Positions 1 through 64,000 of a stretch of DNA of 64,000 nt are shown piece after piece. Where the stretch lies: assembly GCF_046105845.1 (NCBI RefSeq), contig NZ_CP151004.1; one strand, 5' to 3'. The notes beneath the pieces were generated by a model. The model worked only from the letters and a program-made list of their open reading frames with translations. It made no database searches and was not told the origin of the DNA. Numbering within the stretch: the stretch's first letter is position 1; every line of letters begins with the position of its first letter. The stretch is from Escherichia coli (GTDB taxonomy: Bacteria > Pseudomonadota > Gammaproteobacteria > Enterobacterales > Enterobacteriaceae). The position numbers and the translations under genes were made by a program.

Positions 1-156
1 GCTAAATTAGCCACCGAACTGGCCTTGCAGGGGGCAGCAGGCAATATTGATCCGCGTGCCAGCCACTGTTTTATGCCGACGTTAGTGCGTCGTCATTCTG
101 TCGCAACGCGCCAGAATGCGGCGGCGATCACTAACTCAACAAATCTGGCGATGTAA
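1..156 (+). CDS. galS: 3' end of galS (LacI-family repressor), partial
   Basis: Open frame running to TAA at 154-156 translates ...[22 protein letters not shown]; sits immediately upstream of mglB as in E. coli. Confidence 0.75.
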
Positions 157-166
157 CCGCTTTCAA
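151..166 (+). promoter_or_regulatory. GalR/GalS operator of the mgl promoter
   Basis: ATGTAACCGCTTTCAA matches the GTGNAANCGNTTNCAC consensus at 14 of 16 positions; centred 18 bp upstream of the CRP site; overlaps the galS stop codon. Confidence 0.5.
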
Positions 167-168
167 TC

Positions 169-184
169 TGTGAGTGATTTCACA
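169..184 (+). promoter_or_regulatory. CRP binding site of the mglBAC promoter
   Basis: TGTGA-GTGATT-TCACA, both half-sites perfect; a TATGAT -10 hexamer at 206-211 is at class II spacing. Confidence 0.7.
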
Positions 185-435
185 GTATCTTAACAATGTG
201 ATAGCTATGATTGCACCGTTTTAACGTTGTAACCCGTATGTAACAGTGAATAATCACTTTCACCGAGGTAATAGCGTCATAACAACAATTAAAGCCGTTT
301 TCTGGAGCGTTACCGGGCATGGAAGAACGAATTTTAAAAAGTGAGCTTCGGCGTTCAGTAACACTTCATTAACTCTACTGCCCCGCCGAGCATTTATCTC
401 AAGCACTACCCTGCATAAGAAAAACCGGAGATACC

Positions 436-1434
436 ATGAATAAGAAGGTGTTAACCCTATCTGCTGTGATGGCCAGCATGTTATTCGGTGCCGCTGCACA
501 CGCTGCTGATACTCGCATTGGTGTAACAATCTATAAGTACGACGATAACTTTATGTCTGTAGTGCGCAAGGCTATTGAGCAAGATGCGAAAGCCGCGCCA
601 GATGTTCAGCTGCTGATGAATGATTCTCAGAATGACCAGTCCAAGCAGAACGATCAGATCGACGTATTGCTGGCGAAAGGGGTGAAGGCACTGGCAATCA
701 ACCTGGTTGACCCGGCAGCTGCGGGTACGGTGATTGAGAAAGCGCGTGGGCAAAACGTGCCGGTGGTTTTCTTCAACAAAGAACCGTCTCGTAAGGCGCT
801 GGATAGCTACGACAAAGCCTACTACGTTGGCACTGACTCCAAAGAGTCCGGCATTATTCAGGGCGATTTGATTGCTAAACACTGGGCGGCGAATCAGGGT
901 TGGGATCTGAACAAAGACGGTCAGATTCAGTTCGTACTGCTGAAAGGTGAGCCGGGCCATCCGGATGCAGAAGCACGTACCACTTACGTGATTAAAGAAT
1001 TAAACGACAAAGGCATCAAAACTGAACAGTTACAGTTAGATACCGCTATGTGGGATACCGCTCAGGCGAAAGATAAGATGGACGCCTGGCTGTCTGGCCC
1101 GAACGCCAACAAAATCGAAGTGGTTATCGCCAACAACGATGCGATGGCAATGGGCGCGGTAGAAGCACTGAAAGCACACAACAAGTCCAGCATTCCGGTG
1201 TTTGGCGTCGATGCGCTGCCAGAAGCGCTGGCGCTGGTGAAATCCGGTGCACTGGCGGGCACCGTACTGAACGATGCTAACAACCAGGCGAAAGCGACCT
1301 TTGATTTGGCGAAAAACCTGGCCGATGGCAAAGGTGCGGCTGATGGCACCAACTGGAAAATCGACAACAAAGTGGTCCGCGTACCTTATGTTGGCGTAGA
1401 TAAAGACAACCTGGCTGAATTCAGCAAGAAATAA
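436..1434 (+). CDS. mglB: Galactose/glucose ABC transporter periplasmic binding protein
   Basis: 332-aa ORF with signal peptide; recognisable MglB sequence; followed by mglA and mglC. Confidence 0.97.
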
Positions 1435-1442
1435 GACTGATT

Positions 1443-1474
1443 GGGCGCAGTCGTTTGCTGCGCCCTTATTGTAT
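1443..1474 (+). terminator. Intercistronic hairpin between mglB and mglA
   Basis: GGGCGCAG-tcgtttg-CTGCGCCC stem-loop followed by a T-rich tract. Confidence 0.4.
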
Positions 1475-1494
1475 GGCCAACAAGGTAAAATTAT

Positions 1495-3015
1495 ATGGTC
1501 AGCTCAACGACTCCGTCTTCCGGAGAATACTTGTTGGAAATGAGCGGTATCAACAAGTCTTTTCCTGGTGTTAAGGCACTTGATAACGTTAATTTAAAAG
1601 TCCGGCCACATTCTATCCATGCATTAATGGGGGAAAACGGCGCAGGAAAATCAACATTATTAAAATGCCTGTTTGGTATTTATCAAAAAGACTCCGGCAC
1701 CATTTTATTCCAGGGTAAAGAGATCGATTTCCATTCTGCCAAAGAAGCGCTGGAAAATGGTATTTCGATGGTACACCAGGAGTTAAACCTGGTATTACAA
1801 CGTTCGGTGATGGATAACATGTGGCTGGGGCGATATCCCACCAAAGGCATGTTTGTCGATCAGGACAAAATGTACCGCGAAACCAAAGCGATTTTTGATG
1901 AACTGGATATTGATATCGATCCGCGTGCGCGCGTCGGCACATTATCCGTTTCGCAAATGCAGATGATCGAAATCGCCAAAGCGTTTTCCTATAACGCGAA
2001 AATTGTGATTATGGATGAACCGACTTCTTCGTTAACCGAAAAAGAAGTTAATCATCTGTTTACTATTATTCGTAAATTAAAAGAGCGCGGCTGTGGTATT
2101 GTTTATATCTCACATAAAATGGAAGAAATCTTCCAGTTATGTGATGAAGTTACCGTATTGCGCGACGGTCAGTGGATCGCCACTGAACCGCTGGCAGGAC
2201 TGACGATGGACAAGATCATCGCCATGATGGTTGGGCGTTCTCTTAACCAACGTTTCCCTGACAAAGAAAACAAGCCGGGCGAAGTGATTCTTGAAGTGCG
2301 TAACCTGACGTCGCTGCGCCAGCCGTCGATTCGCGATGTCTCGTTTGATCTGCATAAAGGGGAGATCCTCGGTATTGCCGGTCTGGTGGGGGCGAAACGT
2401 ACCGATATTGTTGAGACGTTATTTGGTATTCGCGAGAAATCGGCTGGCACTATTACGTTGCACGGCAAAAAGATCAATAACCATAATGCCAACGAAGCCA
2501 TAAACCACGGATTTGCACTGGTAACTGAGGAGCGCCGCTCAACGGGAATTTATGCCTATCTGGATATCGGTTTTAACTCGTTAATTTCCAATATCCGCAA
2601 CTATAAAAACAAAGTTGGCTTGCTGGATAACTCGCGGATGAAAAGCGATACCCAGTGGGTGATTGACTCGATGCGGGTAAAAACACCGGGTCATCGGACG
2701 CAAATTGGTTCGCTCTCCGGTGGTAATCAGCAAAAGGTGATTATTGGTCGCTGGCTACTAACGCAACCAGAAATATTAATGCTCGATGAACCGACGCGCG
2801 GTATTGATGTCGGGGCGAAGTTTGAGATCTATCAGTTAATTGCCGAACTGGCGAAGAAAGGCAAGGGGATTATTATTATCTCCTCTGAAATGCCTGAGTT
2901 GTTAGGGATAACAGACCGTATTCTGGTTATGAGCAATGGTCTCGTTTCCGGAATTGTCGATACAAAAACAACAACGCAAAACGAAATTCTGCGTCTTGCG
3001 TCTTTGCACCTTTAA
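1495..3015 (+). CDS. mglA: Galactose ABC transporter ATP-binding protein (tandem ABC domains)
   Basis: 506-aa ORF with two Walker A motifs (GENGAGKST and a second ABC domain). Confidence 0.97.
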
Positions 3016-3030
3016 GATTAGGGGCTTCCC

Positions 3031-4041
3031 ATGAGTGCGTTAAATAAGAAAAGTTTTCTTACTTACCTGAAAGAGGGCGGTATTTACGTCGTTCTTTTAG
3101 TTTTGCTGGCAATTATTATTTTCCAGGACCCAACATTTTTAAGTCTGTTGAACTTAAGTAATATTCTCACCCAGTCATCGGTGCGTATTATTATCGCGCT
3201 CGGTGTGGCAGGGTTAATTGTCACCCAGGGGACCGACCTTTCTGCAGGTCGCCAGGTGGGGCTGGCGGCAGTAGTAGCGGCGACGTTATTGCAGTCCATG
3301 GATAACGCCAACAAAGTGTTCCCGGAAATGGCGACGATGCCGATTGCGCTGGTTATTCTGATTGTCTGTGCCATTGGTGCGGTGATCGGTTTGATCAACG
3401 GCCTGATTATCGCTTATCTCAACGTGACGCCGTTCATTACCACGCTCGGCACGATGATCATCGTCTATGGCATCAACTCGCTCTATTACGACTTTGTCGG
3501 GGCGTCGCCAATTTCTGGTTTTGACAGTGGCTTCTCTACCTTTGCTCAGGGCTTTGTCGCGCTGGGGAGTTTCCGTCTCTCTTACATCACCTTCTACGCG
3601 CTGATTGCGGTGGCGTTCGTCTGGGTGTTGTGGAACAAAACCCGCTTCGGCAAGAACATTTTTGCTATCGGCGGTAACCCGGAAGCGGCGAAAGTTTCTG
3701 GTGTCAACGTCGGCCTGAACCTGCTGATGATCTACGCGTTGTCTGGTGTGTTCTATGCCTTCGGCGGGATGTTAGAAGCCGGACGTATCGGCTCTGCCAC
3801 CAACAACCTCGGCTTTATGTATGAGTTGGATGCTATCGCGGCGTGCGTGGTGGGCGGCGTATCGTTCAGCGGCGGTGTGGGGACGGTGATTGGTGTGGTG
3901 ACCGGGGTGATTATTTTTACCGTCATCAACTATGGCCTGACGTACATCGGCGTAAACCCATACTGGCAGTACATCATCAAAGGGGCGATTATTATCTTCG
4001 CCGTGGCGTTGGATTCACTGAAATACGCGCGTAAGAAGTGA
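3031..4041 (+). CDS. mglC: Galactose ABC transporter permease
   Basis: 336-aa polytopic membrane ORF directly after mglA. Confidence 0.96.
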   Translation: MSALNKKSFLTYLKEGGIYVVLLVLLAIIIFQDPTFLSLLNLSNILTQSSVRIIIALGVAGLIVTQGTDLSAGRQVGLAAVVAATLLQSMDNANKVFPEMATMPIALVILIVCAIGAVIGLINGLIIAYLNVTPFITTLGTMIIVYGINSLYYDFVGASPISGFDSGFSTFAQGFVALGSFRLSYITFYALIAVAFVWVLWNKTRFGKNIFAIGGNPEAAKVSGVNVGLNLLMIYALSGVFYAFGGMLEAGRIGSATNNLGFMYELDAIAACVVGGVSFSGGVGTVIGVVTGVIIFTVINYGLTYIGVNPYWQYIIKGAIIIFAVALDSLKYARKK

Positions 4042-4057
4042 TGTGATTGTGGGTATT

Positions 4058-4106
4058 GCCGGATGCGTCGCATCCGGCAATCGGTGCCAAATGCCGGATG
4101 CGTCGC
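4058..4106. repeat. REP/BIME palindromic units between convergent mglC and preA
   Basis: GCCGGATGCGTCGCATCCGGC perfect palindrome at 4058-4078 and a second partial copy at 4093-4106. Confidence 0.7.
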
Positions 4107-4111
4107 TGGTT

Positions 4112-5347
4112 TTACAACGTTACCGGGTGTTCTTTCTCTCCCTTCTTAAACTTCACTTCTCCGAGATCAATACAACCCACCGGGCAGACGTGACCACAAA
4201 GCAGGCAACCAACACATTTCTCGGTATTACAATGCGGTGTACGGGTTTTCTCGCTCCATTCCATCGCCTGGTGACCGCCGTCGTAACAGGAAATATAACA
4301 GCGTCCACAGCCAACACATTTATCAAGATTGATATGGGGATAGACAATATAACTGCGGTCTAAATCTTCCGCGGGAACAATATTGTGATTCGCCAGACCT
4401 ACCATTTCCTGCAACGAATCAAACCCCTGATCGGCAAGATAATGTGACAACCCGCTCGCCATATCTTCCACTATCCGATACCCGTACTGCATAATGCCGG
4501 TGGTCACCTGCAACGTCGCTGCACCGAGCAATAAAAACTCTGCCGCATCTTCCCAGGTTTCAATACCGCCGATACCGCTGATCGGGAAATCGCGCAGCTC
4601 TGGATGGGTGCGCATTTGCTGAATAAAGCGCAGGGCGATCGGTTTTACCGCTTTACCGGAATATCCGGAAATACTCGATTTACCGTTAACGATCGGCATA
4701 CCGATTTTCTGATTAAGATCGATATTGGTGATGGATTTAACGGTGTTAATCGCCGCAATGCCATCTGCGCCGCCGCGCTTCGCCGCCAGCGCCACTTCGC
4801 ACATATCACCGATATTCGGCGTCATCTTCGCCAGCATTGGCAGCGTGGAACCACGTTTTACTGCCCGACAATATTTTTCTACCAGCTCCGGGCTTTGCCC
4901 GACATCGCTACCCATCGCATGAGAAGTCATTTGCGGACAGGAGAAGTTACACTCGATCATATCCGCGCCAGCTTCTTGCACCAGACGCGCCAGCTCTTCC
5001 CATTGCTGCTCATTTTCGCCCATGATTGAAGCGATCAATACTTTGTCCGGGTAATCTTCTTTCAGCCGACGCAGGGCGGCCAGATTATCTTCCAACGGAT
5101 GTTCAGCAATCTGCTCCATATTTTTGAAGCCGATAAAACCGGTATCTTCTTTCACCAGATGATCAAAACGCGGTGAGACTTCGTTGGCGATAAAAAAGCC
5201 GATCGTTTTAAACACCACGCCGCCCCAGCCAGTGTCGTAGGCTTTGGCACACATCTCATAGCAGTTGCCTACCGGCGAAGAAGAGAGGCAGAACGGGTTG
5301 GGAAACTTCACGCCGCAAAAAGTAATCGAAAGATCTTTCGTTAACAT
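4112..5347 (-). CDS. preA: NAD-dependent dihydropyrimidine dehydrogenase subunit PreA (Fe-S, DHODH-like)
   Basis: ORF with C-terminal 4Fe-4S ferredoxin cysteine clusters; start chosen at [10 protein letters not shown] to give 411 aa; overlaps preT stop. Confidence 0.92.
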
Positions 5348-6579
5348 GAGCAAGCTCCCTCTAAATAATGATGAATCGCCTCGGCGGCTTCTTTCCCGGT
5401 TTTCACGGCATAGACCACGGTTTTGTCACCCTCAACAATATCGCCAGCAGCAAAGACTTGCGGGTCGCGGGTCTGGTAATTTTGTGTATTGATGGTGTTA
5501 CGCTGCGGCTCTAACTCCGCAAAGGCATCCAGTCTGGCATGCTGACCGACGGCGAGAATAATTTTATCTGCCGCCATCGTCAGTTCGCCCGGTAACCGTA
5601 CATGCTTAAACGTGACTTTATTGCCTTCCACGGCTACTGGCGTGAATCCATCAATGATCGAAACGCCCAGCTCCCGGGCGCTGGCAAACTCTTTTTCGCT
5701 TGCCGGAAACTCATCTAACTCTTCACGCGCTACGCAAGTTACTGCCTGACAGCCGAGAACTTTCAGCGTGCTGGCTACGTCCATCGCGACATCACCGCCG
5801 CCGATAATTAATGCGCTTTGTGGAATGCTGATATCGCCTTGCGCCTGTCGTGCACGTTGCAAGAAGTCGACGGCAATCTCAACGTCGCTATGCTCAAACA
5901 GTGGTAGCCCCGAACCGCTCGATAACCCCACGGTGACCAGTACCGCGCGGTTTTCCGCTTTCAGCTGCTCCAGGGTGAGTGTTTTACCGATTTCGTTATT
6001 GCACTTAATGGTCACGCCCATTTTTTCAATACGGGCGATTTCTGCATCCAGTACTGATTGCGGTAACCGGAATTGCGGAATGCCGTTACGCAACCAGCCA
6101 CCGGCTTGTGCTTCTTTCTCATAGATCGTGACGTCATAACCCTGGTTTGTCAGTGTCACACTGGCCTGCAATCCGGCAGGACCCGCGCCAATAATGGCGA
6201 CTTTGCCGAGCGTTTTAGTACCGGGTTGATAAATTTCCATCCCAGTTTGTTGTTCAAAATCAGTAACAAAACGCTGTAAGCGACCGATATCAATGGGAGT
6301 ATCAACACCGGCACGGGTACAACCGCTTTGGCATAATTTCTCCGTCGGGCACACTCTGGCACAAACGGCACCGAGGGCATTATTTTCACGAATTGTCTCG
6401 GCAGCGCCTTTAAAATTACGAAAGTAGATTGAGCGAATAAATTTCCCCGGATCGGTCTGTGCCGGGCAAGCCTGACTACAGGGAGCGTCATGACATAATA
6501 AGCAGCGAGAGGCTTCTTTAATCGCCAGTAAAGGCGTAAAAGCCGGAGTGAGTTCATCCAGATAATTTTGTTGCGGCAT
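5341..6579 (-). CDS. preT: Dihydropyrimidine dehydrogenase subunit PreT (FAD/NAD-binding)
   Basis: 412-aa ORF with GAGPAG dinucleotide-binding motif and N-terminal Fe-S cysteines; upstream partner of preA. Confidence 0.92.
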
Positions 6580-6772
6580 GTGATCTTCCTTAATGCTATG
6601 AGTAATTAAGGCGAACGCTAAATAAATATTGCGTGCTGATATTAAGGCTATGCGCGTGGGGAAATTTAAACTGTGAAAGGATTCACAAATAGCTGCGGTT
6701 CAGAATGTTATATCCGCAGCTTATTGAGTGAAGTAATAATTATTCTCAATAATTAACAGAAAAGAGAAAATA

Positions 6773-8768
<1,996 letters not shown>

Positions 8769-8827
8769 GGCGTTGCCTCATAATCATGTAATGGGATAAC
8801 AGTTTACGAACCCGTTATGGCTTTATA

Positions 8828-8843
8828 TGTGATCTGAATCTCA
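8828..8843 (-). promoter_or_regulatory. CRP site in the cdd promoter (CRP/CytR region)
   Basis: TGAGATTCAGATCACA on the coding strand about 60 nt upstream of the cdd ATG; a weaker CRP-like site lies near 8855-8872. Confidence 0.45.
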
Positions 8844-8897
8844 TTAATTATGCAACGCGTGAAACTTACATCAAAAATGCGCGACGCATCGCAAATT

Positions 8898-10024
<1,127 letters not shown>

Positions 10025-10226
10025 TTAATTCGTAAAACGTGCTACCGATCACATTAAGAAATCAGCGCTTATTTTTTCGCTCCCGGGCATTACGCAATGA
10101 GCAGCGAACTCAGGCATACATCAAGCATAGAGAGGGATTGCAGTTTGCAGCAATCCCTCTTTGCAGACCTTTAATCCGCTGACCATAGGCGCTAACATAG
10201 CGCCTCATTTTTTTGCGGGTGATGAT

Positions 10227-11174
10227 ATGCGTGTGTTACTGGCTCCGATGGAGGGTGTACTCGACTCTCTGGTGCGTGAATTGCTGACCGAAGTTAACGA
10301 CTACGATCTGTGCATCACCGAGTTTGTCCGCGTGGTGGATCAACTGCTGCCGGTAAAAGTCTTTCATCGCATTTGCCCTGAACTACAAAACGCCAGCCGG
10401 ACACCATCCGGTACGCTGGTGCGCGTGCAGTTGTTAGGCCAGTTCCCACAATGGCTGGCAGAGAACGCCGCCCGTGCAGTTGAGTTAGGTTCCTGGGGCG
10501 TGGATCTCAATTGCGGCTGCCCGTCGAAAACGGTTAACGGTAGCGGCGGTGGGGCGACGTTACTCAAAGATCCTGAACTCATCTATCAGGGTGCAAAAGC
10601 GATGCGCGAAGCTGTACCGGCGCATTTGCCCGTCAGCGTAAAAGTGCGTCTGGGCTGGGACAGCGGTGAGAAGAAATTTGAAATCGCCGATGCGGTGCAA
10701 CAGGCTGGTGCTACAGAGCTGGTGGTGCATGGGCGGACGAAAGAGCAGGGTTACCGCGCGGAGCATATTGACTGGCAGGCGATTGGCGAGATTCGCCAGC
10801 GGCTGAATATTCCGGTGATTGCCAACGGTGAAATCTGGGACTGGCAGAGTGCGCAACAATGCATGACGATCAGCGGATGCGACGCAGTGATGATTGGTCG
10901 CGGGGCGCTCAATATTCCCAACCTGAGCCGGGTGGTAAAATATAACGAACCGCGAATGCCGTGGCCGGAGGTGGTTGCTTTGCTGCAAAAATATACTCGT
11001 CTGGAAAAGCAGGGCGATACCGGGTTATATCACGTAGCGCGGATTAAACAGTGGTTGAGTTATTTGCGTAAAGAATACGATGAAGCAACGGAATTATTTC
11101 AGCATGTTCGGGTGTTGAATAATTCCCATGATATTGCAAGGGCTATTCAGGCAATTGATATCGAGAAACTCTAA
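10227..11174 (+). CDS. dusC: tRNA-dihydrouridine(16) synthase DusC
   Basis: Start chosen at [11 protein letters not shown] to give 315 aa; Dus-family TIM-barrel sequence. Confidence 0.93.
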
Positions 11175-11220
11175 GAAACCATAGTGATGTTTTTTGACAA
11201 TGTGTTAGCTCTTTATCAAT

Positions 11221-11452
11221 AGGCCGCACGGTTGTTTGGTGGCGTCAAAATCGCCGAGGCGTTCCCTGAAGGCCGGGGCAGCCCACATGGATGTGGGCTG
11301 AGGGCGCGTTTTACAGGGATGTTACCTCGCGCCCGACCCGGTAGCCGTAAGGGATAAGCCGAGGGCACCGCGCAGCGGCGATTTTGTTCGCCAGAGCCCG
11401 GGGGTGCAGGGGGCGGCGGCGATTGGCCGCCCCCTGCGCGCTCCTTGCGCCA
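11221..11452. repeat. GC-rich hairpin-dense intergenic element of unknown identity
   Basis: About 230 bp with perfect stems (CAGCCCACAT/ATGTGGGCTG at 11279-11300; GCAGGGGGCGGC/GCCGCCCCCTGC at 11406-11437) and a long-range inverted repeat (11243-11258 vs 11377-11393). Confidence 0.4.
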
Positions 11453-11546
11453 GTGATTATATGAAGCAATGCACATGACAGGAGCGCAACAGGATGAGAG
11501 ACTGAAATATTCTCGTTATTTTCGGATCTGATGACATTAATTAATT

Positions 11547-11630
11547 TTAAAATATCATCTTAAATACGCCAGTCACCACCAGTAGCCCAATCAGGAAAAT
11601 AATCAATACAGCCCAGAGTATAATTTTCAT
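11547..11630 (-). CDS. yohP: Small membrane protein YohP (27 aa)
   Basis: Hand translation gives MKIILWAVLIIFLIGLLVVTGVFKMIF*, a single-transmembrane small protein; not in the ORF track because of its size. Confidence 0.7.
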   Translation of the reverse strand: MKIILWAVLIIFLIGLLVVTGVFKMIF

Positions 11631-11853
11631 TGGCGTTCCTTTATTTGTGAGTGCTGAATAAGTATAGGAAAAAACGAAGCCCTTTGCCGCTATCCATAAA
11701 CTATTAAGATAAATCGGAAGATATCATTCACTTAGTGTATATTTTTCTGGATATGTCGTTTTATTGCCACTGATGTATTGCCACGCGAAACTAAAAAATA
11801 TATCGCAACACACGGTAATCTCCGCGCACCTTTTCTTACCTGATTATTCCCCC

Positions 11854-13290
11854 ATGAATCGTGATTCTTTTTATCCCGCCATCGCCTGTTTTCCGCTGTT
11901 ACTGATGCTGGCCGGGTGTGCGCCTATGCATGAAACCCGCCAGGCGTTAAGCCAGCACACGCCCGCTTCACAAGTTGACACCGCATTACCCACGGCGCTG
12001 AAAAATGGTTGGCCAGACAGCCAATGGTGGCTGGAGTATCACGATAATCAACTCACTTCCTTAATTAATAACGCACTACAGAACGCACCGGATATGCAGG
12101 TGGCTGAACAACGCATTCAACTGGCTGAAGCCCAGGCGAAGGCAGTTGCCACTCAGGATGGTCCGCAGCTCGACTTTTCTGCGGATATGGAGCGACAAAA
12201 AATGTCGGCAGAAGGCTTAATGGGGCCGTTTGCTCTGAACGATCCGGCCGCAGGTACGACCGGTCCGTGGTACACCAACGGTACTTTTGGCTTAACGGCG
12301 GGCTGGCATCTCGATATCTGGGGAAAGAATAGGGCGGAGGTAACTGCTCGCCTGGGAACGGTTAAAGCACGGGCGGCGGAACGCGAGCAAACCCGCCAAT
12401 TGCTGGCTGGCAGCGTAGCCCGCCTGTACTGGGAGTGGCAAACCCAGGCGGCGTTAAACACTGTCTTACAGCAAATCGAAAAAGAGCAGAACACCATTAT
12501 CGCCACCGATCGCCAGCTATATCAGAACGGGATTACTTCTTCAGTTGAAGGTGTGGAAACCGATATTAATGCCAGCAAAACCCGGCAGCAGCTCGACGAT
12601 GTCGCGGGGAAAATGAAAATTATTGAGGCACGGTTAAGCGCACTTACAAATCACCAGACAAAGGCATTGAAGCTTAATCCGGTCGCGTTGCCGAAAGTGG
12701 CAAGCCAGCTTCCTGATGAACTGGGGTACTCCTTACTGGCGCGGCGGGCAGATTTGCAGGCGGCGCACTGGTACGTTGAGTCATCGTTAAGCACTATTGA
12801 TGCGGCAAAAGCGGCATTTTATCCTGACATCAACCTGATGGCCTTCCTGCAACAGGATGCGTTGCACTTAAGCGATCTGTTCCGTCATTCCGCGCAGCAA
12901 ATGGGCGTTACGGCAGGCCTGACGCTACCCATTTTCGATAGTGGTCGTCTTAACGCCAACCTCGATATCGCAAAAGCCGAAAGCAACTTGTCTATCGCCA
13001 GCTACAACAAAGCGGTGGTTGAAGCGGTGAATGACGTGGCGCAGGCAGCCAGTCAGGTTCAGACACTGGCGGAGAAAAACCAGCATCAGGCGCAAATTGA
13101 GCGCGATGCCTTGCGTGTAGTAGGTCTTGCGCAGGCGCGCTTTAACGCGGGCATCATTGCGGGTTCCCGCGTCAGCGAAGCCAGAATCCCCGCGCTGCGT
13201 GAGCGGGCCAATGGCCTGTTATTGCAAGGGCAGTGGCTGGATGCCTCCATTCAACTCACTGGTGCGTTGGGCGGGGGTTACAAACGTTGA
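11854..13290 (+). CDS. mdtQ: Outer-membrane efflux lipoprotein MdtQ (OprM/NodT family), apparently intact
   Basis: Start chosen at MNRDSFYPAIACFPLLLMLAGC (lipobox) to give 478 aa; continuous frame. Confidence 0.88.
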   Translation: MNRDSFYPAIACFPLLLMLAGCAPMHETRQALSQHTPASQVDTALPTALKNGWPDSQWWLEYHDNQLTSLINNALQNAPDMQVAEQRIQLAEAQAKAVATQDGPQLDFSADMERQKMSAEGLMGPFALNDPAAGTTGPWYTNGTFGLTAGWHLDIWGKNRAEVTARLGTVKARAAEREQTRQLLAGSVARLYWEWQTQAALNTVLQQIEKEQNTIIATDRQLYQNGITSSVEGVETDINASKTRQQLDDVAGKMKIIEARLSALTNHQTKALKLNPVALPKVASQLPDELGYSLLARRADLQAAHWYVESSLSTIDAAKAAFYPDINLMAFLQQDALHLSDLFRHSAQQMGVTAGLTLPIFDSGRLNANLDIAKAESNLSIASYNKAVVEAVNDVAQAASQVQTLAEKNQHQAQIERDALRVVGLAQARFNAGIIAGSRVSEARIPALRERANGLLLQGQWLDASIQLTGALGGGYKR

Positions 13291-13342
13291 TGATATGCGC
13301 CTTCTATACTTAACGTTTATTCAGCGTTAAGTGGAGAACTCG

Positions 13343-14104
13343 ATGGCACAGGTCGCGATTATTACCGCCTCCGATTCGGGGATCGGCAAAGAGTGCGCGT
13401 TATTACTGGCGCAGCAGGGGTTTGATATTGGTATTACCTGGCACTCTGATGAAGAAGGGGCAAAAGATACCGCGCGTGAGGTGGTTAGCCACGGCGTACG
13501 TGCGGAGATCGTGCAGCTGGATCTCGGCAATCTACCAGAAGGGGCACTGGCGCTGGAGAAACTCATTCAACGGCTGGGGCGTATTGATGTGCTGGTGAAT
13601 AATGCGGGCGCAATGACCAAAGCGCCGTTTCTTGATATGGCTTTCGATGAGTGGCGCAAGATTTTTACCGTTGATGTCGATGGTGCATTTTTATGCTCGC
13701 AAATTGCTGCCCGCCAGATGGTGAAACAAGGGCAGGGTGGTCGCATCATCAACATTACGTCGGTGCATGAACATACGCCGTTGCCGGATGCCAGCGCCTA
13801 CACAGCCGCTAAACATGCGCTCGGCGGGTTAACCAAAGCGATGGCGCTGGAGCTGGTCAGGCATAAGATTTTGGTGAATGCGGTTGCACCTGGGGCGATC
13901 GCCACGCCAATGAACGGCATGGATGATGGCGACGTGAAGCCCGGCGCGGAGCCTTCGATTCCCTTGCGGCGTTTTGGCGCAACGCATGAGATTGCCAGCC
14001 TGGTGATGTGGCTTTGTTCGGAGGGCGCAAATTACACCACTGGGCAGTCGTTGATAGTGGATGGCGGCTTTATGTTGGCGAATCCGCAGTTCAACCCAGA
14101 ATAG
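13343..14104 (+). CDS. yohF: Short-chain dehydrogenase/reductase YohF
   Basis: Start at MAQVAIITASDSGIGK gives 253 aa; SDR glycine-rich motif and YxxxK. Confidence 0.9.
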   Translation: MAQVAIITASDSGIGKECALLLAQQGFDIGITWHSDEEGAKDTAREVVSHGVRAEIVQLDLGNLPEGALALEKLIQRLGRIDVLVNNAGAMTKAPFLDMAFDEWRKIFTVDVDGAFLCSQIAARQMVKQGQGGRIINITSVHEHTPLPDASAYTAAKHALGGLTKAMALELVRHKILVNAVAPGAIATPMNGMDDGDVKPGAEPSIPLRRFGATHEIASLVMWLCSEGANYTTGQSLIVDGGFMLANPQFNPE

Positions 14105-14144
14105 CGCAGTGAGGTGCGTGGTTATTTCATTGGGTAATATTTGG

Positions 14145-14226
14145 GTAGGCATGATAAGACGCACAAGCGTCGCATCAGGCATGGTGCACCGGATGTCGGA
14201 TGCGGCGCGAACGCCTTATCCTAGGC
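14145..14226. repeat. REP/BIME palindromic units between convergent yohF and yohD
   Basis: Two canonical REP units (GCCTGATGCGACGCTTGTGCGTCTTATCATGCCTACC on the minus strand; CGGATGCGGCGCGAACGCCTTATCC). Confidence 0.7.
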
Positions 14227-14233
14227 AATGGTT

Positions 14234-14812
14234 TTACGCCTGATTATCCGGCTTTTTCTTCCCGCGTCGTTTCAGCCACCAGCGCACGCCTACCACCAGA
14301 ACCACGACCAGAATCAACCAGACCCAGTGTTTCAAATGCTGGTCGAGATTGTGCAACCACGGCGCAATCACCTGACCACCAGCGTAACCGATAGTTGTAA
14401 AAATCAACGCCCAGGCAAATGCGCCAAGGATATTCAGTGGCAGAAAGATTTTCGGCGGCAGCTGGCTGGCACCAATCAGCGTCGGGCCAATCACCCTAAA
14501 GCCATACATAAAACGCGTACCAATGACAAACAGATACGGATGGCGTTGGATAAGTTTCTGCGCCCGCTCAATTTTATCCTGATGTTTCGAGAAACGGCGT
14601 AATAGCTTGCCGCCAAAGCGCCGCCCGCACAGATAAAGCACCTGGTCGCCAATCATGCCGCCAAGCGCCACAGAAAGTACCACCAGCGGGAACTTTAATA
14701 GCCCCTGATGTGCCGCAACGCCTCCCAGCAAAGTCACGGTTTCACCTTCCGCCAGGCTACCGATCACCAGCGCGGCATAACCATATTGTGAGATGAGTGT
14801 ATTGAGATCCAT
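14234..14812 (-). CDS. yohD: DedA-family inner-membrane protein YohD
   Basis: Start at MDLNTLISQYGY gives 192 aa; DedA/SNARE-associated family sequence. Confidence 0.88.
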   Translation of the reverse strand: MDLNTLISQYGYAALVIGSLAEGETVTLLGGVAAHQGLLKFPLVVLSVALGGMIGDQVLYLCGRRFGGKLLRRFSKHQDKIERAQKLIQRHPYLFVIGTRFMYGFRVIGPTLIGASQLPPKIFLPLNILGAFAWALIFTTIGYAGGQVIAPWLHNLDQHLKHWVWLILVVVLVVGVRWWLKRRGKKKPDNQA

Positions 14813-14981
14813 AGGCCAGTCTGTCTCCCTTTGGTTGCCTGTAAGCATACACCCTGTAAATCATTCACGCTGAAAAAGGACGTACATCAGACGGTGCAAA
14901 TTACATGAGCGAACAAAAAATAATCACAAGCTGACTTATACTTGAACTGTCAGGTTCATGAACTCACAACAAGGGGGCGGT

Positions 14982-15569
14982 ATGAGCCATGTCTGGGGAC
15001 TGTTTTCCCATCCCGATCGTGAAATGCAGGTGATTAATCGCGAAAACGAAACGATTTCTCATCACTACACCCACCACGTTTTGCTGATGGCGGCGATTCC
15101 GGTGATTTGCGCCTTCATTGGCACTACACAGATTGGCTGGAATTTTGGCGATGGCACTATCCTGAAGTTATCCTGGTTTACCGGACTGGCGCTGGCTGTC
15201 CTGTTTTATGGCGTTATGCTGGCTGGGGTTGCGGTGATGGGGCGGGTCATCTGGTGGATGGCGCGCAATTACCCACAGCGTCCGTCACTTGCGCACTGCA
15301 TGGTCTTCGCGGGCTACGTTGCAACTCCGCTGTTTTTAAGCGGTCTGGTGGCGCTTTATCCGCTGGTCTGGTTGTGTGCGCTGGTCGGCACGGTGGCGCT
15401 GTTTTACACCGGCTACCTGCTGTATCTCGGTATTCCGAGCTTCCTGAATATCAACAAAGAGGAAGGCCTTAGCTTCTCCAGTTCGACGCTGGCGATTGGC
15501 GTGCTGGTACTGGAAGTGCTGCTCGCCCTTACCGTTATACTATGGGGTTACGGTTATCGTTTGTTCTAG
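14982..15569 (+). CDS. yohC: Yip1-family inner-membrane protein YohC
   Basis: Start at MSHVWGLF gives 195 aa; polytopic membrane protein. Confidence 0.85.
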   Translation: MSHVWGLFSHPDREMQVINRENETISHHYTHHVLLMAAIPVICAFIGTTQIGWNFGDGTILKLSWFTGLALAVLFYGVMLAGVAVMGRVIWWMARNYPQRPSLAHCMVFAGYVATPLFLSGLVALYPLVWLCALVGTVALFYTGYLLYLGIPSFLNINKEEGLSFSSSTLAIGVLVLEVLLALTVILWGYGYRLF

Positions 15570-15742
15570 AAAGTTCTTTTGTGTTGCATTGCTGGCGTAA
15601 ATGTCAGCAATGCAGCATTTCCTCACGATTCTCCTTTGACGATCGCACTTTTTGCTCGTTATGATGGCGTCGCTAGCCTCAGTAAATCCTTACTCCGGCG
15701 GTGCGCAACCCGTGCGCGTGAACCACTATCTGAATGCTCATC

Positions 15743-16675
15743 ATGCCGAAATTTCGAGTTTCTTTATTTAGCCTGGCCCTGATGCTGGCTGTGCCTTTTG
15801 CACCGCAGGCCGTTGCGAAAACGGCAACCGCTACCACCGCTTCACAACCGGAAATTGCCTCCGGTAGCGCGATGATTGTTGATCTGAATACCAACAAAGT
15901 GATCTATTCGAACCACCCGGATCTGGTGCGTCCGATTGCGTCTATCAGCAAATTAATGACCGCGATGGTTGTGCTGGATGCGCGACTGCCGCTGGATGAA
16001 AAACTAAAAGTGGATATCAGCCAGACGCCGGAGATGAAAGGGGTCTATTCGCGCGTACGACTGAATAGCGAAATCAGCCGTAAAGATATGCTGTTGTTGG
16101 CGCTGATGTCTTCAGAAAACCGCGCGGCGGCAAGCCTTGCGCACCATTATCCCGGTGGTTACAAAGCCTTTATTAAGGCGATGAATGCGAAAGCGAAATC
16201 GCTCGGAATGAACAACACGCGCTTTGTTGAACCGACCGGATTGTCGGTGCATAACGTTTCAACCGCCCGTGACTTAACCAAACTGCTCATTGCCAGCAAA
16301 CAATATCCGTTGATCGGGCAGTTAAGTACTACCCGGGAAGATATGGCAACCTTCTCTAACCCGACGTATACGCTGCCGTTCCGCAATACTAACCATCTGG
16401 TGTATCGCGATAACTGGAATATTCAGTTAACCAAAACCGGCTTTACCAATGCGGCGGGCCATTGTCTGGTGATGCGTACGGTTATCAATAATAAACCGGT
16501 GGCGCTGGTAGTGATGGACGCGTTTGGCAAATATACCCATTTTGCCGATGCCAGCCGCCTGCGTACCTGGATTGAAACCGGTAAAGTGATGCCTGTTCCG
16601 GCAGCAGCGTTGAGCTATAAAAAACAAAAAGCCGCCCAGATGGCGGCGGCGGGGCAGACGGCACAGAACGATTAA
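15743..16675 (+). CDS. pbpG: D-alanyl-D-alanine endopeptidase (PBP7)
   Basis: Start at [11 protein letters not shown] gives 310 aa; signal peptide and SISK (SxxK) active-site motif. Confidence 0.93.
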
Positions 16676-16682
16676 ATGAATG

Positions 16683-16716
16683 ACGGATGGCGATACTCTG
16701 CCATCCGTAATTTTTA
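16683..16716 (+). terminator. Intrinsic terminator between convergent pbpG and dld
   Basis: ACGGATGGC-gatactct-GCCATCCGT stem followed by AATTTTTAC. Confidence 0.5.
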
Positions 16717-18429
16717 CTCCACTTCCTGCCAGTTTTTCCGCTTACTGGTTTTACCGATCCCCGGATTCATGCTGTTGGTCGGATCGTTCTCGCGATAAAA
16801 CTTCTGCAACGTCTCCGGTGCTTTATACAAATGACCGACGTTATGCTCGGCAGGGTACTGCGCGCCGCGCTGCTGTAGCAGTTCCAGCATCTGTTCTTTC
16901 AACGCATGCACATCCACGCCTTTTTTAACGATGTAATCCTGATGGAAGACATAGCACATAAAATGGCCGTAATAGAGCTTGTGCACCAGCTGGCTGTCGA
17001 TCTCCGGCGGTAAATGCTCATACCACTCGGTGTCGTTACGCCGCAGAGCGATATCCAGTGCCAGAATGTCTTCGACTTCATCGGAATGCACCGCCTGATA
17101 ACGAATTGCTGCGCCCGCAGCGGCGAAACGGTGTAAAAACGCTTTGCTACCTTCCTCCGGCGTACAGACAAAGAAATCGCCTTCGGCCTGTTTGAAATAA
17201 TCCACCAGCCACGATTTGGCTTCACCGACGCCATCGCCCGCCATTTTTAACAGCAGATGATGTTCGTATTTATCGCGCCAGTTTTTCATGCGCGGCGGTA
17301 AATGGCTGGGGAACAGGTGACCGAATTTTTGCATCGCACGGTCGGTAAAATGCGGACGGAAGAATTTCACTTTCTCCAGCATCGCATCGGTGCGCCCCTT
17401 GAGATTAAAGAAGAACGGCATCTTGTCGGTGCCTAACTTATCAATCATCAGGAAGGTGTCTTTGCCGTATTTTTCCGCAATATCGTAGATATCCCGGTGC
17501 ATATATTCCCCGGCAACCGGCAGATTTTCGAAATTAGCCAGAATATGACGGCGGATTTCGGTCAGTACTTCCGGCTGGTTGGTGCCGATATAAAACACCT
17601 GCTGATTTTTTTCCGCTTCGAAGGTATCAAGACGTACCGCAAAGACGGCCAGCTTCCCGGCGCAACCAGAAGATTCAAATAACCGATCCGGATCGGCGTT
17701 ATAACGTGCAGGCGTGTCGGCTTCAATATCACGAACGCGGTGGACATAGTCATAATCGTGGGCGTGACGACCATCGTGACGCACATCGTCATCTTTGATG
17801 CGATCGTCATCCAGCTTGCTAAGGATCTGCTCCGGCGTTTCGCCCAGATCAATCCCGAGATGGTTAACCAGCGTCAGCTTGCCATCTTCATTTATACGCG
17901 CGAATAACGACATTTCGGTATACGCCGGGCCACGTTGCACCAACGAGCCGCCGGAGTTGTTACAAATACCGCCGATGACCGATGCGCCTATACACGATGA
18001 TCCAATCACTGAGTGCGGTTCGCGTCCCAGCGGTTTGAGGGCTTTTTCCAGCGAATAAAGCGTGGTGCCCGGATAGGCCAGCACCTGTTCGCCCTTGCCA
18101 AGAACGTGCAGCTTGTCGAGACGCAGGGTGCTGATGATCACGATATCGCGATCATAGTCGTTACCGTTTGGCGTCGAGCCTTCGGTCAGACCTGTATTGG
18201 CAGCCTGCATCAGAATAATTTTGTCGGCGGTGACGCAGGCTTTCAGCACCCGCCACAATTCCAGTAGTGAGCTAGGGAAAACGACAGCCAGCGCGTCGCC
18301 CTGACCAGAACGGAAGCCCTTGCGATAGCGGGCCGTTTTTGCGGGATCGGTGAGCAGGTGTGAATGACCGACCAGACGGGCAAGTTCATTCAAAAAGGCT
18401 TTATTATCAATTGTTGTCATGGAAGACAT
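16714..18429 (-). CDS. dld: FAD-dependent D-lactate dehydrogenase
   Basis: Start at MSSMTTIDNKAFLNELARLVG gives 571 aa. Confidence 0.95.
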   Translation of the reverse strand: MSSMTTIDNKAFLNELARLVGHSHLLTDPAKTARYRKGFRSGQGDALAVVFPSSLLELWRVLKACVTADKIILMQAANTGLTEGSTPNGNDYDRDIVIISTLRLDKLHVLGKGEQVLAYPGTTLYSLEKALKPLGREPHSVIGSSCIGASVIGGICNNSGGSLVQRGPAYTEMSLFARINEDGKLTLVNHLGIDLGETPEQILSKLDDDRIKDDDVRHDGRHAHDYDYVHRVRDIEADTPARYNADPDRLFESSGCAGKLAVFAVRLDTFEAEKNQQVFYIGTNQPEVLTEIRRHILANFENLPVAGEYMHRDIYDIAEKYGKDTFLMIDKLGTDKMPFFFNLKGRTDAMLEKVKFFRPHFTDRAMQKFGHLFPSHLPPRMKNWRDKYEHHLLLKMAGDGVGEAKSWLVDYFKQAEGDFFVCTPEEGSKAFLHRFAAAGAAIRYQAVHSDEVEDILALDIALRRNDTEWYEHLPPEIDSQLVHKLYYGHFMCYVFHQDYIVKKGVDVHALKEQMLELLQQRGAQYPAEHNVGHLYKAPETLQKFYRENDPTNSMNPGIGKTSKRKNWQEVE

Positions 18430-18624
18430 TTTCCACTCCTTGTGGTGGCGAAAAAATATCACAACCTAGAATAGCGCCTTGTATGACAATTCAGCGAGTG
18501 AATATTTTGAAAATTCAGACAATAAACTGAGCATTCTTTTTCTCTCTCCATCATGCTTATGGCAAACTACGGTTTTTGCACCATTTTCGCTGCCACGTCG
18601 GGCAACAAAGGAAGAAAAATCCAT

Positions 18625-20922
18625 ATGAAATGGCTATGTTCAGTAGGAATCGCGGTGAGTCTGGCCCTGCAGCCAGCACTGGCGGATGATTTATTCGGTA
18701 ACCATCCATTAACGCCTGAAGCGCGGGATGCGTTCGTCACCGAACTGCTTAAGAAAATGACAGTTGATGAGAAAATTGGTCAGCTGCGCTTAATCAGCGT
18801 CGGCCCCGATAACCCGAAAGAGGCGATCCGCGAGATGATCAAAGACGGTCAGGTTGGGGCGATTTTCAACACCGTAACCCGTCAGGATATCCGCGCCATG
18901 CAGGATCAGGTGATGGAATTAAGCCGCCTGAAAATTCCTCTTTTCTTTGCTTACGACGTGCTGCACGGTCAGCGCACGGTGTTCCCGATTAGCCTCGGTC
19001 TGGCCTCGTCTTTTAACCTCGATGCGGTGAAAACGGTCGGACGTGTCTCTGCTTATGAAGCGGCAGATGATGGCCTGAATATGACCTGGGCACCAATGGT
19101 CGATGTTTCGCGCGATCCGCGCTGGGGACGTGCTTCCGAAGGTTTTGGCGAAGATACGTATCTCACCTCAATAATGGGTAAAACCATGGTGGAAGCGATG
19201 CAGGGTAAAAGTCCGGCAGATCGCTACTCGGTGATGACCAGCGTCAAACACTTTGCCGCTTACGGCGCGGTAGAAGGCGGTAAAGAGTACAACACCGTCG
19301 ATATGAGTCCGCAGCGCCTGTTTAATGATTATATGCCGCCGTACAAAGCGGGGCTGGACGCAGGCAGCGGCGCAGTGATGGTGGCGCTGAACTCGCTGAA
19401 CGGTACGCCAGCCACCTCCGACTCCTGGCTGCTGAAAGATGTTCTGCGCGACCAGTGGGGCTTTAAAGGCATCACCGTTTCCGATCACGGCGCAATCAAA
19501 GAGCTGATTAAACACGGCACGGCGGCAGATCCGGAAGATGCGGTGCGCGTGGCGCTTAAGTCCGGGATCAACATGAGCATGAGCGACGAGTATTACTCGA
19601 AGTATCTGCCTGGGTTGATCAAATCCGGCAAAGTGACCATGGCAGAGCTGGACGATGCTGCCCGCCATGTACTGAACGTTAAATATGATATGGGGTTGTT
19701 TAACGACCCATACAGCCATCTCGGTCCGAAAGAGTCTGACCCGGTGGATACCAATGCCGAAAGCCGCCTGCACCGCAAAGAAGCGCGTGAAGTGGCACGC
19801 GAAAGCCTGGTGTTGCTGAAAAACCGTCTCGAAACGTTACCGCTGAAAAAATCAGCCACCATTGCGGTGGTTGGGCCACTGGCGGACAGCAAACGTGACG
19901 TGATGGGCAGCTGGTCCGCAGCCGGTGTTGCCGATCAATCCGTGACCGTACTGACCGGGATTAAAAATGCCGTCGGTGAAAACGGTAAAGTGCTGTACGC
20001 CAAAGGGGCGAACGTCACCAGTGACAAAGGCATTATCGATTTCCTGAATCAGTATGAAGAGGCGGTCAAAGTCGATCCGCGTTCGCCGCAAGAGATGATT
20101 GATGAAGCGGTGCAAACCGCGAAACAATCTGATGTGGTGGTGGCTGTGGTCGGTGAAGCTCAGGGGATGGCGCACGAGGCCTCCAGCCGTACCGATATTA
20201 CTATTCCGCAAAGCCAACGTGACTTGATTGCGGCGTTGAAAGCCACTGGTAAACCGCTGGTGCTGGTGCTGATGAATGGGCGTCCGCTGGCGCTGGTGAA
20301 AGAAGATCAGCAGGCTGATGCGATTCTGGAAACCTGGTTTGCGGGTACGGAAGGGGGTAATGCGATTGCCGATGTATTGTTTGGCGATTACAACCCGTCC
20401 GGTAAGCTACCGATGTCCTTCCCGCGTTCTGTCGGGCAGATCCCGGTGTACTACAGCCATCTGAATACCGGGCGTCCGTATAATGCCGACAAGCCGAACA
20501 AATATACATCGCGTTATTTTGATGAAGCTAACGGGGCGCTGTATCCGTTCGGCTATGGTCTGAGCTATACCACCTTCACCGTCTCTGATGTGAAACTTTC
20601 CGCGCCGACCATGAAGCGTGACGGCAAAGTGACCGCCAGTGTGCAGGTGACGAACACCGGTAAGCGCGAAGGGGCGGCGGTAGTGCAGATGTACTTGCAG
20701 GATGTGACGGCTTCCATGAGTCGTCCGGTGAAGCAGCTGAAAGGCTTTGAGAAAATCACCCTGAAATCGGGCGAAACTCAGACCATCAGCTTCCCGATTG
20801 ATATCGAGGCGCTGAAGTTCTGGAATCAACAGATGAAATATGACGCCGAGCCTGGCAAGTTCAACGTCTTTATCGGCACTGATTCCGCACGCGTTAAGAA
20901 AGGCGAGTTTGAGTTGCTGTAA
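18625..20922 (+). CDS. bglX: Periplasmic beta-glucosidase (GH3)
   Basis: Start at MKWLCSVGIAVSLA (signal peptide) gives 765 aa; GH3 family sequence. Confidence 0.95.
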   Translation: MKWLCSVGIAVSLALQPALADDLFGNHPLTPEARDAFVTELLKKMTVDEKIGQLRLISVGPDNPKEAIREMIKDGQVGAIFNTVTRQDIRAMQDQVMELSRLKIPLFFAYDVLHGQRTVFPISLGLASSFNLDAVKTVGRVSAYEAADDGLNMTWAPMVDVSRDPRWGRASEGFGEDTYLTSIMGKTMVEAMQGKSPADRYSVMTSVKHFAAYGAVEGGKEYNTVDMSPQRLFNDYMPPYKAGLDAGSGAVMVALNSLNGTPATSDSWLLKDVLRDQWGFKGITVSDHGAIKELIKHGTAADPEDAVRVALKSGINMSMSDEYYSKYLPGLIKSGKVTMAELDDAARHVLNVKYDMGLFNDPYSHLGPKESDPVDTNAESRLHRKEAREVARESLVLLKNRLETLPLKKSATIAVVGPLADSKRDVMGSWSAAGVADQSVTVLTGIKNAVGENGKVLYAKGANVTSDKGIIDFLNQYEEAVKVDPRSPQEMIDEAVQTAKQSDVVVAVVGEAQGMAHEASSRTDITIPQSQRDLIAALKATGKPLVLVLMNGRPLALVKEDQQADAILETWFAGTEGGNAIADVLFGDYNPSGKLPMSFPRSVGQIPVYYSHLNTGRPYNADKPNKYTSRYFDEANGALYPFGYGLSYTTFTVSDVKLSAPTMKRDGKVTASVQVTNTGKREGAAVVQMYLQDVTASMSRPVKQLKGFEKITLKSGETQTISFPIDIEALKFWNQQMKYDAEPGKFNVFIGTDSARVKKGEFELL

Positions 20923-20996
20923 TGCTTTAGTAAGGGCGCGACGTCTGCGCCCTTTGCCTGATGTTCATATCTTAACTTGCTGAATTTTCGCCCTTT

Positions 20997-21031
20997 GTAG
21001 GCCGGATAAGGCGCTCGCGCCGCATCCGGCA
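20997..21031. repeat. REP palindromic unit downstream of bglX
   Basis: GTAGGCCGGATAAGGCGCTCGCGCCGCATCCGGCA; a GC hairpin at 20933-20957 may terminate bglX. Confidence 0.6.
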
Positions 21032-21173
21032 GGAAACGCCGGACCGAATATGCCTCTTAAGTATTTATCTGATTCTGCAACTGAATCCGTCCGCTCAGGC
21101 TAACCCCACCATTATCAACTATGCTTTTCTCTTAATTCGCTGAAAACAACAGTAAAAGAATGAGGAAAGCATC

Positions 21174-22091
21174 ATGCCACTCTCAAAGGTCTGGGCCGGT
21201 TCACTGGTTATGTTGGCGGCCGTGAGCCTGCCGCTACAGGCAGCTTCTCCCGTTAAAGTCGGTTCAAAAATCGATACTGAAGGCGCGCTGCTCGGCAACA
21301 TTATTTTGCAAGTGCTGGAAAACCACGGCGTACCAACGGTCAATAAAGTGCAACTTGGAACGACTCCTGTGGTGCGCGGGGCGATCACTTCCGGTGAACT
21401 GGATATCTATCCGGAATATACCGGCAATGGCGCGTTTTTCTTTAAAGATGAAAACGATGCGGCGTGGAAAAATGCCGGGCAAGGCTACGAGAAAGTCAAA
21501 AAGCTCGATGCAGAGCAAAACAAGTTAATCTGGCTGACGCCTGCGCCTGCAAATAACACCTGGACCATCGCCGTGCGTCAGGATGTGGCAGAGAAAAACA
21601 AACTCACTTCGCTTGCTGACCTGAGTCGTTATCTGAAAGACGGTGGCACCTTCAAACTGGCGGCCTCAGCAGAGTTTATCGAACGCGCCGATGCGTTACC
21701 TGCGTTTGAAAAAGCCTATGGCTTTAAGCTCGGTCAGGATCAGTTGCTGTCACTGGCTGGTGGCGACACGGCGGTGACGATCAAAGCCGCTGCCCAGCAA
21801 ACCTCTGGCGTTAATGCCGCAATGGCTTACGGCACTGACGGCCCGGTCGCGGCGCTGGGGCTGCAAACCTTAAGCGATCCGCAAGGCGTGCAACCTATCT
21901 ACGCGCCTGCACCAGTGGTGCGTGAGTCGGTGTTGAAAGAGTATCCACAAATGGCACAGTGGCTACAGCCAGTCTTCGCCAGCCTCGATGAAAAAACATT
22001 GCAGCAACTGAATGCCAGCATTGCTGTGGAAGGACTGGATGCCAAAAAAGTGGCTGCCGACTACCTGAAACAAAAAGGGTGGACGAAGTAA
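21174..22091 (+). CDS. osmF: Glycine betaine ABC transporter periplasmic binding protein OsmF (YehZ)
   Basis: 305-aa ORF with signal peptide; first gene of a four-gene ABC operon. Confidence 0.92.
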   Translation: MPLSKVWAGSLVMLAAVSLPLQAASPVKVGSKIDTEGALLGNIILQVLENHGVPTVNKVQLGTTPVVRGAITSGELDIYPEYTGNGAFFFKDENDAAWKNAGQGYEKVKKLDAEQNKLIWLTPAPANNTWTIAVRQDVAEKNKLTSLADLSRYLKDGGTFKLAASAEFIERADALPAFEKAYGFKLGQDQLLSLAGGDTAVTIKAAAQQTSGVNAAMAYGTDGPVAALGLQTLSDPQGVQPIYAPAPVVRESVLKEYPQMAQWLQPVFASLDEKTLQQLNASIAVEGLDAKKVAADYLKQKGWTK

Positions 22092-22097
22092 TTTCCC

Positions 22098-23255
22098 GTG
22101 ACTTATCTACGTATTAATCCTGTTCTGGCGCTGCTGCTGTTGCTGACGGCAATCGCAGCGGCGCTGCCGTTTATCAGTTACGCGTCTAATCGTTTAGTTT
22201 CGGGTGAGGGGCGTCATCTCTGGCAGCTGTGGCCGCAAACGATCTGGATGCTGGTGGGCGTTGGTTGCGCCTGGCTGACCGCCTGTGTTATTCCCGGTAA
22301 AAAAGGCAGCATTTGTGCACTCATTCTGGCGCAATTCGTCTTCGTATTGCTGGTGTGGGGAGCTGGAAAGGCGGCGACACAACTGGCGCAAAATGGCAGT
22401 GCGCTGGCGCGTACCAGCCTCGGCAGTGGTTTCTGGCTGGCTGCGGCGCTGGCATTGCTGGCCTGTAGCGATGCCATCCGCCGAATCTCCACGCATCCGC
22501 TGTGGCGCTGGTTGTTGCATATGCAGATTGCCATCATTCCGCTGTGGTTGCTGTATTCCGGCGCGCTTAACGATCTCTCGCTAATGAAAGAATACGCCAA
22601 CCGTCAGGATGTGTTTGATGACGCGCTGGCGCAACATCTGACGTTGCTGTTTGGTGCGGTGCTGCCTGCGTTAGTGATTGGTGTGCCGCTGGGCGTCTGG
22701 TGCTACTTTTCCACTGCGCGGCAGGGGGCGATTTTTTCTCTGCTGAATGTCATTCAGACCGTGCCTTCGGTGGCGCTCTTTGGCCTGTTGATTGCGCCGC
22801 TTGCCGCGCTGGTTACGGCCTTTCCGTGGCTGGGTAAGCTCGGCATAGCAGGAACCGGAATGACACCCGCACTGATTGCGCTGGTGCTCTATGCCTTGCT
22901 GCCGCTGGTGCGCGGCGTGGTAGTCGGCTTGAACCAGATCCCGCGCGATGTGCTGGAGAGCGCCAGAGCGATGGGCATGAGCGGGGCGCAGCGATTCCTG
23001 CATGTTCAGTTACCGCTGGCGTTACCGGTATTTCTGCGCAGCCTGCGGGTGGTGATGGTGCAAACCGTCGGCATGGCGGTGATTGCGGCGTTAATCGGCG
23101 CAGGCGGTTTTGGGGCGCTGGTTTTCCAGGGGCTGCTAAGCAGTGCCATTGATTTAGTGTTGCTGGGGGTGATCCCGGTAATTGTTCTGGCGGTGCTGAT
23201 CGATGCGCTGTTCGATTTGCTTATCGCACTGCTGAAGGTGAAACGTAATGATTGA
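22098..23255 (+). CDS. yehY: ABC transporter permease YehY
   Basis: 385-aa membrane ORF, GTG start; overlaps yehX start. Confidence 0.92.
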
Positions 23256-24174
23256 ATTTAGCCATGTCAGCAAACTGTTCGGCGCACAAAAAGCCGTTAA
23301 CGATCTCAATCTCAATTTTCAGGAAGGGAGTTTTTCGGTGCTGATTGGCACATCTGGTTCCGGCAAATCCACCACCCTGAAAATGATTAACCGCCTGGTG
23401 GAGCATGACAGCGGCGTGATCCGCTTTGCCGGAGAAGAAATTCGCTCGCTGCCAGTACTGGAGTTGCGCCGCCGGATGGGCTACGCCATTCAATCTATTG
23501 GCCTGTTCCCCCACTGGAGCGTGGCGCAAAACATCGCTACCGTGCCGCAATTACAAAAATGGTCGCGGGCGCGGATTGACGATCGTATCGACGAATTAAT
23601 GGCGCTACTGGGGCTGGAGCCAAATTTGCGTGAGCGTTATCCGCATCAGCTTTCTGGCGGTCAGCAGCAACGTGTGGGAGTGGCGCGCGCACTGGCTGCC
23701 GATCCGCAAGTCTTACTGATGGATGAACCTTTTGGCGCACTGGACCCGGTAACGCGCGGCGCGTTGCAACAAGAGATGACGCGCATTCACCGTTTGCTGG
23801 GGCGCACTATTGTGCTGGTCACTCATGATATTGATGAGGCGCTACGGCTGGCAGAACATCTGGTGTTGATGGATCACGGTGAAGTGGTGCAGCAGGGCAA
23901 TCCGCTGACGATGCTGACTCGTCCGGCGAATGATTTTGTCCGCCAGTTTTTTGGGCATAGTGAACTGGGTGTCCGCCTGCTTTCGTTACGTAGCGTGGCG
24001 GATTACGTGCGTCGCGAAGAACGGGCAGAAGGTGAGGCGCTGGCAGAAGAGATGACGCTACGCGATGCGCTCTCCCTGTTTGTCGCGCGGGGATGTGAAG
24101 TGCTGCCGGTGGTGAACACGCAGGGCCAGCCTTGCGGCACGCTGCATTTTCAGGATCTGCTGGTGGAGGCGTAA
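23248..24174 (+). CDS. yehX: ABC transporter ATP-binding protein YehX
   Basis: 308 aa; Walker [10 protein letters not shown] and ABC signature LSGGQQQRV. Confidence 0.94.
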
Positions 24175-24178
24175 GCGT

Positions 24179-24910
24179 ATGAAGATGTTGCGCGATCCGC
24201 TGTTTTGGCTCATTGCTTTGTTTGTGGCACTGCTTTTCTGGCTGCCTTACAGCCAGCCGCTGTTTGCTGCTTTGTTCCCACAACTGCCACGACCCGTTTA
24301 TCAGCAGGAAAGCTTTGCAGCTCTGGCACTGGCTCATTTCTGGCTGGTGGGAATTTCGAGTTTGTTTGCGGTGATCATTGGTACTGGTGCCGGAATTATT
24401 GTTACTCGCCCGTGGGGCGCGGAATTTCGCCCACTGGTGGAAACTATTGCCGCCGTTGGGCAGACTTTTCCGCCCGTTGCGGTGCTGGCGATTGCCGTTC
24501 CGGTGATTGGGTTTGGTCTGCAACCCGCGATTATCGCCTTGATCCTTTACGGTGTGCTGCCCGTCCTGCAGGCGACACTTGCCGGGCTGGGAGCGATTGA
24601 TGCCAGCGTGACAGAAGTTGCGAAAGGTATGGGAATGAGCCGTGGTCAGCGACTGCGTAAGGTCGAGCTACCGCTGGCGGCTCCGGTGATTCTGGCGGGC
24701 GTGCGAACTTCGGTGATTATCAACATTGGTACGGCGACGATCGCCTCAACGGTAGGGGCCAGCACGCTGGGTACGCCGATCATCATCGGGCTTAGCGGAT
24801 TTAATACCGCGTATGTGATCCAGGGGGCGTTACTGGTGGCACTGGCGGCGATCATTGCAGACCGCCTGTTTGAAAGGCTGGTGCAGGCGCTTAGCCAGCA
24901 CGCAAAATAA
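24179..24910 (+). CDS. yehW: ABC transporter permease YehW
   Basis: 243-aa membrane ORF. Confidence 0.92.
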
Positions 24911-24998
24911 AGGTATAACCTGCGAGCATGACGCCACCAATTCCGCCTAACGCCATAAACAGGAACAGGGCGATGACCCCAATTTTAGCTATGCGCAT
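24891..24998 (-). CDS. yohO: Small membrane protein YohO (35 aa)
   Basis: Hand translation gives [35 protein letters not shown]; GGAG Shine-Dalgarno upstream; its 3' end overlaps the yehW 3' end by 20 nt. Confidence 0.6.
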
Positions 24999-25057
24999 AA
25001 TGCACTCCTTATGTTAACGAAAGGATTGTACAGTAAAGCGCATTTGTTAACGAATCA

Positions 25058-25789
25058 TTAAATGCCGAGTGGGAAAATATCATGGCCTTGTTCCTGCCAA
25101 CTGGTGAGTTGCTGCTGTTGGGCGGAGGTTCGATTTTCACCGCACCACACCAGCAATGTACGGCCTTCGAACAGTTCAGGGCGTAGTTGATTGAGCGAGT
25201 GGGCGAGGACATCAATGCGCCATCCTTGTTGACTGGCAATCCAGCCCTCCAGCCACAGACGGGTGGTATCATGAATATTCCAGCCAACCACCAACGCATC
25301 TTTACCCTGTTTTTTACGTGCCGAAGCCAGGCAAATGGCGATGTAGTTGATCAGTACGCCGTCGAGGATCGCCAGCAGCGCCTGGAGAGTCGGTTGTTGG
25401 CACTGAAGTCGTCGGCGCAGAGGAATAAACAGATGTGTGGTGAGCGTCTGGGCGGGGTAATCCTGACCGCGCTCTTTGATCCACGTTCGCAGGCTATGCA
25501 GATTGCCGCTTTGCAGGTAAGTCAGTAATGTTTCTTGCTGATCGCGCCAGCCGTTCTGCACATCAACATTTTCATTACTGAGCAGCATTTTAACTTTGCT
25601 GACCTGCACGCCGTTGTCGATCCAGCGTTTGATCTCGCGGATCCGGTCAATATCGGCATCATTGAACAGCCGATGACCGCCGTCTGTCCGTTGCGGTTTC
25701 AGCAATCCGTAACGCCTCTGCCACGCGCGTAACGTGACAGGGTTAATATCACAAAGCAACGCCACTTCACCAATTGTGTAAAGCGCCAT
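25058..25789 (-). CDS. mlrA: MerR-family transcriptional regulator MlrA
   Basis: 243 aa; N-terminal MerR helix-turn-helix (MALYTIGEVALLCDINPVTLRAWQRRYGLL). Confidence 0.93.
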   Translation of the reverse strand: MALYTIGEVALLCDINPVTLRAWQRRYGLLKPQRTDGGHRLFNDADIDRIREIKRWIDNGVQVSKVKMLLSNENVDVQNGWRDQQETLLTYLQSGNLHSLRTWIKERGQDYPAQTLTTHLFIPLRRRLQCQQPTLQALLAILDGVLINYIAICLASARKKQGKDALVVGWNIHDTTRLWLEGWIASQQGWRIDVLAHSLNQLRPELFEGRTLLVWCGENRTSAQQQQLTSWQEQGHDIFPLGI

Positions 25790-26010
25790 CGTCTCACCCT
25801 TGCTCGCGAGGTCCCGGTTTAACTTTAGACGCAGTTTTGCGAACCAGGTAGTTTTGCCCGTTTTTTGTGCATCTATAGGGTGATTTTATTTTTGCCAGGC
25901 GATTTTGAGTGATCGTACTCACGAATTCTCATTTTTCTGCAAGAGTTCAAAGAAAGTTAAACGCAGGCAATGTATGTTACGCGTTTTAAAGGGAAGTGTG
26001 GTTTGCGGGT

Positions 26011-27696
26011 ATGTACGATTTTAATCTGGTGTTGCTGCTGCTTCAGCAGATGTGCGTTTTTTTAGTCATTGCGTGGTTAATGAGTAAAACGCCATTATTC
26101 ATACCGTTAATGCAGGTCACGGTTCGTCTGCCGCATAAATTTCTCTGCTACATCGTCTTTTCCATCTTCTGCATCATGGGCACCTGGTTTGGGCTGCATA
26201 TTGACGATTCTATTGCCAATACCCGTGCGATAGGCGCGGTAATGGGCGGCTTACTCGGCGGTCCGGTCGTCGGTGGGCTGGTTGGTCTGACCGGCGGGTT
26301 ACATCGATATTCGATGGGGGGCATGACCGCGCTAAGTTGCATGATCTCGACCATCGTTGAAGGGTTGCTCGGCGGCCTGGTACACAGCATCCTGATCCGT
26401 CGCGGGCGCACTGATAAAGTCTTTAACCCCATTACCGCCGGTGCCGTCACGTTCGTCGCTGAAATGGTGCAAATGTTGATCATCCTGGCGATCGCCCGAC
26501 CTTATGAAGATGCGGTGCGTTTGGTGAGTAATATTGCTGCGCCAATGATGGTCACCAATACCGTCGGCGCGGCGCTGTTTATGCGTATATTGCTCGATAA
26601 ACGCGCGATGTTTGAAAAATACACTTCGGCTTTTTCTGCCACTGCGCTAAAAGTGGCTGCCTCGACGGAAGGCATTTTGCGCCAGGGGTTTAACGAAGTG
26701 AACAGCATGAAAGTGGCACAGGTGCTGTATCAGGAGCTGGATATTGGTGCAGTCGCGATTACCGATCGAGAAAAATTGCTGGCCTTTACCGGAATTGGTG
26801 ACGACCACCATTTACCCGGCAAACCGATTTCTTCGACTTATACCTTAAAAGCGATTGAAACCGGTGAAGTGGTCTACGCTGATGGCAACGAAGTACCTTA
26901 TCGTTGCTCTTTGCATCCGCAATGCAAACTGGGATCGACGCTGGTAATTCCGTTGCGTGGCGAAAATCAGCGGGTGATGGGCACCATCAAATTGTATGAA
27001 GCCAAAAACCGTTTATTCAGTTCAATCAACCGCACGCTGGGCGAGGGGATTGCGCAACTGCTTTCGGCGCAGATCCTCGCCGGGCAATATGAGCGGCAAA
27101 AAGCGATGCTCACCCAGTCAGAGATCAAACTGCTTCACGCCCAGGTGAACCCCCATTTTTTGTTTAATGCGCTTAACACCATTAAAGCGGTGATCCGCCG
27201 CGACAGCGAACAGGCCAGCCAGCTGGTGCAGTATCTTTCCACTTTTTTCCGCAAAAACTTAAAGCGGCCTTCGGAGTTTGTTACTCTCGCAGACGAAATT
27301 GAACATGTGAACGCTTATCTGCAAATTGAAAAGGCGCGCTTCCAGTCGCGGTTGCAGGTCAACATTGCTATTCCGCAAGAATTATCCCAGCAGCAATTGC
27401 CCGCGTTTACCCTGCAACCGATAGTGGAAAACGCCATTAAACATGGGACATCACAACTGCTCGATACAGGGCGAGTGGCAATCAGCGCCCGACGTGAGGG
27501 GCAACATTTGATGCTGGAGATCGAAGACAATGCCGGTTTGTATCAACCGGTAACCAATGCCAGTGGGCTGGGGATGAATCTGGTGGATAAGCGTTTACGT
27601 GAACGGTTTGGCGATGACTATGGGATAAGCGTCGCCTGTGAGCCTGATAGTTACACCCGAATAACGTTACGACTACCATGGAGGGACGAGGCATGA
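26011..27696 (+). CDS. btsS: LytS-type sensor histidine kinase BtsS (YehU)
   Basis: Start at [11 protein letters not shown] gives 561 aa; 5TM-LytS, GAF and His-kinase regions ([14 protein letters not shown]). Confidence 0.93.
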
Positions 27697-28412
27697 TTAA
27701 AGTCTTAATTGTCGATGATGAACCGTTAGCACGGGAGAACCTGCGCGTATTTTTGCAGGAGCAGAGCGATATTGAAATCGTTGGTGAGTGTTCAAACGCC
27801 GTGGAAGGGATCGGCGCGGTGCATAAACTGCGCCCGGATGTGCTGTTTCTTGATATCCAGATGCCGCGCATCAGTGGTCTGGAAATGGTGGGAATGCTCG
27901 ACCCGGAACATCGTCCGTATATCGTTTTTCTCACCGCGTTTGACGAATACGCTATTAAAGCCTTTGAAGAACATGCCTTTGATTATCTGCTGAAGCCAAT
28001 TGACGAAGCGCGACTGGAGAAAACGCTGGCGCGATTGCGTCTGGAGCGCAGCAAGCAGGATGTTTCGCTGTTACCGGAAAATCAACAGGCGCTGAAATTT
28101 ATCCCTTGTACGGGGCATAGTCGGATTTATTTGCTGCAAATGAAAGATGTGGCATTTGTCAGCAGTCGGATGAGCGGTGTCTACGTTACCAGTCACGAAG
28201 GGAAAGAGGGCTTTACCGAACTGACATTACGTACCCTGGAGAGTCGTACACCACTACTACGCTGCCATCGTCAGTATCTGGTTAACCTCGCGCATTTACA
28301 GGAGATTCGTCTGGAAGATAACGGCCAGGCCGAGTTGATTTTGCGTAATGGCTTAACCGTGCCGGTCAGCCGTCGTTATCTGAAAAGCTTAAAAGAGGCG
28401 ATTGGCCTGTAA
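27693..28412 (+). CDS. btsR: LytTR-family response regulator BtsR (YehT)
   Basis: Start at [15 protein letters not shown] gives 239 aa; ATGA start/stop overlap with btsS. Confidence 0.93.
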
Positions 28413-28458
28413 AAGACTGCTAAAATGGCTTTTTGCCTCATCAACACCTGAAGGCCTC

Positions 28459-28929
28459 ATGCTAAGTAACGATATTCTGCGCAGCGTGCGCTACATTTTG
28501 AAAGCCAATAATAATGACCTGGTGCGTATTCTGGCGCTGGGTAATGTCGAAGCCACCGCGGAACAGATCGCCGTCTGGCTACGTAAAGAAGACGAAGAGG
28601 GTTTTCAGCGTTGTCCGGACATTGTTTTGTCTTCCTTCCTCAATGGCCTGATTTATGAAAAACGCGGCAAGGATGAGTCTGCTCCGGCACTGGAGCCGGA
28701 ACGTCGCATTAATAACAACATCGTGCTGAAAAAATTACGCATCGCGTTTTCGCTGAAAACCGATGACATTCTGGCGATCCTTACCGAACAGCAGTTCCGC
28801 GTTTCGATGCCGGAAATTACGGCGATGATGCGTGCACCGGATCATAAAAACTTCCGCGAATGCGGCGATCAATTTTTACGTTATTTTCTGCGTGGACTGG
28901 CAGCGCGCCAGCATGTGAAGAAAAGCTAA
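28459..28929 (+). CDS. yehS: DUF1456 protein YehS
   Basis: Start at MLSNDILRSVRYILK gives 156 aa. Confidence 0.85.
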   Translation: MLSNDILRSVRYILKANNNDLVRILALGNVEATAEQIAVWLRKEDEEGFQRCPDIVLSSFLNGLIYEKRGKDESAPALEPERRINNNIVLKKLRIAFSLKTDDILAILTEQQFRVSMPEITAMMRAPDHKNFRECGDQFLRYFLRGLAARQHVKKS

Positions 28930-28938
28930 GACGGGTAT

Positions 28939-28963
28939 GGCGGCCATGCGAAACATGGCCGCC
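28939..28963. terminator. Hairpin between convergent yehS and yehR
   Basis: GGCGGCCATG-cgaaa-CATGGCCGCC perfect 10-bp stem. Confidence 0.4.
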
Positions 28964-28969
28964 GACAGA

Positions 28970-29431
28970 TTATTTCACTTCTTTAAAACCAGCGGCTTTC
29001 ATCACCAGTTCCATTTGCGCCATAGTGATACCTTTTTTGGCATCTTCAGCAGAAACGTTGATTCCTGAAATACCCTGCAGGGCTTTAAAATCCACTTTTT
29101 CCATATCGATAGTCACGTTTTCCTGCGCGTAGGTATCGGTATAGGTTAATTTTTCTTCAACACCCGCGATGTTTTTGTATTTGGCGCTTAACGGCTCAAG
29201 TGTCTTGGCAGCATCTTCTTTGGTGGTTGCACCAATGGAGGCAAATTGAATTTTGGTTTCAGAAGATTGCTTAAGCACCTTGTCACCTTTGTAGACATAG
29301 GTAATGGCAATTTCAGTGCCGTTCAGATTGGCGCTGAATTTTTTCGATTCTTCTTTGTCACCGCAGCCAGCAAGAGAGAAAACCAGAACAGATGCAACAA
29401 CGAGGGAAAACAGCTTATTGAAAGCCTTCAT
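28970..29431 (-). CDS. yehR: Lipoprotein YehR (DUF1307)
   Basis: Start at MKAFNKLFSLVVASVLVFSLAGC (lipobox) gives 153 aa. Confidence 0.88.
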   Translation of the reverse strand: MKAFNKLFSLVVASVLVFSLAGCGDKEESKKFSANLNGTEIAITYVYKGDKVLKQSSETKIQFASIGATTKEDAAKTLEPLSAKYKNIAGVEEKLTYTDTYAQENVTIDMEKVDFKALQGISGINVSAEDAKKGITMAQMELVMKAAGFKEVK

Positions 29432-29555
29432 GTAAAACTCCATTTTATTTAATCAAGGAACTGGTGACTCTCACCAGGGGCTATATAGGATATGCCTAAT
29501 ACCGTGGCGTGAGCAGTCCGGAACTGGAGTAGAACTCTTAGTAAAAAGCACTATT

Positions 29556-29852
29556 TCATCCTTGTTGCTGAAGCATGGGGAATAATTGTTCGCAAAGCAA
29601 AACACCGTTATTCATTGCTTCTACCCGTGCCTCGCTTTCTGTATTACGAAATTGTGCCAACACATGTGCCAGCCGATAAAAACCCACCGCGGTGAGGTCA
29701 TTCGCCAGCAACTCTGCCTGACCAATAGCACTCTGTTCCTGATAGCGCCAGCCGTTATGGAGCAGTTGAATAAGTAACGCCTGGCAGCGCATCAGCAACT
29801 GATGAGCGGTAGACGGCACAGGCAGAACGCTGGCAGAAGGTAGCGGTGCCAC
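29556..29852 (-). other. Open frame co-phased with yehQ downstream of its in-frame TGA (possible detached C-terminal segment)
   Basis: 98-codon ORF in the same frame as yehQ, separated from the TGA at 29877-29879 by 8 sense codons; begins with GTG; translated sequence is not low-complexity. Confidence 0.35.
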
Positions 29853-29876
29853 AGGCGCAGTTTCTGCGTCCAGCGC

Positions 29877-31556
29877 TCAGGCGCGGGTTTTGGTCATCAT
29901 TACCCGTGGTTCCAGTGTCAATTGCCCCTCAACAAAACTGACAAAGCCAGAAACCAGACTCACGGGGTCGTCTGTGTGTTGCAAAAGTGCCGCCATGCGT
30001 TCAACGGCAAAAGGAGAACAGGCAGATGCCGGAAGGGATAACGTCAGCACATTATCTTCCCCTTCGCCGCTAATGACCTGCGCGTCCAGTGTCTGGCGGC
30101 TGCTATCCCAACCAAGCGAAATACACTCCGCTACCGGCAGAATAAATAAGTTATCGACCTGGTTGAGTGGTCGTATGCAGGCGGGGGGACGCTGGCGTAA
30201 ATATTCCCGCAAAGCCACAATGCCCGACTGGCGCAACGGCGCGCTCAACATTTGCCAGGCGTCTGGCGACAGCGGCACAACGCTGCTTAAGCGGTTGCGG
30301 GTAGCTAACAACAGCTCGCCATCGGCACTGCGTTTTGCTGCTTGTGAAACAATTTGCCCACCTGCCAGTGCGCCAGCCAGAAAACTAAACAGCCGACGCG
30401 TCGCTGCCGGTGAGTTTTCCTGTTCGCTTCTCGGCCAACTACGCGAAAGATGCAAAATACTGCCAGTGTCGGGATCGGTAAACCAGATGCGTAAACCATA
30501 ATGCTCAATATCCTGCCAGCAACGCATACCTAAAGACACCAGCCGCAGATGATCAAGCTTTGCTTCTCCGGCAATGCCAGAGCCAACGACCGTGCGCCAC
30601 GGCACAGGAGGAACTTCACCAACACTGTCGCGCCGGGCCATCTCTTGTGCGCAATTTAATCGACTGTTTAATGCCGCAAGCTGACGTAAGCATTCTCCGA
30701 CATGATAGTGGCTGGCGCGGGCGTGGAAGGCATCAACGCTGGCGCGCAGTTGCCGTAGCGATTCACTCACCCAGCGCCAGTTGCAGCGTTCCGCCGCTTG
30801 CTGCGCGCGGCTGAAAGCAGCCTTGTAATGAATAAGCGGCTGGCTGATGCCGCCAAGCCATAACGCCTGGCTTAATTGCTGAACATATTGACGACACGCG
30901 TCGCCCTCATCGTTGGCAAACGGATCGTCAGATGATGTGACGTGTTCGCTGCGCATCTGCCAGATTAAATGAGTAAATTCCGCTTGCTGCGCTTTGGCCT
31001 GGACAAAGGCCTGTACTGCCAGTACGACATGTTCGCAAAGTGTGCCGTCAATACAATCACAGCGTGCGAAACGAATGCTGCTGCGGGAATAAAAACGTAC
31101 ATCGCTCATCGGTAAGCGGGCAGAGGGAATTTCGCCCGGCGTACAGAACAACTCAATGGTGATGCCTTTAGCGACCAGTGTCTGTGCGCGTTTGCGGGTG
31201 GCATCGGGCAGGGTAGCCAGTTCTTCCAGCCAGATTGCCGGATCCCACTCTTCTTCTTTTTCCGTAGGCTGGGTGGTGGCGCAAAGTCGCTGATAACTTA
31301 AAACCAGCATCACGCGATGGCGGCACATGCCGCTGGCCCCGCAGCTGCATTGAGCCTCTTTCAGTGCCTGACCGTTCGCCAGCTGGGTGCGGACACCGTC
31401 ACTGAAGGTGGCGATTAAAGCGCCGTTCTCATGGCTGATTTCCGGGACGTTGCCATTTTCCAGTTCTTTAAGGCTGCGCTTAACAAAACCGGCATTGCTT
31501 AACGCCGTCAAAGCTTGTGGTGTCAGTTCTAATAATTCCGGCCGTAGTGAATTCAT
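29877..31556 (-). CDS. yehQ: SWIM zinc-finger protein YehQ (ends at an in-frame TGA)
   Basis: 559-aa ORF with SWIM motif CSCGASGMCRHRVM (CxCxnCxH); ATGA overlap with yehP stop. Confidence 0.85.
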   Translation of the reverse strand: MNSLRPELLELTPQALTALSNAGFVKRSLKELENGNVPEISHENGALIATFSDGVRTQLANGQALKEAQCSCGASGMCRHRVMLVLSYQRLCATTQPTEKEEEWDPAIWLEELATLPDATRKRAQTLVAKGITIELFCTPGEIPSARLPMSDVRFYSRSSIRFARCDCIDGTLCEHVVLAVQAFVQAKAQQAEFTHLIWQMRSEHVTSSDDPFANDEGDACRQYVQQLSQALWLGGISQPLIHYKAAFSRAQQAAERCNWRWVSESLRQLRASVDAFHARASHYHVGECLRQLAALNSRLNCAQEMARRDSVGEVPPVPWRTVVGSGIAGEAKLDHLRLVSLGMRCWQDIEHYGLRIWFTDPDTGSILHLSRSWPRSEQENSPAATRRLFSFLAGALAGGQIVSQAAKRSADGELLLATRNRLSSVVPLSPDAWQMLSAPLRQSGIVALREYLRQRPPACIRPLNQVDNLFILPVAECISLGWDSSRQTLDAQVISGEGEDNVLTLSLPASACSPFAVERMAALLQHTDDPVSLVSGFVSFVEGQLTLEPRVMMTKTRA

Positions 31557-32689
31557 GACTGAAGATTCTCCGCAAGCCAGGTCGCCAGTTCGCCCGGCGT
31601 CATGGCGGCTATTTGTGCGCCGACATTAACCAGCGCCTGGGCCGTATCGTGGTCATAGCAAGGTGTTGCGGTGCTATCGAGCGCCGCCAGTCCCAGTACT
31701 TTGATGCCGCTCTGGACACACTTTTTCACCTGATGCGTCAGTAATGATGATGAACCCCCTTCGTAAAAATCGCTCACGAGGATAATGACGCTTTTCGCTG
31801 GTTGTTCAATAAGTTGCCGACCATATTCCATGGCACTGGCGATATTGGTTCCGCCGCCTAATTGCACTTTCATTAATAACTCTACCGGATCGGCAACGTC
31901 TGCCGTGAGATCAACCACGCTGGTGTCAAACGCCACCAGATGGGTACGAATACCGGGTAACTGCCATAAACAGGTCGCCATCACCGCTGAGTGGATCACC
32001 GAGTCCACCATTGATCCGCTTTGATCAACCAGTAAGACCAGTTGCCATTGTTCACTGTGGCGCTTAATGCGGCTGTTAAAGCGGGGGGATTCGATATACA
32101 ACTTGCCGTGTTGCGGATGCCAGTGTTGCAGGTTGGCGCGCAGCGTACTTTTGAACTCAAAGTTTCGCGCCAGTGGAATAAATGAGCGGCGACGGCGATC
32201 GCGGACACCAGAAAAAGCCTGACGAACTTCCTTTGCCAGTCGCGCCATAATCTCTTCAACAACCTGGTGCACTATCCGGCGGGCGGCAGCCAGCACTTCG
32301 GGATTCATCAGATGTTTGGTGTGCAAAACGGCGCGTAGCAGGCTTTCAGAAGGCTGCATACGTTCCAGCACGTCGAGATTCGTCACCACATCTTCAATGC
32401 CGTAGCGCAGTACGGCATCGCTTTCCAGCCGCTCGATCACCCGTTGCGGAAACAGCGTGTGAATACTGTTGATCCACTCAGGGGTGGTGAGATTTGAGCC
32501 ACCTAATCCACCGGAGCGTTCACCACGCTGGAGCCGTTCAGGATCGCGCCCGTACAGCCACTCCAGCGCGTGGTCTATCTGCCGGGCATTGTCATCCAGC
32601 CCACAAAGGGTCGTTTCTGCCGCTTCGCCAAGAATTAATCGCCAGCGTTGTAGCTCACGGATAGTCAGAAGATCGTTCAGTTCAGACAT
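31553..32689 (-). CDS. yehP: von Willebrand factor A domain protein YehP
   Basis: Start at MSELNDLLTIRE gives 378 aa; MIDAS motif DQSGSM. Confidence 0.9.
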   Translation of the reverse strand: MSELNDLLTIRELQRWRLILGEAAETTLCGLDDNARQIDHALEWLYGRDPERLQRGERSGGLGGSNLTTPEWINSIHTLFPQRVIERLESDAVLRYGIEDVVTNLDVLERMQPSESLLRAVLHTKHLMNPEVLAAARRIVHQVVEEIMARLAKEVRQAFSGVRDRRRRSFIPLARNFEFKSTLRANLQHWHPQHGKLYIESPRFNSRIKRHSEQWQLVLLVDQSGSMVDSVIHSAVMATCLWQLPGIRTHLVAFDTSVVDLTADVADPVELLMKVQLGGGTNIASAMEYGRQLIEQPAKSVIILVSDFYEGGSSSLLTHQVKKCVQSGIKVLGLAALDSTATPCYDHDTAQALVNVGAQIAAMTPGELATWLAENLQS

Positions 32690-34961
32690 GGAAAACTCCC
32701 CAGTGTTGCAGCGATGCCAGTGCCTGCTGTTCGAGTTGTTGATGATGTGCAATGGCTTGCGGTGGACAATGCAACGGCATTTGCAGCGCTGAAACGGGAA
32801 GCTGTGTGAGCTGGTAATGCTCAAGCACCTGATGCGCCAGCGTCCCGCGTTCTCGTGGTGGTAGCCAGGCCATCGCCGCGCGTAAATCGGGCAGGGCGTT
32901 AATAAAATCGTCGTCACTCAGTTGATTTAAATGACTACTGAAACCGGCGATAAATGCCGGCTGACAGGCCAGTTGATGGCGGGCCAGCGCCAGCAAACCG
33001 TGCAGCGCTTCGCCGGATTGTGCCGGGGATAATTGCGCCAGCATTGTCAGCGCCGCTTCGGCACTGGCGTTGGGATGTTCCAGACGCATTAGTGCGCCAA
33101 GAGCCGCGCCGCGATCCAGCGCCGGGGCATGAATCGCCTGACTGCGGCGCTCCAGTAAGGCTACCGCCGCAGAAAGCGAAACGCCGGGTAAATTAACGCC
33201 GCTATGTAGATCGCGCAGGATATGGCAAAGCGTCTGCCAGCTATGCAGGTGAGCGTGAAACTCCTTTTCCTCCGGTCTGCCGTTGGATTCACACAGCCAG
33301 AGTGTGCGATCGATAGCCGCGCATAACGTCGTCTGTAATATCTGCGCGCCTTGCATACCGCTAATTTCATCCAGCCGCCATAAGGCGTATAGCACTTCCA
33401 GCGCCTGGCCCATTTCGGCAAACTGATTTTCCTGGGCGATTAATAATGTAAGTTGCTCCAGTAATTGTTGACTGAAGGACGCCAGACCCGCTAACGCCGC
33501 TTGGCTAAGACATGTGGTGATACTGCCGATTCCACCCGCGTCCAGCATATCGGCTTCTAATTTATTGCGTGCGGCTTCCTGGAGTGTGGCACCAAAGCAG
33601 GCGGCCTCAATCAATGCCGCATGCTGGCTAAGCGGGCGGGTTAATTTCCAGCGTTCTTCACCGTTGCCTGCAAGTGTCAGTGTGCTTCCCTGCTGGCGTA
33701 CAACCCCTGGGATCTCCAGTATTGCCAACCGATGTAACACCTGACTTTGCGCCAGTCCATCGGGGGTAAAGCGATTTAAGGTAAGCTCCGCCGGAAGAGA
33801 GATTCCGGTACGTTCCAGTTCGCAGGTGACATCTTTTGGCAGAGGCGGTTGTGGCGTAGAAGGGGCAAGTTTACCGAATCCGTCACCCGCTAATGTGTCT
33901 ATCAACGTTAGCAGAATCGGATCGGTATCGGGATGAATAACGCCGCGATAGCTCCACGGCAGCGGCGCATTCAGGGCTTCTTTAATCAGCGAGCCTGCTA
34001 TGGCATCCAGCCAGTCAGTGCGTAACGGTAGTGTATGACCACGCAACTGTGCCAGTGCCATCGCATGCAGATGAGCGGCAGCCATATCAGCGGTAGAAGC
34101 GGGCAATTTGTGCTGGCGCAAACGGGTAAGGATAGTTTTTAGCAGTTGTTCACCGGCCTGCTGTAGGCCCCACTGCCAGCACCAGTTTTGCCAGACCGGG
34201 GCAGGCATACCAGAAAGGTATCCTGCCAGCACATCAAGGCGCTTTTCACTGTAGGGGGTGAGATAACAACCTGTAACGGCATCATCCAGTAAGAGCAATT
34301 CTGGCGTGTTAATTACCTGCGGACATTCGCGCCACATTTTTGCCAGTGCCGGAGCGTGCCAGCCACCGCAGACAACTAACACGTCGCCATTATTTTGCTG
34401 CATCGCCCATCCAATCCAGCGGGCCATAAAGGCTTCGCGCTGACGATTGAGAACATCTCCGGGGGAGTCGCCCCGCAGTTGGGCAAAATAGTGCGCAAGT
34501 GCAGAGGGTAATGCAGTTTGCTGGCTTTCATCTTCGAACAAGTGATCCCACAGGGTGTCGCTGTTATCCATGCGGGTGGCACGCAGCAGCAAGGTCTGGC
34601 TTTCCTCTTGCGTATCAGGCGAATCGTCCTCTTCTTCACTCTGCGCCCAGCAAGGCAAATCGATGAAGTAAGTTTGTGCCTGAATACGACGAGCGGCTTG
34701 TAGCGCCTGCCACTCCGGCGAAAATTCAGCAAATGGCGTCCAGGCACCACGCCCGGGGGCTACACCGTCCTGATACTGGCAATAACTGTAAATAGCTACC
34801 GGAAGCTGGTGAGCTAACAACAGTTCGTCTACCCGGTCATTAAAATCAGCCGGGCCTTCAATCAACACGTATCGTGGCCGCTGGCTTTCGATTAACGATT
34901 TCACCAGCCGGGCGCAGGCCGGACTATGATGCCGGATGCCGACAATTAACGGCTCGCTCAT
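32682..34961 (-). CDS. yehM: Uncharacterised protein YehM
   Basis: Start at MSEPLIVGIRHHSPACARLV gives 759 aa; overlaps yehL stop and yehP start. Confidence 0.9.
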   Translation of the reverse strand: MSEPLIVGIRHHSPACARLVKSLIESQRPRYVLIEGPADFNDRVDELLLAHQLPVAIYSYCQYQDGVAPGRGAWTPFAEFSPEWQALQAARRIQAQTYFIDLPCWAQSEEEDDSPDTQEESQTLLLRATRMDNSDTLWDHLFEDESQQTALPSALAHYFAQLRGDSPGDVLNRQREAFMARWIGWAMQQNNGDVLVVCGGWHAPALAKMWRECPQVINTPELLLLDDAVTGCYLTPYSEKRLDVLAGYLSGMPAPVWQNWCWQWGLQQAGEQLLKTILTRLRQHKLPASTADMAAAHLHAMALAQLRGHTLPLRTDWLDAIAGSLIKEALNAPLPWSYRGVIHPDTDPILLTLIDTLAGDGFGKLAPSTPQPPLPKDVTCELERTGISLPAELTLNRFTPDGLAQSQVLHRLAILEIPGVVRQQGSTLTLAGNGEERWKLTRPLSQHAALIEAACFGATLQEAARNKLEADMLDAGGIGSITTCLSQAALAGLASFSQQLLEQLTLLIAQENQFAEMGQALEVLYALWRLDEISGMQGAQILQTTLCAAIDRTLWLCESNGRPEEKEFHAHLHSWQTLCHILRDLHSGVNLPGVSLSAAVALLERRSQAIHAPALDRGAALGALMRLEHPNASAEAALTMLAQLSPAQSGEALHGLLALARHQLACQPAFIAGFSSHLNQLSDDDFINALPDLRAAMAWLPPRERGTLAHQVLEHYQLTQLPVSALQMPLHCPPQAIAHHQQLEQQALASLQHWGVFHV

Positions 34962-34971
34962 GCATCTTTCC

Positions 34972-36060
34972 TCACGGCAGGCGGTGGCGAGCTTGATAAT
35001 AAGACTGCCAGTGAGCTTCTTTATGTGTGGCGACGCGCTGTTCGAAGTAACGGCGCAGACGCGCGCGATCTTCTTCGTTATCTTTGACGATGGTTCCGGC
35101 AATACAGTCCACCAGGTCGGCAGGCTCCCCCGCGCGATTCGCTAAAAACCAGGCGCGGACACCCACAGCATGGGCCACGTTAACGGCTTCAGCGGTGGAC
35201 ATAATCGCTGTCAGTGTATCCATTGACGTTTTCTTTTCGCCGTTGGCACGCAGATCGCGGAACGTGCGCACCAGTAATTCCAGTACCGCGTCAGGCACTT
35301 TATGCGGAATACCGCTATGGGCCAGCAAACGCGCCGAAGCACTGGCGACCAGTTCGAGCTCCTGGGCGAAATCCATAATCGGAAAGACAGTTTCAAAATC
35401 GAAGCGACGCTTTAGCGCAGCACTCATTTCATTGACGCCGCGATCGCGGGTATTGGCAGTGGCAATAATATTAAAGCCTTCCCGCGCATAGAGCTGACTG
35501 GCTTCACCAGTGAGTTCCGGCACCGTCATTACCCTGTCAGAAAGCATACCTAACAGACAGTCTTGTACTTCCAGCGGTGTACGCGTTATCTCTTCAAAAC
35601 GGACAATTTTGCCGTCGCGCATTCCCTGGTAAAGCGGGGCTGGGACCAGCGCTTCCGTTGACGGACCATGGTTGATAAGCAGGGCGTAGTTCCAGCCGTA
35701 CTTGATTTGATCTTCGGTGGTAGATGCGCCGCCCTGGATGGTTAACCCGGCATCGCCGCTAATAGCGGTTGCCAGTAATTCAGACAGGAGAGATTTTGCG
35801 GTACCCGGTTCCCCCACCAACATCAAACCGCGCCCGGTGGCAAGAGTGACTAACATACGTTCGACAGCGGAGGGACTAATCACCACTTTACGGCTAATAT
35901 TTTGCGCGCTATCGCCAAGGATAAAAGCACGGGCCGCAGGCAAACTTAACTGCCAACCGGGCGGGCAAGGTGCGTTATCATTTTGTTTTAATTTTGCCAG
36001 TTCATCGGCGTATAACACAGCAGCAGGCGGACGCTGCAGATGATTATTCTGCGGTGACAT
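34972..36060 (-). CDS. yehL: MoxR-type AAA+ ATPase YehL
   Basis: Start at MSPQNNHLQRP gives 362 aa; Walker A GEPGTAKS. Confidence 0.9.
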   Translation of the reverse strand: MSPQNNHLQRPPAAVLYADELAKLKQNDNAPCPPGWQLSLPAARAFILGDSAQNISRKVVISPSAVERMLVTLATGRGLMLVGEPGTAKSLLSELLATAISGDAGLTIQGGASTTEDQIKYGWNYALLINHGPSTEALVPAPLYQGMRDGKIVRFEEITRTPLEVQDCLLGMLSDRVMTVPELTGEASQLYAREGFNIIATANTRDRGVNEMSAALKRRFDFETVFPIMDFAQELELVASASARLLAHSGIPHKVPDAVLELLVRTFRDLRANGEKKTSMDTLTAIMSTAEAVNVAHAVGVRAWFLANRAGEPADLVDCIAGTIVKDNEEDRARLRRYFEQRVATHKEAHWQSYYQARHRLP

Positions 36061-36171
36061 ATATTCATCCCTGAAATGTATTAATGAAATAAACGATATT
36101 TTACGCGCAATAAATGTTTTGCGCATTAGTTGTTTGAACGGAAAATATCTGGAAAGCAGATCACAGTAAAT

Positions 36172-36254
36172 AAAAAAACCTGCTGGTGAGGCAGGTTCTT
36201 TTATTTACTATTTTCAGGCCCAACACCGCAGCCTGTGCAACATCGTGTTCCAAC
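36172..36254 (-). ncRNA. Candidate OrzO-like antitoxin sRNA, copy 1
   Basis: Minus-strand TATAAT at 36266-36261 with TTGCAA -35 at 36289-36284 (17-bp spacer); ends at hairpin CCTGCCTCACCAGCAGG followed by TTTTTTT (36195-36172). Confidence 0.45.
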
Positions 36255-36283
36255 GAACGAATTATAACCATCGGTGGACCCCG

Positions 36284-36311
36284 TTGCAATTAAGATAATG
36301 AGATTTATAAT
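36284..36311 (+). promoter_or_regulatory. Sigma70 promoter of toxin mRNA, copy 1
   Basis: TTGCAA-16 bp-TATAAT; predicted start near 36318 gives a 5' UTR of about 175 nt. Confidence 0.5.
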
Positions 36312-36492
36312 CCAGACGGTTGGGACGTTGCGCCGGATCGGACCAATTTCAAGTCCTGGCTACCGGACGGGTGGTGCTGCAGGTGGTGCCCTGATCCGGA
36401 GTGCAACATCGTGGTCCAACATACGTAAACCAGTATCGACAGGCAGTGTAAGGGTAAGGTGCTGGTGTTGCGCTCCTTAATAAGGAGAGCGG

Positions 36493-36582
36493 ATGGACAC
36501 GCAGACACAAAAGTTAACCGTGCTCATTGCTGTACTGGAGCTATTAGTGGCTCTGTTACGGTTGATTGATTTGTTGAAGTAA
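36493..36582 (+). CDS. zorO: Type I toxin, ZorO/ZorP family (29 aa), copy 1
   Basis: AGGAGAG Shine-Dalgarno then MDTQTQKLTVLIAVLELLVALLRLIDLLK*; which copy is zorO versus zorP cannot be told from sequence alone. Confidence 0.75.
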   Translation: MDTQTQKLTVLIAVLELLVALLRLIDLLK

Positions 36583-36604
36583 TGGGCAAATTGAAACGCA
36601 TCTA

Positions 36605-36634
36605 AGGGGGAATACCGCTTCCCCCTTTAATAAA
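36605..36634 (+). terminator. Terminator of toxin mRNA, copy 1
   Basis: AGGGGGAA-taccgc-TTCCCCCT stem followed by TTAATAAAAT. Confidence 0.4.
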
Positions 36635-36777
36635 ATGATTACATCTTCCATTAATTCACCTGATAACTTTTTTCTTATTTATAAATTCATCGATTTTATA
36701 ATTAACGTACCATTTCGCCGGGATGTGAATATTTATGGTGGCTATTGGCGAAAAATATCTGGAAAGTAGATCGCAGA

Positions 36778-36862
36778 AAATAAAAGAACCTGCTGGTGAG
36801 GCAGGTTCTTTTATTTACTACTTTGATGTTAAGTTACTGATAGTGCAACATGGCATCTCAAC
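36778..36862 (-). ncRNA. Candidate OrzP-like antitoxin sRNA, copy 2
   Basis: Minus-strand TATAAT at 36874-36869 and TTGCAA at 36897-36892 (17-bp spacer); hairpin at 36789-36805 followed by a U-rich tract. Confidence 0.4.
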
Positions 36863-36891
36863 GAACGAATTATAACCACCGCTGGACCGTG

Positions 36892-36919
36892 TTGCAATTA
36901 AGATAATGAGATTTATAAT
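36892..36919 (+). promoter_or_regulatory. Sigma70 promoter of toxin mRNA, copy 2
   Basis: TTGCAA-16 bp-TATAAT. Confidence 0.5.
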
Positions 36920-37100
36920 CCTGACTGTTGGGAAGTTGCGCCGGATCGAACCCATTTCAAGTCCTGGCTACCGGACGGGTGGTGCCGCAGGTAGTGCTCT
37001 GATCCGGAGTGCAACATGGCGACTCAACATACGTAAATCAGTATCGACAGGCAGTGTAAGGGTAAGGTGCTGGTGTTGCGCTCCTTAATAAGGAGAGCGG

Positions 37101-37190
37101 ATGGACACGCTGACACAAAAGTTAACCGTGCTCATTGCCGTACTGGAGCTATTAGTGGCTCTGTTACGGTTGATTGATTTGTTGAAGTAA
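37101..37190 (+). CDS. zorP: Type I toxin, ZorO/ZorP family (29 aa), copy 2
   Basis: MDTLTQKLTVLIAVLELLVALLRLIDLLK*; differs from copy 1 only at codon 4 (CTG Leu versus CAG Gln). Confidence 0.75.
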   Translation: MDTLTQKLTVLIAVLELLVALLRLIDLLK

Positions 37191-37209
37191 TGGGCAAATT
37201 GAAACGCAA

Positions 37210-37563
37210 CTAAGGGGGAAAACCGCTTCCCCCTTTAATAAAGTAATATTCTATTAGTTGGTTGAATATATTCTGTAGTTTACGATTAAAAATTGCTATT
37301 ACAGTTTCAGGTGATTCACCTCGTAATTTCCGCTCATCAATACACTCATCTCTTATATAAATCAACGCATCATTTATTAGCGGGTCAGCATCTTCTCGAT
37401 CACGTTGATGAAATGTTGGACGTAGCCGGAATCGCTCCAGTCGATAGACAGAACCTGTAAATAATTCAGAGCGTTTATGGATCTCAAGCCTGAAGGAAAA
37501 CGGCTCTTCAGGTACAGGGGCCTCATAATCGTAAATAGTGATCAGCTCTTTTTGCACGATCAT
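37210..37563 (-). CDS. yehK: Uncharacterised protein YehK
   Basis: 117-aa ORF starting MIVQKELITIYDYEAP; its last 10 codons lie inside the copy-2 terminator hairpin (37213-37242). Confidence 0.7.
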   Translation of the reverse strand: MIVQKELITIYDYEAPVPEEPFSFRLEIHKRSELFTGSVYRLERFRLRPTFHQRDREDADPLINDALIYIRDECIDERKLRGESPETVIAIFNRKLQNIFNQLIEYYFIKGGSGFPP

Positions 37564-37623
37564 CGCTTTTCCCGGTGGCAGGTCGTGTTAATAACGAGCA
37601 GTCGCATCACTGCCCGCTGTGTT

Positions 37624-40600
37624 TTAATGGAAAATAACGTCGGGTGCGCTTAACGCTTCACTCAAATCAAACACATCAAGTTCGGCAAAAGTGACAGATT
37701 TATTGTCACGGTATACACAAAGAGAACGGAAGCTCATTAGCGCTTTGCTATCAACATTGTAGCGGTTAAAACTGGATGAAAACTTAAGGACCAGCCGGTA
37801 CTCGCCCAGGCCATAGACAAATGCGTCCTCATAGCCTGACTCCCAGCCTTTGTATCGCATTCCCATAAGCTGCCCAACGGTAGCGGATTTACCTTCCCAG
37901 CGAGTCAGGCTGTTACTGGTTGACTCGTCAGGCGTGAGCAGCACCGTGCGGCGCGACAACTGGCGAAAAGGCGGCATAATTTCGTAATCGGCAAAAAGCT
38001 GTGCAAATTCACTGCGCATTTCTGCTGTCATTTCTAACGGGTGGGCAATGCCAATCAGAGCATCCGCAGGAAGGTCAATGGGCTCATCCTGCGCATTGCA
38101 GAACTCCCCCTCAGCGGCCACACGAAAGGCGTTGAGTAAACGACGCGGTTCATTTGCCGGATAAACACCCCATATTAATCGCTGAGTAACCAGGCGGGTA
38201 AAGGGATGATTAACAAACAGAGAACGAAAATCTGCCAGCGACCAGCGTCGGATGGTGCGCAGGGCCGTTTCAAGACGCGGGAGCAGGTTTTTGCTCACCT
38301 GAGTAGCATCTTTTTTTAGCCCTTTTAGTCGTGCCAGTGCCTCGGGCGCTTTCAGTTGATCGTCATCGGCGCGCAACCGTGGAACGCTTTTCTGGCGAAC
38401 GTTTTGCTGATCAAAGATAACCGGGTTGAGGTTTTCATCGAAGCGAACGGTAAACTGCCGGGGACCAAAATCAAAACTCAACGCCTGCGGATCATCAAGG
38501 CCCAGTGTTGGGACTAATCTGTCCGCTAACTCTTCCTGGCTTAGCCCGCGATTTTCTGCGACTACCTGAAGAAATTCCGCCGCGTTATCACGTAAGGGGC
38601 GGGATTTCGCCCGTTGCGATATATGATGCAGCTGCATCAGCGCCATATCATTATTCATCAGGGTAAGGATGTTCAGGCCACTGACAGCACGGGCAGATTT
38701 GCCTTCTTGTGGCCAGGCGAGGATCTGTGTCGTCAGATCCCGAGCCGTGCTTTCGTCACCAAAGAGACTTAACGCCAGAAATGCCCAGTTGTCTTTTGCA
38801 GGGGCACCAGCTTGTTGCCAGGCGGTGAAGAGATCCCAGGCAAAAGCTGCGAGCGTTTGTGGTTGGCAAAACGTTTTCAGTTGTTCCAGCCCGCTATAAA
38901 AACGTCCCCCCTGGGTAAAGCGCAGCATTTCGCCGATAATTTCCAGAGCGTCATCGGTAACAGGTTGATTATTAGTGATAAGGCGCGGCCTGGACCACAT
39001 TTGCGGATGCCAGAAATCAGGGGCTTTTGGCATGCGCGCCGGGTAAATTTCCAGCGGGTTCTGGGTAAGTATTTTTTCCAGGGCTGGCCACACATCAGCA
39101 CGATCCCAGCGGTTTGCCACGGTTTGTAGTAATTCGCCATGTCCCTGTTCGTAAAGTAAACGCAGGGCAAATAATGCAGCTTCGCTATTATCGCTGGATT
39201 TAATGAAGACAAGAGGGATAAGTGCAGTAGCCGTATGTTCCGGCCATTGTAAAATCCACTGGCGGGCCAGATCACGCTGCGCCGCGAAACGTCGCCAGAC
39301 GCGGGCAACGGGCAGGGCCAGTTCGGTTGCGCCGAAATTTAAAATTAACGGAAATGTTTCTTTTGGACGATGTGAAAAAGCCAACAGCAGACCTGGTAGA
39401 GCATCCAATCCGAAGATACTGAGAAAATAGTCCTCACCCGCAGACAGATGCTTTTTCTCATTGATACGTAGCCAGAAAGTCAAAGCCATCTCACGCGGCA
39501 ACTGCGCCAATAAATACAGGTTCCAGATACTCTTTTCCCGACGATAGCGTGAGTAGCTGTCATTTTCCCATATGTTAATTAACACTTCTACGTGACCGCT
39601 GCGAAGCGCCTGTTCTGCTAATTGAGCTTCCGGGGAGCTCCAGCCATTCATGATCTCTTCAACCCGCCCTGGGTAGTAATGCCACTGAACAATGAGTGAA
39701 TTGCGTGCAGCATCCAGTTTTCCGGGGAGTATATAATTCAAAAACAGCCATACATCATCTCCAAAACCCAGCTCCTGTAGTACAACTCGTCCACTTTTAT
39801 GTTCCATGCGTTCCGCAAGAGATTCCGTGCTGAAATAACGGGCAGACTCAGTGGCGGCAAGCCTCTCTCGTTCGCCTGGTTGCCAGTAAACTTGCGGCGT
39901 TAATTCGAACGGTGCCAAATCAAGACGTGGAACTGTCATTTTTTTCTTACTACGCCACGGTGGTGAAACGAGGATTTCAGGCAGATTGCTGTTATCGGTG
40001 CCATCAATAACCGGTTTGGGCGGTGCCGATAAATAACTATTCAGCACTGCCCGGGCTTGAGTACTTAACCACGGCATCACTTCTGCTGCCAGTTGTGGCT
40101 GCGATGCCATCAGCGTTTGTAACAGTGTACGCCAGTATTCATCTCGAGCTTTTTGCTGTGCAGGCAGCTTTTTGTCTTCGATGATTGGATAACCAGGGCG
40201 CGCAGGTGGTTCTTTTAGCGCCAGAAGCTCTGCCAGTGCGGCAAGCGTCGCATGGGGGAAATTTTTACTGTATTTAGCTACACGTTGCAGGCTGGGTTTG
40301 TTTTTATCAGCAACTAACAGCAGGGTGCGGATGACCTGCGGATGGTTAATTTGTACCAGCAGACTGCCGCAATCTTCTTTATGGGCATACATTGCCAGGC
40401 GTGGAACGGCTGCCAGTCCTTGTTCGCGCAAAAGGGCAGCGCAGGCCGCGTAGCCGAAGTGGTTTTCATGCGACATGTAGCTGGCTTCCCGATCGCTAAA
40501 TATATCCTGGCTCCAGTAGCGTTCGAGTTTTTTCACCGCTCTGGGGTCATTAGCAACAACTTTTAACCACTCCTTAGAATGAAAATGAGTCCGCGGGCAT

Positions 40601-41256
40601 TCAAGGTCTACCAACTCATTGGCGATTTCTGGTTTTTCCGGGAGGATCAGCGCAATAAAAGGGCGGCGAACTTTGGTTATTCCTGGCAGTGCGGCAATGA
40701 GTTTGTCGGCGCAACGCTGCCAGCTGCTTTCCTCTGCCAGAGAGAGATGCTTACGCAGTCGGAGATCGAATTCGTTATAGGTTTCTGAGCGATAACCATA
40801 GCCATAATCCTCGTCCTGATACTGCAATGTCACTAGCAGAGGATCACTTTCATAACACCGTGCAATAAACTGGCGTGCAATCACCACCTCAGTCGCATAT
40901 TCCAGTCCCTCTTGTTGGACGATTTCGTCGAGCAACTGTTGGCTATCATTTTGCGCGATACAGGCTAGCGCCGCCATTGTCCGGGCCGGAACTGAGGGTT
41001 TGTGTTCTCCGATCAAGTTGATGGCCTGCGTAATGGCCGACTGCCACTCCAGTGAAAAATTTTCATAACGCCAGACAATGTTTTTTTTCTTCTCAGCTTT
41101 TTGTAGCAATTCATCACCCAGTGTCTGGATGAGGCTTTCAGTGATAACAGGCACTGGTTCGCCCGGCCAACTGCGATGGCTGAGCGGCGTTTTGCCTTTT
41201 TTATATTTCAGTTCCACTTGGGCGTTATCCGCCAGCCACGGTAATTCCTTGTCCAT
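37624..41256 (-). CDS. yehI: Large DUF4132-family protein YehI
   Basis: 1210-aa ORF; extensive paralogy with molR (RLRKHLSLAEESSWQRCADKLIAALPGI versus RLRKHLALAEETLWQRCVDKFITALPDI). Confidence 0.93.
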   Translation of the reverse strand: MDKELPWLADNAQVELKYKKGKTPLSHRSWPGEPVPVITESLIQTLGDELLQKAEKKKNIVWRYENFSLEWQSAITQAINLIGEHKPSVPARTMAALACIAQNDSQQLLDEIVQQEGLEYATEVVIARQFIARCYESDPLLVTLQYQDEDYGYGYRSETYNEFDLRLRKHLSLAEESSWQRCADKLIAALPGITKVRRPFIALILPEKPEIANELVDLECPRTHFHSKEWLKVVANDPRAVKKLERYWSQDIFSDREASYMSHENHFGYAACAALLREQGLAAVPRLAMYAHKEDCGSLLVQINHPQVIRTLLLVADKNKPSLQRVAKYSKNFPHATLAALAELLALKEPPARPGYPIIEDKKLPAQQKARDEYWRTLLQTLMASQPQLAAEVMPWLSTQARAVLNSYLSAPPKPVIDGTDNSNLPEILVSPPWRSKKKMTVPRLDLAPFELTPQVYWQPGERERLAATESARYFSTESLAERMEHKSGRVVLQELGFGDDVWLFLNYILPGKLDAARNSLIVQWHYYPGRVEEIMNGWSSPEAQLAEQALRSGHVEVLINIWENDSYSRYRREKSIWNLYLLAQLPREMALTFWLRINEKKHLSAGEDYFLSIFGLDALPGLLLAFSHRPKETFPLILNFGATELALPVARVWRRFAAQRDLARQWILQWPEHTATALIPLVFIKSSDNSEAALFALRLLYEQGHGELLQTVANRWDRADVWPALEKILTQNPLEIYPARMPKAPDFWHPQMWSRPRLITNNQPVTDDALEIIGEMLRFTQGGRFYSGLEQLKTFCQPQTLAAFAWDLFTAWQQAGAPAKDNWAFLALSLFGDESTARDLTTQILAWPQEGKSARAVSGLNILTLMNNDMALMQLHHISQRAKSRPLRDNAAEFLQVVAENRGLSQEELADRLVPTLGLDDPQALSFDFGPRQFTVRFDENLNPVIFDQQNVRQKSVPRLRADDDQLKAPEALARLKGLKKDATQVSKNLLPRLETALRTIRRWSLADFRSLFVNHPFTRLVTQRLIWGVYPANEPRRLLNAFRVAAEGEFCNAQDEPIDLPADALIGIAHPLEMTAEMRSEFAQLFADYEIMPPFRQLSRRTVLLTPDESTSNSLTRWEGKSATVGQLMGMRYKGWESGYEDAFVYGLGEYRLVLKFSSSFNRYNVDSKALMSFRSLCVYRDNKSVTFAELDVFDLSEALSAPDVIFH

Positions 41257-41265
41257 GCTCTTTCC

Positions 41266-44200
41266 TTATTCAAACAGGGCTTCAATATCGTTAATGAGTT
41301 CGCTGGCGGTGATGTCGTCGAGCACGGAGAACTGCGCTTCCTGTGTTGAATTACTCCCCCAGCCATAGCTTTCCGCTTTGCCTTCCCATAGCCACAGCTT
41401 ACTCAAGAGTTGCTCGGCACTGAGTTCGGCTGGCGACATGCCGACCGCAAAACCTTCATCGATTTTCATGATTAACGACCAGCGGCCCAGCGGTTTGATC
41501 ATCCAGCCGATCCAGCCACCGTCCTGCGGTTCACCACGCATCCAGCCTTTATTCGCCAGCCCCATTACCCGACCGCTCGGGCATTTTCTGCCTGCCCAGC
41601 GGGTCAATTCGCTGGCATTGCGCTCGGTTTCTGTCAGGGCGTAACTGTTACGGTCGAGCTGGCGGAACGGCGGTAGCAGTTCGTAGTCGGCAAAAAGTTG
41701 ACCAAAGGCGGCAGCATCCGTGGGTGATATTTCCAGAACGTGAGGAATCCAACAGAGATATCGCCTTCCGGCAGGGTGAAAAGATCATCGTCTGCGGTGC
41801 TGTAGCTGTTATCTTCCGCCACGCGAAAGCAAGCCAGTAGCTCGTTTTCGGTGCTATAAACGCCCCAAATCAGACGGCGGGTTAAGTGACGAACCAGCGG
41901 ATGCTCAACCAGGAAGAGCTGAAAGTTTTCCGGCGACCAGCGGCGGCGCAGGCACATGGCGGATTCCAGCCTTGCTACCTGCTGGGCGGCGACGGTACGC
42001 GCATCTTTTTTCAGCAATTTGTAGCGGTTAACAGCATCGTTTGCCTGTGATTCATCATCGCTTTTATTGGGTTTAGGTAAGTCTTTCAGGCGGCTGCCGG
42101 AAACATCGCGCACAAACGGTTTTAAGGTTTCATCAAAGCTGACGGTGAACTGGCGTGGGCCAAAATCCAGCAGCAGCGAACCGTTATCATCCAGACCGAG
42201 ATCCGGTGCTAACCGATCTTCAAGCTCCGCTACCGTCAGTTCGCGACTCTCGGCAATGTCGGCAATTTTTTCTTTTGCCCGCTCCTGTAATGCTTTGAAT
42301 TTCAGTTTCTGGGCGATCCCGTTAAGCTGCATCAGGGCGATATCACTACCGATAGCAGCGAGAATATCCAGCCCGACGGTGGCGCGTTTATGCTGGGATT
42401 CACCAGGCCAGGCGCGAATCAAAGGCGTCAGTTTGCGGGCGGTGTCGTCGTTACCGAGAACGCCTAACGCAGTGAACGCCCAGCTCTCTTTCGATGGTGC
42501 GCCAGCGGCCAGCCAGGCGGTAAACAGATCCCAGGTAAATTCAGCCAGTGAGTCGGCGGTACAGGCGGCTTTCACCTGCAATAATCCCGGATACAGTGCC
42601 TCTTCCTGAGGGAAGCGGAGCATTTCACCGAGGCGTAGGAGGGCGCTATCTGGCAGTGATTGGGCATTTGCTTTTAATACCGGGCGGGTCCAGATCGATG
42701 GCTGATAAAAGGCCGGAAGAGTGGGGATTTTTGTCGGGTGATTATCTAAGGGATCGAGCGCAAGCATAGCGTTCACCGCATCTATTACTTCCGGCTGGTT
42801 ATAACGCCGGGCGATTTCTTGCAGTAATGGCTGATGATCGTTTTCGATAAGCATACGCAAGGCAGCGCGGGCGTTATCCTGGGCTTCACCGGCTTTGCCG
42901 AGCGCCGCAGGCAGTAGGCCGGTAATGGCGTGTTCCGGGTATTTCAGCAGCCAGGTGCGGGCGTCTTGTCGTAGGGTTTTGAGTTTGTTGAAGGCGCGGG
43001 CGATCAGTGGCGCTAATTCGATAGCCGCAAAATATTGTGCTACAGGCAGAGCTTCTTGTGGATAGCGTGAAAAGGAGTGAATAAAACCCTGTAACCCAGT
43101 GAGTTGCAGGTGCGTCATGACAAACTCGACACCGACGTGTGGCTCTTTACTGAGGACATTCCACGCCTGCGCTGTCTTTTCGATAGGCAGGGCGGCTAAC
43201 ATGTAAAGCTGCCATTCCCGTTGATAGGAGTGCCAGAAGGTTTTAAATTCGCTGATCAGCGCGGAATAATGTCCCCTTTGCCAGAGATCTATAGCAGCAT
43301 CAGGCGCTTTCATATACTGGCCATTATTCCAGCGATTGAAACCCAGACGTGCCAGGTAGTTCTGAATATCCTCTTTTTGGCCGATGTCTATTTGATGTGC
43401 GTGCCAGCGATGCCTTGCATGAATCTCTTTTTCTGCCGTCTCGGTCAATGTGCAGCATGACTCCAACGATAATGGCGTTAAATCCAATACCGGTATAACA
43501 GATTTTTTCTTTTTCGAAAGCCAGGGCGGTGAGACTAATACGGCAGGCAGTAGATCGGCGCAGGCATGGTTTGAGGGCTGTGTCAGTTGTTGCAGGCATG
43601 CTTTCAGCACTGCAACTGCGGGTGTTGAGAGCCAGGGAGTGACCTGATCTGCCAGTGCCGGTTGCGAGATAAGCATCGTCATCAGCATAATGCGCCAACT
43701 ATTCTCTTCTTTTTGCGCAAGAAGTTCCGCCAGTGCCGCCAGTGCCGTGTGTGGGAACGCAGCGCAAGCCTTAGTCATTCGTTCATGGCAGCGTTTAGTT
43801 TTGCCAGACACACGTATAAGTAGCATTAATGCTTGTGGGTGATTGATCTCTGCGAGAATGCTTCCGCAAAGATCAGCATAAGCATAGGGGGCGAAGCGAG
43901 CGATTCCAGCAATCCCTTGCTCCTGCAAAACGGTGACATTCCAGATGCAACCATGGTAATAGTCATTAAAAAGGTCGTACGCGCAATAAGATTCCAGTGC
44001 TTTGAGTAAGGAAGATTCTTGAACAACAAGTTTCAGCCATTCAACAGTTTGGACATTTTTCTGCTTCAGTAACCGTCGTGCGACTTCTTCTGCAATCTCC
44101 GGGCGTTCCGGTAGCATTAGCGCTACCATCGGTTGTTGAACGGGAGGAATATCAGGTAAAGCTGTAATGAATTTATCTACACAGCGTTGCCACAAAGTTT

Positions 44201-45014
44201 CTTCTGCAAGAGCCAAATGCTTACGCAGTCGAACGTCAAAGGGGGTAACACAATGTGCATGGTTTAATAATGGCTGAAAAGTAATGTGTATGCTTGTTCT
44301 GTGATAAGCGCAATCGAACGAGATATATTGCATGGCAATAAACATATCCACGGCAAATTCTAGTCCGTAGACATAGACAATTTCATCCATGAGTTCAGGG
44401 CATTCGCCCCAGAATTTACGCGAAACCAGACCAACCTGTACAGCCAACGCAGCAGGAGAAAGTGGACCATTAGCGAGAGCTTCATTGATATTCTGCTGCC
44501 AGTTAGCAGAACATGCACTGAAATCGTATGTTGTTAATTTTCCTGATAGATTATGAATATCCTGACCTAAATTCATAAGGAGGCTGTCTTGTGGTTCGCT
44601 TACAGCATCCCCAGGAAAACGTCGGGAAGGTAAGGCCTCCTGAGACTTTTTCTCCGATAGATGGATAGTGGAATCATCTGTAAGCCACGGGCATGGTGTC
44701 TCAGCAGGTTCAGCAACCATACTTTGGTCAAATACGACAGTGGTTTCTGCCACGCCAGTTGTATCTACTTCGATCGTTTCTATTTTGATTGCGGTTTGGG
44801 ATGGCGAAGATAATTCTTCCACATACCCCTTCTTCACCTTCTCCGCAATCAGCTTCAGTCCCGCTTTTTCCGCCGCTGCTGCATCCGCAAAACTTTTTAC
44901 CTGGCTTTGTCCGTTGGTGCCGACTTTACCCCAGTTGATGTGCAGTTCGTTTCCCTGCTGCTCCACCGCCCAGAATTTATGTGATTTTTCGTCCTGATAG
45001 ATAAAGTGTTTCAT
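41266..45014 (-). pseudogene. molR: molR (yehH): WGR-domain/DUF4132 giant protein gene with a frameshift near the C-terminus
   Basis: ORFs 41634-45014 (1126 aa) and 41266-41607 are in different frames; the second frame continues the YehI-like C-terminal homology (ISPTDAAAFGQLFADYELLPPFRQL...); N-terminus has a WGR-like motif (KFWAVEQQGNELHINWGKVGTNG). Confidence 0.8.
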
Positions 45015-45154
45015 TCTGCATCCCTGTAATTTTATCCAGTTGAATGCTGATGCTACCAGTATTTATGCGGGTTAGAGAGAGACAAAATCGCAAGAAAACA
45101 ACTTTAGGAATTTATAAAGAAAAGGCGCTGTCGATGCAGCGCCTTGAAGGGGGA

Positions 45155-47188
45155 TTATTTCACCTGATGACCCGGTTTAGCACCGGCATCCGGGCTTAGC
45201 AGGAAAATATCTTTCCCGCCAGGACCGGCAGCCATCACCATGCCTTCAGAGATACCGAAGCGCATTTTACGTGGTGCCAGGTTAGCCACCATAATGGTGT
45301 GACGACCAATCAGTGCCTGCGGATCCGGGTAAGCAGAACGAATGCCGGAGAAGACATTGCGTTTTTCACCGCCGAGATCCAGCGTCAGGCGCAGCAGTTT
45401 GTCAGAACCTTCAACAAACTCTGCGTTTTCGATCAACGCCACGCGCAGGTCAACTTTGGCGAAGTCGTCAAAGGTGATGGTTTCCTGAATCGGATCATCT
45501 GCCAGCGGGCCAGTAACTGGTGCGGCAGCGGCTTTCACTTCTTCTTTAGAGGCTTCCACCAGTGCTTCAACCTGCTTCATGTCGATGCGGTTATACAGCG
45601 CTTTGAACGGATTCACTTTGTGGCCCAGCAGCGGTTGCTGGATACCATCCCAGGTCAGTTCCGTATTAAGGAATGCTTCTGCGCGCTCGGTCAGTATCGG
45701 CAGTACCGGCTTCAGGTAAGTCATCAGCACGCGGAACAGGTTTATGCCCATTGAGCAAATTGCCTGCAGGTCGACATCGCGGTCTTCCTGTTTCGCCACC
45801 ACCCACGGAGCCTGTTCATCGACATAGCGGTTAGCCAGATCAGCCAGCGCCATAATTTCGCGTACTGCTTTACCAAATTCGCGGCTTTCCCACGCTTCAC
45901 CAACCACTTCAGCGGCATCCGTGAAGGTTTTGTACAACTGCGGGTCAGCCAGTTCGCTTGCCAGCACGCCGTCAAAACGCTTGTTGATAAAGCCAGCGTT
46001 ACGGGATGCCAGGTTAACCACTTTATTCACGATATCGGCATTCACACGCTGAACGAAATCTTCCAGGTTGAGATCGATATCATCAATGCGCGAAGAGAGT
46101 TTCGCAGTGTAGTAGTAACGCAGGCTGTCAGCATCAAAATGATTCAGCCAGGTGCTGGCTTTAATAAAGGTGCCGCGAGACTTGGACATCTTCGCGCCGT
46201 TCACCGTCACATAGCCATGAACAAACAGGTTAGTCGGTTTGCGGAAGTTGCTGCCTTCCAGCATTGCTGGCCAGAACAGGCTGTGGAAGTAAACAATATC
46301 TTTACCGATGAAGTGGTACAGCTCGGCGGTGGAGTCTTTCTTCCAGTATTCATCGAAGCTTACGCTGTCGCCGCGCTTGTCGCACAGATTCTTGAAAGAA
46401 CCCATATAGCCAATCGGCGCATCCAGCCAGACGTAGAAATATTTGCCCGGTGCGTTCGGAATTTCAAAACCGAAGTACGGCGCATCGCGGGAGATATCCC
46501 ACTGTTGCAGGCCAGATTCAAACCACTCCTGCATTTTGTTTGCCACCTGCTCCTGCAACGCGCCACTGCGGGTCCATGCCTGCAACATTTCGCTGAAAGA
46601 GGGCAGATCAAAGAAGAAGTGTTCAGAATCACGCATTACCGGCGTAGCACCAGAAACCACCGATTTAGGCTCGATAAGCTCAGTCGGGCTGTAGGTCGCG
46701 CCGCAGACTTCGCAGTTATCGCCGTATTGATCCGGGGATTTACATTTCGGGCAGGTGCCTTTTACAAAACGGTCCGGCAGGAACATGCCTTTTTCTGGAT
46801 CGTACAGCTGTGAGATGGTGCGGTTTTTAATAAAACCGTTCTCTTTCAGGCGAGAATAAATAAGTTCTGACAACTGGCGGTTCTCTTCGCTGTGCGTCGA
46901 GTGATAGTTGTCATAGCTGATGTTAAAGCCCGCAAAATCAGTCTGATGTTCCTGACTCATTTCGCCAATCATCTGCTCCGGGGTGATACCAAGCTGCTGA
47001 GCTTTCAGCATGATCGGTGTGCCGTGGGCATCGTCGGCGCAGATGAAGTTGACCTCGTGGCCGCGCATTCGCTGGTAACGGACCCAGACATCAGCCTGGA
47101 TGTGCTCCAGCATATGGCCGAGGTGGATTGAGCCGTTAGCGTACGGCAGTGCGCACGTCACCAGAATTTTCTTCGCGACTTGAGTCAT
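45155..47188 (-). CDS. metG: Methionyl-tRNA synthetase
   Basis: Start at [25 protein letters not shown] (HIGH motif) gives 677 aa; KMSKS present. Confidence 0.97.
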
Positions 47189-47319
47189 AGTAGGCATTAC
47201 TTCTTAATAGTGAAAAGGGGTTAGATAGTACCAAATGGGAAAATGTTAAGTAAGTACTTCTCTATATTCTTCAGGTAAACTATCAGCTGATGGTTTATCT
47301 ATACAAAAAAGGAGTCGGG

Positions 47320-48429
47320 ATGAACGAACAATCCCAGGCCAAATCACCAGAAGCCTTGCGCGCAATGGTCGCCGGGACACTGGCCAATTTTCAGCACCCA
47401 ACCCTGAAGCATAACCTCACCACGCTGAAAGCGTTGCACCATGTCGCCTGGATGGACGACACGCTGCATGTGGAACTGGTTATGCCATTCGTCTGGCATA
47501 GCGCGTTCGAAGAGTTAAAAGAGCAATGTAGCGCCGAACTGCTGCGCATCACCGGAGCGAAAGCTATCGACTGGAAACTGTCGCATAACATAGCCACTCT
47601 GAAACGCGTGAAGAATCAGCCGGGAATTAACGGCGTGAAGAACATTATCGCGGTCAGTTCCGGTAAAGGTGGCGTGGGTAAATCCTCCACGGCGGTAAAC
47701 CTGGCGTTGGCACTGGCGGCGGAAGGGGCGAAAGTCGGCATTCTGGACGCCGATATCTACGGCCCATCAATCCCTACCATGCTGGGCGCAGAAAATCAGC
47801 GTCCAACTTCGCCGGACGGTACCCATATGGCACCGATTATGTCTCATGGACTGGCAACCAATTCAATTGGTTATCTGGTCACTGACGACAATGCGATGGT
47901 GTGGCGTGGTCCGATGGCGAGCAAGGCGTTAATGCAGATGTTGCAGGAAACCTTGTGGCCGGATCTCGACTATCTGGTGCTTGATATGCCGCCAGGCACC
48001 GGTGACATTCAATTGACACTGGCACAAAACATTCCAGTAACTGGTGCGGTCGTGGTCACCACCCCACAAGACATCGCGTTGATCGATGCGAAAAAAGGCA
48101 TTGTGATGTTCGAGAAAGTCGAGGTTCCGGTGCTTGGTATTGTCGAGAACATGAGTGTGCATATTTGCAGTAACTGTGGTCACCATGAACCGATTTTCGG
48201 TACCGGTGGTGCTGAGAAACTGGCTGAAAAATACCACACACAGCTGCTGGGGCAGATGCCGTTACACATCTCCTTACGTGAGGATCTCGATAAAGGCACG
48301 CCAACGGTTATCAGCCGTCCGGAGAGCGAATTTACCGCTATCTACCGCCAGCTGGCTGACCGCGTTGCAGCTCAGCTCTACTGGCAGGGTGAAGTCATTC
48401 CAGGCGAGATTTCCTTCCGCGCGGTCTAA
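47320..48429 (+). CDS. mrp: Fe-S cluster carrier ATPase Mrp/ApbC
   Basis: Start at MNEQSQAKSPEAL gives 369 aa; P-loop GKGGVGKSS and CxxC motif. Confidence 0.95.
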   Translation: MNEQSQAKSPEALRAMVAGTLANFQHPTLKHNLTTLKALHHVAWMDDTLHVELVMPFVWHSAFEELKEQCSAELLRITGAKAIDWKLSHNIATLKRVKNQPGINGVKNIIAVSSGKGGVGKSSTAVNLALALAAEGAKVGILDADIYGPSIPTMLGAENQRPTSPDGTHMAPIMSHGLATNSIGYLVTDDNAMVWRGPMASKALMQMLQETLWPDLDYLVLDMPPGTGDIQLTLAQNIPVTGAVVVTTPQDIALIDAKKGIVMFEKVEVPVLGIVENMSVHICSNCGHHEPIFGTGGAEKLAEKYHTQLLGQMPLHISLREDLDKGTPTVISRPESEFTAIYRQLADRVAAQLYWQGEVIPGEISFRAV

Positions 48430-48459
48430 CGCCTATTAACCATTCTGGTTATTCTTTAT

Positions 48460-48500
48460 ACACCGCAGAGATGTTACATTGATGCGGTGTATTTGTTTTT
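48460..48500 (+). terminator. Intrinsic terminator downstream of mrp
   Basis: ACACCGCA...TGCGGTGT stem followed by ATTTGTTTTT. Confidence 0.45.
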
Positions 48501-48691
48501 GCTGCATTAATGAACACTTATTTAATGCTGCGAATATTCTGCGGACCTTCGTCCGAAACTCTATAAAGTCGATTGATCGTACAGGCAATGCTTCATTATC
48601 ATCCTTCGTGGCTGTGTAGTGGATGTACAGCTATAGTTTGTTATGCACTCATTCTATCCAGGCATAACCTTTACTACAGGGATAACGTTCA

Positions 48692-48973
48692 ATGAATAAG
48701 TACTGGCTGTCAGGAATTATTTTTCTTGCCTATGGAATGGCTTCTCCCGCGTTCTCTTCACAGACTGCCACATTAACGATTAATGGCAGGATCAGTCCCC
48801 CAACATGCAGTATGGCTATGGTTAATGGTCAACCTCAACAGCATTGTGGTCAGTTAACGTATGATGTTGATACCCGTCATCAGGTTTCTTCGCCAGTCAA
48901 AGGTGTAACGACAGAAGTGGTTGTTGCAGGTAGCGATAGCAAACGTCGAATCGTGTTAAATCGCTACGATTAA
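48692..48973 (+). CDS. yehE: Small secreted protein YehE
   Basis: 93-aa ORF with signal peptide, upstream of the yehDCBA fimbrial operon. Confidence 0.8.
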   Translation: MNKYWLSGIIFLAYGMASPAFSSQTATLTINGRISPPTCSMAMVNGQPQQHCGQLTYDVDTRHQVSSPVKGVTTEVVVAGSDSKRRIVLNRYD

Positions 48974-49268
48974 TTTGCCACCCTGGTTTTTTAATCGAAT
49001 TTAGAAAGCTGAAATCATTCGCGTGAATGATTTCAGCTTTTTTATTGATATCAATAATATCATTTACAAAAATCTGCATTAATTAATAGATGTGATAAAT
49101 ATTTAATATGCTTAAGTATTTGTTGTATTTATATTGCAATAGTTAATTTGTTTTAAATCAATAAAACAATATGTTTACATTGCGGCAACTTTTTTGATGT
49201 GAGAAATTTGTTTCCAAGAGATACAGACTCTTAACAACCAAAAAATAAATTTTATTAAGGAACATATT

Positions 49269-49811
49269 ATGAAACGTTCAATTATTGCTGCCGCTGTTTT
49301 TTCTTCTTTTTTTATGAGTGCTGGGGTATTTGCCGCAGACGTTGATACCGGAACATTAAGTATTAAAGGGAATATTGCAGAATCTCCGTGTAAATTCGAA
49401 GCGGGTGGCGATTCAGTAAGTATTAATATGCCAACTGTACCAACCACTGTCTTTGAAGGTAAAGCTAAATACTCGACCTATGATGATGCAGTCGGTGTAA
49501 CCAGCAGCATGTTAAAAATTAGCTGTCCGAAAGAAGTTGCTGGTGTAAAACTCTCGTTGATTACCAACGATAAAATAACCGGAAACGATAAGGCGATAGC
49601 CAGTAGCAACGATACCGTGGGGTACTATCTCTATTTAGGTGATAACAGCGATGTCCTGGATGTTTCTGCACCTTTTAACATTGAGAGTTATAAAACAGCG
49701 GAAGGTCAATATGCTATTCCGTTTAAAGCAAAATACCTGAAGCTGACAGATAATTCAGTGCAATCAGGTGATGTGTTATCTTCTCTGGTTATGCGTGTGG
49801 CGCAGGATTAA
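49269..49811 (+). CDS. yehD: Fimbrial major subunit YehD
   Basis: 180-aa ORF with signal peptide and fimbrial subunit features. Confidence 0.9.
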   Translation: MKRSIIAAAVFSSFFMSAGVFAADVDTGTLSIKGNIAESPCKFEAGGDSVSINMPTVPTTVFEGKAKYSTYDDAVGVTSSMLKISCPKEVAGVKLSLITNDKITGNDKAIASSNDTVGYYLYLGDNSDVLDVSAPFNIESYKTAEGQYAIPFKAKYLKLTDNSVQSGDVLSSLVMRVAQD

Positions 49812-49891
49812 TAAATAAAATTTCAAGTTTCTCCAGTTAATAAACATGGCCGCTATCCCCATGGCGGCCTTTTAATTTAAGAGGCATTAAG

Positions 49892-50566
49892 ATGAAAGGA
49901 TTATTAGCTTTACTCATTTCTTCTATGGTCCTTCCTGCACATGCCGGTATTGTTATCTACGGGACGCGTATTATTTACCCGGCAGAAAATAAAGAAGTGA
50001 TGGTGCAGTTGATGAATCAGGGAAACCGTTCTTCGCTGCTGCAGGCGTGGATTGATGATGGCGATACGTCGTTACCACCAGAAAAAATTCAGGTTCCTTT
50101 CATGTTAACGCCACCAGTGGCAAAAATAGGGGCAAATTCCGGGCAGCAAGTAAAAATCAAAATTATGCCGAATAAACTGCCTACTAATAAAGAGAGCATT
50201 TTTTATCTGAATGTTCTGGATATTCCACCAAATAGTCCAGAGCAAGAGGGCAAGAATGCACTGAAATTTGCAATGCAAAACAGAATTAAATTGTTTTACC
50301 GGCCTGCGGGTATTGCACCGGTAAATAAAGCGACATTTAAAAAGTTACTGGTAAATCGCAGTGGCAATGGATTGGTGATAAAAAATGACTCAGCAAATTG
50401 GGTAACGATTTCGGATGTCAAAGCTAATAATGTCAAAGTCAATTATGAAACTATTATGATTGCCCCCTTAGAAAGTCAGAGTATTAATGTCAAAAATAAT
50501 AATGCGAATAACTGGTACCTGACCATTATCGATGACCATGGCAACTATATTAGTGACAAAATTTAA
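49892..50566 (+). CDS. yehC: Periplasmic fimbrial chaperone YehC (PapD-like)
   Basis: 224-aa ORF with signal peptide; chaperone-usher family sequence; the K-12 annotation may use an earlier alternative start. Confidence 0.88.
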   Translation: MKGLLALLISSMVLPAHAGIVIYGTRIIYPAENKEVMVQLMNQGNRSSLLQAWIDDGDTSLPPEKIQVPFMLTPPVAKIGANSGQQVKIKIMPNKLPTNKESIFYLNVLDIPPNSPEQEGKNALKFAMQNRIKLFYRPAGIAPVNKATFKKLLVNRSGNGLVIKNDSANWVTISDVKANNVKVNYETIMIAPLESQSINVKNNNANNWYLTIIDDHGNYISDKI

Positions 50567-50581
50567 TTGCAGGAGCTGCCT

Positions 50582-53062
50582 ATGTTGAGAATGACCCCAC
50601 TTGCATCAGCAATCGTAGCGTTATTGCTCGGCATTGAAGCTTATGCAGCTGAAGAAACCTTTGATACCCATTTTATGATAGGTGGAGTGAAAGATCAGCA
50701 GGTTGCAAATATTCGTCTTGATGATAATCAACCCTTGCCGGGGCAGTATGACATCGATATTTATGTCAATAAGCAATGGCGCGGGAAATATGAGATCATT
50801 GTTAAAGACAACCCGCAAGAAACATGTTTATCAAGGGAAATTATCAAGCGGTTAGGCATTAATACCGATAACTTTGCCAGCGGTAAGCAATGTTTAACAT
50901 TTGAGCAACTTGTTCAGGGAGGGAGCTATACCTGGGATATCGGAGTTTTTCGTCTCGATTTCAGTGTCCCGCAGGCGTGGGTGGAAGAACTGGAAAGTGG
51001 CTATGTTCCACCGGAAAACTGGGAGCGGGGTATTAATGCGTTTTATACCTCTTATTATGTGAGTCAGTATTACAGCGACTATAAAGCGTCGGGTAATAGC
51101 AAGAGTACATATGTACGTTTTAACAGCGGGTTAAACTTACTGGGGTGGCAACTGCATTCTGATGCCAGTTTCAGTAAAACAAATAGCAATCCAGGGGTGT
51201 GGAAAAGCAATACCCTGTATCTGGAACGTGGATTTGCCCAACTTCTCGGCACGCTTCGCGTGGGTGATATGTACACATCAAGCGATATTTTTGATTCTGT
51301 TCGCTTCAGCGGTGTGCGGTTGTTTCGTGATATGCAGATGTTGCCTAACTCGAAACAAAATTTTACTCCACGGGTGCAGGGGATTGCTCAGAGTAACGCG
51401 CTGGTAACTATTGAACAGAACGGTTTTGTGGTTTATCAGAAAGAGGTTCCTCCTGGCCCGTTTGCGATTACAGATTTGCAGTTGGCCGGTGGTGGAGCGG
51501 ATCTTGATGTCAGCGTGAAAGAGGCGGACGGTTCGGTAACCACCTATCTGGTGCCTTATGCAGCGGTGCCAAATATGCTGCAACCTGGCGTATCGAAATA
51601 TGATTTTGCGGCGGGTCGTAGCCATATTGAAGGGGCAAGCAAACAAAGTGATTTTGTCCAGGCGGGTTATCAGTATGGTTTTAATAATTTATTGACGCTG
51701 TATGGTGGCTCGATGGTCGCGAATAATTATTACGCGTTCACTTTGGGGACTGGCTGGAATACACGCATTGGTGCCATTTCCGTCGATGCCACGAAGTCGC
51801 ATAGTAAACAAGACAACGGCGATGTGTTTGACGGGCAAAGTTATCAAATTGCCTACAACAAATTTGTGAGCCAAACGTCGACGCGTTTTGGTCTGGCGGC
51901 CTGGCGTTATTCGTCGCGTGATTACCGGACATTTAACGATCACGTTTGGGCAAACAATAAAGATAATTATCGCCGTGATGAAAACGATATCTATGACATT
52001 GCCGATTATTACCAGAACGATTTTGGCCGTAAAAATAGCTTTTCTGCCAATATGAGCCAGTCATTGCCAGAAGGCTGGGGTTCTGTGTCCTTAAGTACGT
52101 TATGGCGAGATTACTGGGGGCGTAGCGGCAGCAGTAAGGATTATCAGTTGAGTTATTCCAACAACCTGCGACGGATAAGCTATACCCTCGCGGCAAGCCA
52201 GGCTTATGACGAGAATCATCATGAAGAGAAACGTTTTAATATTTTTATATCGATTCCCTTTGATTGGGGTGATGACGTTACGACGCCTCGTCGGCAAATA
52301 TATATGTCTAACTCAACGACGTTTGATGATCAGGGTTTTGCCTCAAATAATACGGGATTATCGGGAACCGTTGGAAGCCGGGATCAATTTAACTATGGGG
52401 TCAACCTGAGTCATCAGCATCAGGGAAATGAAACGACAGCTGGAGCGAATTTAACCTGGAACGCGCCGGTTGCGACAGTGAATGGCAGTTATAGTCAGTC
52501 GAGTACTTATCGACAGGCTGGAGCCAGTGTTTCAGGGGGCATTGTCGCCTGGTCGGGGGGCGTTAATCTGGCGAACCGTCTTTCCGAAACGTTTGCAGTG
52601 ATGAATGCGCCAGGAATTAAAGATGCTTATGTCAATGGGCAAAAATATCGCACAACAAACCGTAATGGAGTGGTGGTATACGACGGAATGACACCTTATC
52701 GGGAAAATCACCTGATGCTGGATGTGTCGCAAAGCGATAGCGAAGCAGAATTGCGCGGTAACCGGAAAATTGCCGCCCCTTTTCGCGGCGCGGTTGTACT
52801 GGTTAATTTTGATACCGATCAGCGCAAGCCCTGGTTTATAAAAGCGTTAAGAGCGGATGGGCAACCATTAACGTTTGGTTATGAAGTCAATGATATCCAC
52901 GGTCATAATATTGGCGTTGTCGGCCAGGGAAGTCAGTTATTTATTCGCACCAATGAAGTACCGCCATCGGTTAATGTAGCAATTGATAAGCAACAAGGAC
53001 TTTCATGCACAATCACCTTCGGTAAAGAGATTGATGAAAGTAGAAATTATATCTGTTGGTGA
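50582..53062 (+). CDS. yehB: Fimbrial outer-membrane usher YehB
   Basis: Start at MLRMTPLASAIVALLLG gives 826 aa; usher family sequence. Confidence 0.93.
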   Translation: MLRMTPLASAIVALLLGIEAYAAEETFDTHFMIGGVKDQQVANIRLDDNQPLPGQYDIDIYVNKQWRGKYEIIVKDNPQETCLSREIIKRLGINTDNFASGKQCLTFEQLVQGGSYTWDIGVFRLDFSVPQAWVEELESGYVPPENWERGINAFYTSYYVSQYYSDYKASGNSKSTYVRFNSGLNLLGWQLHSDASFSKTNSNPGVWKSNTLYLERGFAQLLGTLRVGDMYTSSDIFDSVRFSGVRLFRDMQMLPNSKQNFTPRVQGIAQSNALVTIEQNGFVVYQKEVPPGPFAITDLQLAGGGADLDVSVKEADGSVTTYLVPYAAVPNMLQPGVSKYDFAAGRSHIEGASKQSDFVQAGYQYGFNNLLTLYGGSMVANNYYAFTLGTGWNTRIGAISVDATKSHSKQDNGDVFDGQSYQIAYNKFVSQTSTRFGLAAWRYSSRDYRTFNDHVWANNKDNYRRDENDIYDIADYYQNDFGRKNSFSANMSQSLPEGWGSVSLSTLWRDYWGRSGSSKDYQLSYSNNLRRISYTLAASQAYDENHHEEKRFNIFISIPFDWGDDVTTPRRQIYMSNSTTFDDQGFASNNTGLSGTVGSRDQFNYGVNLSHQHQGNETTAGANLTWNAPVATVNGSYSQSSTYRQAGASVSGGIVAWSGGVNLANRLSETFAVMNAPGIKDAYVNGQKYRTTNRNGVVVYDGMTPYRENHLMLDVSQSDSEAELRGNRKIAAPFRGAVVLVNFDTDQRKPWFIKALRADGQPLTFGYEVNDIHGHNIGVVGQGSQLFIRTNEVPPSVNVAIDKQQGLSCTITFGKEIDESRNYICW

Positions 53063-53072
53063 GAGGTGGAAT

Positions 53073-54107
53073 ATGATGTTCAGAAATGGAATGTTACTAA
53101 TATTTATTTTATGGGTTAATTTTACCTGGGCTGGATGTCGTACCACTGCATCATTAAATATTACTGATAGTATTAATGTGGGGGAGATTTTAGCGAATGA
53201 GGTTTCCTTTAGTAAAAGTGTTGTGTTTACTGGGATATCTTGTGATACGAGCACGGATAAAATAGTCTATAAAAATATCCAAAGTGATTGGGTTGAAGTC
53301 GGGCCTTTTGGTAATGGCGAAAAGTTAAAGGTTAAAATAGAGTCTTTAGGTAAAACCAGTGACACGATTGGGAAATCCAGCAATGCGCAGGCAGTATTAC
53401 CCTATGTGGTTAAAATATCTAAAGGCACACCTGATTTTACTGGAGAAAGAAAACCTACCTGGTTTCTTTCAGATACTGTGATTGCAAATATTGGCGGTGA
53501 GTCATCTTCATCCATTGACTTTTGGTTGAGCATTTGTAAGACATTGAAGATTAACTGGTGTGTAAGTTATCTCACCAGTAAACTGGCGGGGGATACATTT
53601 ACGCTTGGATTAAGTATTTCCTATTATCCTAAAAATACGACCTGTAAGCCTGAAAACACAATAATAAAAGTAGATGATATTGCCTTGTCCCAATTCAGAA
53701 GTCAGGGAAAGATTACGGCGAATAGTAAGGAAGGAATAATTACGTTGAAATGTGATAATCTTTTCGGCGACACAAAACAAGCATCGCGGAATATGGTCGT
53801 ATATCTTTCCAGCAGTGACTTAGTTACAGGAAGCAATACAATTTTGCGCGGCAACATAGATAATGGTGTAGGATTTGTGTTGGATCTAAAAGAACCACCC
53901 AAAGGGACTGAAGCAGCCATCAAAATTTCTGCTAGCGGCGATCAGGGCGCGGCGACATCATTATGGAAAACAGATAAAACCGGGGCTTCTTTAAATAGTA
54001 ATATTATTAATATACCTGTCCTGGCCAGTTACTACGTCTACGATACAAACAAAGTAAAATCTGGCGCACTACAGGCAACCGCATTAATCAACGTGAAATA
54101 CGACTAA
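53073..54107 (+). CDS. yehA: Fimbrial adhesin-like protein YehA
   Basis: GAGGTGG Shine-Dalgarno then MMFRNGMLLIF (signal peptide) gives 344 aa. Confidence 0.88.
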   Translation: MMFRNGMLLIFILWVNFTWAGCRTTASLNITDSINVGEILANEVSFSKSVVFTGISCDTSTDKIVYKNIQSDWVEVGPFGNGEKLKVKIESLGKTSDTIGKSSNAQAVLPYVVKISKGTPDFTGERKPTWFLSDTVIANIGGESSSSIDFWLSICKTLKINWCVSYLTSKLAGDTFTLGLSISYYPKNTTCKPENTIIKVDDIALSQFRSQGKITANSKEGIITLKCDNLFGDTKQASRNMVVYLSSSDLVTGSNTILRGNIDNGVGFVLDLKEPPKGTEAAIKISASGDQGAATSLWKTDKTGASLNSNIINIPVLASYYVYDTNKVKSGALQATALINVKYD

Positions 54108-54149
54108 TAACGAGCAAGTGGCTAATAATAAAAAATAACAAGGTGTCTG

Positions 54150-54181
54150 CATTTCCCCCTCATGATGAGGGGGCTTTTTTT
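54150..54181. terminator. Bidirectional intrinsic terminator between convergent yehA and rcnB
   Basis: CCCCCTCAT-g-ATGAGGGGG perfect stem flanked by an A-run and CTTTTTTT. Confidence 0.6.
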
Positions 54182-54518
54182 AGCGATGATAAAAAATCTC
54201 ACCGTCGTAGGCTTTAATGATTTTACCGTCGGTGTCGCTGATCAACACGTACGCGCCACCCATATAGGTCCAGTGCGTCCCGGCATCAGGCGCGGGCAGG
54301 TTACGTAACTGCCACTGCTTAATGTTGTACTCATCGGTGCGGTACATCTCTGGGACGGTATCGCCTGGTTTGAAATGCTTAAAGTCAGCAATGAAACTGC
54401 TTAACTCATACTTAGAAATTCCCGAGGTATTGGTCGAACCCGCGGTGGCTGGTGCGGCCCAGGCGGCACTGGTAACCAGCAAAAGCGCACCCAGCAACAT
54501 CTTATTTTTAATGGTCAT
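54180..54518 (-). CDS. rcnB: Periplasmic nickel/cobalt homeostasis protein RcnB (YohN)
   Basis: Start at MTIKNKMLLGALLLVTSAAWA (signal peptide) gives 112 aa. Confidence 0.9.
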   Translation of the reverse strand: MTIKNKMLLGALLLVTSAAWAAPATAGSTNTSGISKYELSSFIADFKHFKPGDTVPEMYRTDEYNIKQWQLRNLPAPDAGTHWTYMGGAYVLISDTDGKIIKAYDGEIFYHR

Positions 54519-54736
54519 AAACTCTCCACTTTGGGGATCTGTAATATCAGTCGCATATCTTTCCTGCCATACAATATAACTGACAAGCGATATTTTGTTA
54601 GTGATCCCATGATTTCGTAAAAAGTGTAAATGAAAGGATGCCCTAAAAGCATCCTTAGCGAGCAGAGAGTCAGCGGAAATAGCTGATTTAAGAATCATCC
54701 TGGGCTGAAGATAACATGCAAACCTAAAGGATTGAG

Positions 54737-55561
54737 TTATCGCATTATGCCCATAAAGCCATGCACACCCATATACACACCAACTAAGCCAATCAACAGA
54801 CTGGAAAAATAGGGGGCGCGTTTAGCGAGAGTGTTAAATCCGCTCCAGCGTTTTGCGACCTGCTGAACGCTGATTGCTGCGCCAACGCCTACGGTGACAA
54901 GCGTTAACGCCAGGCCAATGCTGAAACTGACGACCAGTGTTGCGCCCAGTGTCAGGGCTTTCAACTGAATGCAAATCAACAGCACGGTAATTGCTGCCGG
55001 GCAGGGGATAAGACCACCTGTTAAGCCAAATAGCAAAATTTGCCAGTTGGTGACCTCTCTACCATCAAAGCGTCGTTTAATGTCATTGGCATGGGCTCGT
55101 GCATGGGCATCCTGATACTCGCCATGTTCGTGATGGTGATGATGTCCATGGTCGTGGTGATCTTCGTGATCATGGTGATGATGCTCATGATCATGCCCGT
55201 GCATATTCTCCAGCCAGTTGCGTTCGCCGCGCCAGGTACGCCAGAACATCCAGAACGCGGTGCCAATAATGATCACCGCGGAAATCAACTGGAGCCACGG
55301 TTCCGCCGACTGCGTAGTAAAGCGTTTGCTGATCACCATCCCGCCAAAGGCAATCAACCAGACCACCGCGGTATGCGAAATGGTTGCTGCCAGTCCGAGC
55401 ATCACCGCCTGTTTAATGGTGCCTTTGATGGCGATGATAAACGCCGCCATCATCGTTTTTGAGTGCCCTGGTTCCAGGCCATGAAGCGCACCAAGTAAGA
55501 TGGCGCTGGGGATGAAGAACCAGGCGTTTCCTTGCTGAAGAAGAGTGGTAAATTCGGTCAT
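54737..55561 (-). CDS. rcnA: Nickel/cobalt efflux protein RcnA
   Basis: 274-aa membrane ORF with an extended His-rich loop (HGHDHEHHHHDHEDHHDHGHHHHHEHGE). Confidence 0.94.
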   Translation of the reverse strand: MTEFTTLLQQGNAWFFIPSAILLGALHGLEPGHSKTMMAAFIIAIKGTIKQAVMLGLAATISHTAVVWLIAFGGMVISKRFTTQSAEPWLQLISAVIIIGTAFWMFWRTWRGERNWLENMHGHDHEHHHHDHEDHHDHGHHHHHEHGEYQDAHARAHANDIKRRFDGREVTNWQILLFGLTGGLIPCPAAITVLLICIQLKALTLGATLVVSFSIGLALTLVTVGVGAAISVQQVAKRWSGFNTLAKRAPYFSSLLIGLVGVYMGVHGFMGIMR

Positions 55562-55598
55562 GATAATAATTCTTAGTATTAATTCGGCAATCTGATTC

Positions 55599-55613
55599 TA
55601 CTCCCCCCCAGTA
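55599..55613. promoter_or_regulatory. RcnR operator site 1
   Basis: TACT-C7-AGTA, the complement-strand form of the published TACT-G6-N-AGTA motif, in the rcnA-rcnR divergent intergenic region. Confidence 0.7.
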
Positions 55614-55618
55614 CCTGA

Positions 55619-55633
55619 TACTACCCCCCAGTA
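55619..55633. promoter_or_regulatory. RcnR operator site 2
   Basis: TACT-A-C6-AGTA, 20 bp from site 1. Confidence 0.7.
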
Positions 55634-55681
55634 GATTAATAGTGCTATGATTTTTCATGTTCTTGTTAACCAGGTGTTGCC

Positions 55682-55954
55682 ATGTCTCATACAATCCGTG
55701 ATAAACAGAAACTGAAAGCGCGTGCCAGTAAGATTCAGGGCCAGGTCGTGGCGCTCAAGAAAATGCTCGACGAGCCGCACGAATGCGCTGCAGTTTTACA
55801 ACAGATTGCTGCTATCCGTGGCGCGGTAAACGGTCTGATGCGGGAAGTGATTAAAGGTCATCTGACGGAACACATCGTTCACCAGGGGGATGAGCTAAAA
55901 CGTGAAGAAGATCTGGATGTCGTTCTGAAGGTGCTGGATTCATATATCAAATAA
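55682..55954 (+). CDS. rcnR: Ni/Co-responsive transcriptional repressor RcnR (CsoR/RcnR family)
   Basis: 90-aa [24 protein letters not shown]...; divergent from rcnA. Confidence 0.93.
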
Positions 55955-56043
55955 TTTATTAACGCGATTGTAAAACTGCCGGTTTTCCTCGTTTACAACG
56001 CGTGCGCTGGACATTACCATCCTCCTCTGCGATTTATCATCGC

Positions 56044-56176
56044 AACCAAACGACTCGGGGTGCCCTTCTGCGTGAAGGCTGAGAAATACCCGTATCACCT
56101 GATCTGGATAATGCCAGCGTAGGGAAGTCACGGACCACCAGGTCATTGCTTCTTCACGTTATGGCAGGAGCAAACT
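56044..56176 (+). ncRNA. TPP (THI-box) riboswitch in the thiM leader
   Basis: Leader contains GGGGTGCCCTTCTGCGTGAAGGCTGAGAAATACCCGTATCACCTGATCTGGATAATGCCAGCGTAGGGAA; Shine-Dalgarno GGAG at 56167-56170 lies in the expression platform. Confidence 0.85.
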
Positions 56177-56965
56177 ATGCAAGTCGACCTGCTGAGTTCC
56201 GCGCAATCTGCGCACGCGTTACACCTTTTTCACCAACATTCCCCTCTTGTGCACTGCATGACCAACGATGTGGTGCAAACCTTTACTGCCAATACCTTGC
56301 TGGCGCTCGGTGCATCGCCAGCGATGGTTATCGAAACCGAAGAGGCCAGTCAGTTTGCGGCTATCGCCAGTGCGTTGCTGATTAACGTTGGCACGCTGAC
56401 GCAGCCACGCGCACAGGCGATGCGTGCCGCCGTTGAACAGGCAAAACGCTCTCAAACACCCTGGACGCTTGATCCAGTAGCGGTGGGTGCACTCGACTAT
56501 CGCCGCCGTTTTTGTCTGGAACTTCTGTCTCATAAGCCAACCGCCATACGTGGTAATGCTTCGGAAATCATGGCATTAGCTGGCATTGCTAATGGCGGAC
56601 GGGGAGTGGATACCACTGACGCCGCAGCTAATGCGATACCCGCTGCACAAACACTGGCACGGGAAACTGGCGCAATCGTCGTGGTCACAGGCGAGGTGGA
56701 TTATGTTACCGATGGTCATTGCACCGTTGGCATTCACGGTGGCGATCCGCTAATGACCAAAGTGGTAGGAACTGGCTGTGCATTATCGGCGGTTGTCGCT
56801 GCCTGTTGTGCGTTACCAGGCGATACGCTGGAAAATATCGCATCTGCCTGTCACTGGATGAAACAAGCCGGAGAACGCGCAGTCGCCAGAAGCGAGGGGC
56901 CAGGCAGTTTTGTTCCACATTTCCTTGATGCGCTCTGGCAATTGACGCAGGAGGTGCAGGCGTGA
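56177..56965 (+). CDS. thiM: Hydroxyethylthiazole kinase
   Basis: 262-aa ORF; ThiM family sequence. Confidence 0.95.
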
Positions 56966-57762
56966 AACGAATTAACGCTCTGACGATTGCTGGTACTGAT
57001 CCGAGTGGTGGTGCGGGGATTCAGGCCGATCTTAAAACCTTCTCGGCACTTGGCGCTTATGGTTGCTCAGTGATTACTGCACTGGTGGCGCAAAATACCC
57101 GTGGCGTACAGTCGGTGTATCGCATTGAGCCTGATTTTGTCGCCGCCCAGCTCGATTCGGTGTTCAGCGATGTGCGAATCGATACCACTAAAATCGGTAT
57201 GTTGGCGGAAACCGATATTGTTGAAGCGGTGGCAGAACGGTTGCAACGTTATCAGATCCAAAACGTGGTACTCGACACCGTTATGCTGGCAAAAAGCGGC
57301 GACCCGCTGCTTTCACCTTCGGCGGTTGCTACGCTGCGCAGTCGATTATTGCCACAGGTTTCATTAATAACGCCAAACTTGCCCGAAGCTGCCGCCTTGC
57401 TCGACGCGCCACACGCGCGCACCGAACAGGAAATGCTGGAACAAGGGCGATCGCTGTTGGCGATGGGCTGTGGCGCAGTGCTAATGAAAGGTGGTCATCT
57501 GGATGATGAGCAAAGCCCGGACTGGCTGTTTACTCGTGAGGGGGAACAACGATTTACTGCACCGCGCATTATGACCAAAAACACCCACGGCACTGGTTGT
57601 ACGCTCTCTGCGGCGTTGGCTGCACTACGCCCGCGCCATACAAACTGGGCTGACACCGTACAGGAGGCAAAAAGCTGGCTTTCATCGGCGTTAGCCCAGG
57701 CCGACACGCTGGAAGTTGGTCACGGTATTGGTCCGGTTCACCACTTCCACGCCTGGTGGTGA
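56962..57762 (+). CDS. thiD: Hydroxymethylpyrimidine/phosphomethylpyrimidine kinase
   Basis: 266-aa ORF overlapping thiM stop; PfkB-like ThiD sequence. Confidence 0.95.
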
Positions 57763-57826
57763 GCACCGTACTATAGCTGCTTTGGTTATTGTCAGCCTTT
57801 GGCGCTGACATTCAGGGATGAAACCA

Positions 57827-58645
57827 ATGCAACTGAGAATCACCAGTCGAAAAAAATTCACCGCTTTATTATGCGCTCTTGGGCTAATTTCCATCGTTGC
57901 AATTTATCCGCGTCAGACGGTGAATTTTTTCTACTCGACAGCAATTCAGATTAAAGACTACATCCACTTCTACGGTTATCGTCCGGTCAAATCTTTTGCT
58001 ATTCGCATTCCTGCCAGTTACACCATTCATGGTATTGATGTTTCACGCTGGCAGGAGCGAATCGACTGGCAGCGGGTGGCAAAAATGCGCGATAACGGTA
58101 TTCGCTTGCAGTTTGCCTTTATCAAGGCGACGGAAGGCGAAAAGCTGGTGGACCCCTATTTTTCGCGTAACTGGCAACTAAGCCGCGAAAATGGCCTGCT
58201 GCGCGGGGCGTATCATTATTTCTCCCCGTCAGTATCCGCTTCAGTTCAGGCGCGATTATTTCTGCAAACGGTGGATTTCTCACAAGACGATTTCCCTGCG
58301 GTACTGGACGTAGAAGAGCGAGGAAAATTATCGGCAAAAGAATTACGTAAGCGGGTAAGTCAGTGGCTAAAAATGGTCGAAAAAAGTACGGGAAAAAAGC
58401 CGATTATTTACTCAGGAGCCGTTTTTTATCACACCAATCTGGCGGGCTATTTCAATGAATATCCGTGGTGGGTGGCTCACTATTATCAACGTCGTCCGGA
58501 CAATGACGGCATGGCCTGGCGCTTCTGGCAGCATTCCGACCGTGGACAGGTAGATGGCATTAATGGTCCGGTGGATTTTAATGTGTTTAATGGCACGGTG
58601 GAGGAGTTGCAGGCATTCGTTGATGGGATGAAAGAAACGCCTTAA
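57827..58645 (+). CDS. yegX: GH25 lysozyme-family hydrolase YegX
   Basis: Start at MQLRITSRKKF gives 272 aa; GH25-like sequence. Confidence 0.85.
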   Translation: MQLRITSRKKFTALLCALGLISIVAIYPRQTVNFFYSTAIQIKDYIHFYGYRPVKSFAIRIPASYTIHGIDVSRWQERIDWQRVAKMRDNGIRLQFAFIKATEGEKLVDPYFSRNWQLSRENGLLRGAYHYFSPSVSASVQARLFLQTVDFSQDDFPAVLDVEERGKLSAKELRKRVSQWLKMVEKSTGKKPIIYSGAVFYHTNLAGYFNEYPWWVAHYYQRRPDNDGMAWRFWQHSDRGQVDGINGPVDFNVFNGTVEELQAFVDGMKETP

Positions 58646-58696
58646 ATAAGAAGCAGTGATATACTCCCACCAGACTCCCTGGCAGGAAAAAGACAA

Positions 58697-59443
58697 ATGG
58701 AACAAGCGCATACCCAGCTGATTGCCCAACTGAACGAACGTATTTTAGCGGCGGATAACACGCCGCTTTATATTAAGTTTGCCGAAACGGTAAAAAATGC
58801 CGTGCGCAGCGGGGTGCTGGAGCATGGCAATATTTTGCCCGGTGAGCGTGATTTAAGTCAGTTAACCGGCGTTTCGCGCATTACGGTGCGCAAGGCGATG
58901 CAGGCGCTGGAAGAAGAGGGCGTGGTGACGCGTTCGCGTGGTTACGGCACGCAGATCAACAACATCTTCGAATACTCGTTGAAAGAAGCGCGAGGTTTTT
59001 CTCAGCAGGTGGTATTGCGCGGGAAAAAGCCCGATACGCTATGGGTTAACAAGCGTGTCGTGAAATGTCCCGAAGAAGTCGCGCAGCAGCTAGCGGTCGA
59101 AGCAGGAAGTAATGTCTTTTTGCTTAAGCGTATTCGCTATGTCGATGAAGAAGCGGTATCAATTGAGGAATCGTGGGTTCCTGCGCATTTAATTCATGAT
59201 GTTGATGCCATCGGAATTTCTCTTTATGACTACTTCCGCAGCCAGCACATTTACCCACAACGTACGCGTTCCCGCGTTAGCGCCCGGATGCCGGATGCCG
59301 AGTTTCAGTCACATATTCAGTTAGATAGCAAAATACCGGTGCTGGTGATCAAGCAAGTGGCGCTTGACCAACAGCAACGGCCTATTGAGTACAGCATTAG
59401 CCACTGTCGCAGCGATCTATACGTTTTTGTGTGCGAGGAGTAG
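58697..59443 (+). CDS. yegW: GntR/HutC-family transcriptional regulator YegW
   Basis: 248 aa; N-terminal winged helix-turn-helix and UTRA-like C-terminal domain. Confidence 0.9.
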   Translation: MEQAHTQLIAQLNERILAADNTPLYIKFAETVKNAVRSGVLEHGNILPGERDLSQLTGVSRITVRKAMQALEEEGVVTRSRGYGTQINNIFEYSLKEARGFSQQVVLRGKKPDTLWVNKRVVKCPEEVAQQLAVEAGSNVFLLKRIRYVDEEAVSIEESWVPAHLIHDVDAIGISLYDYFRSQHIYPQRTRSRVSARMPDAEFQSHIQLDSKIPVLVIKQVALDQQQRPIEYSISHCRSDLYVFVCEE

Positions 59444-60382
59444 TTCCTCGCGCGTTGGCGCACAATCACCGCCCCGATGCCCGACAACCCACGACGCCAC
59501 TGCATTGCCCAGTAATACAGCATCCGCCAGTGGCAGACCAGAGGCCAGCCCGGCAAGTACGCCACCTGCATGACTGTCGCCCGCCCCAATGGTGTCGACA
59601 ACTTGCGTTGGAAATGCCGGAATGCAGCCAGAAGCATCGTTGCTGAAATACCATGCACCCTCTTTATCGAGACGAACGATCAACGGCGCGGCAAATTTCT
59701 CCTGCCATTGCTTGCCAAGTGTTGTTATCTCTGCGGATAAAGCAAAACGTTCGGCGGCAATCTCAGCCTCTTGACGATTGAGTGATACTAAAGGTCGACA
59801 GGCCATGATCCGCGCCAGTAATGCGTCCGGGATATCGCCGATACGTGGGCCAAAATCGATAAACGGCGTCACGTCTTGCAGCTCTTCCAGCCATTCCACT
59901 AACAATTCGCCGCAGAGCGAGGCCAGTTGATAACCGGAAAAATAGAGCAGGCTGCCAGGCGCAACGGTTAATCGTGCCAACCATTGGCGATTCCATTGAT
60001 TTTCCACGCCGCTGAATGACATAAAAGTGCGTTCGCCATCCGGCTCAACCAGCGCCAGACACCAGCCGTTATCACCTTCGGCGTTATCGATCAGGCTGAT
60101 TAAGCCCTCTTTTGCCATCCGGTTGCGAATAATCTCCGCCCAAACCCCCTGACCGAGCGGCAAGGCATTACCCGCTTCGATGCCGAGGCGCTTTAACGCC
60201 ACGGCAATATTCAGTGCGCAGCCGCCAACGTTAACGCTCTGCTGTTTCAGTTCGATATCGCACCCACGCCAGGGGAGGGCATAAGCGTCGGCGATCACAT
60301 CAATGACCGCCGCGCCAATCACCATAACTGGCTGACGCGTGGTTAATTCAGGCAGCAGCGTGTGTAATCGAGCGCCGCTCAT
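59417..60382 (-). CDS. yegV: PfkB-family sugar kinase YegV
   Basis: 321 aa; PfkB motifs (GAGDSHAGG). Confidence 0.9.
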   Translation of the reverse strand: MSGARLHTLLPELTTRQPVMVIGAAVIDVIADAYALPWRGCDIELKQQSVNVGGCALNIAVALKRLGIEAGNALPLGQGVWAEIIRNRMAKEGLISLIDNAEGDNGWCLALVEPDGERTFMSFSGVENQWNRQWLARLTVAPGSLLYFSGYQLASLCGELLVEWLEELQDVTPFIDFGPRIGDIPDALLARIMACRPLVSLNRQEAEIAAERFALSAEITTLGKQWQEKFAAPLIVRLDKEGAWYFSNDASGCIPAFPTQVVDTIGAGDSHAGGVLAGLASGLPLADAVLLGNAVASWVVGHRGGDCAPTREELLLAHKNV

Positions 60383-61383
60383 ACCGCCTCCCGTTGTTGA
60401 CGATATTTCGCCAGCGCTGTGGCATAGCGGTTGAAATCAAGCTGATTTACCGCATCCAGCTCCGCCTTTAACGCAGGATCGATAGCGTTAATGCCATGCA
60501 ACGCGCCGCAGATTGCCGTCGCCATAGCACCGATGGTGTCTGTATCGCCGCCAAGGTTAGCGCACAGGACGGCGCAACGGTTCGGGTCGGTTTGTGCCAG
60601 TTCAACCAGCGCAATGGCGCACGGAACGGACTCAATAGTGCTGGTACCTGCGCCAACGACCTGGTAAAGCTGTTCGCTGGCGGATTCAGTGCCGTCGGCA
60701 TTGCGCACAATTTTCAGCGCAATCTCCAGCCGCGCCGCCAATGAGGCGCTGAACGTGGTCGTGCGTTTTTGCTGTGCATGTTGCGCAATTGAAGGCAGTG
60801 AATCAACAATCGCTGACCAGCTTTCTCCGTCAATGGCACGAGAAATCGCCCATGCGATGACTACCGCACCTGCAACTGCCAGATCGGATTTATGGGTCGG
60901 GCTCGACGCCAGCGCCACATCATCAATAAAGGAATCAACATCACGCGCCGGAAGCAAACAACCTAATGGCGAGACGCGCATCGCTGCGCCGTTGGTCACG
61001 CCGTTGTTTTCCAGTTCAGCAACGGGTTTACCGTCGCGAATGGCGTTGAGAGCAATCTTCGAGGTCGGACCTAGTACGTTTTTGTTAAAGGCATCGAAAC
61101 GCAGCGCCCAGTCGAGAATATTACGCCCAATCAGATCCGGATCGATCTTGCCTTCACGTTCCAGTAACGCATCCGCCAGACACAGCGCCATCGAGGTATC
61201 GTCGGTGAATTCGGCGCGGTTAAAATAACAGGCTGCGTTATTCTCCTTTGGTCCAGGCAGAAAACGATCAATCCAGCCAAAGTGTGCTTTAACGCGGCTG
61301 CGTGGCCAAAGCTCGGAGGGCATCCCCATCGCATCCCCTAACGCCTGCCCATAAAGAGCACCGAGAATACGTTCTGTTTTCAT
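60379..61383 (-). CDS. yegU: ADP-ribosylglycohydrolase-family protein YegU
   Basis: 334 aa; overlaps yegV start and yegT stop. Confidence 0.9.
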   Translation of the reverse strand: MKTERILGALYGQALGDAMGMPSELWPRSRVKAHFGWIDRFLPGPKENNAACYFNRAEFTDDTSMALCLADALLEREGKIDPDLIGRNILDWALRFDAFNKNVLGPTSKIALNAIRDGKPVAELENNGVTNGAAMRVSPLGCLLPARDVDSFIDDVALASSPTHKSDLAVAGAVVIAWAISRAIDGESWSAIVDSLPSIAQHAQQKRTTTFSASLAARLEIALKIVRNADGTESASEQLYQVVGAGTSTIESVPCAIALVELAQTDPNRCAVLCANLGGDTDTIGAMATAICGALHGINAIDPALKAELDAVNQLDFNRYATALAKYRQQREAV

Positions 61384-62657
61384 TTAACTTCCCCTTGTGT
61401 CAACGCAATATCGCGATCATCGACCTTGATAGCCGTAATTTCGTTGTCGGATTCGCGGAAAAAAATCATGAACAGCACGGCGATAATGGCAATCATCACC
61501 GCGCCAAAAGTCCACATCCCGGACCAGTTGAAAGTCAGTCCGTTTACCGGTTCCTGATAAGCGAACATCTTTTCCATCATCACACCGCCAAGACGATAGC
61601 CGAGCAAACTGCCGAAGCCCTGGCAGCAGAGCGTGATCAGCCCCTGCGCAGCGGTACGCATATGCACGGGGGCTTTTTTATCGACATAGATGTAAGCGGT
61701 AACGTAGTAAAAATCGTAACTTACTCCATGCAGCAAAATGCCGAGGAACAGTAACGCGTAGGTGAAATATTCATCCGCACTACCGTAAATAAAGAAGCCA
61801 TAGCGGATCGCAGCGGTGACCAGACCAAGCAACAATACCTTTTTGATACCAAAGCGTTTAGTGAAAAACGGCAATGCCAGCATAAAGAAGATTTCAGAGA
61901 ACTGGCCGAGCGTCATCCAGCCGGTGGCGTTTTTCATGCCGACTTCTGTCAGATAACCGTTGGCAAAGATGTAATAGAACGCCAGTGGCATCGCAAACAG
62001 GAATGAACAGAAGAAAAAGACGAGGAAGTTTTTATCGCGCAGCAGGATCAGCGCATCCAGGCCGAGCATGACTTTAATGTCCATTTTGCCGGTGCTTTTT
62101 GGCGGCGTGTCGGGCAGGAAAAACGCAAACACACCGAGCAGAGCAGAACTTCCGGCGGTAATCAGCAGCGGGATGTTAGTCGGAGAGATATCGGCATAAC
62201 CCAGCATTTGCGGCAAAAATCCACATGCCAGACCGGAGGCAATCCAGCCGATAGTGCCCATCACACGAATGCGTGGGAAATCACGCTCCACATCCGGCAC
62301 GTTGGCAAAAGCGATACTGTTAGTCAGCGCAATGGTCGGCATATAGGTTAGCGAGTAGGCCAGCAGTAACGGGAAGAACCCGGCAAAAGTGGTCTGTTGC
62401 GCAGCGAAATACATCAGCGCCGCACCAGCGAACATCAATACCGCCAGCACTTTCTGCGCCGAGAAAAAGCGGTCAGTGATGGAGCCAACCAGAATTGGCG
62501 ACAGGATCGCCGCAATGGCGGTACAGGCATACGACCAGCCAATTTCTCCGGCACTAAAACCGCTTTTACTTAACCACAACCACAATGGCACAAACCACGC
62601 GCCCCAGATAAACCATTCAACAAACATCATGAACGACAGCTTTGCTGTTGTTTTCAT
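61380..62657 (-). CDS. yegT: MFS nucleoside transporter-family protein YegT
   Basis: 425-aa polytopic membrane ORF; first gene of yegTUV. Confidence 0.9.
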   Translation of the reverse strand: MKTTAKLSFMMFVEWFIWGAWFVPLWLWLSKSGFSAGEIGWSYACTAIAAILSPILVGSITDRFFSAQKVLAVLMFAGAALMYFAAQQTTFAGFFPLLLAYSLTYMPTIALTNSIAFANVPDVERDFPRIRVMGTIGWIASGLACGFLPQMLGYADISPTNIPLLITAGSSALLGVFAFFLPDTPPKSTGKMDIKVMLGLDALILLRDKNFLVFFFCSFLFAMPLAFYYIFANGYLTEVGMKNATGWMTLGQFSEIFFMLALPFFTKRFGIKKVLLLGLVTAAIRYGFFIYGSADEYFTYALLFLGILLHGVSYDFYYVTAYIYVDKKAPVHMRTAAQGLITLCCQGFGSLLGYRLGGVMMEKMFAYQEPVNGLTFNWSGMWTFGAVMIAIIAVLFMIFFRESDNEITAIKVDDRDIALTQGEVK

Positions 62658-62913
62658 CTTTTAATTCCTTCATGACAGGTAATGTAAGGTACGCGATGAC
62701 AATACCATTTAATAATACCTTTTAAATACCTTTGCGGTGAAAACTTGACCGCGGTAACATTTTTTCTGATGAATCGAGCCAACAGAAAACGCTGATAAAA
62801 CATCCAAAAGATGGAAAAACTCGCCTGTAACGACCAGGATTATGATTGCCCGCAAAAGGCGGGCCAGGACAATCCATAGCCGATATCCAATCGGAATTTA
62901 CGGGAGCATAGTA

Positions 62914-63966
62914 ATGACAGATATTGCGCAGTTGCTTGGCAAAGACGCCGACAACCTTTTACAGCACCGTTGTATGACTATTCCTTCTGACCAGCTTTAT
63001 CTCCCCGGACATGACTACGTAGACCGCGTGATGATTGACAATAATCGCCCGCCAGCGGTGTTACGTAATATGCAGACGTTGTACAACACCGGGCGTCTGG
63101 CTGGCACAGGATATCTTTCTATTCTGCCGGTTGACCAGGGCGTTGAGCACTCTGCCGGAGCTTCATTTGCCGCTAACCCGCTCTACTTTGACCCGAAAAA
63201 CATTGTTGAACTGGCGATCGAAGCGGGCTGTAACTGTGTGGCGTCAACTTACGGCGTGCTGGCATCGGTATCGCGGCGTTACGCGCATCGCATTCCATTC
63301 CTCGTCAAACTTAATCACAACGAGACGCTAAGTTACCCGAATACCTACGATCAAACGCTGTATGCCAGCGTGGAGCAGGCCTTCAACATGGGCGCGGTGG
63401 CGGTTGGGGCGACTATCTATTTTGGCTCGGAAGAGTCACGTCGCCAGATTGAAGAAATTTCTGCGGCCTTTGAACGCGCGCATGAGCTGGGCATGGTGAC
63501 CGTGCTGTGGGCCTATTTGCGTAACTCCGCCTTTAAGAAAGATGGCGTTGATTACCATGTTTCCGCCGACCTGACAGGTCAGGCGAATCATCTGGCGGCA
63601 ACCATAGGTGCAGATATCGTTAAACAAAAAATGGCGGAAAATAACGGCGGCTATAAAGCGATTAATTACGGTTATACCGACGATCGCGTGTACAGCAAGT
63701 TGACCAGCGAAAACCCGATTGATCTGGTGCGTTATCAGTTAGCTAACTGCTATATGGGCCGCGCAGGGTTGATAAACTCCGGCGGTGCTGCAGGCGGTGA
63801 AACTGACCTCAGCGATGCAGTGCGTACTGCGGTTATCAACAAACGCGCTGGCGGAATGGGGCTGATTCTTGGACGTAAGGCGTTCAAGAAATCGATGGCT
63901 GACGGCGTGAAACTGATTAACGCCGTGCAGGACGTTTATCTCGATAGCAAAATTACTATCGCCTGA
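62914..63966 (+). CDS. fbaB: Class I fructose-bisphosphate aldolase
   Basis: Start at [18 protein letters not shown] gives 350 aa. Confidence 0.93.
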
Positions 63967-64000
63967 TACGCCTCATACGAACAGCACTACCACGTATGCC

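Follow-up and report, generated by a model that had tools for sequence, protein, structure and literature searches.

The mglBAC promoter of Escherichia coli: a class II CRP site abutted by a Gal operator whose overlap with the galS stop codon is confined to few lineages

The DNA between galS and mglB raises the question of how galactose repressors act on a promoter in which a Gal operator runs across the stop codon of the upstream gene and touches the CRP site of the downstream one, and whether that overlap has any meaning of its own. We analyzed this region within a window of 64,000 nucleotides of E. coli (RefSeq assembly GCF_046105845.1, contig NZ_CP151004.1), and all coordinates refer to that window unless a locus is named. 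Positions 1-4041 comprise the 3' end of galS followed by mglB (436-1434), mglA (1495-3015) and mglC (3031-4041). The last 51 codons of galS and its stop codon occupy 1-156 on the plus strand, and its open reading frame ends ...GCG ATG TAA, with the TAA at 154-156. The mglBAC genes form the operon for a high-affinity galactose/glucose ABC transporter. The identities of galS and mglB, as proposed in the earlier note, were confirmed by the RefSeq annotation of a genome with 99.7% identity, which places galS, mglB, mglA and mglC where expected; moreover, a 1.5-kb query found matches in 5425 of 5426 complete E. coli genomes (identity of at least 95%), and the RefSeq annotation of the best matches gave exactly these four genes. 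The region holds the mglBAC promoter, which CRP activates and the galactose repressors switch off. This promoter is already known from the literature and from regulatory databases, together with its CRP and Gal operator sites and the long leader, and the discovery value of describing them again is small.

All distances in the promoter depend on the position of the transcription start. A genome-wide mapping in E. coli K-12 (Kim et al. 2012, Table S1, PMC3415461) contains an mglB start whose 5'UTR measures 218 nt; the K-12 51-mer listed for it ('-50 + TSS', CTGTGAGTGATTTCACAGTATCTTAACAATGTGATAGCTATGATTGCACCG) is identical to window 168-218. Therefore, the start is exactly the G at 218 (plus strand), which leaves a leader of 218 nt before the ATG of mglB at 436. 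The earlier note had placed the start at about 218 and had expected a leader of roughly 218 nt, to be judged by comparison with mapped mglB starts and to be given up if these lay far away; the mapped start falls on the predicted base, and the sequence-only prediction was exact. In Table S1 (PMC3415461) this start is supported by only 6 reads, and the same table holds a second mapped 5' end (9 reads, 5'UTR of 140 nt), whose 51-mer ends at window 296 (plus strand) and which may mark either a secondary start or processing of the transcript. Position 296 sits in an A-rich stretch, and the best -10 candidate nearby, AACAAT (284-289), is weak. A massively parallel reporter study that uses the EcoCyc start describes a mutation at '+30' that creates a consensus -10 and a new start; the sole nearby hexamer one change away from TATAAT is AATAAT at 249-254, and since it is the only candidate for '+30', the EcoCyc start lies within 1-2 nt of 218. 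A further source gives the mglB 5'UTR as 'about 250 bp' (PMC3119520). In the leader alignment the G of the start and the TTT after it are conserved, and at the far end of the leader the columns of the Shine-Dalgarno sequence GGAG (427-430) and the mglB ATG (436-438; together 427-438, plus strand) are invariant or nearly so.

Upstream of this start, both CRP pentamers of the core TGTGA-N6-TCACA are perfect (TGTGAGTGATTTCACA, 169-184). By hand count, 13 of the 22 positions in the full site (166-187, ATCTGTGAGTGATTTCACAGTA) agree with the textbook 22-bp consensus, and the word 'perfect' applies to the pentamers only. Measured from the mapped start, the centre of the CRP site at 176.5 lies at -41.5, the class II position, and that of the Gal operator at 158.5 lies at -59.5, the two being 18 bp apart as described in the earlier note. 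The hexamer at the -35 position, CAGTAT (183-188, plus strand), matches TTGACA at one of six positions, which is expected because the promoter depends on an activator at -41.5. The -10 hexamer TATGAT (206-211, plus strand) ends 7 nt upstream of the start, in agreement with the class II spacing proposed from the letters. With the TGTGA-N6-TCACA core, a centre at -41.5 from the mapped start, and a weak -35 accompanied by a recognisable -10, the mgl promoter is a class II CRP-dependent promoter. Its dependence on cAMP-CRP is based on the literature: in vitro, without regulators, only galR and galETKM were transcribed, the other promoters of the gal regulon, that of mglBAC among them, being under cAMP-CRP (PMC4073488), mglBp was called CRP-activated in the massively parallel reporter study, and a passage of PMC5207318 cites Zheng 2004 for the CRP dependence of mgl. 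A second perfect CRP core in the window, TGTGAAAGGATTCACA at 6672-6687, lies in the gap between preT and yeiS, about 93-108 bp upstream of the start codon of preT (minus strand).

The GalR/GalS operator ATGTAACCGCTTTCAA occupies 151-166. It departs from the consensus GTGNAANCGNTTNCAC only at positions 1 and 16, so that it matches 14 of 16 positions, or 10 of the 12 that are specified, and the TAA of galS (154-156) forms operator positions 4-6; both the score and the overlap are those given in the earlier note. The positions reported as genetically essential in Gal operators are 3, 5, 9 and 15 (PMC5110547), and all of them are kept in the mgl operator (G3, A5, G9, A15), which has the form of the 16-bp hyphenated dyad GTGNAANC.GNTTNCAC together with these bases. 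By GalR ChIP-chip, an inferred site TTGAAAGCGGTTACA was assigned to mglB (PMC5110547, Table 3), and the mgl operator is the reverse complement of that site, TTGAAAGCGGTTACA(T). In Table 1 of the same paper, the operator at the mgl promoter is labelled 'OE (galS)' and an intragenic site 'O (mglB)'; Tables 1 and 3 of PMC5110547 thus disagree, and the naming of the operators in the literature is inconsistent. A general statement that GalR and GalS both bind one common set of operators is found in PMC3119520. Both GalS and GalR use the mgl operator, and the in vivo binding evidence is the GalR ChIP-chip. For GalS specifically, binding at this site is presumed here from established knowledge and by inference. 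The intragenic site labelled 'O (mglB)' in Table 1 of PMC5110547 corresponds to GTGAAATCCGGTGCAC at window 1237-1252 inside mglB, with two mismatches to the Gal consensus.

Could the motifs have come together by chance, without a regulatory role? The operator match alone would allow it, as sites with at most 2 mismatches occur 4 times in the window against 3.5 expected, which is not significant. However, the perfect CRP core occurs twice against 0.04 expected, a count of 2 being reached in none of 100 shuffles, and the composite of operator and CRP site (14-23 bp apart) is present once in the window and in none of 200 first-order Markov simulations. Conservation argues against chance most strongly. 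Among 80 Enterobacteriaceae loci from one MglB scan (Escherichia, Citrobacter, Salmonella, Enterobacter, Klebsiella, Kosakonia, Kluyvera, Buttiauxella, Cedecea and others), the operator pattern ATGTAACCGNTTYCAA at a constant distance from the CRP site, the perfect TGTGA-N6-TCACA and a centre-to-centre spacing of exactly 18 bp were each found in 80/80. The -10 hexamer is TATGAT in 78 of them, TATTAT in one and TATCAT in one, with its position kept in all 80, and the bases between the elements and upstream of the operator vary freely. Of 5426 complete E. coli genomes, 5425 contain the 81-bp core module. The operator/CRP/-10 module is thereby documented as invariant across many genera of the Enterobacteriaceae, and together with the GalR ChIP-chip peak and the mapped start at the predicted base these data already refute a chance origin, to which we give practically no weight.

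The same loci decide what the overlap with galS means. Only 5 loci, 4 of Escherichia and 1 of Cedecea, have the galS stop codon within the operator; in 73 others the gene terminates earlier, with '...ITN-stop' at 12-15 nt upstream of the operator. At the site of the ancestral stop Escherichia has the codon TCA, and the frame continues for six codons, which read STNLAM in the window and STNQAM or close variants in other Escherichia loci, and the extended frame ends at the TAA within the invariant operator half-site TGTAAC. Because Escherichia lost the ancestral galS stop and translation runs on to the TAA of the operator, the overlap is a by-product; it is lineage-specific and incidental, without evident function. 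Eye-catching as it is, the overlap is therefore an accident of a lost stop codon and no regulatory device.

A different role in galS has also been considered, in which the operator would serve mainly that gene, with the bound repressor acting as a roadblock to read-through and the control of the mgl promoter being secondary. The mgl start follows the galS stop after only 62 bp, a terminator scan of the plus strand from 156 to 436 returned no terminator-like site, and the label 'OE (galS)' in Table 1 of PMC5110547 would agree with such a role. On the other hand, the ChIP-chip table of PMC5110547 gives the site to mglB, and the galS promoter has operators of its own. Moreover, the distance of the operator to the CRP site is fixed at 18 bp in 80 of 80 loci whereas that to the galS stop ranges between +3 and -15 nt, which indicates that selection acts on the promoter geometry. 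We therefore regard a primary function of the operator in galS read-through as very unlikely.

We compared the mgl promoter with related promoters. At galE P1, OE is located at -60.5 and CRP at -41.5, and GalR bound at OE represses by arresting RNA polymerase (PMC5110547). The mgl promoter resembles galE P1 in its repressors, in the position of its activator and in having the operator immediately upstream of the CRP site, but the operator-CRP spacing is 19 bp in gal and 18 bp in mgl, so the geometry is not identical. In addition, a second operator of gal, OI, lies at +53.5, and gal also has HU-assisted looping and another promoter, P2 (PMC5110547), whereas mgl has no second full operator nearby: between 167 and 1236 there is no match with at most 2 mismatches that could serve as a second operator within looping distance. 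A Gal repressosome, with a second operator across the promoter and looping, is accordingly not what is found at mgl. The galS promoter is also like mgl in that CTGTAACCGTTTCCAT is followed by TGTGACTCGATTCACG, the operator standing directly before the CRP site (locus L001, 1005-1039), and unlike it in that the centres are 19 bp apart and a second operator, GTGGCAACGGTTTCC, is located inside galS (L001, 1158-1172).

By analogy with GalR at galE P1, we propose a repression mechanism for mgl as part of an overall explanation (a class II CRP-dependent mglBAC promoter, a Gal operator that cancels activation, and control in the leader), to which we assign a probability of about 90%. In this explanation, cAMP-CRP at -41.5 makes up for the absent -35, and GalS or its paralogue GalR binds the single 16-bp operator at -59.5, abutting the CRP site. 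At a class II promoter the C-terminal domain of the alpha subunit of RNA polymerase docks against CRP just upstream of it, which here is operator DNA; since the operator occupies this docking place, the bound repressor may block or mis-position the CRP-dependent recruitment or isomerisation of polymerase, until galactose releases it. The leader of 218 nt then adds post-transcriptional control through pairing with Spot 42, 22-48 nt upstream of the start codon. Cancellation of activation by a LacI-family repressor next to CRP, as proposed here for mgl, has a counterpart in the anti-activation by CytR and CRP, for example at cdd and deoP2. CytR, however, can bind only through protein contacts with CRP and has its place between tandem CRP sites or next to them, whereas GalR and GalS bind a full palindrome alone.

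The main rival to the docking block is plain competition, in which GalS or GalR at 151-166 would exclude CRP from 166-187, and without CRP the promoter would be silent. In its favour, base 166 belongs to both the operator (16 bp) and the CRP site (22 bp), the gap between the operator and the first CRP pentamer is only 2 bp, the distance of the centres at mgl, 18 bp, is shorter by 1 bp than the 19 bp of galE and galS, and the 18-bp spacing is invariant in 80 of 80 loci. Against this, for the nearly identical layout of galE P1 GalR is described as arresting polymerase and not as displacing CRP. We consider competition with CRP plausible, yet on the doubtful side, and we retain the interference of the bound repressor with CRP-dependent polymerase as the preferred mechanism.

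The earlier suggestion that the leader could hold further regulation was right, and such regulation has already been published for Spot 42, UhpU and PhoB. Spot 42 represses mglB by pairing with the 5'UTR, as established by compensatory mutations in Salmonella (PMC5207318), and this control is inferred or accepted for E. coli (PMC8534726). After the Spot 42 sequence had been confirmed against annotated genomes, a duplex of Spot 42 nt 1-25 with window 387-415 (plus strand) was predicted at -24.8 kcal/mol; shuffled leaders, scanned at a coarser step, gave a mean of -16.7 (sd 2.4), and 1 of 300 was as good. In the leader alignment ACTACCCTGCAT is at least 90% conserved, and the core of the pairing region, UACCCUGC (407-414), which pairs with Spot 42 nt 1-8, is nearly invariant. 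The mglB leader thus shows what is looked for in a Spot 42 target, namely conserved complementarity to the unpaired 5' region of the small RNA near the ribosome-binding site. UhpU is reported to interact with the mglB mRNA and to repress it, the report giving no position on the mRNA (PMC12704781).

PhoB was found by ChIP-seq at the direct repeat TGTAACCCGTATGTAACA, 228-245 or +11 to +28 (PMC10294691, Table 1), with a score of 6 and mglB as the associated gene. In a phoB deletion the sigma-70 occupancy was more than 2-fold lower, and the RNA levels of 1,076 versus 772 did not differ significantly (PMC10294691). The repeat has the form TGTAAC-N5-TGTAAC; its second copy (ATGTAAC, 238-244) is conserved across genera, and the first reads TGAAAC outside the aligned Escherichia, Citrobacter and Salmonella loci. 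The PhoB site overlaps a near-promoter within the leader, TTGTAA-16 nt-AATAAT (227-254, plus strand), which was returned by a consensus scan. In mglBp of E. coli K-12, the same locus, the sequences of 168-218, of the operator and of the PhoB site are identical to the window; in 246-296, the only stretch of the leader compared, there are three substitutions (window CACTTTCACCGAGGTAATAGCG, K-12 CACTTTTGCCGAGGTAACAGCG), none of them in a mapped site.

A structured cis-regulatory leader such as a riboswitch or an attenuator was not indicated by any of three analyses. An Rfam scan of 1-1600 with E up to 10 returned four irrelevant weak matches (best E = 0.15), the folding energy of the leader relative to shuffles gave z = -0.31 and thus no extra stability, and RNAalifold predicted only 2 pairs from 52 leaders, which is essentially no consensus structure. 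Two single candidates were also rejected: the hairpin GUGAnUAAUCAC (246-257) is disrupted in several genera, with no compensating change, and for a leader peptide encoded by the 32-codon open reading frame at 246-344 the alignment has indels whose lengths do not divide by three. The inverted repeat CGCTGAC/GTCAGCG encloses the -10 in Enterobacter, Kosakonia, Lelliottia and related genera, and TTTT comes next at +2 to +5 (L017, L027, L030 and many other loci, about 1268-1290 in their own coordinates, equal to window 197-222). As RNA transcribed from galS it would form a terminator-like hairpin, and its left arm varies without compensation. As a general feature of the locus, a galS terminator in the mgl core promoter was rejected, E. 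coli being without the repeat and the scan of 156-436 being empty. The leader also varies in length: in L024 (Citrobacter amalonaticus S646, about 1089-1500) it has 415 nt compared with about 220, with about 195 nt inserted between promoter and mglB, and in L061 and L067 it is about 30 nt shorter.

Several conserved elements of the promoter and leader carry no assigned regulator. The hexamer TTAACA (190-195, -28 to -23) does not change in any of the 80 loci, whereas its neighbouring bases vary, and the published literature searched yielded no regulator assigned to it. As a -35 element it was rejected, with a spacer to TATGAT of only 10 bp and no -10-like hexamer 16-18 bp downstream. The ATGTAAC at 238-244 (+21) repeats the left half-site of the operator; it was rejected as a second operator, the right half being missing. 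Further conserved blocks of the leader are CTGGAGCGTTACC (302-314) and CAYGGAAG (318-325). Three conserved GGA motifs, cuGGAgc and auGGAag within 302-325 and the Shine-Dalgarno ccGGAga at 427-430, have a spacing that recalls CsrA-binding leaders, and a literature search linking CsrA to mglB returned no report. That these conserved extras mark an undescribed DNA-binding regulator, a weak auxiliary contact of GalS or GalR, or an RNA-binding protein (CsrA) on the leader is a speculative reading, which we hold to be rather unlikely.

Elsewhere in the window, a 3-hydroxybenzoate/gentisate cluster is located at about 10200-16300, between yohJ and dusC according to the closest annotated genome, with genes for a LysR-type regulator, mhbT, gtdA, maiA and a monooxygenase. 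A Gal-operator-like site with one mismatch lies at 13874-13889 inside a gene of this cluster and is probably a chance match.

Follow-up and report, generated by a model that had tools for sequence, protein, structure and literature searches.

A conserved hairpin in the mglB-mglA spacer of Escherichia coli at a mapped 3' end of mglB mRNA

In Escherichia coli a short G+C-rich hairpin in the spacer between mglB and mglA forms the 3' terminus of an abundant mRNA that carries mglB alone, and comparison of related spacers indicates that this hairpin is under selection. We analysed it in a stretch of E. coli DNA of 64,000 nucleotides (the window), whose positions are used throughout unless genome coordinates are given. 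An initial annotation, made from the letters of the window, had proposed that a hairpin followed by a T-rich tract could act here as a partial terminator or as a 3' structure that stabilises the mRNA, and so raise the binding protein relative to the transporter subunits. The kind of element is textbook, and its 3' end in K-12 already stands in a public table. Among the explanations weighed below we lean, with modest confidence, towards leaky intrinsic termination, with the hairpin also protecting the mglB mRNA once it is released.

The mglB-mglA junction and its hairpin

Positions 1-4041 of the window hold the end of galS and the mglBAC operon (Table 1). RefSeq names the proteins at the junction galactose/glucose ABC transporter substrate-binding protein MglB and ATP-binding protein MglA, and a 301-nt stretch across the junction was matched in 5,425 of 5,426 complete E. 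coli genomes. The spacer of 60 nt (1435-1494) runs from the mglB stop codon TAA (1432-1434) to the mglA ATG and reads GACTGATT GGGCGCAGT CGTTT GCTGCGCCC TTATTGTATGGCCAACAAGGTAAAATTAT. The block GGCCAACAAGGTA, which contains the mglA Shine-Dalgarno sequence, is kept by most of the 80 related loci, with variants such as GACCGAAAGGTA and CAGCCAGGTA. In the centroid fold the Shine-Dalgarno sequence is unpaired, so the hairpin does not sequester it. An upstream ATG at 1473 was rejected as a start codon; it is out of frame with mglA, lacks a Shine-Dalgarno sequence and is not conserved across other genera. No sigma-70-like match that could serve as an internal mglA promoter was found on the plus strand near 1400-1495. 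Right after the mglC stop codon lie two REP-like palindromic units (4056-4105), GCCGGATGCGTCGCATCCGGC (4058-4078) and GCCGGATGCGTCGC..., whose joint fold has a free energy of -29.6 kcal/mol.

Table 1. Coordinates of the genes and RNA features at the mglBAC locus in the window
Feature	Coordinates	Strand	Description	Evidence
mglB	436..1434	+	periplasmic galactose/glucose-binding protein, 332 aa; first gene of the operon	ORF; matching RefSeq annotation under E. coli; 80 orthologous loci
Hairpin	1443..1465	+	5' arm GGGCGCAGU (1443-1451), loop CGUUU (1452-1456), 3' arm GCUGCGCCC (1457-1465)	fold; covariation
Interrupted U tract	1466..1474	+	UUAUUGUAU (DNA TTATTGTAT); 6 U in 9, broken at positions 3, 6 and 8	
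mglA Shine-Dalgarno	1482..1485	+	AAGG, 9 nt 5' of the ATG, within block GGCCAACAAGGTA	sequence; spacer conservation
mglA	1495..3015	+	ABC ATPase, 506 aa	ORF; RefSeq annotation
mglC	3031..4041	+	permease, 336 aa; last gene of the operon	ORF

The hairpin begins 8 nt past the mglB stop codon and consists of 9 bp, seven of them G-C pairs, closed by a 5-nt loop, with a folding energy of -16.8 kcal/mol. Its perfect 8-bp arms, GGGCGCAG (1443-1450) and CTGCGCCC (1458-1465), enclose 7 nt, and a U.G pair (1451.1457) adds the ninth base pair; the initial annotation had given the spacer coordinates exactly and the arms GGGCGCAG-N7-CTGCGCCC correctly. Dinucleotide shuffles averaged -6.6 kcal/mol and none of 200 was as stable (z = -4.9), and in mononucleotide shuffles of the spacer the best perfect hairpin averaged -3.4 kcal/mol, with none of 50 reaching -16.8 kcal/mol. 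The minimum free energy of the whole 76-nt region is unremarkable (z = -1.78), and the structural signal is thus the local hairpin and not a larger fold. The hairpin is also the top terminator-like match in positions 1-6000, where such matches are overall only about twofold more numerous than in shuffles.

The tract that follows fits the earlier description as T-rich only loosely, in that TTATTGTAT does hold six T in nine positions and is interrupted at three of them. Four of the first five bases of the tail are U, and it passes a lenient terminator scan. The stem and loop lie within the range for the G+C-rich stem-loop of an intrinsic terminator (about 5-14 bp, with a loop of 3-8 nt). For the U-rich tract of such a terminator about 7-9 nt directly behind the stem are expected. 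The element passes the structural tests for an intrinsic terminator, except for a clear-cut U tract.

Several other identities were considered for the element. We rejected a dispersed or REP-type repeat, since the 64-kb window contains a single copy of the motif, against 0.04 expected, and a search that allowed 2 mismatches brought up no other. A terminator for an antisense transcript was likewise set aside; the fold of the minus strand is equally stable, but the tail on that strand (AAUCAGUC) does not qualify as U-rich, and there is no convergent gene with its end at this place. An RNase III site was also dismissed, as a 9-bp stem is too short for this enzyme and the published RNase III site of the operon lies in mglC. 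Searching positions 1-6000 with the covariance models of Rfam 15 (E <= 1) returned nothing in the spacer and three matches elsewhere, all at the level of chance.

RNA 3' ends and protein output in K-12

RNA 3' ends of E. coli MG1655 were mapped by Term-seq by Adams et al. 2021 (PMC7815308), whose supplementary file 1 lists a 'primary' mglB 3' end at 2239314(-), with an average of 147,960 reads in LB at OD 0.4 and 77,439 at OD 2.0. This end corresponds to position 1470, 5 nt past the stem, 36 nt past the stop codon and inside the U tract, so that the RNA ends in ...GCGCCCUUAUU-3', the evidence being from MG1655, whose loop differs from that of the window allele. The register of the 61-nt strings in that table (50 nt upstream, the 3' end and 10 nt downstream) was verified on thrL, and the offset was checked at the mglB stop codon. 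Among the six ends that the table gives for the mgl strand between 2240498 and 2236360, the hairpin end is the largest. The others have, in LB at OD 0.4, 92,182 reads (mglB leader), 24,034 reads (inside mglA), 38,353 reads (inside mglC) and, downstream of mglC, 51,513 and 23,751 reads (PMC7815308). The reads at the hairpin about equal the sum of those at the four downstream ends, a comparison that is a crude guide to stoichiometry. Glucose shuts the mgl operon off, and in this way we read the absence of the hairpin end from glucose minimal medium. The sheet for that medium does not list it (PMC7815308).

In the bicyclomycin experiment of the same study none of the three mgl genes has a listed Rho termination region, and the nearest one lies downstream of the operon at 2236028; the 3' end inside mglA has a Rho score of 0.91 and is scored 'No' (PMC7815308). 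The authors caution that Rho sites are under-detected (PMC7815308). Mapping of 3' ends had been suggested at the outset as the check on the hairpin, to be read against the alternative of no 3' ends there; the published K-12 data place an end directly at it. The element also has the arrangement of a 3' stabiliser, in that the upstream cistron, the more abundant of the two, ends in a stable stem-loop. Term-seq cannot separate termination from processing followed by exonuclease trimming.

Three further ends on this strand deserve mention. The first, an 'orphan' 3' end at 2240498 (window ~286), sits between galS and mglB, 150 nt ahead of the mglB ATG, with a Rho score of 0.44 and an intrinsic-terminator score of 1.47. 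It probably falls inside the long mglB leader, the target region of Spot 42 and Hfq, and is probably a processing product. The end at 2237260 in mglC (window ~3474-3524) is that of a candidate ORF-internal sRNA, 'mglC int', in Adams 2021 (PMC7815308), which is probably made from an internal promoter of its own. The end with 51,513 reads, at 2236530, lies in MG1655 within a REP element downstream of mglC, where the REP content is unlike that of the window.

Protein output was assessed from the absolute protein mass fractions in Dataset EV8 of Mori et al. 2021. All three Mgl proteins were detected in 27 samples, and from these we derived molar ratios. The median MglB:MglA ratio was 21 (range 10-37) and the median MglB:MglC ratio 15 (range 8-38), while MglA:MglC was about 0.9. 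These data bear out the expectation that the binding protein is made in excess of the transporter subunits, by about 15-21-fold in molar terms over MglA and MglC. This molar excess could be largely translational.

Conservation of the stem and variation of the U tract

A scan for MglB with one genome per species yielded 80 Enterobacteriaceae loci at a protein identity of at least 92%, or 81 with the window added. mglA follows mglB in every locus, across spacers of 60-249 nt, and 79 of the 81 spacers contain a perfect hairpin of -12 kcal/mol or better (median -14.9 kcal/mol). Shuffles of these spacers averaged -3.8 kcal/mol, and in 71 of the 81 loci the observed value was unmatched by any of 50 shuffles. 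An outer stem GGGCG...CGCCC is common to 71 of the 81 spacers. The distance from stop codon to stem has a median of 17 nt over the 81 loci (range 6-143) and is largest where the spacer has an insertion or a different hairpin.

Covariation was examined in an alignment (A1) of 47 distinct sequences, in which the five outer pairs are fixed by the selection rule and hence uninformative, while the inner pairs were not selected. In this alignment 95.8% of the cells of the 9-bp helix are paired, and compensatory changes occur at three inner pairs (C-G/U-A/U-G; A-U/G-C/G-U; A-U/C-G/U-A/G-C). The covariation score was 0.30 against 0.13 in column shuffles, none of 500 of which reached the observed value, and sliding the partner gave at most 0.085. 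RNAalifold independently predicts the same helix.

The spacer was found in 5,418 of 5,426 E. coli genomes, 44 of which have the exact allele of the window and most of the others one that differs by 1-3 nt. The four E. coli alleles seen (those of the window, of two of the related loci, L001 and L002, and of MG1655) differ in the loop and inner stem and keep the pairing. The loop and inner stem (1449-1459) appear more variable than the flanks, with flanking coding DNA 97-99% identical, and the alleles include a double compensatory change, CAG/CTG to CAA/TTG. In the window allele the loop-closing pair is U.G and not U-A.

Among the loci without the shared core, Trabulsiella, the loci L064 and L067, Cedecea L069 and Buttiauxella L080 carry unrelated GC-rich hairpins. 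Kluyvera (L035) has the core stem with a one-base variation, TGGCGCAC...GTGCGCCA. In Raoultella (L056, L065) and Enterobacter sp. 10-1 (L070) the stem, CGGGCG...CGCCCG, is split by a loop insert of about 70 nt or more; the insert region of L056 (3500-3620) folds at -47.2 kcal/mol (z -4.9), and the hairpin of these loci is predicted to be a long composite structure. Two Citrobacter loci (L021, L043) have an insert of roughly 125 nt past the mglB stop codon and ahead of the hairpin, in a spacer at about 3500-3690. Judged by the ERIC core (...CCTGGGGATTCAC), this insert is a putative ERIC/IRU-like element. Buttiauxella L080 has a similar insert, yet its GC hairpin is unrelated.

Six more distant Enterobacterales were also compared. 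Pantoea has a textbook terminator, GGGCACAGC-GAUA-GCUGUGCCC followed by U6, likewise 8 nt past the stop codon. Strong hairpins without a U tract were found in Morganella (11 bp), Erwinia (15 bp) and Hafnia (12 bp), and long spacers with imperfect hairpins in Yersinia and Rahnella.

The tail is less constant than the stem; 5 or more T in 8, a lenient threshold, was reached by only 25 of the 81 loci. The stem is followed by UUUUAUAAC in Enterobacter and by UUAAUAAC in Citrobacter, and essentially no U tract is left in Klebsiella (GAUUAUUCC), in Salmonella enterica subsp. arizonae (L042; UGAAACUG), which keeps the hairpin, or in Kluyvera, where the flanking TATA pairs into the stem. The weighted T scores were 3.5 for Enterobacter, 2.9 for the window, 1.6 for Klebsiella and 0.4 for Kluyvera, compared with 4.2 for Pantoea and 5.1 for a perfect U8; the score follows the style of d'Aubenton-Carafa and serves only to rank the tails, without a threshold. 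The subsp. arizonae spacer (3500-3632) additionally holds a REP-like element, GCGGATAAGG...CATCCGGCA, ahead of mglA, an arrangement of hairpin and REP-like element that resembles malE-malF.

As judged from these sequences, selection keeps the stem and not the U tract. In the lineages without a U tract the conserved hairpin cannot be a canonical terminator, and there it must protect the 3' end after cleavage or Rho-dependent termination, the situation reported by Dar and Sorek (PMC6061677). The function shared across lineages may be protection.

Termination, protection and the excess of binding protein

In the reading towards which we lean, a fraction of RNA polymerases would terminate intrinsically at the hairpin and interrupted U tract, leaving an RNA end at about 1470, and the remaining polymerases would read through into mglA-mglC. 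The ribosome that terminates on mglB close behind the polymerase could interfere with folding at the base of the stem, and the hairpin would guard the released mglB transcript against 3'-to-5' exonucleases. The net result would be more mglB message than mglAC message, which would contribute to the roughly 15-20-fold excess of binding protein. For the E. coli allele we favour leaky termination together with protection on account of the strong stem, the four U among the first five bases of the tail, the position of the in vivo end within the tail and the lack of any detected Rho dependence. Termination would be only partial because the U tract is imperfect and the stem starts 8 nt after the stop codon. 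From these observations we infer that the 3' end originates by termination rather than by processing, that the ribosome takes part and that the hairpin has a share in the protein ratio.

In the work of Li et al. (PMC4824070), a terminator placed a few bp past a stop codon lost almost all of its activity to the terminating ribosome, and termination efficiency was maximal only beyond about 30 bp from the stop codon. The 8 nt between stop codon and stem at mgl fall inside this roughly 30-bp zone of reduced termination; unlike the mglB element, the tR2 position series of that study is a synthetic reporter with a strong terminator (PMC4824070). In the searchable literature we found no termination efficiency for the mglB hairpin, in vitro or from a reporter.

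Two routes to an excess of binding protein were described by Miyakoshi et al. 2015 (PMC4474525), namely selective stabilisation of a monocistronic first-gene mRNA against decay from its 3' end, as for malE, or, as between gltI and gltJ, a Rho-independent terminator that leaks. In gltIJKL of Salmonella and E. coli, as in mgl, the binding-protein gene opens an ABC-transporter operon and a conserved hairpin lies in the first spacer. There the hairpin is a leaky Rho-independent terminator that is also the 3' end of the sRNA SroC; a monocistronic binding-protein mRNA is produced, as at mgl, and the membrane and ATPase genes need read-through (PMC4474525). In contrast to gltI-gltJ, the U tract at mglB is weaker and less conserved and termination is a proposal, and no evidence for an SroC-like sRNA from the 3' end of mglB was found in the literature searched. 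The REP stabiliser between malE and malF in malEFG shares with mgl a stable 3' stem-loop and the selective accumulation of the promoter-proximal binding-protein mRNA (PMC8081044; PMC4474525). Unlike it, the mglB hairpin is single, short, unique and not a REP or BIME, and its partial U tract makes termination possible. In the hairpins of Rho-dependent transcripts (PMC6061677), a precise steady-state 3' end directly follows a stable hairpin, as it does at mgl, which fits the relatives without a U tract; the mgl tail of E. coli, by contrast, is U-rich, and no Rho region was detected in mglA (Adams et al.).

Protection without termination is a serious rival account of the same 3' end, though a less likely one. 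Polymerase would nearly always read through, and an endonuclease would cut the mglBAC mRNA further downstream, possibly RNase E within AAAAUU (1487-1492), an A/U-rich stretch ahead of mglA. Trimming by exonucleases as far as the hairpin would then give a stable mglB mRNA and let mglAC decay, which is the malE-malF mechanism without a REP sequence. The conservation pattern speaks for it, as the hairpin is conserved and the U tract is not, as unrelated GC hairpins without any U tract have been substituted in L064/L067, L069, L080, Morganella and Erwinia, and as S. enterica subsp. arizonae has an additional REP element in its spacer. Moreover, stalling of an exonuclease would likewise yield a 3' end 5 nt from the stem, and for ABC-transporter operons the literature names selective stabilisation of the first cistron as the common route (PMC4474525; PMC8081044). 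However, the tails of E. coli, Enterobacter and Pantoea are U-rich enough for the terminator scan, the cleavage and the 5' end next to it are hypothetical at mglB-mglA, and the mechanism does not exclude termination. The 'primary' Term-seq end at 1470 and the conserved, covarying hairpin thus uphold the original proposal of a partial terminator or 3' stabiliser and do not single out either alternative.

Rho-dependent termination inside a poorly translated mglA, followed by exonucleolytic trimming to the hairpin, seems to us improbable. Dar and Sorek 2018 (PMC6061677) showed that Rho-dependent transcripts end just past stable stem-loops without U tracts, and a ChIP-chip study, as far as it is cited in PMC7863352, put Rho-dependent terminators within mglA and mglC. 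Against this, Adams et al. list no significant Rho region in the three mgl genes, and the mglA-internal end, at 0.91, was scored 'No'. That the palindrome arose by chance and is neutral, or is a DNA-level or mobile REP/BIME-like repeat with no role in expression, would not surprise in enterobacterial intergenic DNA, where short GC palindromes are common, and in a region where terminator-like matches are twofold above shuffles overall. But the motif is single in the window and unlike the REP-like palindromes after mglC (GCCGGATGCGTCGCATCCGGC), the spacer is present in nearly all E. coli genomes (5,418 of 5,426), compensatory changes keep the helix across genera and a strong RNA 3' end maps there. 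Covariation and the mapped 3' end effectively refute this last reading.

A more speculative extension of leaky termination, which we consider unlikely, is that read-through is set by how closely the lead ribosome trails RNA polymerase, so that the spacer would be a translation-sensing attenuator inside the operon. If so, a ribosome at the mglB stop codon would open the base of the stem so that the polymerase could pass, and uncoupling, for instance by repression of mglB translation by Spot 42 and Hfq, would raise termination and lower mglAC further. Spot 42 acts on mglB at the 5' UTR (Holmqvist et al. 2016), and mglB is also repressed by UhpU.

No dedicated study of the mglB-mglA hairpin was found in the literature searched, the results of which were dominated by mglA and mglB of Myxococcus and Francisella. 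The older mgl sequence papers of Scholle (1987) and Hogg (1991) may already mention the dyad symmetry. The hairpin poses no challenge to current understanding. It would explain, for one well-studied sugar transporter, how a single promoter gives about 15-20 times more binding protein than membrane and ATPase subunits. It also offers a comparative example in which a hairpin is kept by compensatory change or replaced while its U tract drifts between canonical, weak and absent. As far as the compared spacers can tell, this pattern suggests a constant need to protect the 3' end and a strength of termination that may be tuned from lineage to lineage.

Follow-up and report, generated by a model that had tools for sequence, protein, structure and literature searches.

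A GC-rich hairpin block downstream of dusC in Escherichia coli matches the known TRIP1c repeat (RRS-dusC) and shares a covarying fold with its copies in other genera

We analysed a 64,000-nt stretch of E. coli DNA (GCF_046105845.1, contig NZ_CP151004.1; hereafter the window) that carries a GC-rich, hairpin-dense block between the convergent genes dusC and yohP. Judged by its sequence, the block downstream of dusC is the TRIP1c repeat, which is the same element as RRS-dusC (Replication Risk Sequence) and has already been described. In our reading, to which we assign a probability of roughly 85%, the window element is RRS-dusC/TRIP1c and acts as published for K-12, via strand folding and a lagging-strand gap. 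It had looked unexplained because RefSeq annotates nothing at the element, either at the window locus or in K-12. TRIP1 was catalogued by Rudd 1999 and surveyed by Li et al. 2024 (PMC10888264); since 2023, the RRS have been under experimental study as programmed triggers of gaps in replication, by Pham, Cox, Goodman and colleagues (Pham 2023 and 2024; PMC10287960, PMC10592627) and in the Kusi-Appauh 2026 preprint. The element itself is therefore already known. What we add are leads, still unverified, that the RRS/TRIP1 papers do not discuss: covariation across all helices of a full fold, invariant GGA loops, a likeness to the Rfam motif TwoAYGGAY and an orientation bias, apparent across the family, that is opposite to K-12.

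The gene order in the window is yohK (−), yohJ (−), dusC (+), the element, yohP (−) and mdtQ (+), the same as in K-12. The features of the locus are:

10227–11174, + strand: dusC, flanking gene converging on the element (ORF stop at 11174; K-12 annotation)
11547–11630, − strand: yohP, gene for a 27-aa membrane protein, the other flank and also convergent
11218–11490, + strand: full TRIP1c repeat, the interval spanned by homology to other TRIP1 copies and by the K-12 mapping; the G-rich strand is the window + strand, which is the dusC strand
11232–11455, + strand: RRS-dusC core, from the published deletion coordinates applied to the dusC stop at 11174; nearly coincident with the block 11221–11452 of the earlier note
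11400–11419, + strand: published G-quadruplex (G4) motif GGGGGTGCAGGGGGCGGCGG, exact match

The identification came from checks that the earlier note had proposed, namely copy number, an Rfam scan and comparison with K-12; the set of spacers occupied in E. coli pointed to the published repeat. The window element was 99.6% identical to MG1655 over 271 nt with no indels, and 100% identical to strain 2012C-4502, whose genome carries the element at three places. In K-12, TRIP1c is located at NC_000913.3 2229122–2229394 (273 bp), 43–44 bp from yohI (dusC) (Li et al. 2024, PMC10888264); this interval maps to 11218–11490 of the window, where the repeat starts 44 bp past the dusC stop. RRS-dusC, in turn, was defined as the region 58–281 bp downstream of dusC, stated as 222 bp (Pham et al., PMC10592627). 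The G4-forming motif quoted from the same paper occurs once in the window, on one strand only, with 0 occurrences expected by chance. Furthermore, homologous copies at aqpZ-lysO, efeU-putP and alx-sstT match the published sites, and the K-12 lysO partner (NC_000913.3) aligns with the window element. Locus, sequence, G4 motif and orientation relative to dusC are thus all shared with the published RRS/TRIP1, and we found no difference at the level of the element. An initial assignment to the 'RSA' repeat was dropped in favour of TRIP1c. The earlier note had delimited a 230-bp element at 11221–11452; the block is there, but homology extends over ~11218–11490 (273 bp in K-12) and takes in a further covarying stem. 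Similarly, its list of candidates was right in pointing to a structured, non-REP, non-coding dispersed repeat, and missed both the published identity and the gap activity at the DNA level.

All that had been noticed from the letters of the block was recovered in our analysis. The GC content is 0.57–0.74 within the block as against 0.33–0.40 in its AT-rich flanks, and both perfect stems (10 bp at 11279–11300 and 12 bp at 11406–11437) lie exactly where they had been placed. A long-range inverted repeat (16 nt, 88% complementary) encloses the region at 11246–11261/11371–11386, and the recurring motif CGGCGATT is present at 11377–11384 and 11417–11424. As single-stranded DNA (ssDNA), the element was predicted to fold at −75 kcal/mol on the + strand and −72.5 kcal/mol on the − strand, compared with means of −51 and −48 kcal/mol for dinucleotide shuffles (z ∼ −7.1 on both strands; none of 200 shuffles equalled it). 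As RNA, the predicted fold has −132 kcal/mol (z = −6.2).

The block had also been described as unlike the canonical REP units of the window and as devoid of a terminator and of any credible ORF, and all three statements hold. A scan with the 13-nt core of the REP consensus (GCCKGATGCGRCG...) gave 0 matches at 11200–11500 and seven elsewhere in the window (∼4058–4105, 7864, 14168–14207 and 21018); membership in the REP/BIME family was rejected on these grounds. A scan for sigma-70 promoter and intrinsic terminator consensus sequences found none in or beside the block, the sole promoter-like site (11531–11558) being outside the element. We also rejected a coding role: the ORFs that cross the block, such as one of 86 aa on the − strand, are low-complexity, GC-rich artefacts and are broken by single-base indels among homologues. 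At gathering thresholds, an Rfam scan gave no match at the element, and the four matches in the window lie elsewhere. An AgvB-like match at 11464–11524 (−) scored 22.9 bits against a gathering score of 56 and was taken as chance.

We then asked how the fold compares among copies. A search with the pattern of the 3′ hairpin yielded 49 stretches from Escherichia, Klebsiella, Kluyvera, Enterobacter sp. ENT03 and Pseudocitrobacter; together with the window and the fetched loci, these gave an alignment of 40 distinct long-form copies from five genera (271 columns), for which RNAalifold predicted 66 pairs in 11 helices. The parts of the element in the window are:

11240–11253 with 11379–11393, + strand: long closing stem P1 (RNAalifold, 40 copies; 12 pairs, seven compensatory)
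11254–11277 with 11337–11364, + strand: inner stems P2–P4, enclosed by P1 (RNAalifold; P2 compensatory in three of five pairs)
11279–11300, + strand: GGA hairpin 1, perfect 10-bp stem 11279–11288/11291–11300 (9–10 bp in the fold), loop AUGGAU with GGA at 11289–11291; three covarying pairs
11302–11334, + strand: GGA hairpin 2, outer stem 11302–11305/11331–11334, inner pairs 11313–11314/11321–11322, loop AGGGAU with GGA at 11317–11319
11368–11378, + strand: small hairpin CCGC-GCA-GCGG (helix 9); one covarying pair, in 8 of 40 copies
11406–11437, + strand: 12-bp G/C hairpin overlapping the G4 motif, perfect stem 11406–11417/11426–11437; four compensatory pairs, including some within the G runs
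11438–11445 with 11480–11487, + strand: terminal stem GCGCTCCT/AGGAGCGC (helix 11) with a variable loop; two covarying pairs
11279–11403, + strand: middle segment of ∼125 bp absent from short forms (TRIP1b and others), bounded by imperfect direct repeats at 11261–11278 and 11386–11403

Covariation backs this fold strongly. Globally, 99.2% of the cells in the alignment were paired, compared with 93.0% after shuffling (0 of 500 shuffles reached the observed value) and 38–43% when the partners were slid. Changes on both sides of a pair were seen for 22 of the 66 pairs, as against 12.5 in the shuffles and 0–6 with slid partners. The whole multi-helix fold, beyond the G run alone, is conserved by compensatory substitutions across genera, and we infer that selection acts on the fold of a single strand. 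This covariation fits ssDNA and RNA alike and cannot tell one from the other. G.U (G.T) cells were more frequent than A.C cells when the G strand was read (20 versus 8 in the 40-copy alignment), which modestly favours the G strand as the one that folds. The alignment fold also stretches the long-range inverted repeat to the P1 arms (11240–11253/11379–11393).

Both GGA hairpins keep their loops while their stems change. The loop of hairpin 1 reads C-A-(U/G)-G-G-A-U-G and its GGA is invariant in all 40 copies; in hairpin 2, the pair adjoining the loop-closing C-G switches from A-U to G-C in 19 of 40 copies, again with GGA in 40 of 40. The 12-bp G/C hairpin, for which ∼ −19 kcal/mol is predicted as ssDNA on either strand, tolerates changes within its G runs that keep the hairpin, namely GGCGGC/GCCGCC to GGAGGA/TCCTCC and CAGGGGG/CCCCCTG to CAGAGGG/CCCTCTG. 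Such compensatory changes in a hairpin that overlaps the G4 motif indicate that this hairpin is maintained by selection even in copies with altered G runs. In the terminal stem region (11438–11487), GAGCGCAA was identical in 39 of 40 copies, with GAGTGCAA in the remaining one. Short forms were found at efeU-putP and, in one strain, at aqpZ-lysO; the 125-bp internal deletion has been described by Li et al. (PMC10888264).

That the element acts at the DNA level rests on the published work. In ssGap-seq, the lagging-strand template shows strong RecA/SSB ssDNA peaks at both dusC and lysO, which vanish upon deletion (PMC10287960, PMC10592627), and new RecA/SSB peaks arise wherever an RRS is inserted (PMC10592627). 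In vitro, Pol I, II and IV are stopped by the G strand at its G4 site (PMC10592627). With a purified replisome, a gap was left at nearly every encounter when the G strand was on the lagging template, and at ∼66% of encounters when the C strand was (Kusi-Appauh 2026 preprint). At least one RRS was reported to be conditionally essential in K-12, and a double RRS deletion was obtained only alongside amplification of insH7-8 (PMC10592627). The demonstrated activity of RRS-dusC is therefore replication-coupled gap formation at the DNA level, and action as an RNA is only a candidate.

According to these experiments, unwinding by the replisome exposes the strand on the lagging-strand template, which folds into a stable structure, be it a G-quadruplex, the array of hairpins or both. 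Synthesis by the lagging-strand polymerase is blocked at this fold and restarts downstream; what remains after replication is a gap that can reach ∼2 kb and on which SSB and RecA are loaded. In K-12, the partner RRS near lysO is inverted and lies ∼1.3 Mb from the dusC copy, the pair being symmetric about dif with ∼650 kb on each side; the authors propose that the transient gap, together with the lysO partner across dif, may act at the borders of the Ter macrodomain as a swivel or a topological relief valve. The source papers, too, treat this role as a hypothesis.

In K-12, the G strand is stated to be the lagging-strand template (PMC10592627). There, dusC lies on the − strand of NC_000913.3 in the left replichore, and the window + strand therefore corresponds to the K-12 − strand. 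Given the K-12-like orientation, the net positive GC skew and KOPS sites at 6:0 on the + strand, the G-rich strand should be the lagging-strand template in the window genome as well, an indirect placement that draws on these local signs.

Two observations touch the G4 model itself. Compensatory changes alter the G runs yet preserve the hairpin, a point against the G4-based explanation, and these hairpin-keeping variants bear on which of the two, the G4 or the array of hairpins, actually blocks the polymerase. In addition, the invariant GGA loops play no part in the G4 model.

[quoted passage not shown] Presence, absence and copy number have been reported to differ among E. coli strains (Li et al. 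2024, PMC10888264). In Klebsiella and Kluyvera, a genome has 5–13 dispersed copies, some in tandem or clustered: K. pneumoniae ATCC 13883 gave seven matches, a single Klebsiella chromosome has 13 places, and two Kluyvera genomes have seven and five, with four more places in Enterobacter sp. ENT03. At one locus, tandem TRIP1 copies lie 437 bp apart, and many contigs end within the element. The copy-number check suggested earlier thus revealed a small dispersed family. All 34 'plasmid' records with matches were non-mobilizable, and those inspected were chromosomal fragments or mislabelled chromosomes; they lend no support to a plasmid-borne or mobile origin.

The dusC-yohP spacer is occupied in 98% of the complete E. 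coli genomes: 3318 of 5426 have the K-12-type arrangement and 1999 (37%) the flipped one. The window belongs to the former, with the G-rich strand on the dusC strand. The flipped allele (e.g. JKHS006 and AVS0528) is ∼93% identical and has different short spacers on both sides between the same two flanking genes; it is found in NC101 and in O157:H7 and O45:H2 strains, among others. Some flipped genomes appear to have a single copy, as exemplified by NC101 (one place in the record). In strain E69, the copies at the lysO and dusC loci both appear to be reversed. Both directions had already been reported (2952 versus 2789; Li et al., PMC10888264).

To compare loci outside Escherichia, each fetched copy was oriented by its G strand and the GC skew of the flanks was taken without the 1 kb on either side of the 3′-hairpin match. 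The flank skew was negative at 25 of 27 non-Escherichia loci (p = 5.6e-6), also where the flanking ORFs were balanced or lay mostly on the G-strand side. Across all fetched loci, Chi sites were divided 39 on the G-strand side versus 89 on the opposite side, and KOPS 13 versus 26; TRIP1 copies on one contig were co-oriented. The signs in the window are the reverse. Outside Escherichia, 25 of 27 loci thus appear to carry the orientation opposite to that of K-12, with the G strand off the lagging-strand template, bearing in mind that local skew mixes effects of replication and transcription. Because skew, Chi and KOPS agree across the family and are reversed in the window, the orientation of K-12 is apparently the rarer one. 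The seven copies of K. pneumoniae ATCC 13883 have strands and local skews that do not match a simple map of two replichores, so that the orientation result rests on the aggregate and not on single loci.

The bias agrees with the 2026 finding that gaps are triggered by the C strand too. It is harder to reconcile with the engineered inverted RRS, at which no RecA/SSB peak was seen in vivo (PMC10592627). Against the RRS explanation, it may further be noted that orientation is not conserved, either within E. coli or outside Escherichia, and that the dispersed copies of Klebsiella and Kluyvera are unlike a pair of Ter-flanking devices. If the 'native' K-12 orientation, which is flipped in more than a third of the complete E. 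coli genomes and, in other genera, in the majority of copies, proves to be the minority state on whole genomes, the idea of a topological relief valve must explain why most copies face the other way.

These distributions bear on an unlikely though tenable alternative, namely that TRIP1 is a selfish or neutral dispersed structured repeat, MITE-like or spread via ssDNA, whose fold is kept by the biology of the repeat itself (self-correction of the palindrome, or a mobilising enzyme). The replication gap and the inversions mediated by TRIP1a/TRIP1c would then be side effects, and most copies would persist in the orientation that disturbs replication least. Multiple copies at unrelated intergenic sites in Klebsiella, Kluyvera and Enterobacter sp. 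ENT03 are in line with this, as are the tandem copies, the co-oriented clusters on single contigs, the contig breaks inside the element and the variation among E. coli strains. Short forms arise repeatedly by deletion between the internal direct repeats. The ends are weakly inverted-repeat-like over 7–8 nt (TTGCGCT at the left end of the lysO copy versus the reverse complement of GGAGCGCAA). A strong orientation bias is also seen for elements that use the ssDNA of the lagging strand to move, such as IS200/IS605 and REP/RAYT, and the bias of TRIP1 is suggestive in this respect, though no more than that. On the other side, no transposase gene was found beside the copies examined, and the alignments showed no clear terminal inverted repeats and no target-site duplications; a MITE or an IS200/IS605 relic, as raised in the earlier note, is at most a candidate. 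The dusC and lysO positions are near-fixed in E. coli (98% of genomes), and nothing in our data points to recent horizontal acquisition. The reported conditional essentiality of at least one RRS in K-12 (PMC10592627) is a further point against mere selfish persistence. A repeat of this kind is compatible with the RRS explanation and not exclusive of it.

The sequence of both hairpin loops is C-A-N-GGA-N-G in each of the 40 copies, their stems covary, and the GGA sites are 28 nt apart; GGA in both loops of every copy examined, in five genera, points to a reader protein. A spacing of 28 nt would suit a CsrA dimer, and UACAGGGAUGU in hairpin 2 is a sequence that we take to match the CsrA SELEX consensus. 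In a permissive Rfam cmscan, 11245–11384 aligned to the full TwoAYGGAY model (RF01731) with 30.2 bits (E = 0.017 in a 1-kb search), which is below the gathering threshold of 43 bits and corresponds to E ∼1 if the whole window is searched. The Rfam scan proposed in the earlier note therefore returned this sub-threshold likeness and nothing at gathering thresholds. Other TRIP1 copies gave 29.6–33.1 bits. In Pseudocitrobacter faecalis, a divergent second element adjoins a TRIP1 copy on the other strand and reaches 49.2 bits (>43); its layout is that of TRIP1, in which a closing stem is combined with a pair of GGA hairpins and one G-rich hairpin. A search for it in the 5426 E. coli genomes gave one partial match, and it is therefore no part of the E. 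coli story.

TwoAYGGAY, a gamma-proteobacterial motif with a very long P1 (Weinberg et al. 2010), has been without an assigned function since 2010, is assumed to be an RNA and was proposed as a CsrA binder by Gardner and colleagues (PMC4333381). The two structures share an occurrence in gamma-proteobacteria and a long closing stem, covarying in TRIP1, around two adjacent hairpins with A-N-GGA-Y loops. Loop 1 (AUGGAU) fits AYGGAY, whereas loop 2 is mostly AGGGAY rather than AYGGAY, with R at position 2 in 37 of 40 copies. Unlike TwoAYGGAY, TRIP1 adds extra helices, the G-rich hairpin with the G4 motif and the terminal stem, and the E. coli copies stay below 43 bits. Within the literature searched, we found no mention of TwoAYGGAY in the RRS/TRIP1 papers, and the RRS paper PMC10592627 does not mention CsrA.

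On this basis, one may speculate, and we hold the idea to be doubtful, that TRIP1/RRS is an enterobacterial branch of the TwoAYGGAY class, dispersed and orientation-biased, in which the covarying fold and the CA-N-GGA-N-G loops are selected and the loops are recognised by a sequence-specific factor, which would be CsrA in the case of RNA or, in the case of ssDNA, a hairpin-binding protein. The K-12 orientation, in which both Ter flanks have the G strand on the lagging-strand template, would then be unusual and possibly co-opted, and the G4 gap one consequence of the element and less than its full purpose.

It is quite improbable that the G strand is transcribed as a TwoAYGGAY-type RNA whose two GGA loops bind a CsrA dimer or another loop reader, as a small sponge or a 3′-UTR module. 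For this speak the full-model match (30.2 bits in the window, and above threshold in the Pseudocitrobacter element), loops with an unchanging GGA in 40 of 40 copies on stems that covary, the excess of G.U over A.C cells, the independent proposal of TwoAYGGAY as a CsrA binder and its very long P1, which resembles that of the element. Furthermore, whichever way the element faces at dusC-yohP, one of the convergent genes would give G-strand RNA by read-through. The score is, however, under the Rfam gathering threshold, the element has no promoter or terminator in or beside it, and covariation does not separate RNA from ssDNA. At K-12 lysO, the G strand is antisense to both neighbouring genes, and in most loci the flanking genes are opposite to the G strand by ∼2:1, so that read-through would mostly yield C-strand RNA. 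In the CsrA gene table of Potts 2017, dusC and ybjE have a 'No' in each of the four yes/no columns, which we read as including CLIP-seq, and are not significantly regulated; this negative evidence is weak, since reads mapping to several places may have been discarded.

A CsrA sponge sRNA of the CsrB/CsrC type was rejected. CsrB and CsrC carry ∼9–22 GGA sites. Like CsrB, CsrC and RsmZ, the element has GGA in the loops of short hairpins; unlike them, it has two hairpin GGA sites (two or three GGA sites in all), no dedicated promoter or terminator and no CLIP support or CsrA association in Potts 2017.

The least probable of the alternatives, and a very improbable one, is a REP/BIME-like role, in which a stable structure at the 3′ end would shield the dusC or yohP mRNA from 3′ exonucleases or insulate the convergent transcripts: the element does lie between convergent genes, 44 bp past dusC, as do many other copies between convergent 3′ ends, and its RNA fold (−132 kcal/mol) is very stable, but some copies are between tandem genes in either sense, dusC mRNA stability and abundance were unchanged in a csrA mutant (Potts 2017, a dataset that is no test of 3′-end protection), and such a role explains neither the invariant GGA loops nor the replication phenotype. 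REP/BIME and TRIP1 are alike in being GC-rich, intergenic, hairpin-forming, repeated, often located between convergent genes and substrates of rearrangement. Unlike TRIP1, with its 273 bp, 11 helices and one to five copies, REP units are ∼35 bp long and present in hundreds of copies, and the two have no sequence similarity.

Among systems that act through a G-quadruplex, RRS-dusC can be compared with the pilE G4 of Neisseria gonorrhoeae, which, as cited in the RRS papers, is the one other sequence in bacteria for which a gap linked to replication has been reported to arise in this way. It differs in that the pilE G4 is unrelated in sequence and organism, serves pilin antigenic variation and has no array of multiple helices and hairpins. 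Beyond the genera aligned here, the 3′-hairpin pattern also found more distant elements in Hafnia and Ewingella.

Over its whole length, the dusC-yohP spacer occurs as two haplotypes in which the element (TRIP1c, or RRS-dusC) is oppositely oriented (window 11150-11540 versus L002:2330-2860 and L003; L-numbers denote stretches fetched from other genomes). One haplotype is carried by 3318 complete E. coli genomes and the other by 1999. The short spacers flanking the element on either side also differ between the two, as does the dusC C-terminus (...IEKL* versus ...IDKLR*), and a perfect 13-bp palindrome (GATAAGCTGCGAT/ATCGCAGCTTATC) encloses the dusC stop codon of the flipped haplotype. Outside Escherichia, when loci were oriented by the G-rich strand of the element, flank GC skew was negative at 25 of 27 (p = 5.6e-6), based on the flanks of copies in L013-L061 from Kluyvera, Klebsiella, Enterobacter, Pseudocitrobacter and Hafnia/Ewingella. 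Chi and KOPS were enriched opposite the G-rich strand in the flanks of the L013-L061 copies. Relative to these non-Escherichia loci, both the skew and the Chi/KOPS pattern were reversed in the K-12-type window.

In Klebsiella and Kluyvera, the element behaves as a multi-copy dispersed repeat, as exemplified by a tandem pair in K. pneumoniae (L009:1057-1318 and L009:1494-1755, 437 bp apart) and by three co-oriented copies within ∼17 kb of K. cryocrescens contig NZ_BCTM01000029.1 (L034-L036). Klebsiella copies share a conserved left-hand extension of ∼60 nt, and many draft contigs end in the element interior. Short forms lacking the ∼125-bp two-hairpin middle were detected in the aqpZ-lysO spacer of strain Z1323HEC0475 (L004:2975-3125) and in K. 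pneumoniae L056; given such forms at loci besides putP, deletion between the internal direct repeats seems to be recurrent. Copies of the Klebsiella or E. coli type were further found on short contigs of unrelated assemblies, namely a metagenome-assembled genome (MAG) labelled Sporobacter termitidis (L040), a 583-bp contig labelled Bacillus sp. (L050) and a Proteobacteria MAG (L022), most likely reflecting contamination of the assemblies concerned.

In Pseudocitrobacter faecalis, a divergent second element (L023:2170-2400 (+)), laid out like TRIP1, adjoins a TRIP1 copy (L023:1867-2128 (-)) and scores 49.2 bits, above the Rfam threshold for the TwoAYGGAY RNA motif. This second element is essentially absent from E. 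coli, with one partial match in 5426 genomes. The repeat in Hafnia psychrotolerans, Ewingella americana and an Enterobacterales MAG (L039, L042-L044, L047) has only the 3′ G/C hairpin (CAGGGGGCGGCGGCGACTGGCCGCCCCCTG) in common with TRIP1, the remainder being unrelated; its hairpin is followed by short tandem repeats of the TTGAA(T/G) type.

Within the window, the AgvB (anti-GcvB) sRNA model gave a weak match at 11464-11524 (-), overlapping the right end of the element and the spacer preceding yohP, which is probably due to chance (22.9 bits, E = 0.088, versus a gathering score of 56). Other features were:

11764-13290, +, mdtQ, an intact long ORF
15658-15738, +, Peptidase-S11 leader RNA motif (72.8 bits)
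36172-36247, -, OrzO-P antitoxin RNA gene (101 bits)
36782-36855, -, OrzO-P antitoxin RNA gene (90 bits)
56046-56142, +, TPP riboswitch (71.2 bits)

The OrzO-P genes belong to a zor-orz type I toxin-antitoxin pair. Whereas mdtQ is intact here, its K-12 counterpart is annotated as a frameshifted pseudogene.

Follow-up and report, generated by a model that had tools for sequence, protein, structure and literature searches.

E. coli K-12 is a natural mdtQ null by the loss of a single A, and K-12-based screens therefore cannot show what the MdtQ channel does. Does a strain in which the gene is open keep a functional outer-membrane channel and, if so, which pump might it serve? We addressed this in a 64,000-nucleotide stretch of E. 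coli DNA, referred to here as the window, for which the original prediction had been that mdtQ reads as one continuous 478-codon frame with a lipobox, and that K-12 carries the gene as a frameshifted pseudogene.

The mdtQ reading frame and its K-12 counterpart

The mdtQ CDS lies at 11854..13290 on the plus strand, running from an ATG at 11854 to a TGA ending at 13290 (1437 nt; 478 codons and the stop) with no internal stop codon. The MdtQ equivalog model of NCBIfam, NF008524, matched the window protein at 1017.7 bits (cut-off 650 bits), aligned over 1–478 of 478, and a lipobox, LAGC, is found at residues 19–22. The prediction of an uninterrupted frame with a lipobox is thus borne out. The NodT subfamily model TIGR01845 also scored above its cut-off (274.7 against 210.05 bits, aligned over 4–460 of 460) and Pfam OEP (PF02321) was recognised in two stretches at 107.5 bits. 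The second-best family model was that of MdtP (NF007390; E 5e-105), which matched over nearly the full length. Its score of 352 bits is below the cut-off of 597, and MdtQ is therefore a paralogue rather than MdtP itself. A TTG start further upstream at 11764, present in the program-made list of open reading frames and in a few GenBank entries and giving a protein of 508 aa, was dropped in favour of the ATG at 11854, because NF008524 covers exactly the 478 residues from this ATG and only from here is the lipobox correctly spaced. In all intact strains examined the RefSeq CDS length of mdtQ is likewise 1437 nt. We conclude that the window gene is very probably the ordinary intact E. coli mdtQ (formerly yohG), encoding an outer-membrane-factor (OMF) lipoprotein of the NodT/TolC superfamily.

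In K-12 W3110 the orthologous locus (yohG; Y75_RS11215) is a RefSeq pseudogene of 1436 nt, flagged 'frameshifted'. A global alignment of the window and K-12 genes gave 34 substitutions and one 1-nt indel (97.6% nucleotide identity), and the two share the same 90 nt immediately before the ATG. The indel falls in a run of A's at 12001..12005 on the plus strand (codons Lys50/Asn51), which has five A's in the window and four in K-12 (...gcgctgaaaatggttgg...). This missing A is the sole inactivating lesion of the K-12 gene: the frame shifts after codon 50 and stops after 69 codons. When one A is re-inserted the K-12 sequence yields a clean frame of 478 codons, 8 amino-acid differences separating its product from the window protein, and the lesion is therefore single and recent. 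Both the annotation and the lost A confirm that K-12 mdtQ is a frameshifted pseudogene, as had been stated in the original prediction. A frameshift or stop hidden in the window copy is excluded, the only indel relative to K-12 being K-12's own deletion, and 12 of 12 other mdtQ alleles align with the window allele codon for codon. Alignment to K-12 mdtQ and to intact orthologues, the check that had been suggested, thus leaves the window frame intact.

Homopolymers are known to be prone to sequencing errors, and the critical site is one; in addition, the window protein has His at position 35 (His35), a position occupied by Gln in all 12 alleles compared. The open frame might on these grounds be an assembly artefact, or the protein might be inactivated by a missense change, both of which we consider extremely improbable. 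In the predicted structure residue 35 belongs to the N-terminal tether, a low-confidence part outside barrel and tunnel, and only 2–13 amino-acid differences, allelic in nature, separate the window protein from the 11 other intact alleles sampled. Two further residues, Asp248 and Gln397, are common only to strain VCSW5 among the compared alleles. An artefact at the A run is largely excluded, since two independent public assemblies carry the window DNA at 100% identity (7.4 kb of it in a contig of GCA_044249515.1 and 4.9 kb in one built from run ERR13115083) and the A5 version of the site occurs exactly in 4,587 genomes (see below).

Predicted lipoprotein signal and fold

The N-terminus of the window protein (MNRDSFYPAIACFPLLLMLAGCAPMHE) carries a putative lipoprotein signal peptide at residues 1–22 (11854..11919, plus strand), in which LAGC, at 11908–11919, is the single match to the lipobox pattern. 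Across 80 aligned homologues, a diverse set reaching down to ~26% identity, the lipobox cysteine, Cys22, does not vary; it is the predicted site of lipidation. The residue at +2 is Ala23. It is well established that lipoproteins with a residue other than Asp at +2 are sorted to the outer membrane, which is the destination predicted here.

An AlphaFold2 monomer model, built on an 80-sequence alignment, had a mean pLDDT of 86.8 and a pTM of 0.82. Four beta-barrel strands are predicted within 12166..12924 on the plus strand (residues 105–116, 139–153, 325–336 and 348–357), and the tunnel helices are predicted at residues 158–224, 231–265, 359–431 and 437–472, two of them spanning 67 and 73 residues; the last helix reaches 13269, beyond the interval that holds the strands. 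The N-terminal tether, which includes residue 35, is modelled as disordered with low confidence. When the model was compared with the PDB using Foldseek, all 44 of the 44 matches with E <= 0.001 were OMF/TolC-type channels and the top 25 were NodT-type lipoprotein OMFs. VceC was best, followed by OprN, OprJ, CmeC, CusC, OprM and SilC, with TolC scoring lower; the top matches VceC, OprN, CusC, OprM and CmeC had a probability of 1.00 and TM scores of 0.78–0.87 normalised to target. On the basis of this model, MdtQ is confidently predicted to be a TolC-type channel protomer.

The closest solved relative is VceC of Vibrio cholerae (PDB 1yc9), both by sequence (E 8.8e-40) and by fold (Foldseek E 1.4e-23, TM 0.87 normalised to target), although the two proteins come from different organisms and share 26% identity. 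VceC is encoded in a vceCAB operon with its own adaptor and pump. TolC of E. coli (PDB 1ek9) is more distant, at 12–14% identity, and is not lipidated, whereas MdtQ has a lipobox; most E. coli pumps also have TolC as their proven duct, whereas MdtQ is without a proven partner. One published list of N-acylated efflux proteins in the E. coli outer membrane includes MdtQ. A published structural comparison used the intact O157:H7 protein (PMC11762307).

From what is known of the family, the MdtQ precursor would be lipidated at Cys22, sorted to the outer membrane by the Lol system in keeping with Ala at +2, and would form a trimer with a 12-stranded beta-barrel and a long periplasmic alpha-helical tunnel. 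Contact with the adaptor of an inner-membrane pump would open the channel, and MdtQ would act as the exit duct for that pump, the periplasmic adaptor between them being the product of a gene at another locus.

Gene neighbourhood, prevalence and selection

In the window, no adaptor or pump genes lie beside mdtQ; its neighbours are dusC, yohP, yohF (encoding an SDR) and yohD (DedA), and the block dusC-yohP-mdtQ-yohF-yohD-yohC-pbpG is collinear with that of K-12 W3110 and VCSW5. Salmonella keeps the block dusC-yohP-mdtQ-yohF-yohD-yohC-pbpG-dld-bglX, and neither here nor in the other E. coli examined were adaptor or pump genes found beside mdtQ, which has been described as 'encoded independently' (PMC11762307). 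A GC-rich stretch separates dusC from yohP; it is the TRIP1c repeat of PMC10888264.

The yohP gene is intact (27 codons, 11547–11630, minus strand) and is separated from mdtQ by a divergent intergenic region of 223 bp (11631..11853), the presumed mdtQ promoter and 5' UTR. No Shine-Dalgarno motif is recognisable before the mdtQ ATG (CCTGATTATTCCCCC-ATG), and a consensus promoter/terminator scan gave nothing above shuffled expectation (2 promoters found against 2.5 expected). An Rfam scan of the window detected no RNA elements in or beside mdtQ. Since there is neither a Shine-Dalgarno motif nor an outstanding promoter, expression of mdtQ may be low; its promoter also lacks experimental confirmation (PMC11762307). 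Taken with the absence of partner genes nearby, these observations would fit a gene that is intact yet cryptic, poorly or rarely expressed and giving no measurable efflux, with TolC serving all known tripartite pumps. Moreover, the function of MdtQ has not been elucidated (PMC11762307), K-12 shows no obvious defect as a natural null, and a few isolates of Salmonella Typhi and Paratyphi A carry independent truncations (PMC9241588). The K-12 and Salmonella cases show that mdtQ is dispensable in some niches. We nevertheless consider a cryptic gene rather unlikely in view of its prevalence and of the selection acting on it.

Of 5,426 complete E. coli genomes, 5,421 carry the 1.7-kb mdtQ locus. Counting exact matches to a 61-nt probe centred on the A run, in its window (A5) and K-12 (A4) versions, we found the intact site in 4,587 of 5,407 complete E. 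coli genomes and the K-12 allele in 355. Among the 40 matches listed for the K-12 allele, nearly all were named K-12 strains or lab lines; MG1655, C600, J53, DH5alpha, NEB 5-alpha and evolved MG1655 lines were among these carriers. An intact 1437-nt CDS was found in 11 of 11 non-K-12 genomes, which were picked at even steps down the ranking and include O157:H7, O111:H8, Nissle 1917 and isolates from human, poultry, duck and soil. As in the window, MdtQ of non-K-12 E. coli (O157:H7, Q8X659; VCSW5, WP_001078159.1) has 478 aa and is encoded in the context dusC-yohP-mdtQ-yohF. Intact mdtQ is the E. coli norm and not peculiar to the source strain, with K-12 the exception. A 2025 review notes that mdtQ, though annotated as a pseudogene, belongs to the conserved core genome of E. 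coli (PMC11762307); the intactness of the gene in the species was thus already known, and the exact window protein is already catalogued (NCBI WP_409023900.1).

Across 13 alleles the mean dS was 0.072 and the mean dN 0.0055. From the resulting dN/dS of 0.077, purifying selection on the MdtQ protein is strong within E. coli. E. albertii, Salmonella and Citrobacter have orthologues of 478–479 aa, at 94%, 82% and 80% identity, respectively. This selection and the full-length orthologues, which in Salmonella stand in the same gene context, argue for long-term selection, which would be unexpected for a gene that is never used, and the near-universal intact allele likewise speaks against a cryptic mdtQ. 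We thus favour the reading that the source strain may keep a functional outer-membrane channel, which fits the dN/dS of ~0.08, the predicted TolC-type fold and the conservation in Salmonella and Citrobacter.

Candidate pump partners and natural role

Which pump might a functional MdtQ channel serve? A word-indexed homologue search listed 120 matches, all of them orthologues at at least 79% identity, and these did not inform on partners. We also searched 50%-identity representatives exhaustively and inspected the genomic context of the closest non-orthologous matches. Three homologues, P0141 (42% identity), P0142 (36%) and P0143 (36%), are encoded by the last gene of YtcA-adaptor-FUSC-OMF operons, in which the adaptor contains a beta-barrel of the AaeA type and there is overlap between stop and start codons. 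A fourth, P0139 (40%), lies directly downstream of the gene for a FUSC protein, and P0146 (39%) just before a gene for an EmrA-like adaptor. The homologue P0135 (60%) is an orphan with an SDR gene downstream, which is the orthologous arrangement; the contigs of P0135, P0140 and P0145 are only 2–3 kb, too small for wider context.

We take the YtcA-adaptor-FUSC-OMF layout to be that of E. coli ytcA-mdtN-mdtO-mdtP. The mdtP operon thereby resembles those of the closest operon-embedded MdtQ homologues, and MdtP, the outer-membrane factor of MdtNOP, is like MdtQ a NodT-type lipoprotein; mdtQ, unlike mdtP, stands on its own with no adaptor or pump gene beside it. Because of the operon layout of its closest homologues, and because MdtP is its second-best family model, MdtQ may, as a lead only, belong to an OMF clade tied to FUSC/aromatic-acid-exporter-type pumps. 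The same lead, drawn from four or five contexts of homologues at 36–42% identity, suggests that the likeliest partner class would be a FUSC/aromatic-acid-exporter-type or EmrA-type system, for example MdtNO or AaeAB, and not an RND pump. An RND or MFS partner had been proposed in the original prediction, and some reviews class FUSC/AaeB-type systems under MFS (PMC11762307, PMC8277102).

A major review leaves the outer-membrane component of AaeAB open, as 'AaeAB-?' (PMC8277102). MdtQ might be the missing outer-membrane duct of a FUSC-type pump, with AaeAB as the main candidate, a role that would have escaped notice since efflux genetics in E. coli has relied almost entirely on K-12. We regard this suggestion as a long shot; if it were true, wild strains would own an efflux route that is absent from K-12. 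Alternatively, MdtQ could be a second duct for MdtNO. The FUSC/AaeB-type context provides a concrete and cheap hypothesis for the MdtQ partner.

The contexts of the homologues also bear on whether a functional MdtQ duct has a natural role other than drug efflux, such as the export of metabolites (aromatic acids), siderophores or peptides, or service to a system resembling type I secretion. The nearest homologues that lie in operons have partners among the FUSC/AaeB-like proteins, a family that in E. coli includes the p-hydroxybenzoate exporter AaeAB (PMC8277102), and the drug phenotypes reported are only slight, the passages on MdtQ in PMC11762307 and PMC9241588 describing null mutants as slightly more susceptible to puromycin, acriflavine and tetraphenylarsonium. 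However, the gene name and the sole phenotypes given in the MdtQ passages of PMC11762307 concern drugs, and the homologues that provide the context evidence are just 36–42% identical to MdtQ. A natural role outside drug efflux is thus, in our judgement, unlikely. Should the null phenotype have been obtained in K-12, in which the frame ends at codon 69, its interpretation would be uncertain.

Outside the mdtQ region, the initial 25 kb of the window had no match of at least 99% in any complete RefSeq E. coli genome. A yehH-like DUF4132 gene and the yehA adhesin region are divergent from K-12. Two zor-orz type I toxin-antitoxin units also stand in tandem in the window, whereas in K-12 W3110 the zor-orz interval has one OrzO-P match and ~0.9 kb of the window sequence is missing.

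The mdtQ 5' region and the neighbouring repeat

The intact yohP gene, which encodes a small membrane protein of 27 codons (MKIILWAVLIIFLIGLLVVTGVFKMIF; window 11547-11630, minus strand), and mdtQ are divergently oriented and have a 223-bp intergenic region in common. Inspecting window 11829-11853 (CCTTTTCTTACCTGATTATTCCCCC), we found no recognisable Shine-Dalgarno sequence ahead of the mdtQ ATG, suggesting from the sequence that translation of mdtQ may be weak or regulated. The 90 nt upstream of mdtQ are the same in K-12 and in the window. In some GenBank entries an in-frame TTG, at 11764 here, is used as the mdtQ start, giving a product of 508 aa.

On the other side of yohP, between it and the dusC stop (11174), lies a GC-rich repeat (about 11218-11490) containing a 16-nt inverted repeat (11246-11261/11371-11386) and a spurious 86-codon ORF on the minus strand (11216-11476). 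The repeat is placed 43 bp past yohI/dusC and 363 bp ahead of yohG/mdtQ, a location which matches that of the TRIP1c repeat, which PMC10888264 reports to be a substrate in chromosomal rearrangements between TRIP1 copies.

The mdtQ allele and relatedness of the strain

At codon 35 of mdtQ (window 11956-11958) the window allele encodes His, whereas all 12 compared E. coli alleles encode Gln. Since this residue falls within the low-confidence N-terminal tether of the structural model, His35 is probably neutral. At the mdtQ locus, 99% identity is reached by only five records, the top match being the soil/drain isolate VCSW5 (99.2%). For the larger stretch of window 1-25000, none of 5,426 complete RefSeq E. 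coli genomes gave a match of at least 99%; the top matches among them were at 98.4-98.5%, each as two to four joined pieces. It seems that either the lineage of this strain is sparsely represented among complete genomes or the strain is mosaic in window 1-25000. The window is nonetheless 100% identical, over 7.4 kb, to a contig of GCA_044249515.1. We also note that in an E. coli Nissle 1917 assembly (NZ_CM189242.1; locus L010) mdtQ is intact and adjoins yohF, an SDR oxidoreductase gene that carries a pseudogene flag there (internal stop; L010 1641-1698).

Stretches diverging from K-12 W3110

A zor-orz type I toxin-antitoxin unit is duplicated in tandem at window 36139-37190, as a 300-nt direct-repeat family with a spacing of 608 nt. 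Rfam identified two matches to the OrzO-P antitoxin RNA on the minus strand (36172-36247 and 36782-36855), compared to a single match in the corresponding K-12 W3110 stretch (yehK-yehL in that record), and two ZorO-like ORFs of 29 codons each (MDTQTQKLTVLIAVLELLVALLRLIDLLK) are found on the plus strand (36493-36582 and 37101-37190). About 0.9 kb of the window (36353-37246) does not align to the K-12 W3110 zor-orz stretch.

Upstream of yehI, K-12 W3110 carries a DUF4132 gene annotated as a pseudogene ('frameshifted; internal stop'), and at the position of this pseudogene a 1126-codon ORF starts in the window (41634-45014, minus strand). The ORF may be another gene better preserved in the window than in K-12, but it seems to stop about 370 nt before the K-12 pseudogene annotation does. 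Part of this region (43078-44818) has hardly any alignment to K-12, with one 380-nt piece at 86%. A further stretch of about 1 kb (53055-54024), without K-12 alignment at megablast-like stringency, corresponds to yehA, which encodes the fimbrial adhesin in the yehABCD operon; the window probably has a divergent allele of this adhesin.

RNA elements

Two plus-strand Rfam matches, both exceeding the gathering score, are expected E. coli features. The Peptidase-S11 RNA motif (15658-15738) is immediately upstream of pbpG, as judged by collinearity with K-12, and the TPP riboswitch (56046-56142) is the positional counterpart of that annotated beside thiM in K-12 W3110.

Follow-up and report, generated by a model that had tools for sequence, protein, structure and literature searches.

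A 35-codon open reading frame on the minus strand of an Escherichia coli genome encodes a hydrophobic peptide and ends 20 nt inside the last codons of yehW, the convergent final gene of the osmF-yehYXW transporter operon. The locus raises two questions: whether so short a frame is a gene at all and, if it is, whether its entanglement with yehW has a function, for instance the antisense interference between the two transcripts whose potential was pointed out in a preliminary description of this DNA. We analyzed the site within a stretch of 64,000 nucleotides, called the window below; all positions are those of the window unless stated otherwise.

Identity of the yohO Gene

The genes and signals at the site are the following:

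24891..24998, minus strand: yohO coding sequence, ATG start, 35 codons and a TAA stop (ORF list, NF010225, RefSeq, AF2 model, conservation)
25005..25010, minus strand (read 25010->25005): yohO Shine-Dalgarno sequence AAGGAG, 6 nt 5' of the yohO ATG (sequence and orthologue consensus)
24179..24910, plus strand: yehW, ABC transporter permease of 243 aa, final gene of osmF-yehYXW (Pfam BPD_transp_1, 4.3e-28; RefSeq)
25058..25789, minus strand: mlrA, directly upstream of yohO on the same strand after a 59-nt gap (NCBIfam NF011617, 551 bits; RefSeq)

An ORF scan of the 3 kb around yohO returns 47 frames of at least 20 aa, and thus a length of 35 codons is by itself within chance expectation. The identity of the frame is established by its product, which scores 80.1 bits with the NCBIfam equivalog NF010225 (protein YohO; cutoff 57), its residues 1-35 aligning with positions 1-35 of the profile; sequence searches of Pfam, PADLOC, and PDB gave no match to the peptide. 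RefSeq names the trio at this site yehW, yohO, and mlrA. The frame is the same gene as yohO of E. coli K-12 (b4542; NF010225 / PRK13681; RefSeq WP_001216963.1), with the same neighbors yehW and mlrA, and a single base in the 61 nt compared distinguishes the window strain from MG1655. The product has the features of the YohO family, namely about 35 aa, a single hydrophobic helix, and a core that is conserved both in the alignment and in an independent protein search, and the position of the gene is orthologous, with yehW or bglX on one flank and mlrA or btsS on the other. Within the species, 701 nt around the site are found in 5423 of the 5426 complete E. coli genomes with an identity of 95-100%, and the region is single-copy (median of one place per complete genome).

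A spurious reading frame was considered and discarded in view of the NF010225 match, the RefSeq annotation, the conservation, the dN/dS values given below, and the Shine-Dalgarno sequence. Translation, for which ribosome profiling or epitope tagging had been suggested as the check, is positive in published work: YohO was seen by top-down mass spectrometry in a 2025 proteomics paper, and Ribo-seq coverage over yohO is given in the sPepFinder preprint, which cites Hemm et al. 2008 for this gene. The gene names, the strand, the Shine-Dalgarno sequence, the hydrophobic product, and the 20-nt convergent overlap had all been read correctly from the sequence, as the ORFs, NF010225, and RefSeq agree. 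What had been overlooked is that yohO was annotated and published before, and that it has a conserved ArcA-bound promoter of its own despite the presence of mlrA 59 nt upstream.

Thus yohO is a genuine, independently transcribed, and well-translated gene. It is also a known one: the gene, its product, the end of its transcript, the ArcA site, and the label of an excludon are all in print or in RefSeq. Its recovery confirms the annotation of a well-studied genome and illustrates that a small-protein gene can be recognized from raw sequence, which changes little. The comparative details described here are new as far as could be found, yet they are refinements only.

Orthologous Loci and Selection on the Reading Frame

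Only 17 matches to YohO were found among 1.84 billion representative proteins, several of them frameshifted or chimeric calls, which indicates that the YohO family is small. Orthologous loci were therefore collected at the DNA level, by a degenerate pattern for the core peptide applied to species genomes. At least 120 loci were obtained, and every one listed belongs to the Enterobacterales. The pattern itself fixed core residues 19-28, so that the invariance of these residues, including that in the alignment, is partly circular; the same core, however, appears in the independent protein search. The tests for selection were based on yohO codons outside the fixed core.

Of the 118 complete loci listed for other species of Enterobacterales, 116 have a frame of 34-37 codons. 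Pairwise differences outside the core are most frequent at the third codon position, less so at the first, and least at the second, and dN/dS, pooled over the matches listed, comes to 0.31 in codons 2-18 and 0.20 in codons 29-33. The core of the Shine-Dalgarno sequence is present in 109 of 114 loci among the matches listed, as AGGAG in 86 of them. To judge by these substitution patterns, the yohO reading frame is under purifying selection.

History of the Locus

The gene order in E. coli is bglX, osmF-yehYXW, yohO. Of the 115 informative loci among the matches listed, 98 have yohO next to yehW; the other 17 lack the transporter in the immediate neighborhood of yohO. Represented among these 17 are Erwinia, Dickeya, Brenneria, Affinibrenneria, Lonsdalea, and three others. 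In 13 cases yohO converges on bglX, either directly or across one gene, and the encoded protein has 63-83% identity to the BglX protein of the window. In these 13 loci bglX is 53-235 nt away from yohO, or about 630-800 nt when a gene intervenes, with neither an overlap nor a transporter operon. The transporter cassette is thus present in some species and absent in others between the conserved neighbors bglX and yohO.

The opposite flank also varies. In about eight species mlrA is missing upstream of yohO (loci L005, L008, L018, L020, L046, L074, L112, and L117). There btsS lies 200-390 nt upstream in the divergent orientation, and the overlap of yohO with yehW is unchanged. The retention of yohO in the species that lack mlrA at this place argues that its transcription is independent of mlrA.

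Several minor observations concern the surrounding genes. Four Brenneria loci (L037, L066, L088, and L091) carry a gene of about 180-200 aa (MPLTEVILVDE...) between yohO and bglX, as well as a gene for a LysE-like protein of 210 aa (…FPALALAHFVALLSPGPDFFLL…) upstream of yohO on the same strand. In the window, the gap between bglX and osmF (20923-21173) is 251 nt long, against 148 nt in strain M217 (L001); the approximately 103 extra bases are possibly a repetitive element. For btsS (25996-27696, plus strand), the longest frame from the GTG at 25996 encodes 566 aa, whereas the RefSeq product has 561 aa and starts five codons later.

The Shared Codons of yohO and yehW

The overlap itself consists of two features:

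24891..24910, both strands: dual-coding stretch of 20 nt, encoding F30-G35 and the stop codon of YohO, and L238-K243 and the stop codon of YehW
24908..24910, plus strand: yehW stop codon TAA, the reverse complement of positions 2-3 of yohO codon 30 and position 1 of codon 31

Among the matches listed, the two genes overlap in 97 of the 98 loci that have a complete adjacent YehW C-terminus, by 26 nt in 52 loci, 20 nt in 38, 23 nt in six, and 17 nt in one. The sole adjacent pair without an overlap among the 98 listed is that of Sodalis sp. dw_96, where a gap of 10 nt separates the genes. Every overlap length keeps one relative reading frame, and the length follows that of YohO, with proteins of 34, 35, 36, and 37 aa giving overlaps of 17, 20, 23, and 26 nt. 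The yehW stop codon, in turn, is placed at a constant distance from the yohO core in 97 of the 98 loci listed. The codon pair 30 and 31 of YohO is always NTY followed by ATY (Phe, Val, or Ile, then Ile), which reads as TAA or TGA on the opposite strand.

In this frame the third codon position of each gene faces the second position of the other, and therefore no base change is silent for both. The two proteins bear the consequences unequally. Over the overlapped codons, pN/pS amounts to 0.08 in yohO but 1.89 in yehW when the overlap is 26 nt long, and to 0.34 and 0.66, respectively, when it is 20 nt long. This asymmetry identifies the YohO tail as the constrained partner, which the YehW tail mostly follows. 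At the same time, 35 of the 38 loci with a 20-nt overlap and 47 of the 52 with a 26-nt overlap retain YehW His241. Its retention demands that the third base of YohO codon 33, nominally synonymous, stay fixed, and some constraint thus runs in the other direction as well.

Taken across the compared loci, these patterns show that the overlap is ancient and is pinned by YohO codons. It is a tidy case of two genes that have shared 20 nt for a very long time, with the smaller protein dictating the shared sequence, including the stop codon of its partner.

YohO Protein and a Possible Partner

YohO, which gives its name to the family, is an inner-membrane protein of 35 residues with a single helix. 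The AF2 model, built with 34 orthologues, consists of one helix from residue 3 to residue 34 (pLDDT 87.9). The N-terminus is basic, one face of the helix is rich in glycine and suited for packing (G18-G19-I-G21-G22...A26-G27), and Tyr28 is invariant. These features suggest that YohO acts by pairing with itself, or with some larger protein of the membrane, in a helix-helix contact through G18xxxG22xxxA26 and Y28.

KdpF, AcrZ, CydX, and MgtS are E. coli small single-helix membrane proteins that bind larger membrane complexes. YohO shares with them its size, the single hydrophobic helix, a small-residue packing motif, and a gene beside a transporter; it differs in that it has no known partner, is encoded outside the operon of any such partner, and occurs in no solved complex. 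The likeness thus concerns a possible working mode, not family membership.

By analogy with KdpF, AcrZ, or MgtS, YohO might serve the OsmF-YehYXW betaine transporter as an accessory or regulatory subunit. The adjacency of yohO to yehW described above, which among the loci listed holds even where mlrA is missing, and the small-residue packing face typical of such partners would fit this role. However, a 3' overlap that resists separation would preserve the linkage of the two genes in the absence of any shared function. Moreover, yohO and the operon are neither cotranscribed nor co-regulated, being convergent, with separate promoters and regulators; the 13 loci listed with yohO beside bglX keep the gene where there is no transporter cassette; and a profile search of PDB returned no solved structure with a YohO-like chain. 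We therefore consider such a role very improbable.

Promoter of yohO and Its ArcA Site

Upstream of yohO, the following elements were located:

25025..25030, minus strand: predicted -10 hexamer of yohO, TACAAT (TATAAT in most species; orthologue conservation)
25044..25064, plus strand: ArcA box (18-bp match at 25044-25061), spanning the mlrA stop codon and the yohO -35 region (Park et al. 2013)
25012..25018, plus strand: second TGTTAAC box, spaced from the first by 33 nt, in the yohO 5' UTR and at the predicted transcription start

Among the matches listed, 112 of 114 loci have a -10-like hexamer, located 25-28 nt upstream of the start codon in 106 cases, and its columns are at least 90% conserved. 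Transcription would start near position 25018. The consensus of 111 unique upstream sequences is TTAAtg.TTcaTTAACa...gcttc.c.gTATAATc..t..gTTAACA.aAGGAGcacat.ATG.

Binding of ArcA to this region has been observed in vivo. Park et al. 2013 (PMC3798270; Tables S1, S3, S4, and S8) list 'yohO' among 176 ArcA ChIP regions, with the box ttgttaacgaatcattaa, which matches exactly one place in the window and is conserved among the orthologues as TTAAtg.TTcaTTAACa. The gene thus combines published in vivo binding of ArcA at its promoter with a recognizable box, as expected for a member of the ArcA regulon. The second TGTTAAC is, from its sequence and position, a candidate ArcA half-site; among the matches listed, 63 loci have at least two TTAAC boxes, and in 59 of these the spacing is exactly 33 nt. 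This arrangement resembles that of ArcA promoters with multiple direct repeats (PMC3798270), in that yohO has a ChIP peak and an 18-bp box, with a further TGTTAAC three 11-bp turns away.

The location of the in vivo site at the promoter suggests that ArcA represses yohO and that expression is probably higher with oxygen. In Shigella flexneri, the yohO mRNA changes by -2.96 log2 without oxygen, and the effect of FNR is not significant. On the other hand, Table S8 of Park et al. 2013 (PMC3798270) classes yohO as 'lowly expressed' and does not call it ArcA-regulated under the anaerobic conditions of that study. In this respect yohO differs from the ArcA regulon described there: no differential call was made for it in the arcA mutant, and the anaerobic drop is seen only in the Shigella data.

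A separate observation is that TGTTAAC-type boxes are present in 91 of 95 yehW-linked loci and absent in 14 of 19 loci without yehW, among the matches listed.

Transcript Ends and the Meaning of the Antisense Overlap

Two published features define where yohO transcription ends:

24832..24890, minus strand: yohO 3' UTR, with a Term-seq 3' end at 24832, inside yehW and antisense to it
24600..24700 (about 24650), minus strand: region of Rho-dependent termination of yohO read-through, antisense to yehW (Adams et al. 2021)

Supplementary file 1 of Adams et al. 2021 gives a yohO 3' end at MG1655 2215813(+), 'primary' and 'antisense' to yehW; the entry occurs three times in a file that spans three growth conditions. 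Mapped to the window through the segment 24892->24832 with one mismatch, this end lies 59 nt beyond the yohO stop codon, and the mRNA accordingly covers the final 79 nt of yehW. Supplementary file 2 adds a Rho region at 2215995(+), 182 nt past the 3' end (score 5.6, p 9e-16), whose coordinate was carried to the window by offset under the assumption of no indels. A transcript of the minus-strand frame, ending inside yehW, is therefore on record along with its translation, and the outcome that had been named as fatal to the proposal, the lack of both, did not occur. No yehW-sense 3' end appears in the Term-seq lists of Adams et al. 2021, and a scan of the yehW strand found no intrinsic-terminator-like site between its stop codon and that of yohO. 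RNAalifold detected no conserved structure in the yohO 3' UTR and the overlap, a weak negative, as the ungapped stack of 98 sequences ignored the indels of the YehW tail. A hairpin formed by ATGCGC and GCGCAT over the Shine-Dalgarno sequence and start codon of yohO was considered as a yehW terminator or a translational switch and rejected, as other species start with ATGAAR and have no such pairing.

Taken together, the data fit best a description in which yohO is a real gene with its own promoter, the overlap is mostly a frozen structural accident, and the RNA complementarity is a by-product; we hold this to be probable. With the osmF-yehYXW cassette placed between bglX and yohO, the yehW frame continues into the end of yohO and is closed by the stop codon that YohO codons 30 and 31 form, at their junction, on the opposite strand. 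Since YohO requires residues 30 and 31, the yehW stop would be immovable; the YohO tail is the constrained one, and the last 6-8 residues of YehW largely follow it. As there is no room for a terminator between the genes, each mRNA would finish inside the other gene, that of yohO stopping 59 nt into yehW, with Rho halting the read-through. The resulting complementarity of at least 79 nt would then be a by-product that causes at most mild interference.

Some observations sit less easily with a frozen accident. The overlap survived in 97 of the 98 loci listed, even though one early stop codon in the YehW tail, which is under weak constraint, would suffice to abolish it; the overlap or the YehW tail could itself be selected, and both the conservation of His241 and the place of the pair in the core excludome, described below, count in that direction. 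For the part concerning ArcA control, the classification of yohO by Park et al. 2013 is the contrary evidence.

The excludon label takes its meaning from reciprocal expression and from dependence on RNase III. ExcludonFinder (NAR 2025, PMC12288877) includes yohO-yehW among 165 convergent excludons detected in half or more of the 58 MG1655 RNA-seq samples, the core excludome. The pair resembles the other convergent excludons of that catalogue (PMC12288877) in having opposite-strand neighbors with overlapping transcripts, and it is listed by name; it differs in that the mean intergenic distance of E. coli excludons is 95 nt, whereas here the coding sequences themselves overlap. For such a pair any co-expression scores as an excludon, so that the listing is almost automatic, adds little, and is no demonstration of interference.

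A functional convergent excludon would set an oxygen- and ArcA-responsive yohO against a sigma-S-dependent osmF-yehYXW, with colliding polymerases, or RNase III acting on an RNA duplex of at least 79 nt, making the two outputs partly exclusive and with the overlap maintained by selection. The core-excludome listing (at least 50% of the 58 samples), the yohO 3' end and Rho region within yehW with no separating terminator, and the retention of the overlap in 97 of 98 loci listed are consistent with it, as is the use of distinct regulators, ArcA for yohO and sigma-S for the osmF operon, the latter according to the title of Checroun & Gutierrez 2004. Against it, the hard-wired stop codon accounts for the retention of the overlap, yohO persists with no adjacent yehW in 17 loci among the matches listed, no conserved RNA structure was detected in the overlap, no yehW-sense 3' end has been reported, and neither reciprocal-expression nor RNase III data for the pair were found in the literature. 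In our estimate this reading is rather unlikely. Antisense interference between yohO and yehW is physically possible, given the transcript overlap of at least 79 nt and the catalogue entry, and to this extent the preliminary description stands; an effect on either gene is hypothetical, and no source found in the literature shows the expression of one altered by the other.

The combination of a small hydrophobic peptide with antisense transcription across its gene also recalls type I toxin-antitoxin modules, in which case YohO would be a membrane toxin restrained by an RNA from the opposite strand. A sigma-70-like site on the plus strand within yohO (24973-25001, ATGACC-17-CATAAT, 9 of 12 matches), directed antisense toward mlrA, could be imagined to drive such an RNA; but one promoter-like site was found against 1.2 expected by shuffling, so it is probably due to chance, and the known antisense transcript is an mRNA. 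The Shine-Dalgarno sequence of yohO is strong, exposed, and conserved, and the protein is readily detected in unstressed cells. PADLOC gave no match, and instead of the patchy, multi-copy distribution of such modules, yohO is single-copy and vertically inherited, with fixed synteny across families and more than 100 species. A toxin-antitoxin function is thus extremely improbable.

A bolder proposal is that the overlap is a selected switch from oxygen to osmoprotection, in which, once ArcA leaves the yohO promoter in air, convergent transcription together with RNA pairing trims or destabilizes the 3' end of the osmF-yehYXW mRNA, or YohO docks on YehW or YehY. We consider this distinctly improbable. 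If it were true, the state of respiration would tune betaine uptake across all Enterobacteriaceae. Should the overlap couple ArcA-controlled yohO to the betaine transporter, the pair would be among the few convergent pairs with a demonstrated physiological role, and YohO would have its first function.

Finally, two further ends in the published data concern the neighboring genes. An ORF-internal Term-seq 3' end lies about 48 nt into mlrA (window ~25741, minus strand; MG1655 2214904), just past a hairpin at 25785..25763 and a T-run, which were also picked up by a simple terminator scan; this may be an attenuator in the first mlrA codons. A published Rho region about 50 nt into osmF (21174-22091), at window ~21224 on the plus strand by offset (MG1655 2219421), suggests that transcription of the transporter operon ends prematurely under standard growth.

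Follow-up and report, generated by a model that had tools for sequence, protein, structure and literature searches.

The closest described counterpart of the locus analysed here is yehQ of Escherichia coli K-12 (b2122), in which a GAG-to-TAG (amber) change at codon 615 leaves a conceptual product of 614 aa; RefSeq/PGAP labels the MG1655 span 'SWIM zinc finger family protein, internal stop' and treats it as a pseudogene. Among complete E. coli genomes 347 have this TAG allele, and the 40 of them that were listed, taken evenly down the ranking, are all K-12 laboratory strains or derivatives, judged from strain names; the GAG version is found in 2132 genomes. An intact counterpart is the yehQ of E. 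coli SCU-102 (WP_001366299.1), a 666-aa CDS likewise named 'SWIM zinc finger family protein'. A more distant likeness is to the fdhF-type selenoprotein genes, where as here an in-frame UGA is followed by an open frame, and which have a SECIS element, with G/U loop features in the E. coli fdhF type. Finally, UGA is the leakiest stop codon in E. coli, and near-cognate decoding of UGA by tRNA-Trp occurs in this species.

We analysed a stretch of 64 000 nt from an E. coli genome (contig NZ_CP151004.1, assembly GCF_046105845.1), called the window below, in which yehQ lies on the minus strand with its ATG at 31556-31554. The features of the gene and its immediate neighbours are as follows.

29556..31556, minus strand: complete yehQ frame, 666 codons plus the native stop, broken at codon 560
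29880..31556, minus strand: 5′ portion of yehQ, codons 1-559, with a predicted truncated product of 559 aa
29877..29879, minus strand: premature opal stop TGA at codon 560, from TGG (Trp) by G-to-A at window position 29877
29556..29876, minus strand: remnant downstream of the TGA, predicted to be untranslated, codons 561-666 plus the native TGA at 29558-29556
31553..32689, minus strand: yehP, VWA domain protein of 378 aa, intact; 4-nt overlap between its stop and the yehQ start
28970..29431, minus strand: yehR, lipoprotein of 153 aa, intact; 125 nt after the native yehQ stop

The in-frame TGA to which the initial annotation had drawn attention is real, and the coordinates given there were exact. 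Of the 107 open codons that it counted downstream, 106 are sense codons; its division of that stretch was right, the TGA (29879-29877) being followed by eight sense codons (ALDAETAP) and then, with no change of frame, by a GTG-initiated 98-codon ORF (29852-29556). The conceptual length is therefore 559 + 1 + 106 = 666 codons. The sequence around the stop (CGC GCC TGA GCG) has no homopolymer, and the base 3′ of the TGA is G. An open run of 106 codons arose by chance in 186 of 20 000 shuffles of the same bases (~1%), and the open frame past the TGA is, taken alone, only mildly unusual. It is the homology of the downstream frame, not its openness, that decides the case: the translation past the TGA is almost identical to the C-terminus of intact YehQ proteins.

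Both the K-12 and the window gene occupy the same span of 2001 bp, and in both the 666-codon frame is open except for one single-base nonsense change towards the C-terminus, but the K-12 stop is an amber at codon 615 and the window stop an opal at codon 560. In the structural model described below the K-12 stop falls within the second C-terminal helix; the window gene loses 55 residues beyond that, and none of the C-terminal helical domain is left. Since the two truncations differ in both site and distribution, they have independent origins, and the window allele, W560* (opal), is a new one in a gene that is already a nonsense pseudogene in K-12. The K-12 length of 614 aa given in the initial annotation is correct and is due to that strain's own stop at codon 615. 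It had been taken as a sign that the C-terminal region varies between strains; instead, the native length is 666-667 aa, and nonsense alleles have arisen separately in two lineages.

The ancestral state was read from 14 other E. coli alleles, those of K-12, SCU-102 and 12 genomes sampled at regular intervals of the similarity ranking; the 2.2-kb yehQ region found a match in 5366 of the 5426 complete E. coli genomes. Codon 560 is TGG in all 14 and TGA in the window alone, so that it is a sense codon wherever we looked, and intact YehQ has 666-667 aa in each of the 13 sampled genomes other than K-12. The best match is SCU-102, with the same 2001-bp span and 98.5% DNA identity, the same operon order (yehL-yehM-yehP-yehQ, then yehR) and a protein that differs from that of the window by five substitutions and the stop. 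Unlike the window, SCU-102 has TGG at codon 560 between identical flanking codons, and a single-nucleotide change, TGG to TGA, explains the stop. Beyond E. coli, far from ending at this TGA with an unconserved frame after it, orthologues run to 664-677 aa in Escherichia fergusonii, E. marmotae, E. ruysiae and E. albertii, in Klebsiella and Erwinia, and in Pseudomonas graminis, with a conserved C-terminus. Trp560 is invariant, within an A-W-x-L motif, in 12 orthologues from five genera down to 48% identity, and the wider family has a hydrophobic residue there (V, I, W or L). A profile search gave 1247 family representatives, mostly of 620-700 aa, whose alignments span profile positions ~4 to 640 or more. 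These comparisons bear out the proposal that a nonsense mutation has shortened a longer ancestral YehQ.

The differences between the window and SCU-102 alleles are unevenly placed, 25 of the 29 differing codons lying in codons 440-514 (30015-30239), 22 of these 25 being synonymous. This clustering suggests a recombination tract between the two alleles; an 'ACSP' motif of the tract also occurs in other E. coli and Shigella alleles.

The TGA allele is rare. A 35-mer centred on it had no match among the 5426 complete E. coli genomes or among 100 044 GTDB species representatives; its TGG version is present in 2609 of the 5426. By these searches the allele appears confined to one rare E. coli lineage. 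Measured against the 14 alleles, only two codons in the whole of yehQ are private to the window, namely the TGA itself and CTT at codon 481, a synonymous change, and the remnant past the TGA has no private substitution at all. With just one other private change, and that synonymous, the lesion is recent, and the downstream remnant has yet to start decaying.

We conclude with high confidence that the window holds a recent, lineage-private nonsense mutation of yehQ, Trp560 TGG to TGA, an ordinary gene-breaking event and not recoding. A G-to-A transition at 29877, in the sense of the minus strand, made the Trp codon an opal TGA; translation would then stop after residue 559, and the C-terminal four-helix domain (residues 583-663) would not be made. 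The 106 downstream codons do not form a gene of their own but are what is left, still undecayed, of an ancestral gene of 666 codons. Most likely, as judged from sequence and model together, YehQ function is lost or severely weakened and the gene is an incipient pseudogene, which agrees with the NCBI annotation of the independently truncated K-12 allele. The allele may nevertheless be slightly leaky, because the UGA replaces a UGG and a tRNA-Trp that misread it would put the original residue back, giving exactly the wild-type protein. We infer that full-length YehQ arises in this way in trace amounts only. In contrast to cases of enhanced read-through, the yehQ TGA is not a conserved stop, has no stimulatory structure and has G as its 3′ neighbour, and nothing points to selection for leaky read-through of UGA560.

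What the truncation would remove was assessed from Pfam matches, family alignments and a structure predicted with AlphaFold2 for the repaired protein (mean pLDDT 93.6, pTM 0.91), which place three features on the gene.

31293..31391, minus strand: first SWIM zinc-finger motif, residues 56-88 (Pfam PF04434, E 0.00097)
31008..31079, minus strand: second, weaker SWIM-like motif, residues 160-183 (Pfam PF04434, E 0.12)
29568..29810, minus strand: helical domain at the C-terminus, residues 583-663 (from the AlphaFold2 model)

The CxCxnCxH SWIM motif, upstream of the stop, is retained in the window. An alignment of 100 family sequences shows no variation at C70, C72, C78 and H80 of the first motif; in the second, C166, C168, C174 and H176 are invariant among the 12 orthologues. 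In the model two N-terminal modules that contain the SWIM motifs are followed by a helical region (216-311), then a beta-rich one (330-561), and lastly C-terminal helices at 583-601, 607-624, 627-634 and 641-663. The stop at 560 falls in the last beta-strand (559-561), just before the C-terminal helical domain; the truncation is thus predicted to take away the last part of this strand together with the linker and the entire helical domain, and predicted residues 1-559 keep both SWIM motifs and most of the fold. The full-length architecture of the family, ~640-700 aa with a C-terminal helical region, is not reached by the window product, which ends at residue 559. The missing region is present in all 100 sampled family members, each of which fills at least 85 of its 107 alignment positions, and its most conserved residues are G602 (99%), G625 (93%), L621 (86%) and L595 (84%). 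Among E. coli alleles dN/dS is 0.25 for the C-terminal part versus 0.11 for residues 1-559, a comparison that draws on few sites; as far as those few sites go, the C-terminal part appears to be under purifying selection. On the model and this conservation, truncated YehQ would probably be inactive or unstable.

The gene belongs to a yehLMPQ module encoding a MoxR-type ATPase and DUF5682, VWA and SWIM proteins, which adjoins zorO/zorP toxin loci. The operon is H-NS-silenced: yehL and yehM are de-repressed in hns/stpA mutants (PMC3686432). The same two genes are deleted in Shigella sonnei lineages 2 and 3 (PMC12795559). YehQ, YehP and YehM had no match in NCBIfam or PADLOC and nothing significant in a PDB sequence search, and our literature search on yehQ, on yehL/yehM/yehP and on DUF4132/DUF5682 returned incidental mentions only. 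In the window the partners yehI, yehK, yehL, yehM and yehP are intact; the yehQ lesion is therefore isolated and not part of general genome decay, and the module overall shows no visible sign of decay.

Many other disrupted forms of YehQ exist in public protein databases, namely in-frame deletions (591-637 aa), frameshift products (416 and 501 aa) and N-terminally truncated forms of 517 aa. The lesions are scattered along the gene, which fits sporadic decay of a dispensable, usually silent gene. They could also be read, together with W560* and E615*, as recurrent inactivation by selection to disable or tune a costly yehLMPQ system, possibly a nucleic-acid-sensing conflict system, with the UGA allele a leaky hypomorph; we consider this reading unlikely.

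One in-frame deletion, of 43 aa (…HYHAGE/AKLDH…), is recurrent, giving proteins of 623-624 aa in S. sonnei and in several E. coli backgrounds. In intact alleles it is flanked by a 10-bp direct repeat, TGCCGGAGAA, whose copies are 129 bp apart. A 35-mer across the deletion junction was unmatched in complete E. coli genomes, a result to be read knowing that flanking SNPs vary by background and that Shigella lies outside that collection.

Alternatively, the 559-aa protein, perhaps with a C-terminal peptide made separately, might be active, the loss of the domain having been selected as it might have been in K-12. That nonsense alleles have arisen independently twice in the C-terminal part (W560* here, E615* in K-12) would accord with this, as would the retention of the SWIM motifs and the beta-rich core in residues 1-559, and automated gene calling on a Logan contig did give an 87-aa ORF downstream. 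However, the K-12 allele is confined to K-12 derivatives and the window allele to one rare lineage; the spread of the other lesions along the gene looks like random decay, not targeted removal of a domain; and the C-terminal domain, which all sampled family members have, evolves under purifying selection in alleles that retain it. As for a separate peptide, the candidate GTG restarts are codons 569 and 580, preceded by TGGACGCAGAAACTGCGCCT and CTTCTGCCAGCGTTCTGCCT, neither of which holds a GGAG, GAGG or AGGA core; translational restart was rejected for want of a Shine-Dalgarno-like sequence before either. A functional truncation or split gene is in our judgement a decidedly improbable account of the locus.

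The stop could in principle be a sequencing or assembly error, the true codon being TGG and yehQ intact, a doubt that had been raised at the outset and that gains some colour from the change being a single base and from the absence of the allele from all 5426 complete E. coli genomes. Against it, five contigs in the NCBI and Logan collections, a 4.74-Mb chromosome among them, have the exact 559-aa product, and the stop lies outside any homopolymer. Run ERR13115083, as assembled in Logan, shows no difference from the window within yehQ and 99.987% identity to it over 7680 bp; the TGA is thus reproduced in an independent sequencing run and is not a read error, which leaves a highly improbable explanation and disposes of the sequencing difference proposed earlier.

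Programmed recoding, in which UGA560 would be read efficiently, as selenocysteine or by read-through, and the 666-aa product would be real, has in its favour the 106 codons open past the stop, the known capacity of tRNA-Trp to read UGA, here giving back the ancestral residue, and a small hairpin 10 nt downstream of the stop. Yet the ancestral residue at 560, and that of the orthologues, is Trp and not Cys or Sec, and no SECIS-like element is found, in which the locus departs from the fdhF-type genes. The hairpin-forming sequence is the same in the intact SCU-102 allele save for the mutated base, and its AAA loop has, by eye, none of the G/U features of the fdhF-type SECIS. An Rfam scan of 29300-31700 at E up to 1 gave zero matches, SECIS included, and the fold of the 71 nt spanning the stop (29885-29815) is not significant (z = -1.9, with 10 of 200 shuffles folding equally well); selenocysteine insertion and structured recoding were rejected on these two results. 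The stop and its context are moreover unconserved (0 of 5426 E. coli genomes and 0 of 100 044 species representatives), and a stop private to one lineage leaves no room for a recoding signal to have been selected. Read-through, which had been offered as one explanation of the open frame, is thus set aside as exceedingly improbable.

For annotation, yehQ here should be entered as one pseudogene or truncated allele over 29556-31556, not as a 559-aa gene plus a 98-aa hypothetical ORF, and beyond annotation the result matters little. The textbook 614-aa YehQ of K-12 is itself truncated, the native protein having 666-667 aa with a conserved C-terminal helical domain, and work on the MoxR/VWA/SWIM operon should therefore use an intact allele. 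Should a phenotype be found, the natural truncations at 559 and 614 might be used as ready-made domain-deletion variants.

The window as a whole is collinear with K-12 from fbaB to galS at ~97% identity, and no IS elements or rearrangements relative to K-12 were seen across it. All 52 other K-12 protein-coding genes that we tested are open in the window, 50 of them at exactly the K-12 length, which leaves yehQ as the sole interrupted gene of those compared. The identity of the window to any of the 5426 complete E. coli RefSeq genomes is at most 98.6% over 1-20000 and at most 97.5% over 32001-57000; with no close complete genome, it looks like a representative of a sparsely sampled E. coli lineage.

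Several genes differ from their K-12 versions in other ways. The yehK frame (37210-37563, minus strand) has 117 codons, versus 105 aa in K-12; its end differs and borders the zorO/zorP insertion. Frameshifted in K-12, where it is a pseudogene, mdtQ (11854-13290, plus strand) is open over 478 codons in the window. The DUF4132 gene upstream of yehI (41634-45014, minus strand) is an uninterrupted ORF of 1126 aa in the window and a 'frameshifted; internal stop' pseudogene in K-12, the reverse of the situation at yehQ. Parts of the same gene (43078-44818), and most of yehA (fimbrial adhesin, 53055-54024), either could not be aligned to K-12 by megablast, being too diverged, or did align but at only 86% identity; these stretches appear to be local hypervariable segments in otherwise 97% identical DNA.

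The yehK-yehL intergenic region (36130-37205) contains, in tandem, two zorO/orzO-family toxin-antitoxin loci of type I. K-12 lacks ~800 bp of this region and has one intergenic toxin-antitoxin copy left. The elements of these loci, and two cis-regulatory RNAs expected at their positions elsewhere in the window, are as follows.

36493-36582, plus strand: 29-aa toxin ORF, zorO/orzO family, MDTQTQKLTVLIAVLELLVALLRLIDLLK
37101-37190, plus strand: 29-aa toxin ORF, zorO/orzO family, MDTLTQKLTV...
36172-36247, minus strand: OrzO-P antitoxin RNA (Rfam, 101 bits)
36782-36855, minus strand: OrzO-P antitoxin RNA (Rfam, 90 bits)
15658-15738, plus strand: Peptidase-S11 RNA motif upstream of pbpG (72.8 bits), an expected cis-regulatory RNA
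56046-56142, plus strand: TPP riboswitch upstream of thiM (71.2 bits), an expected cis-regulatory RNA
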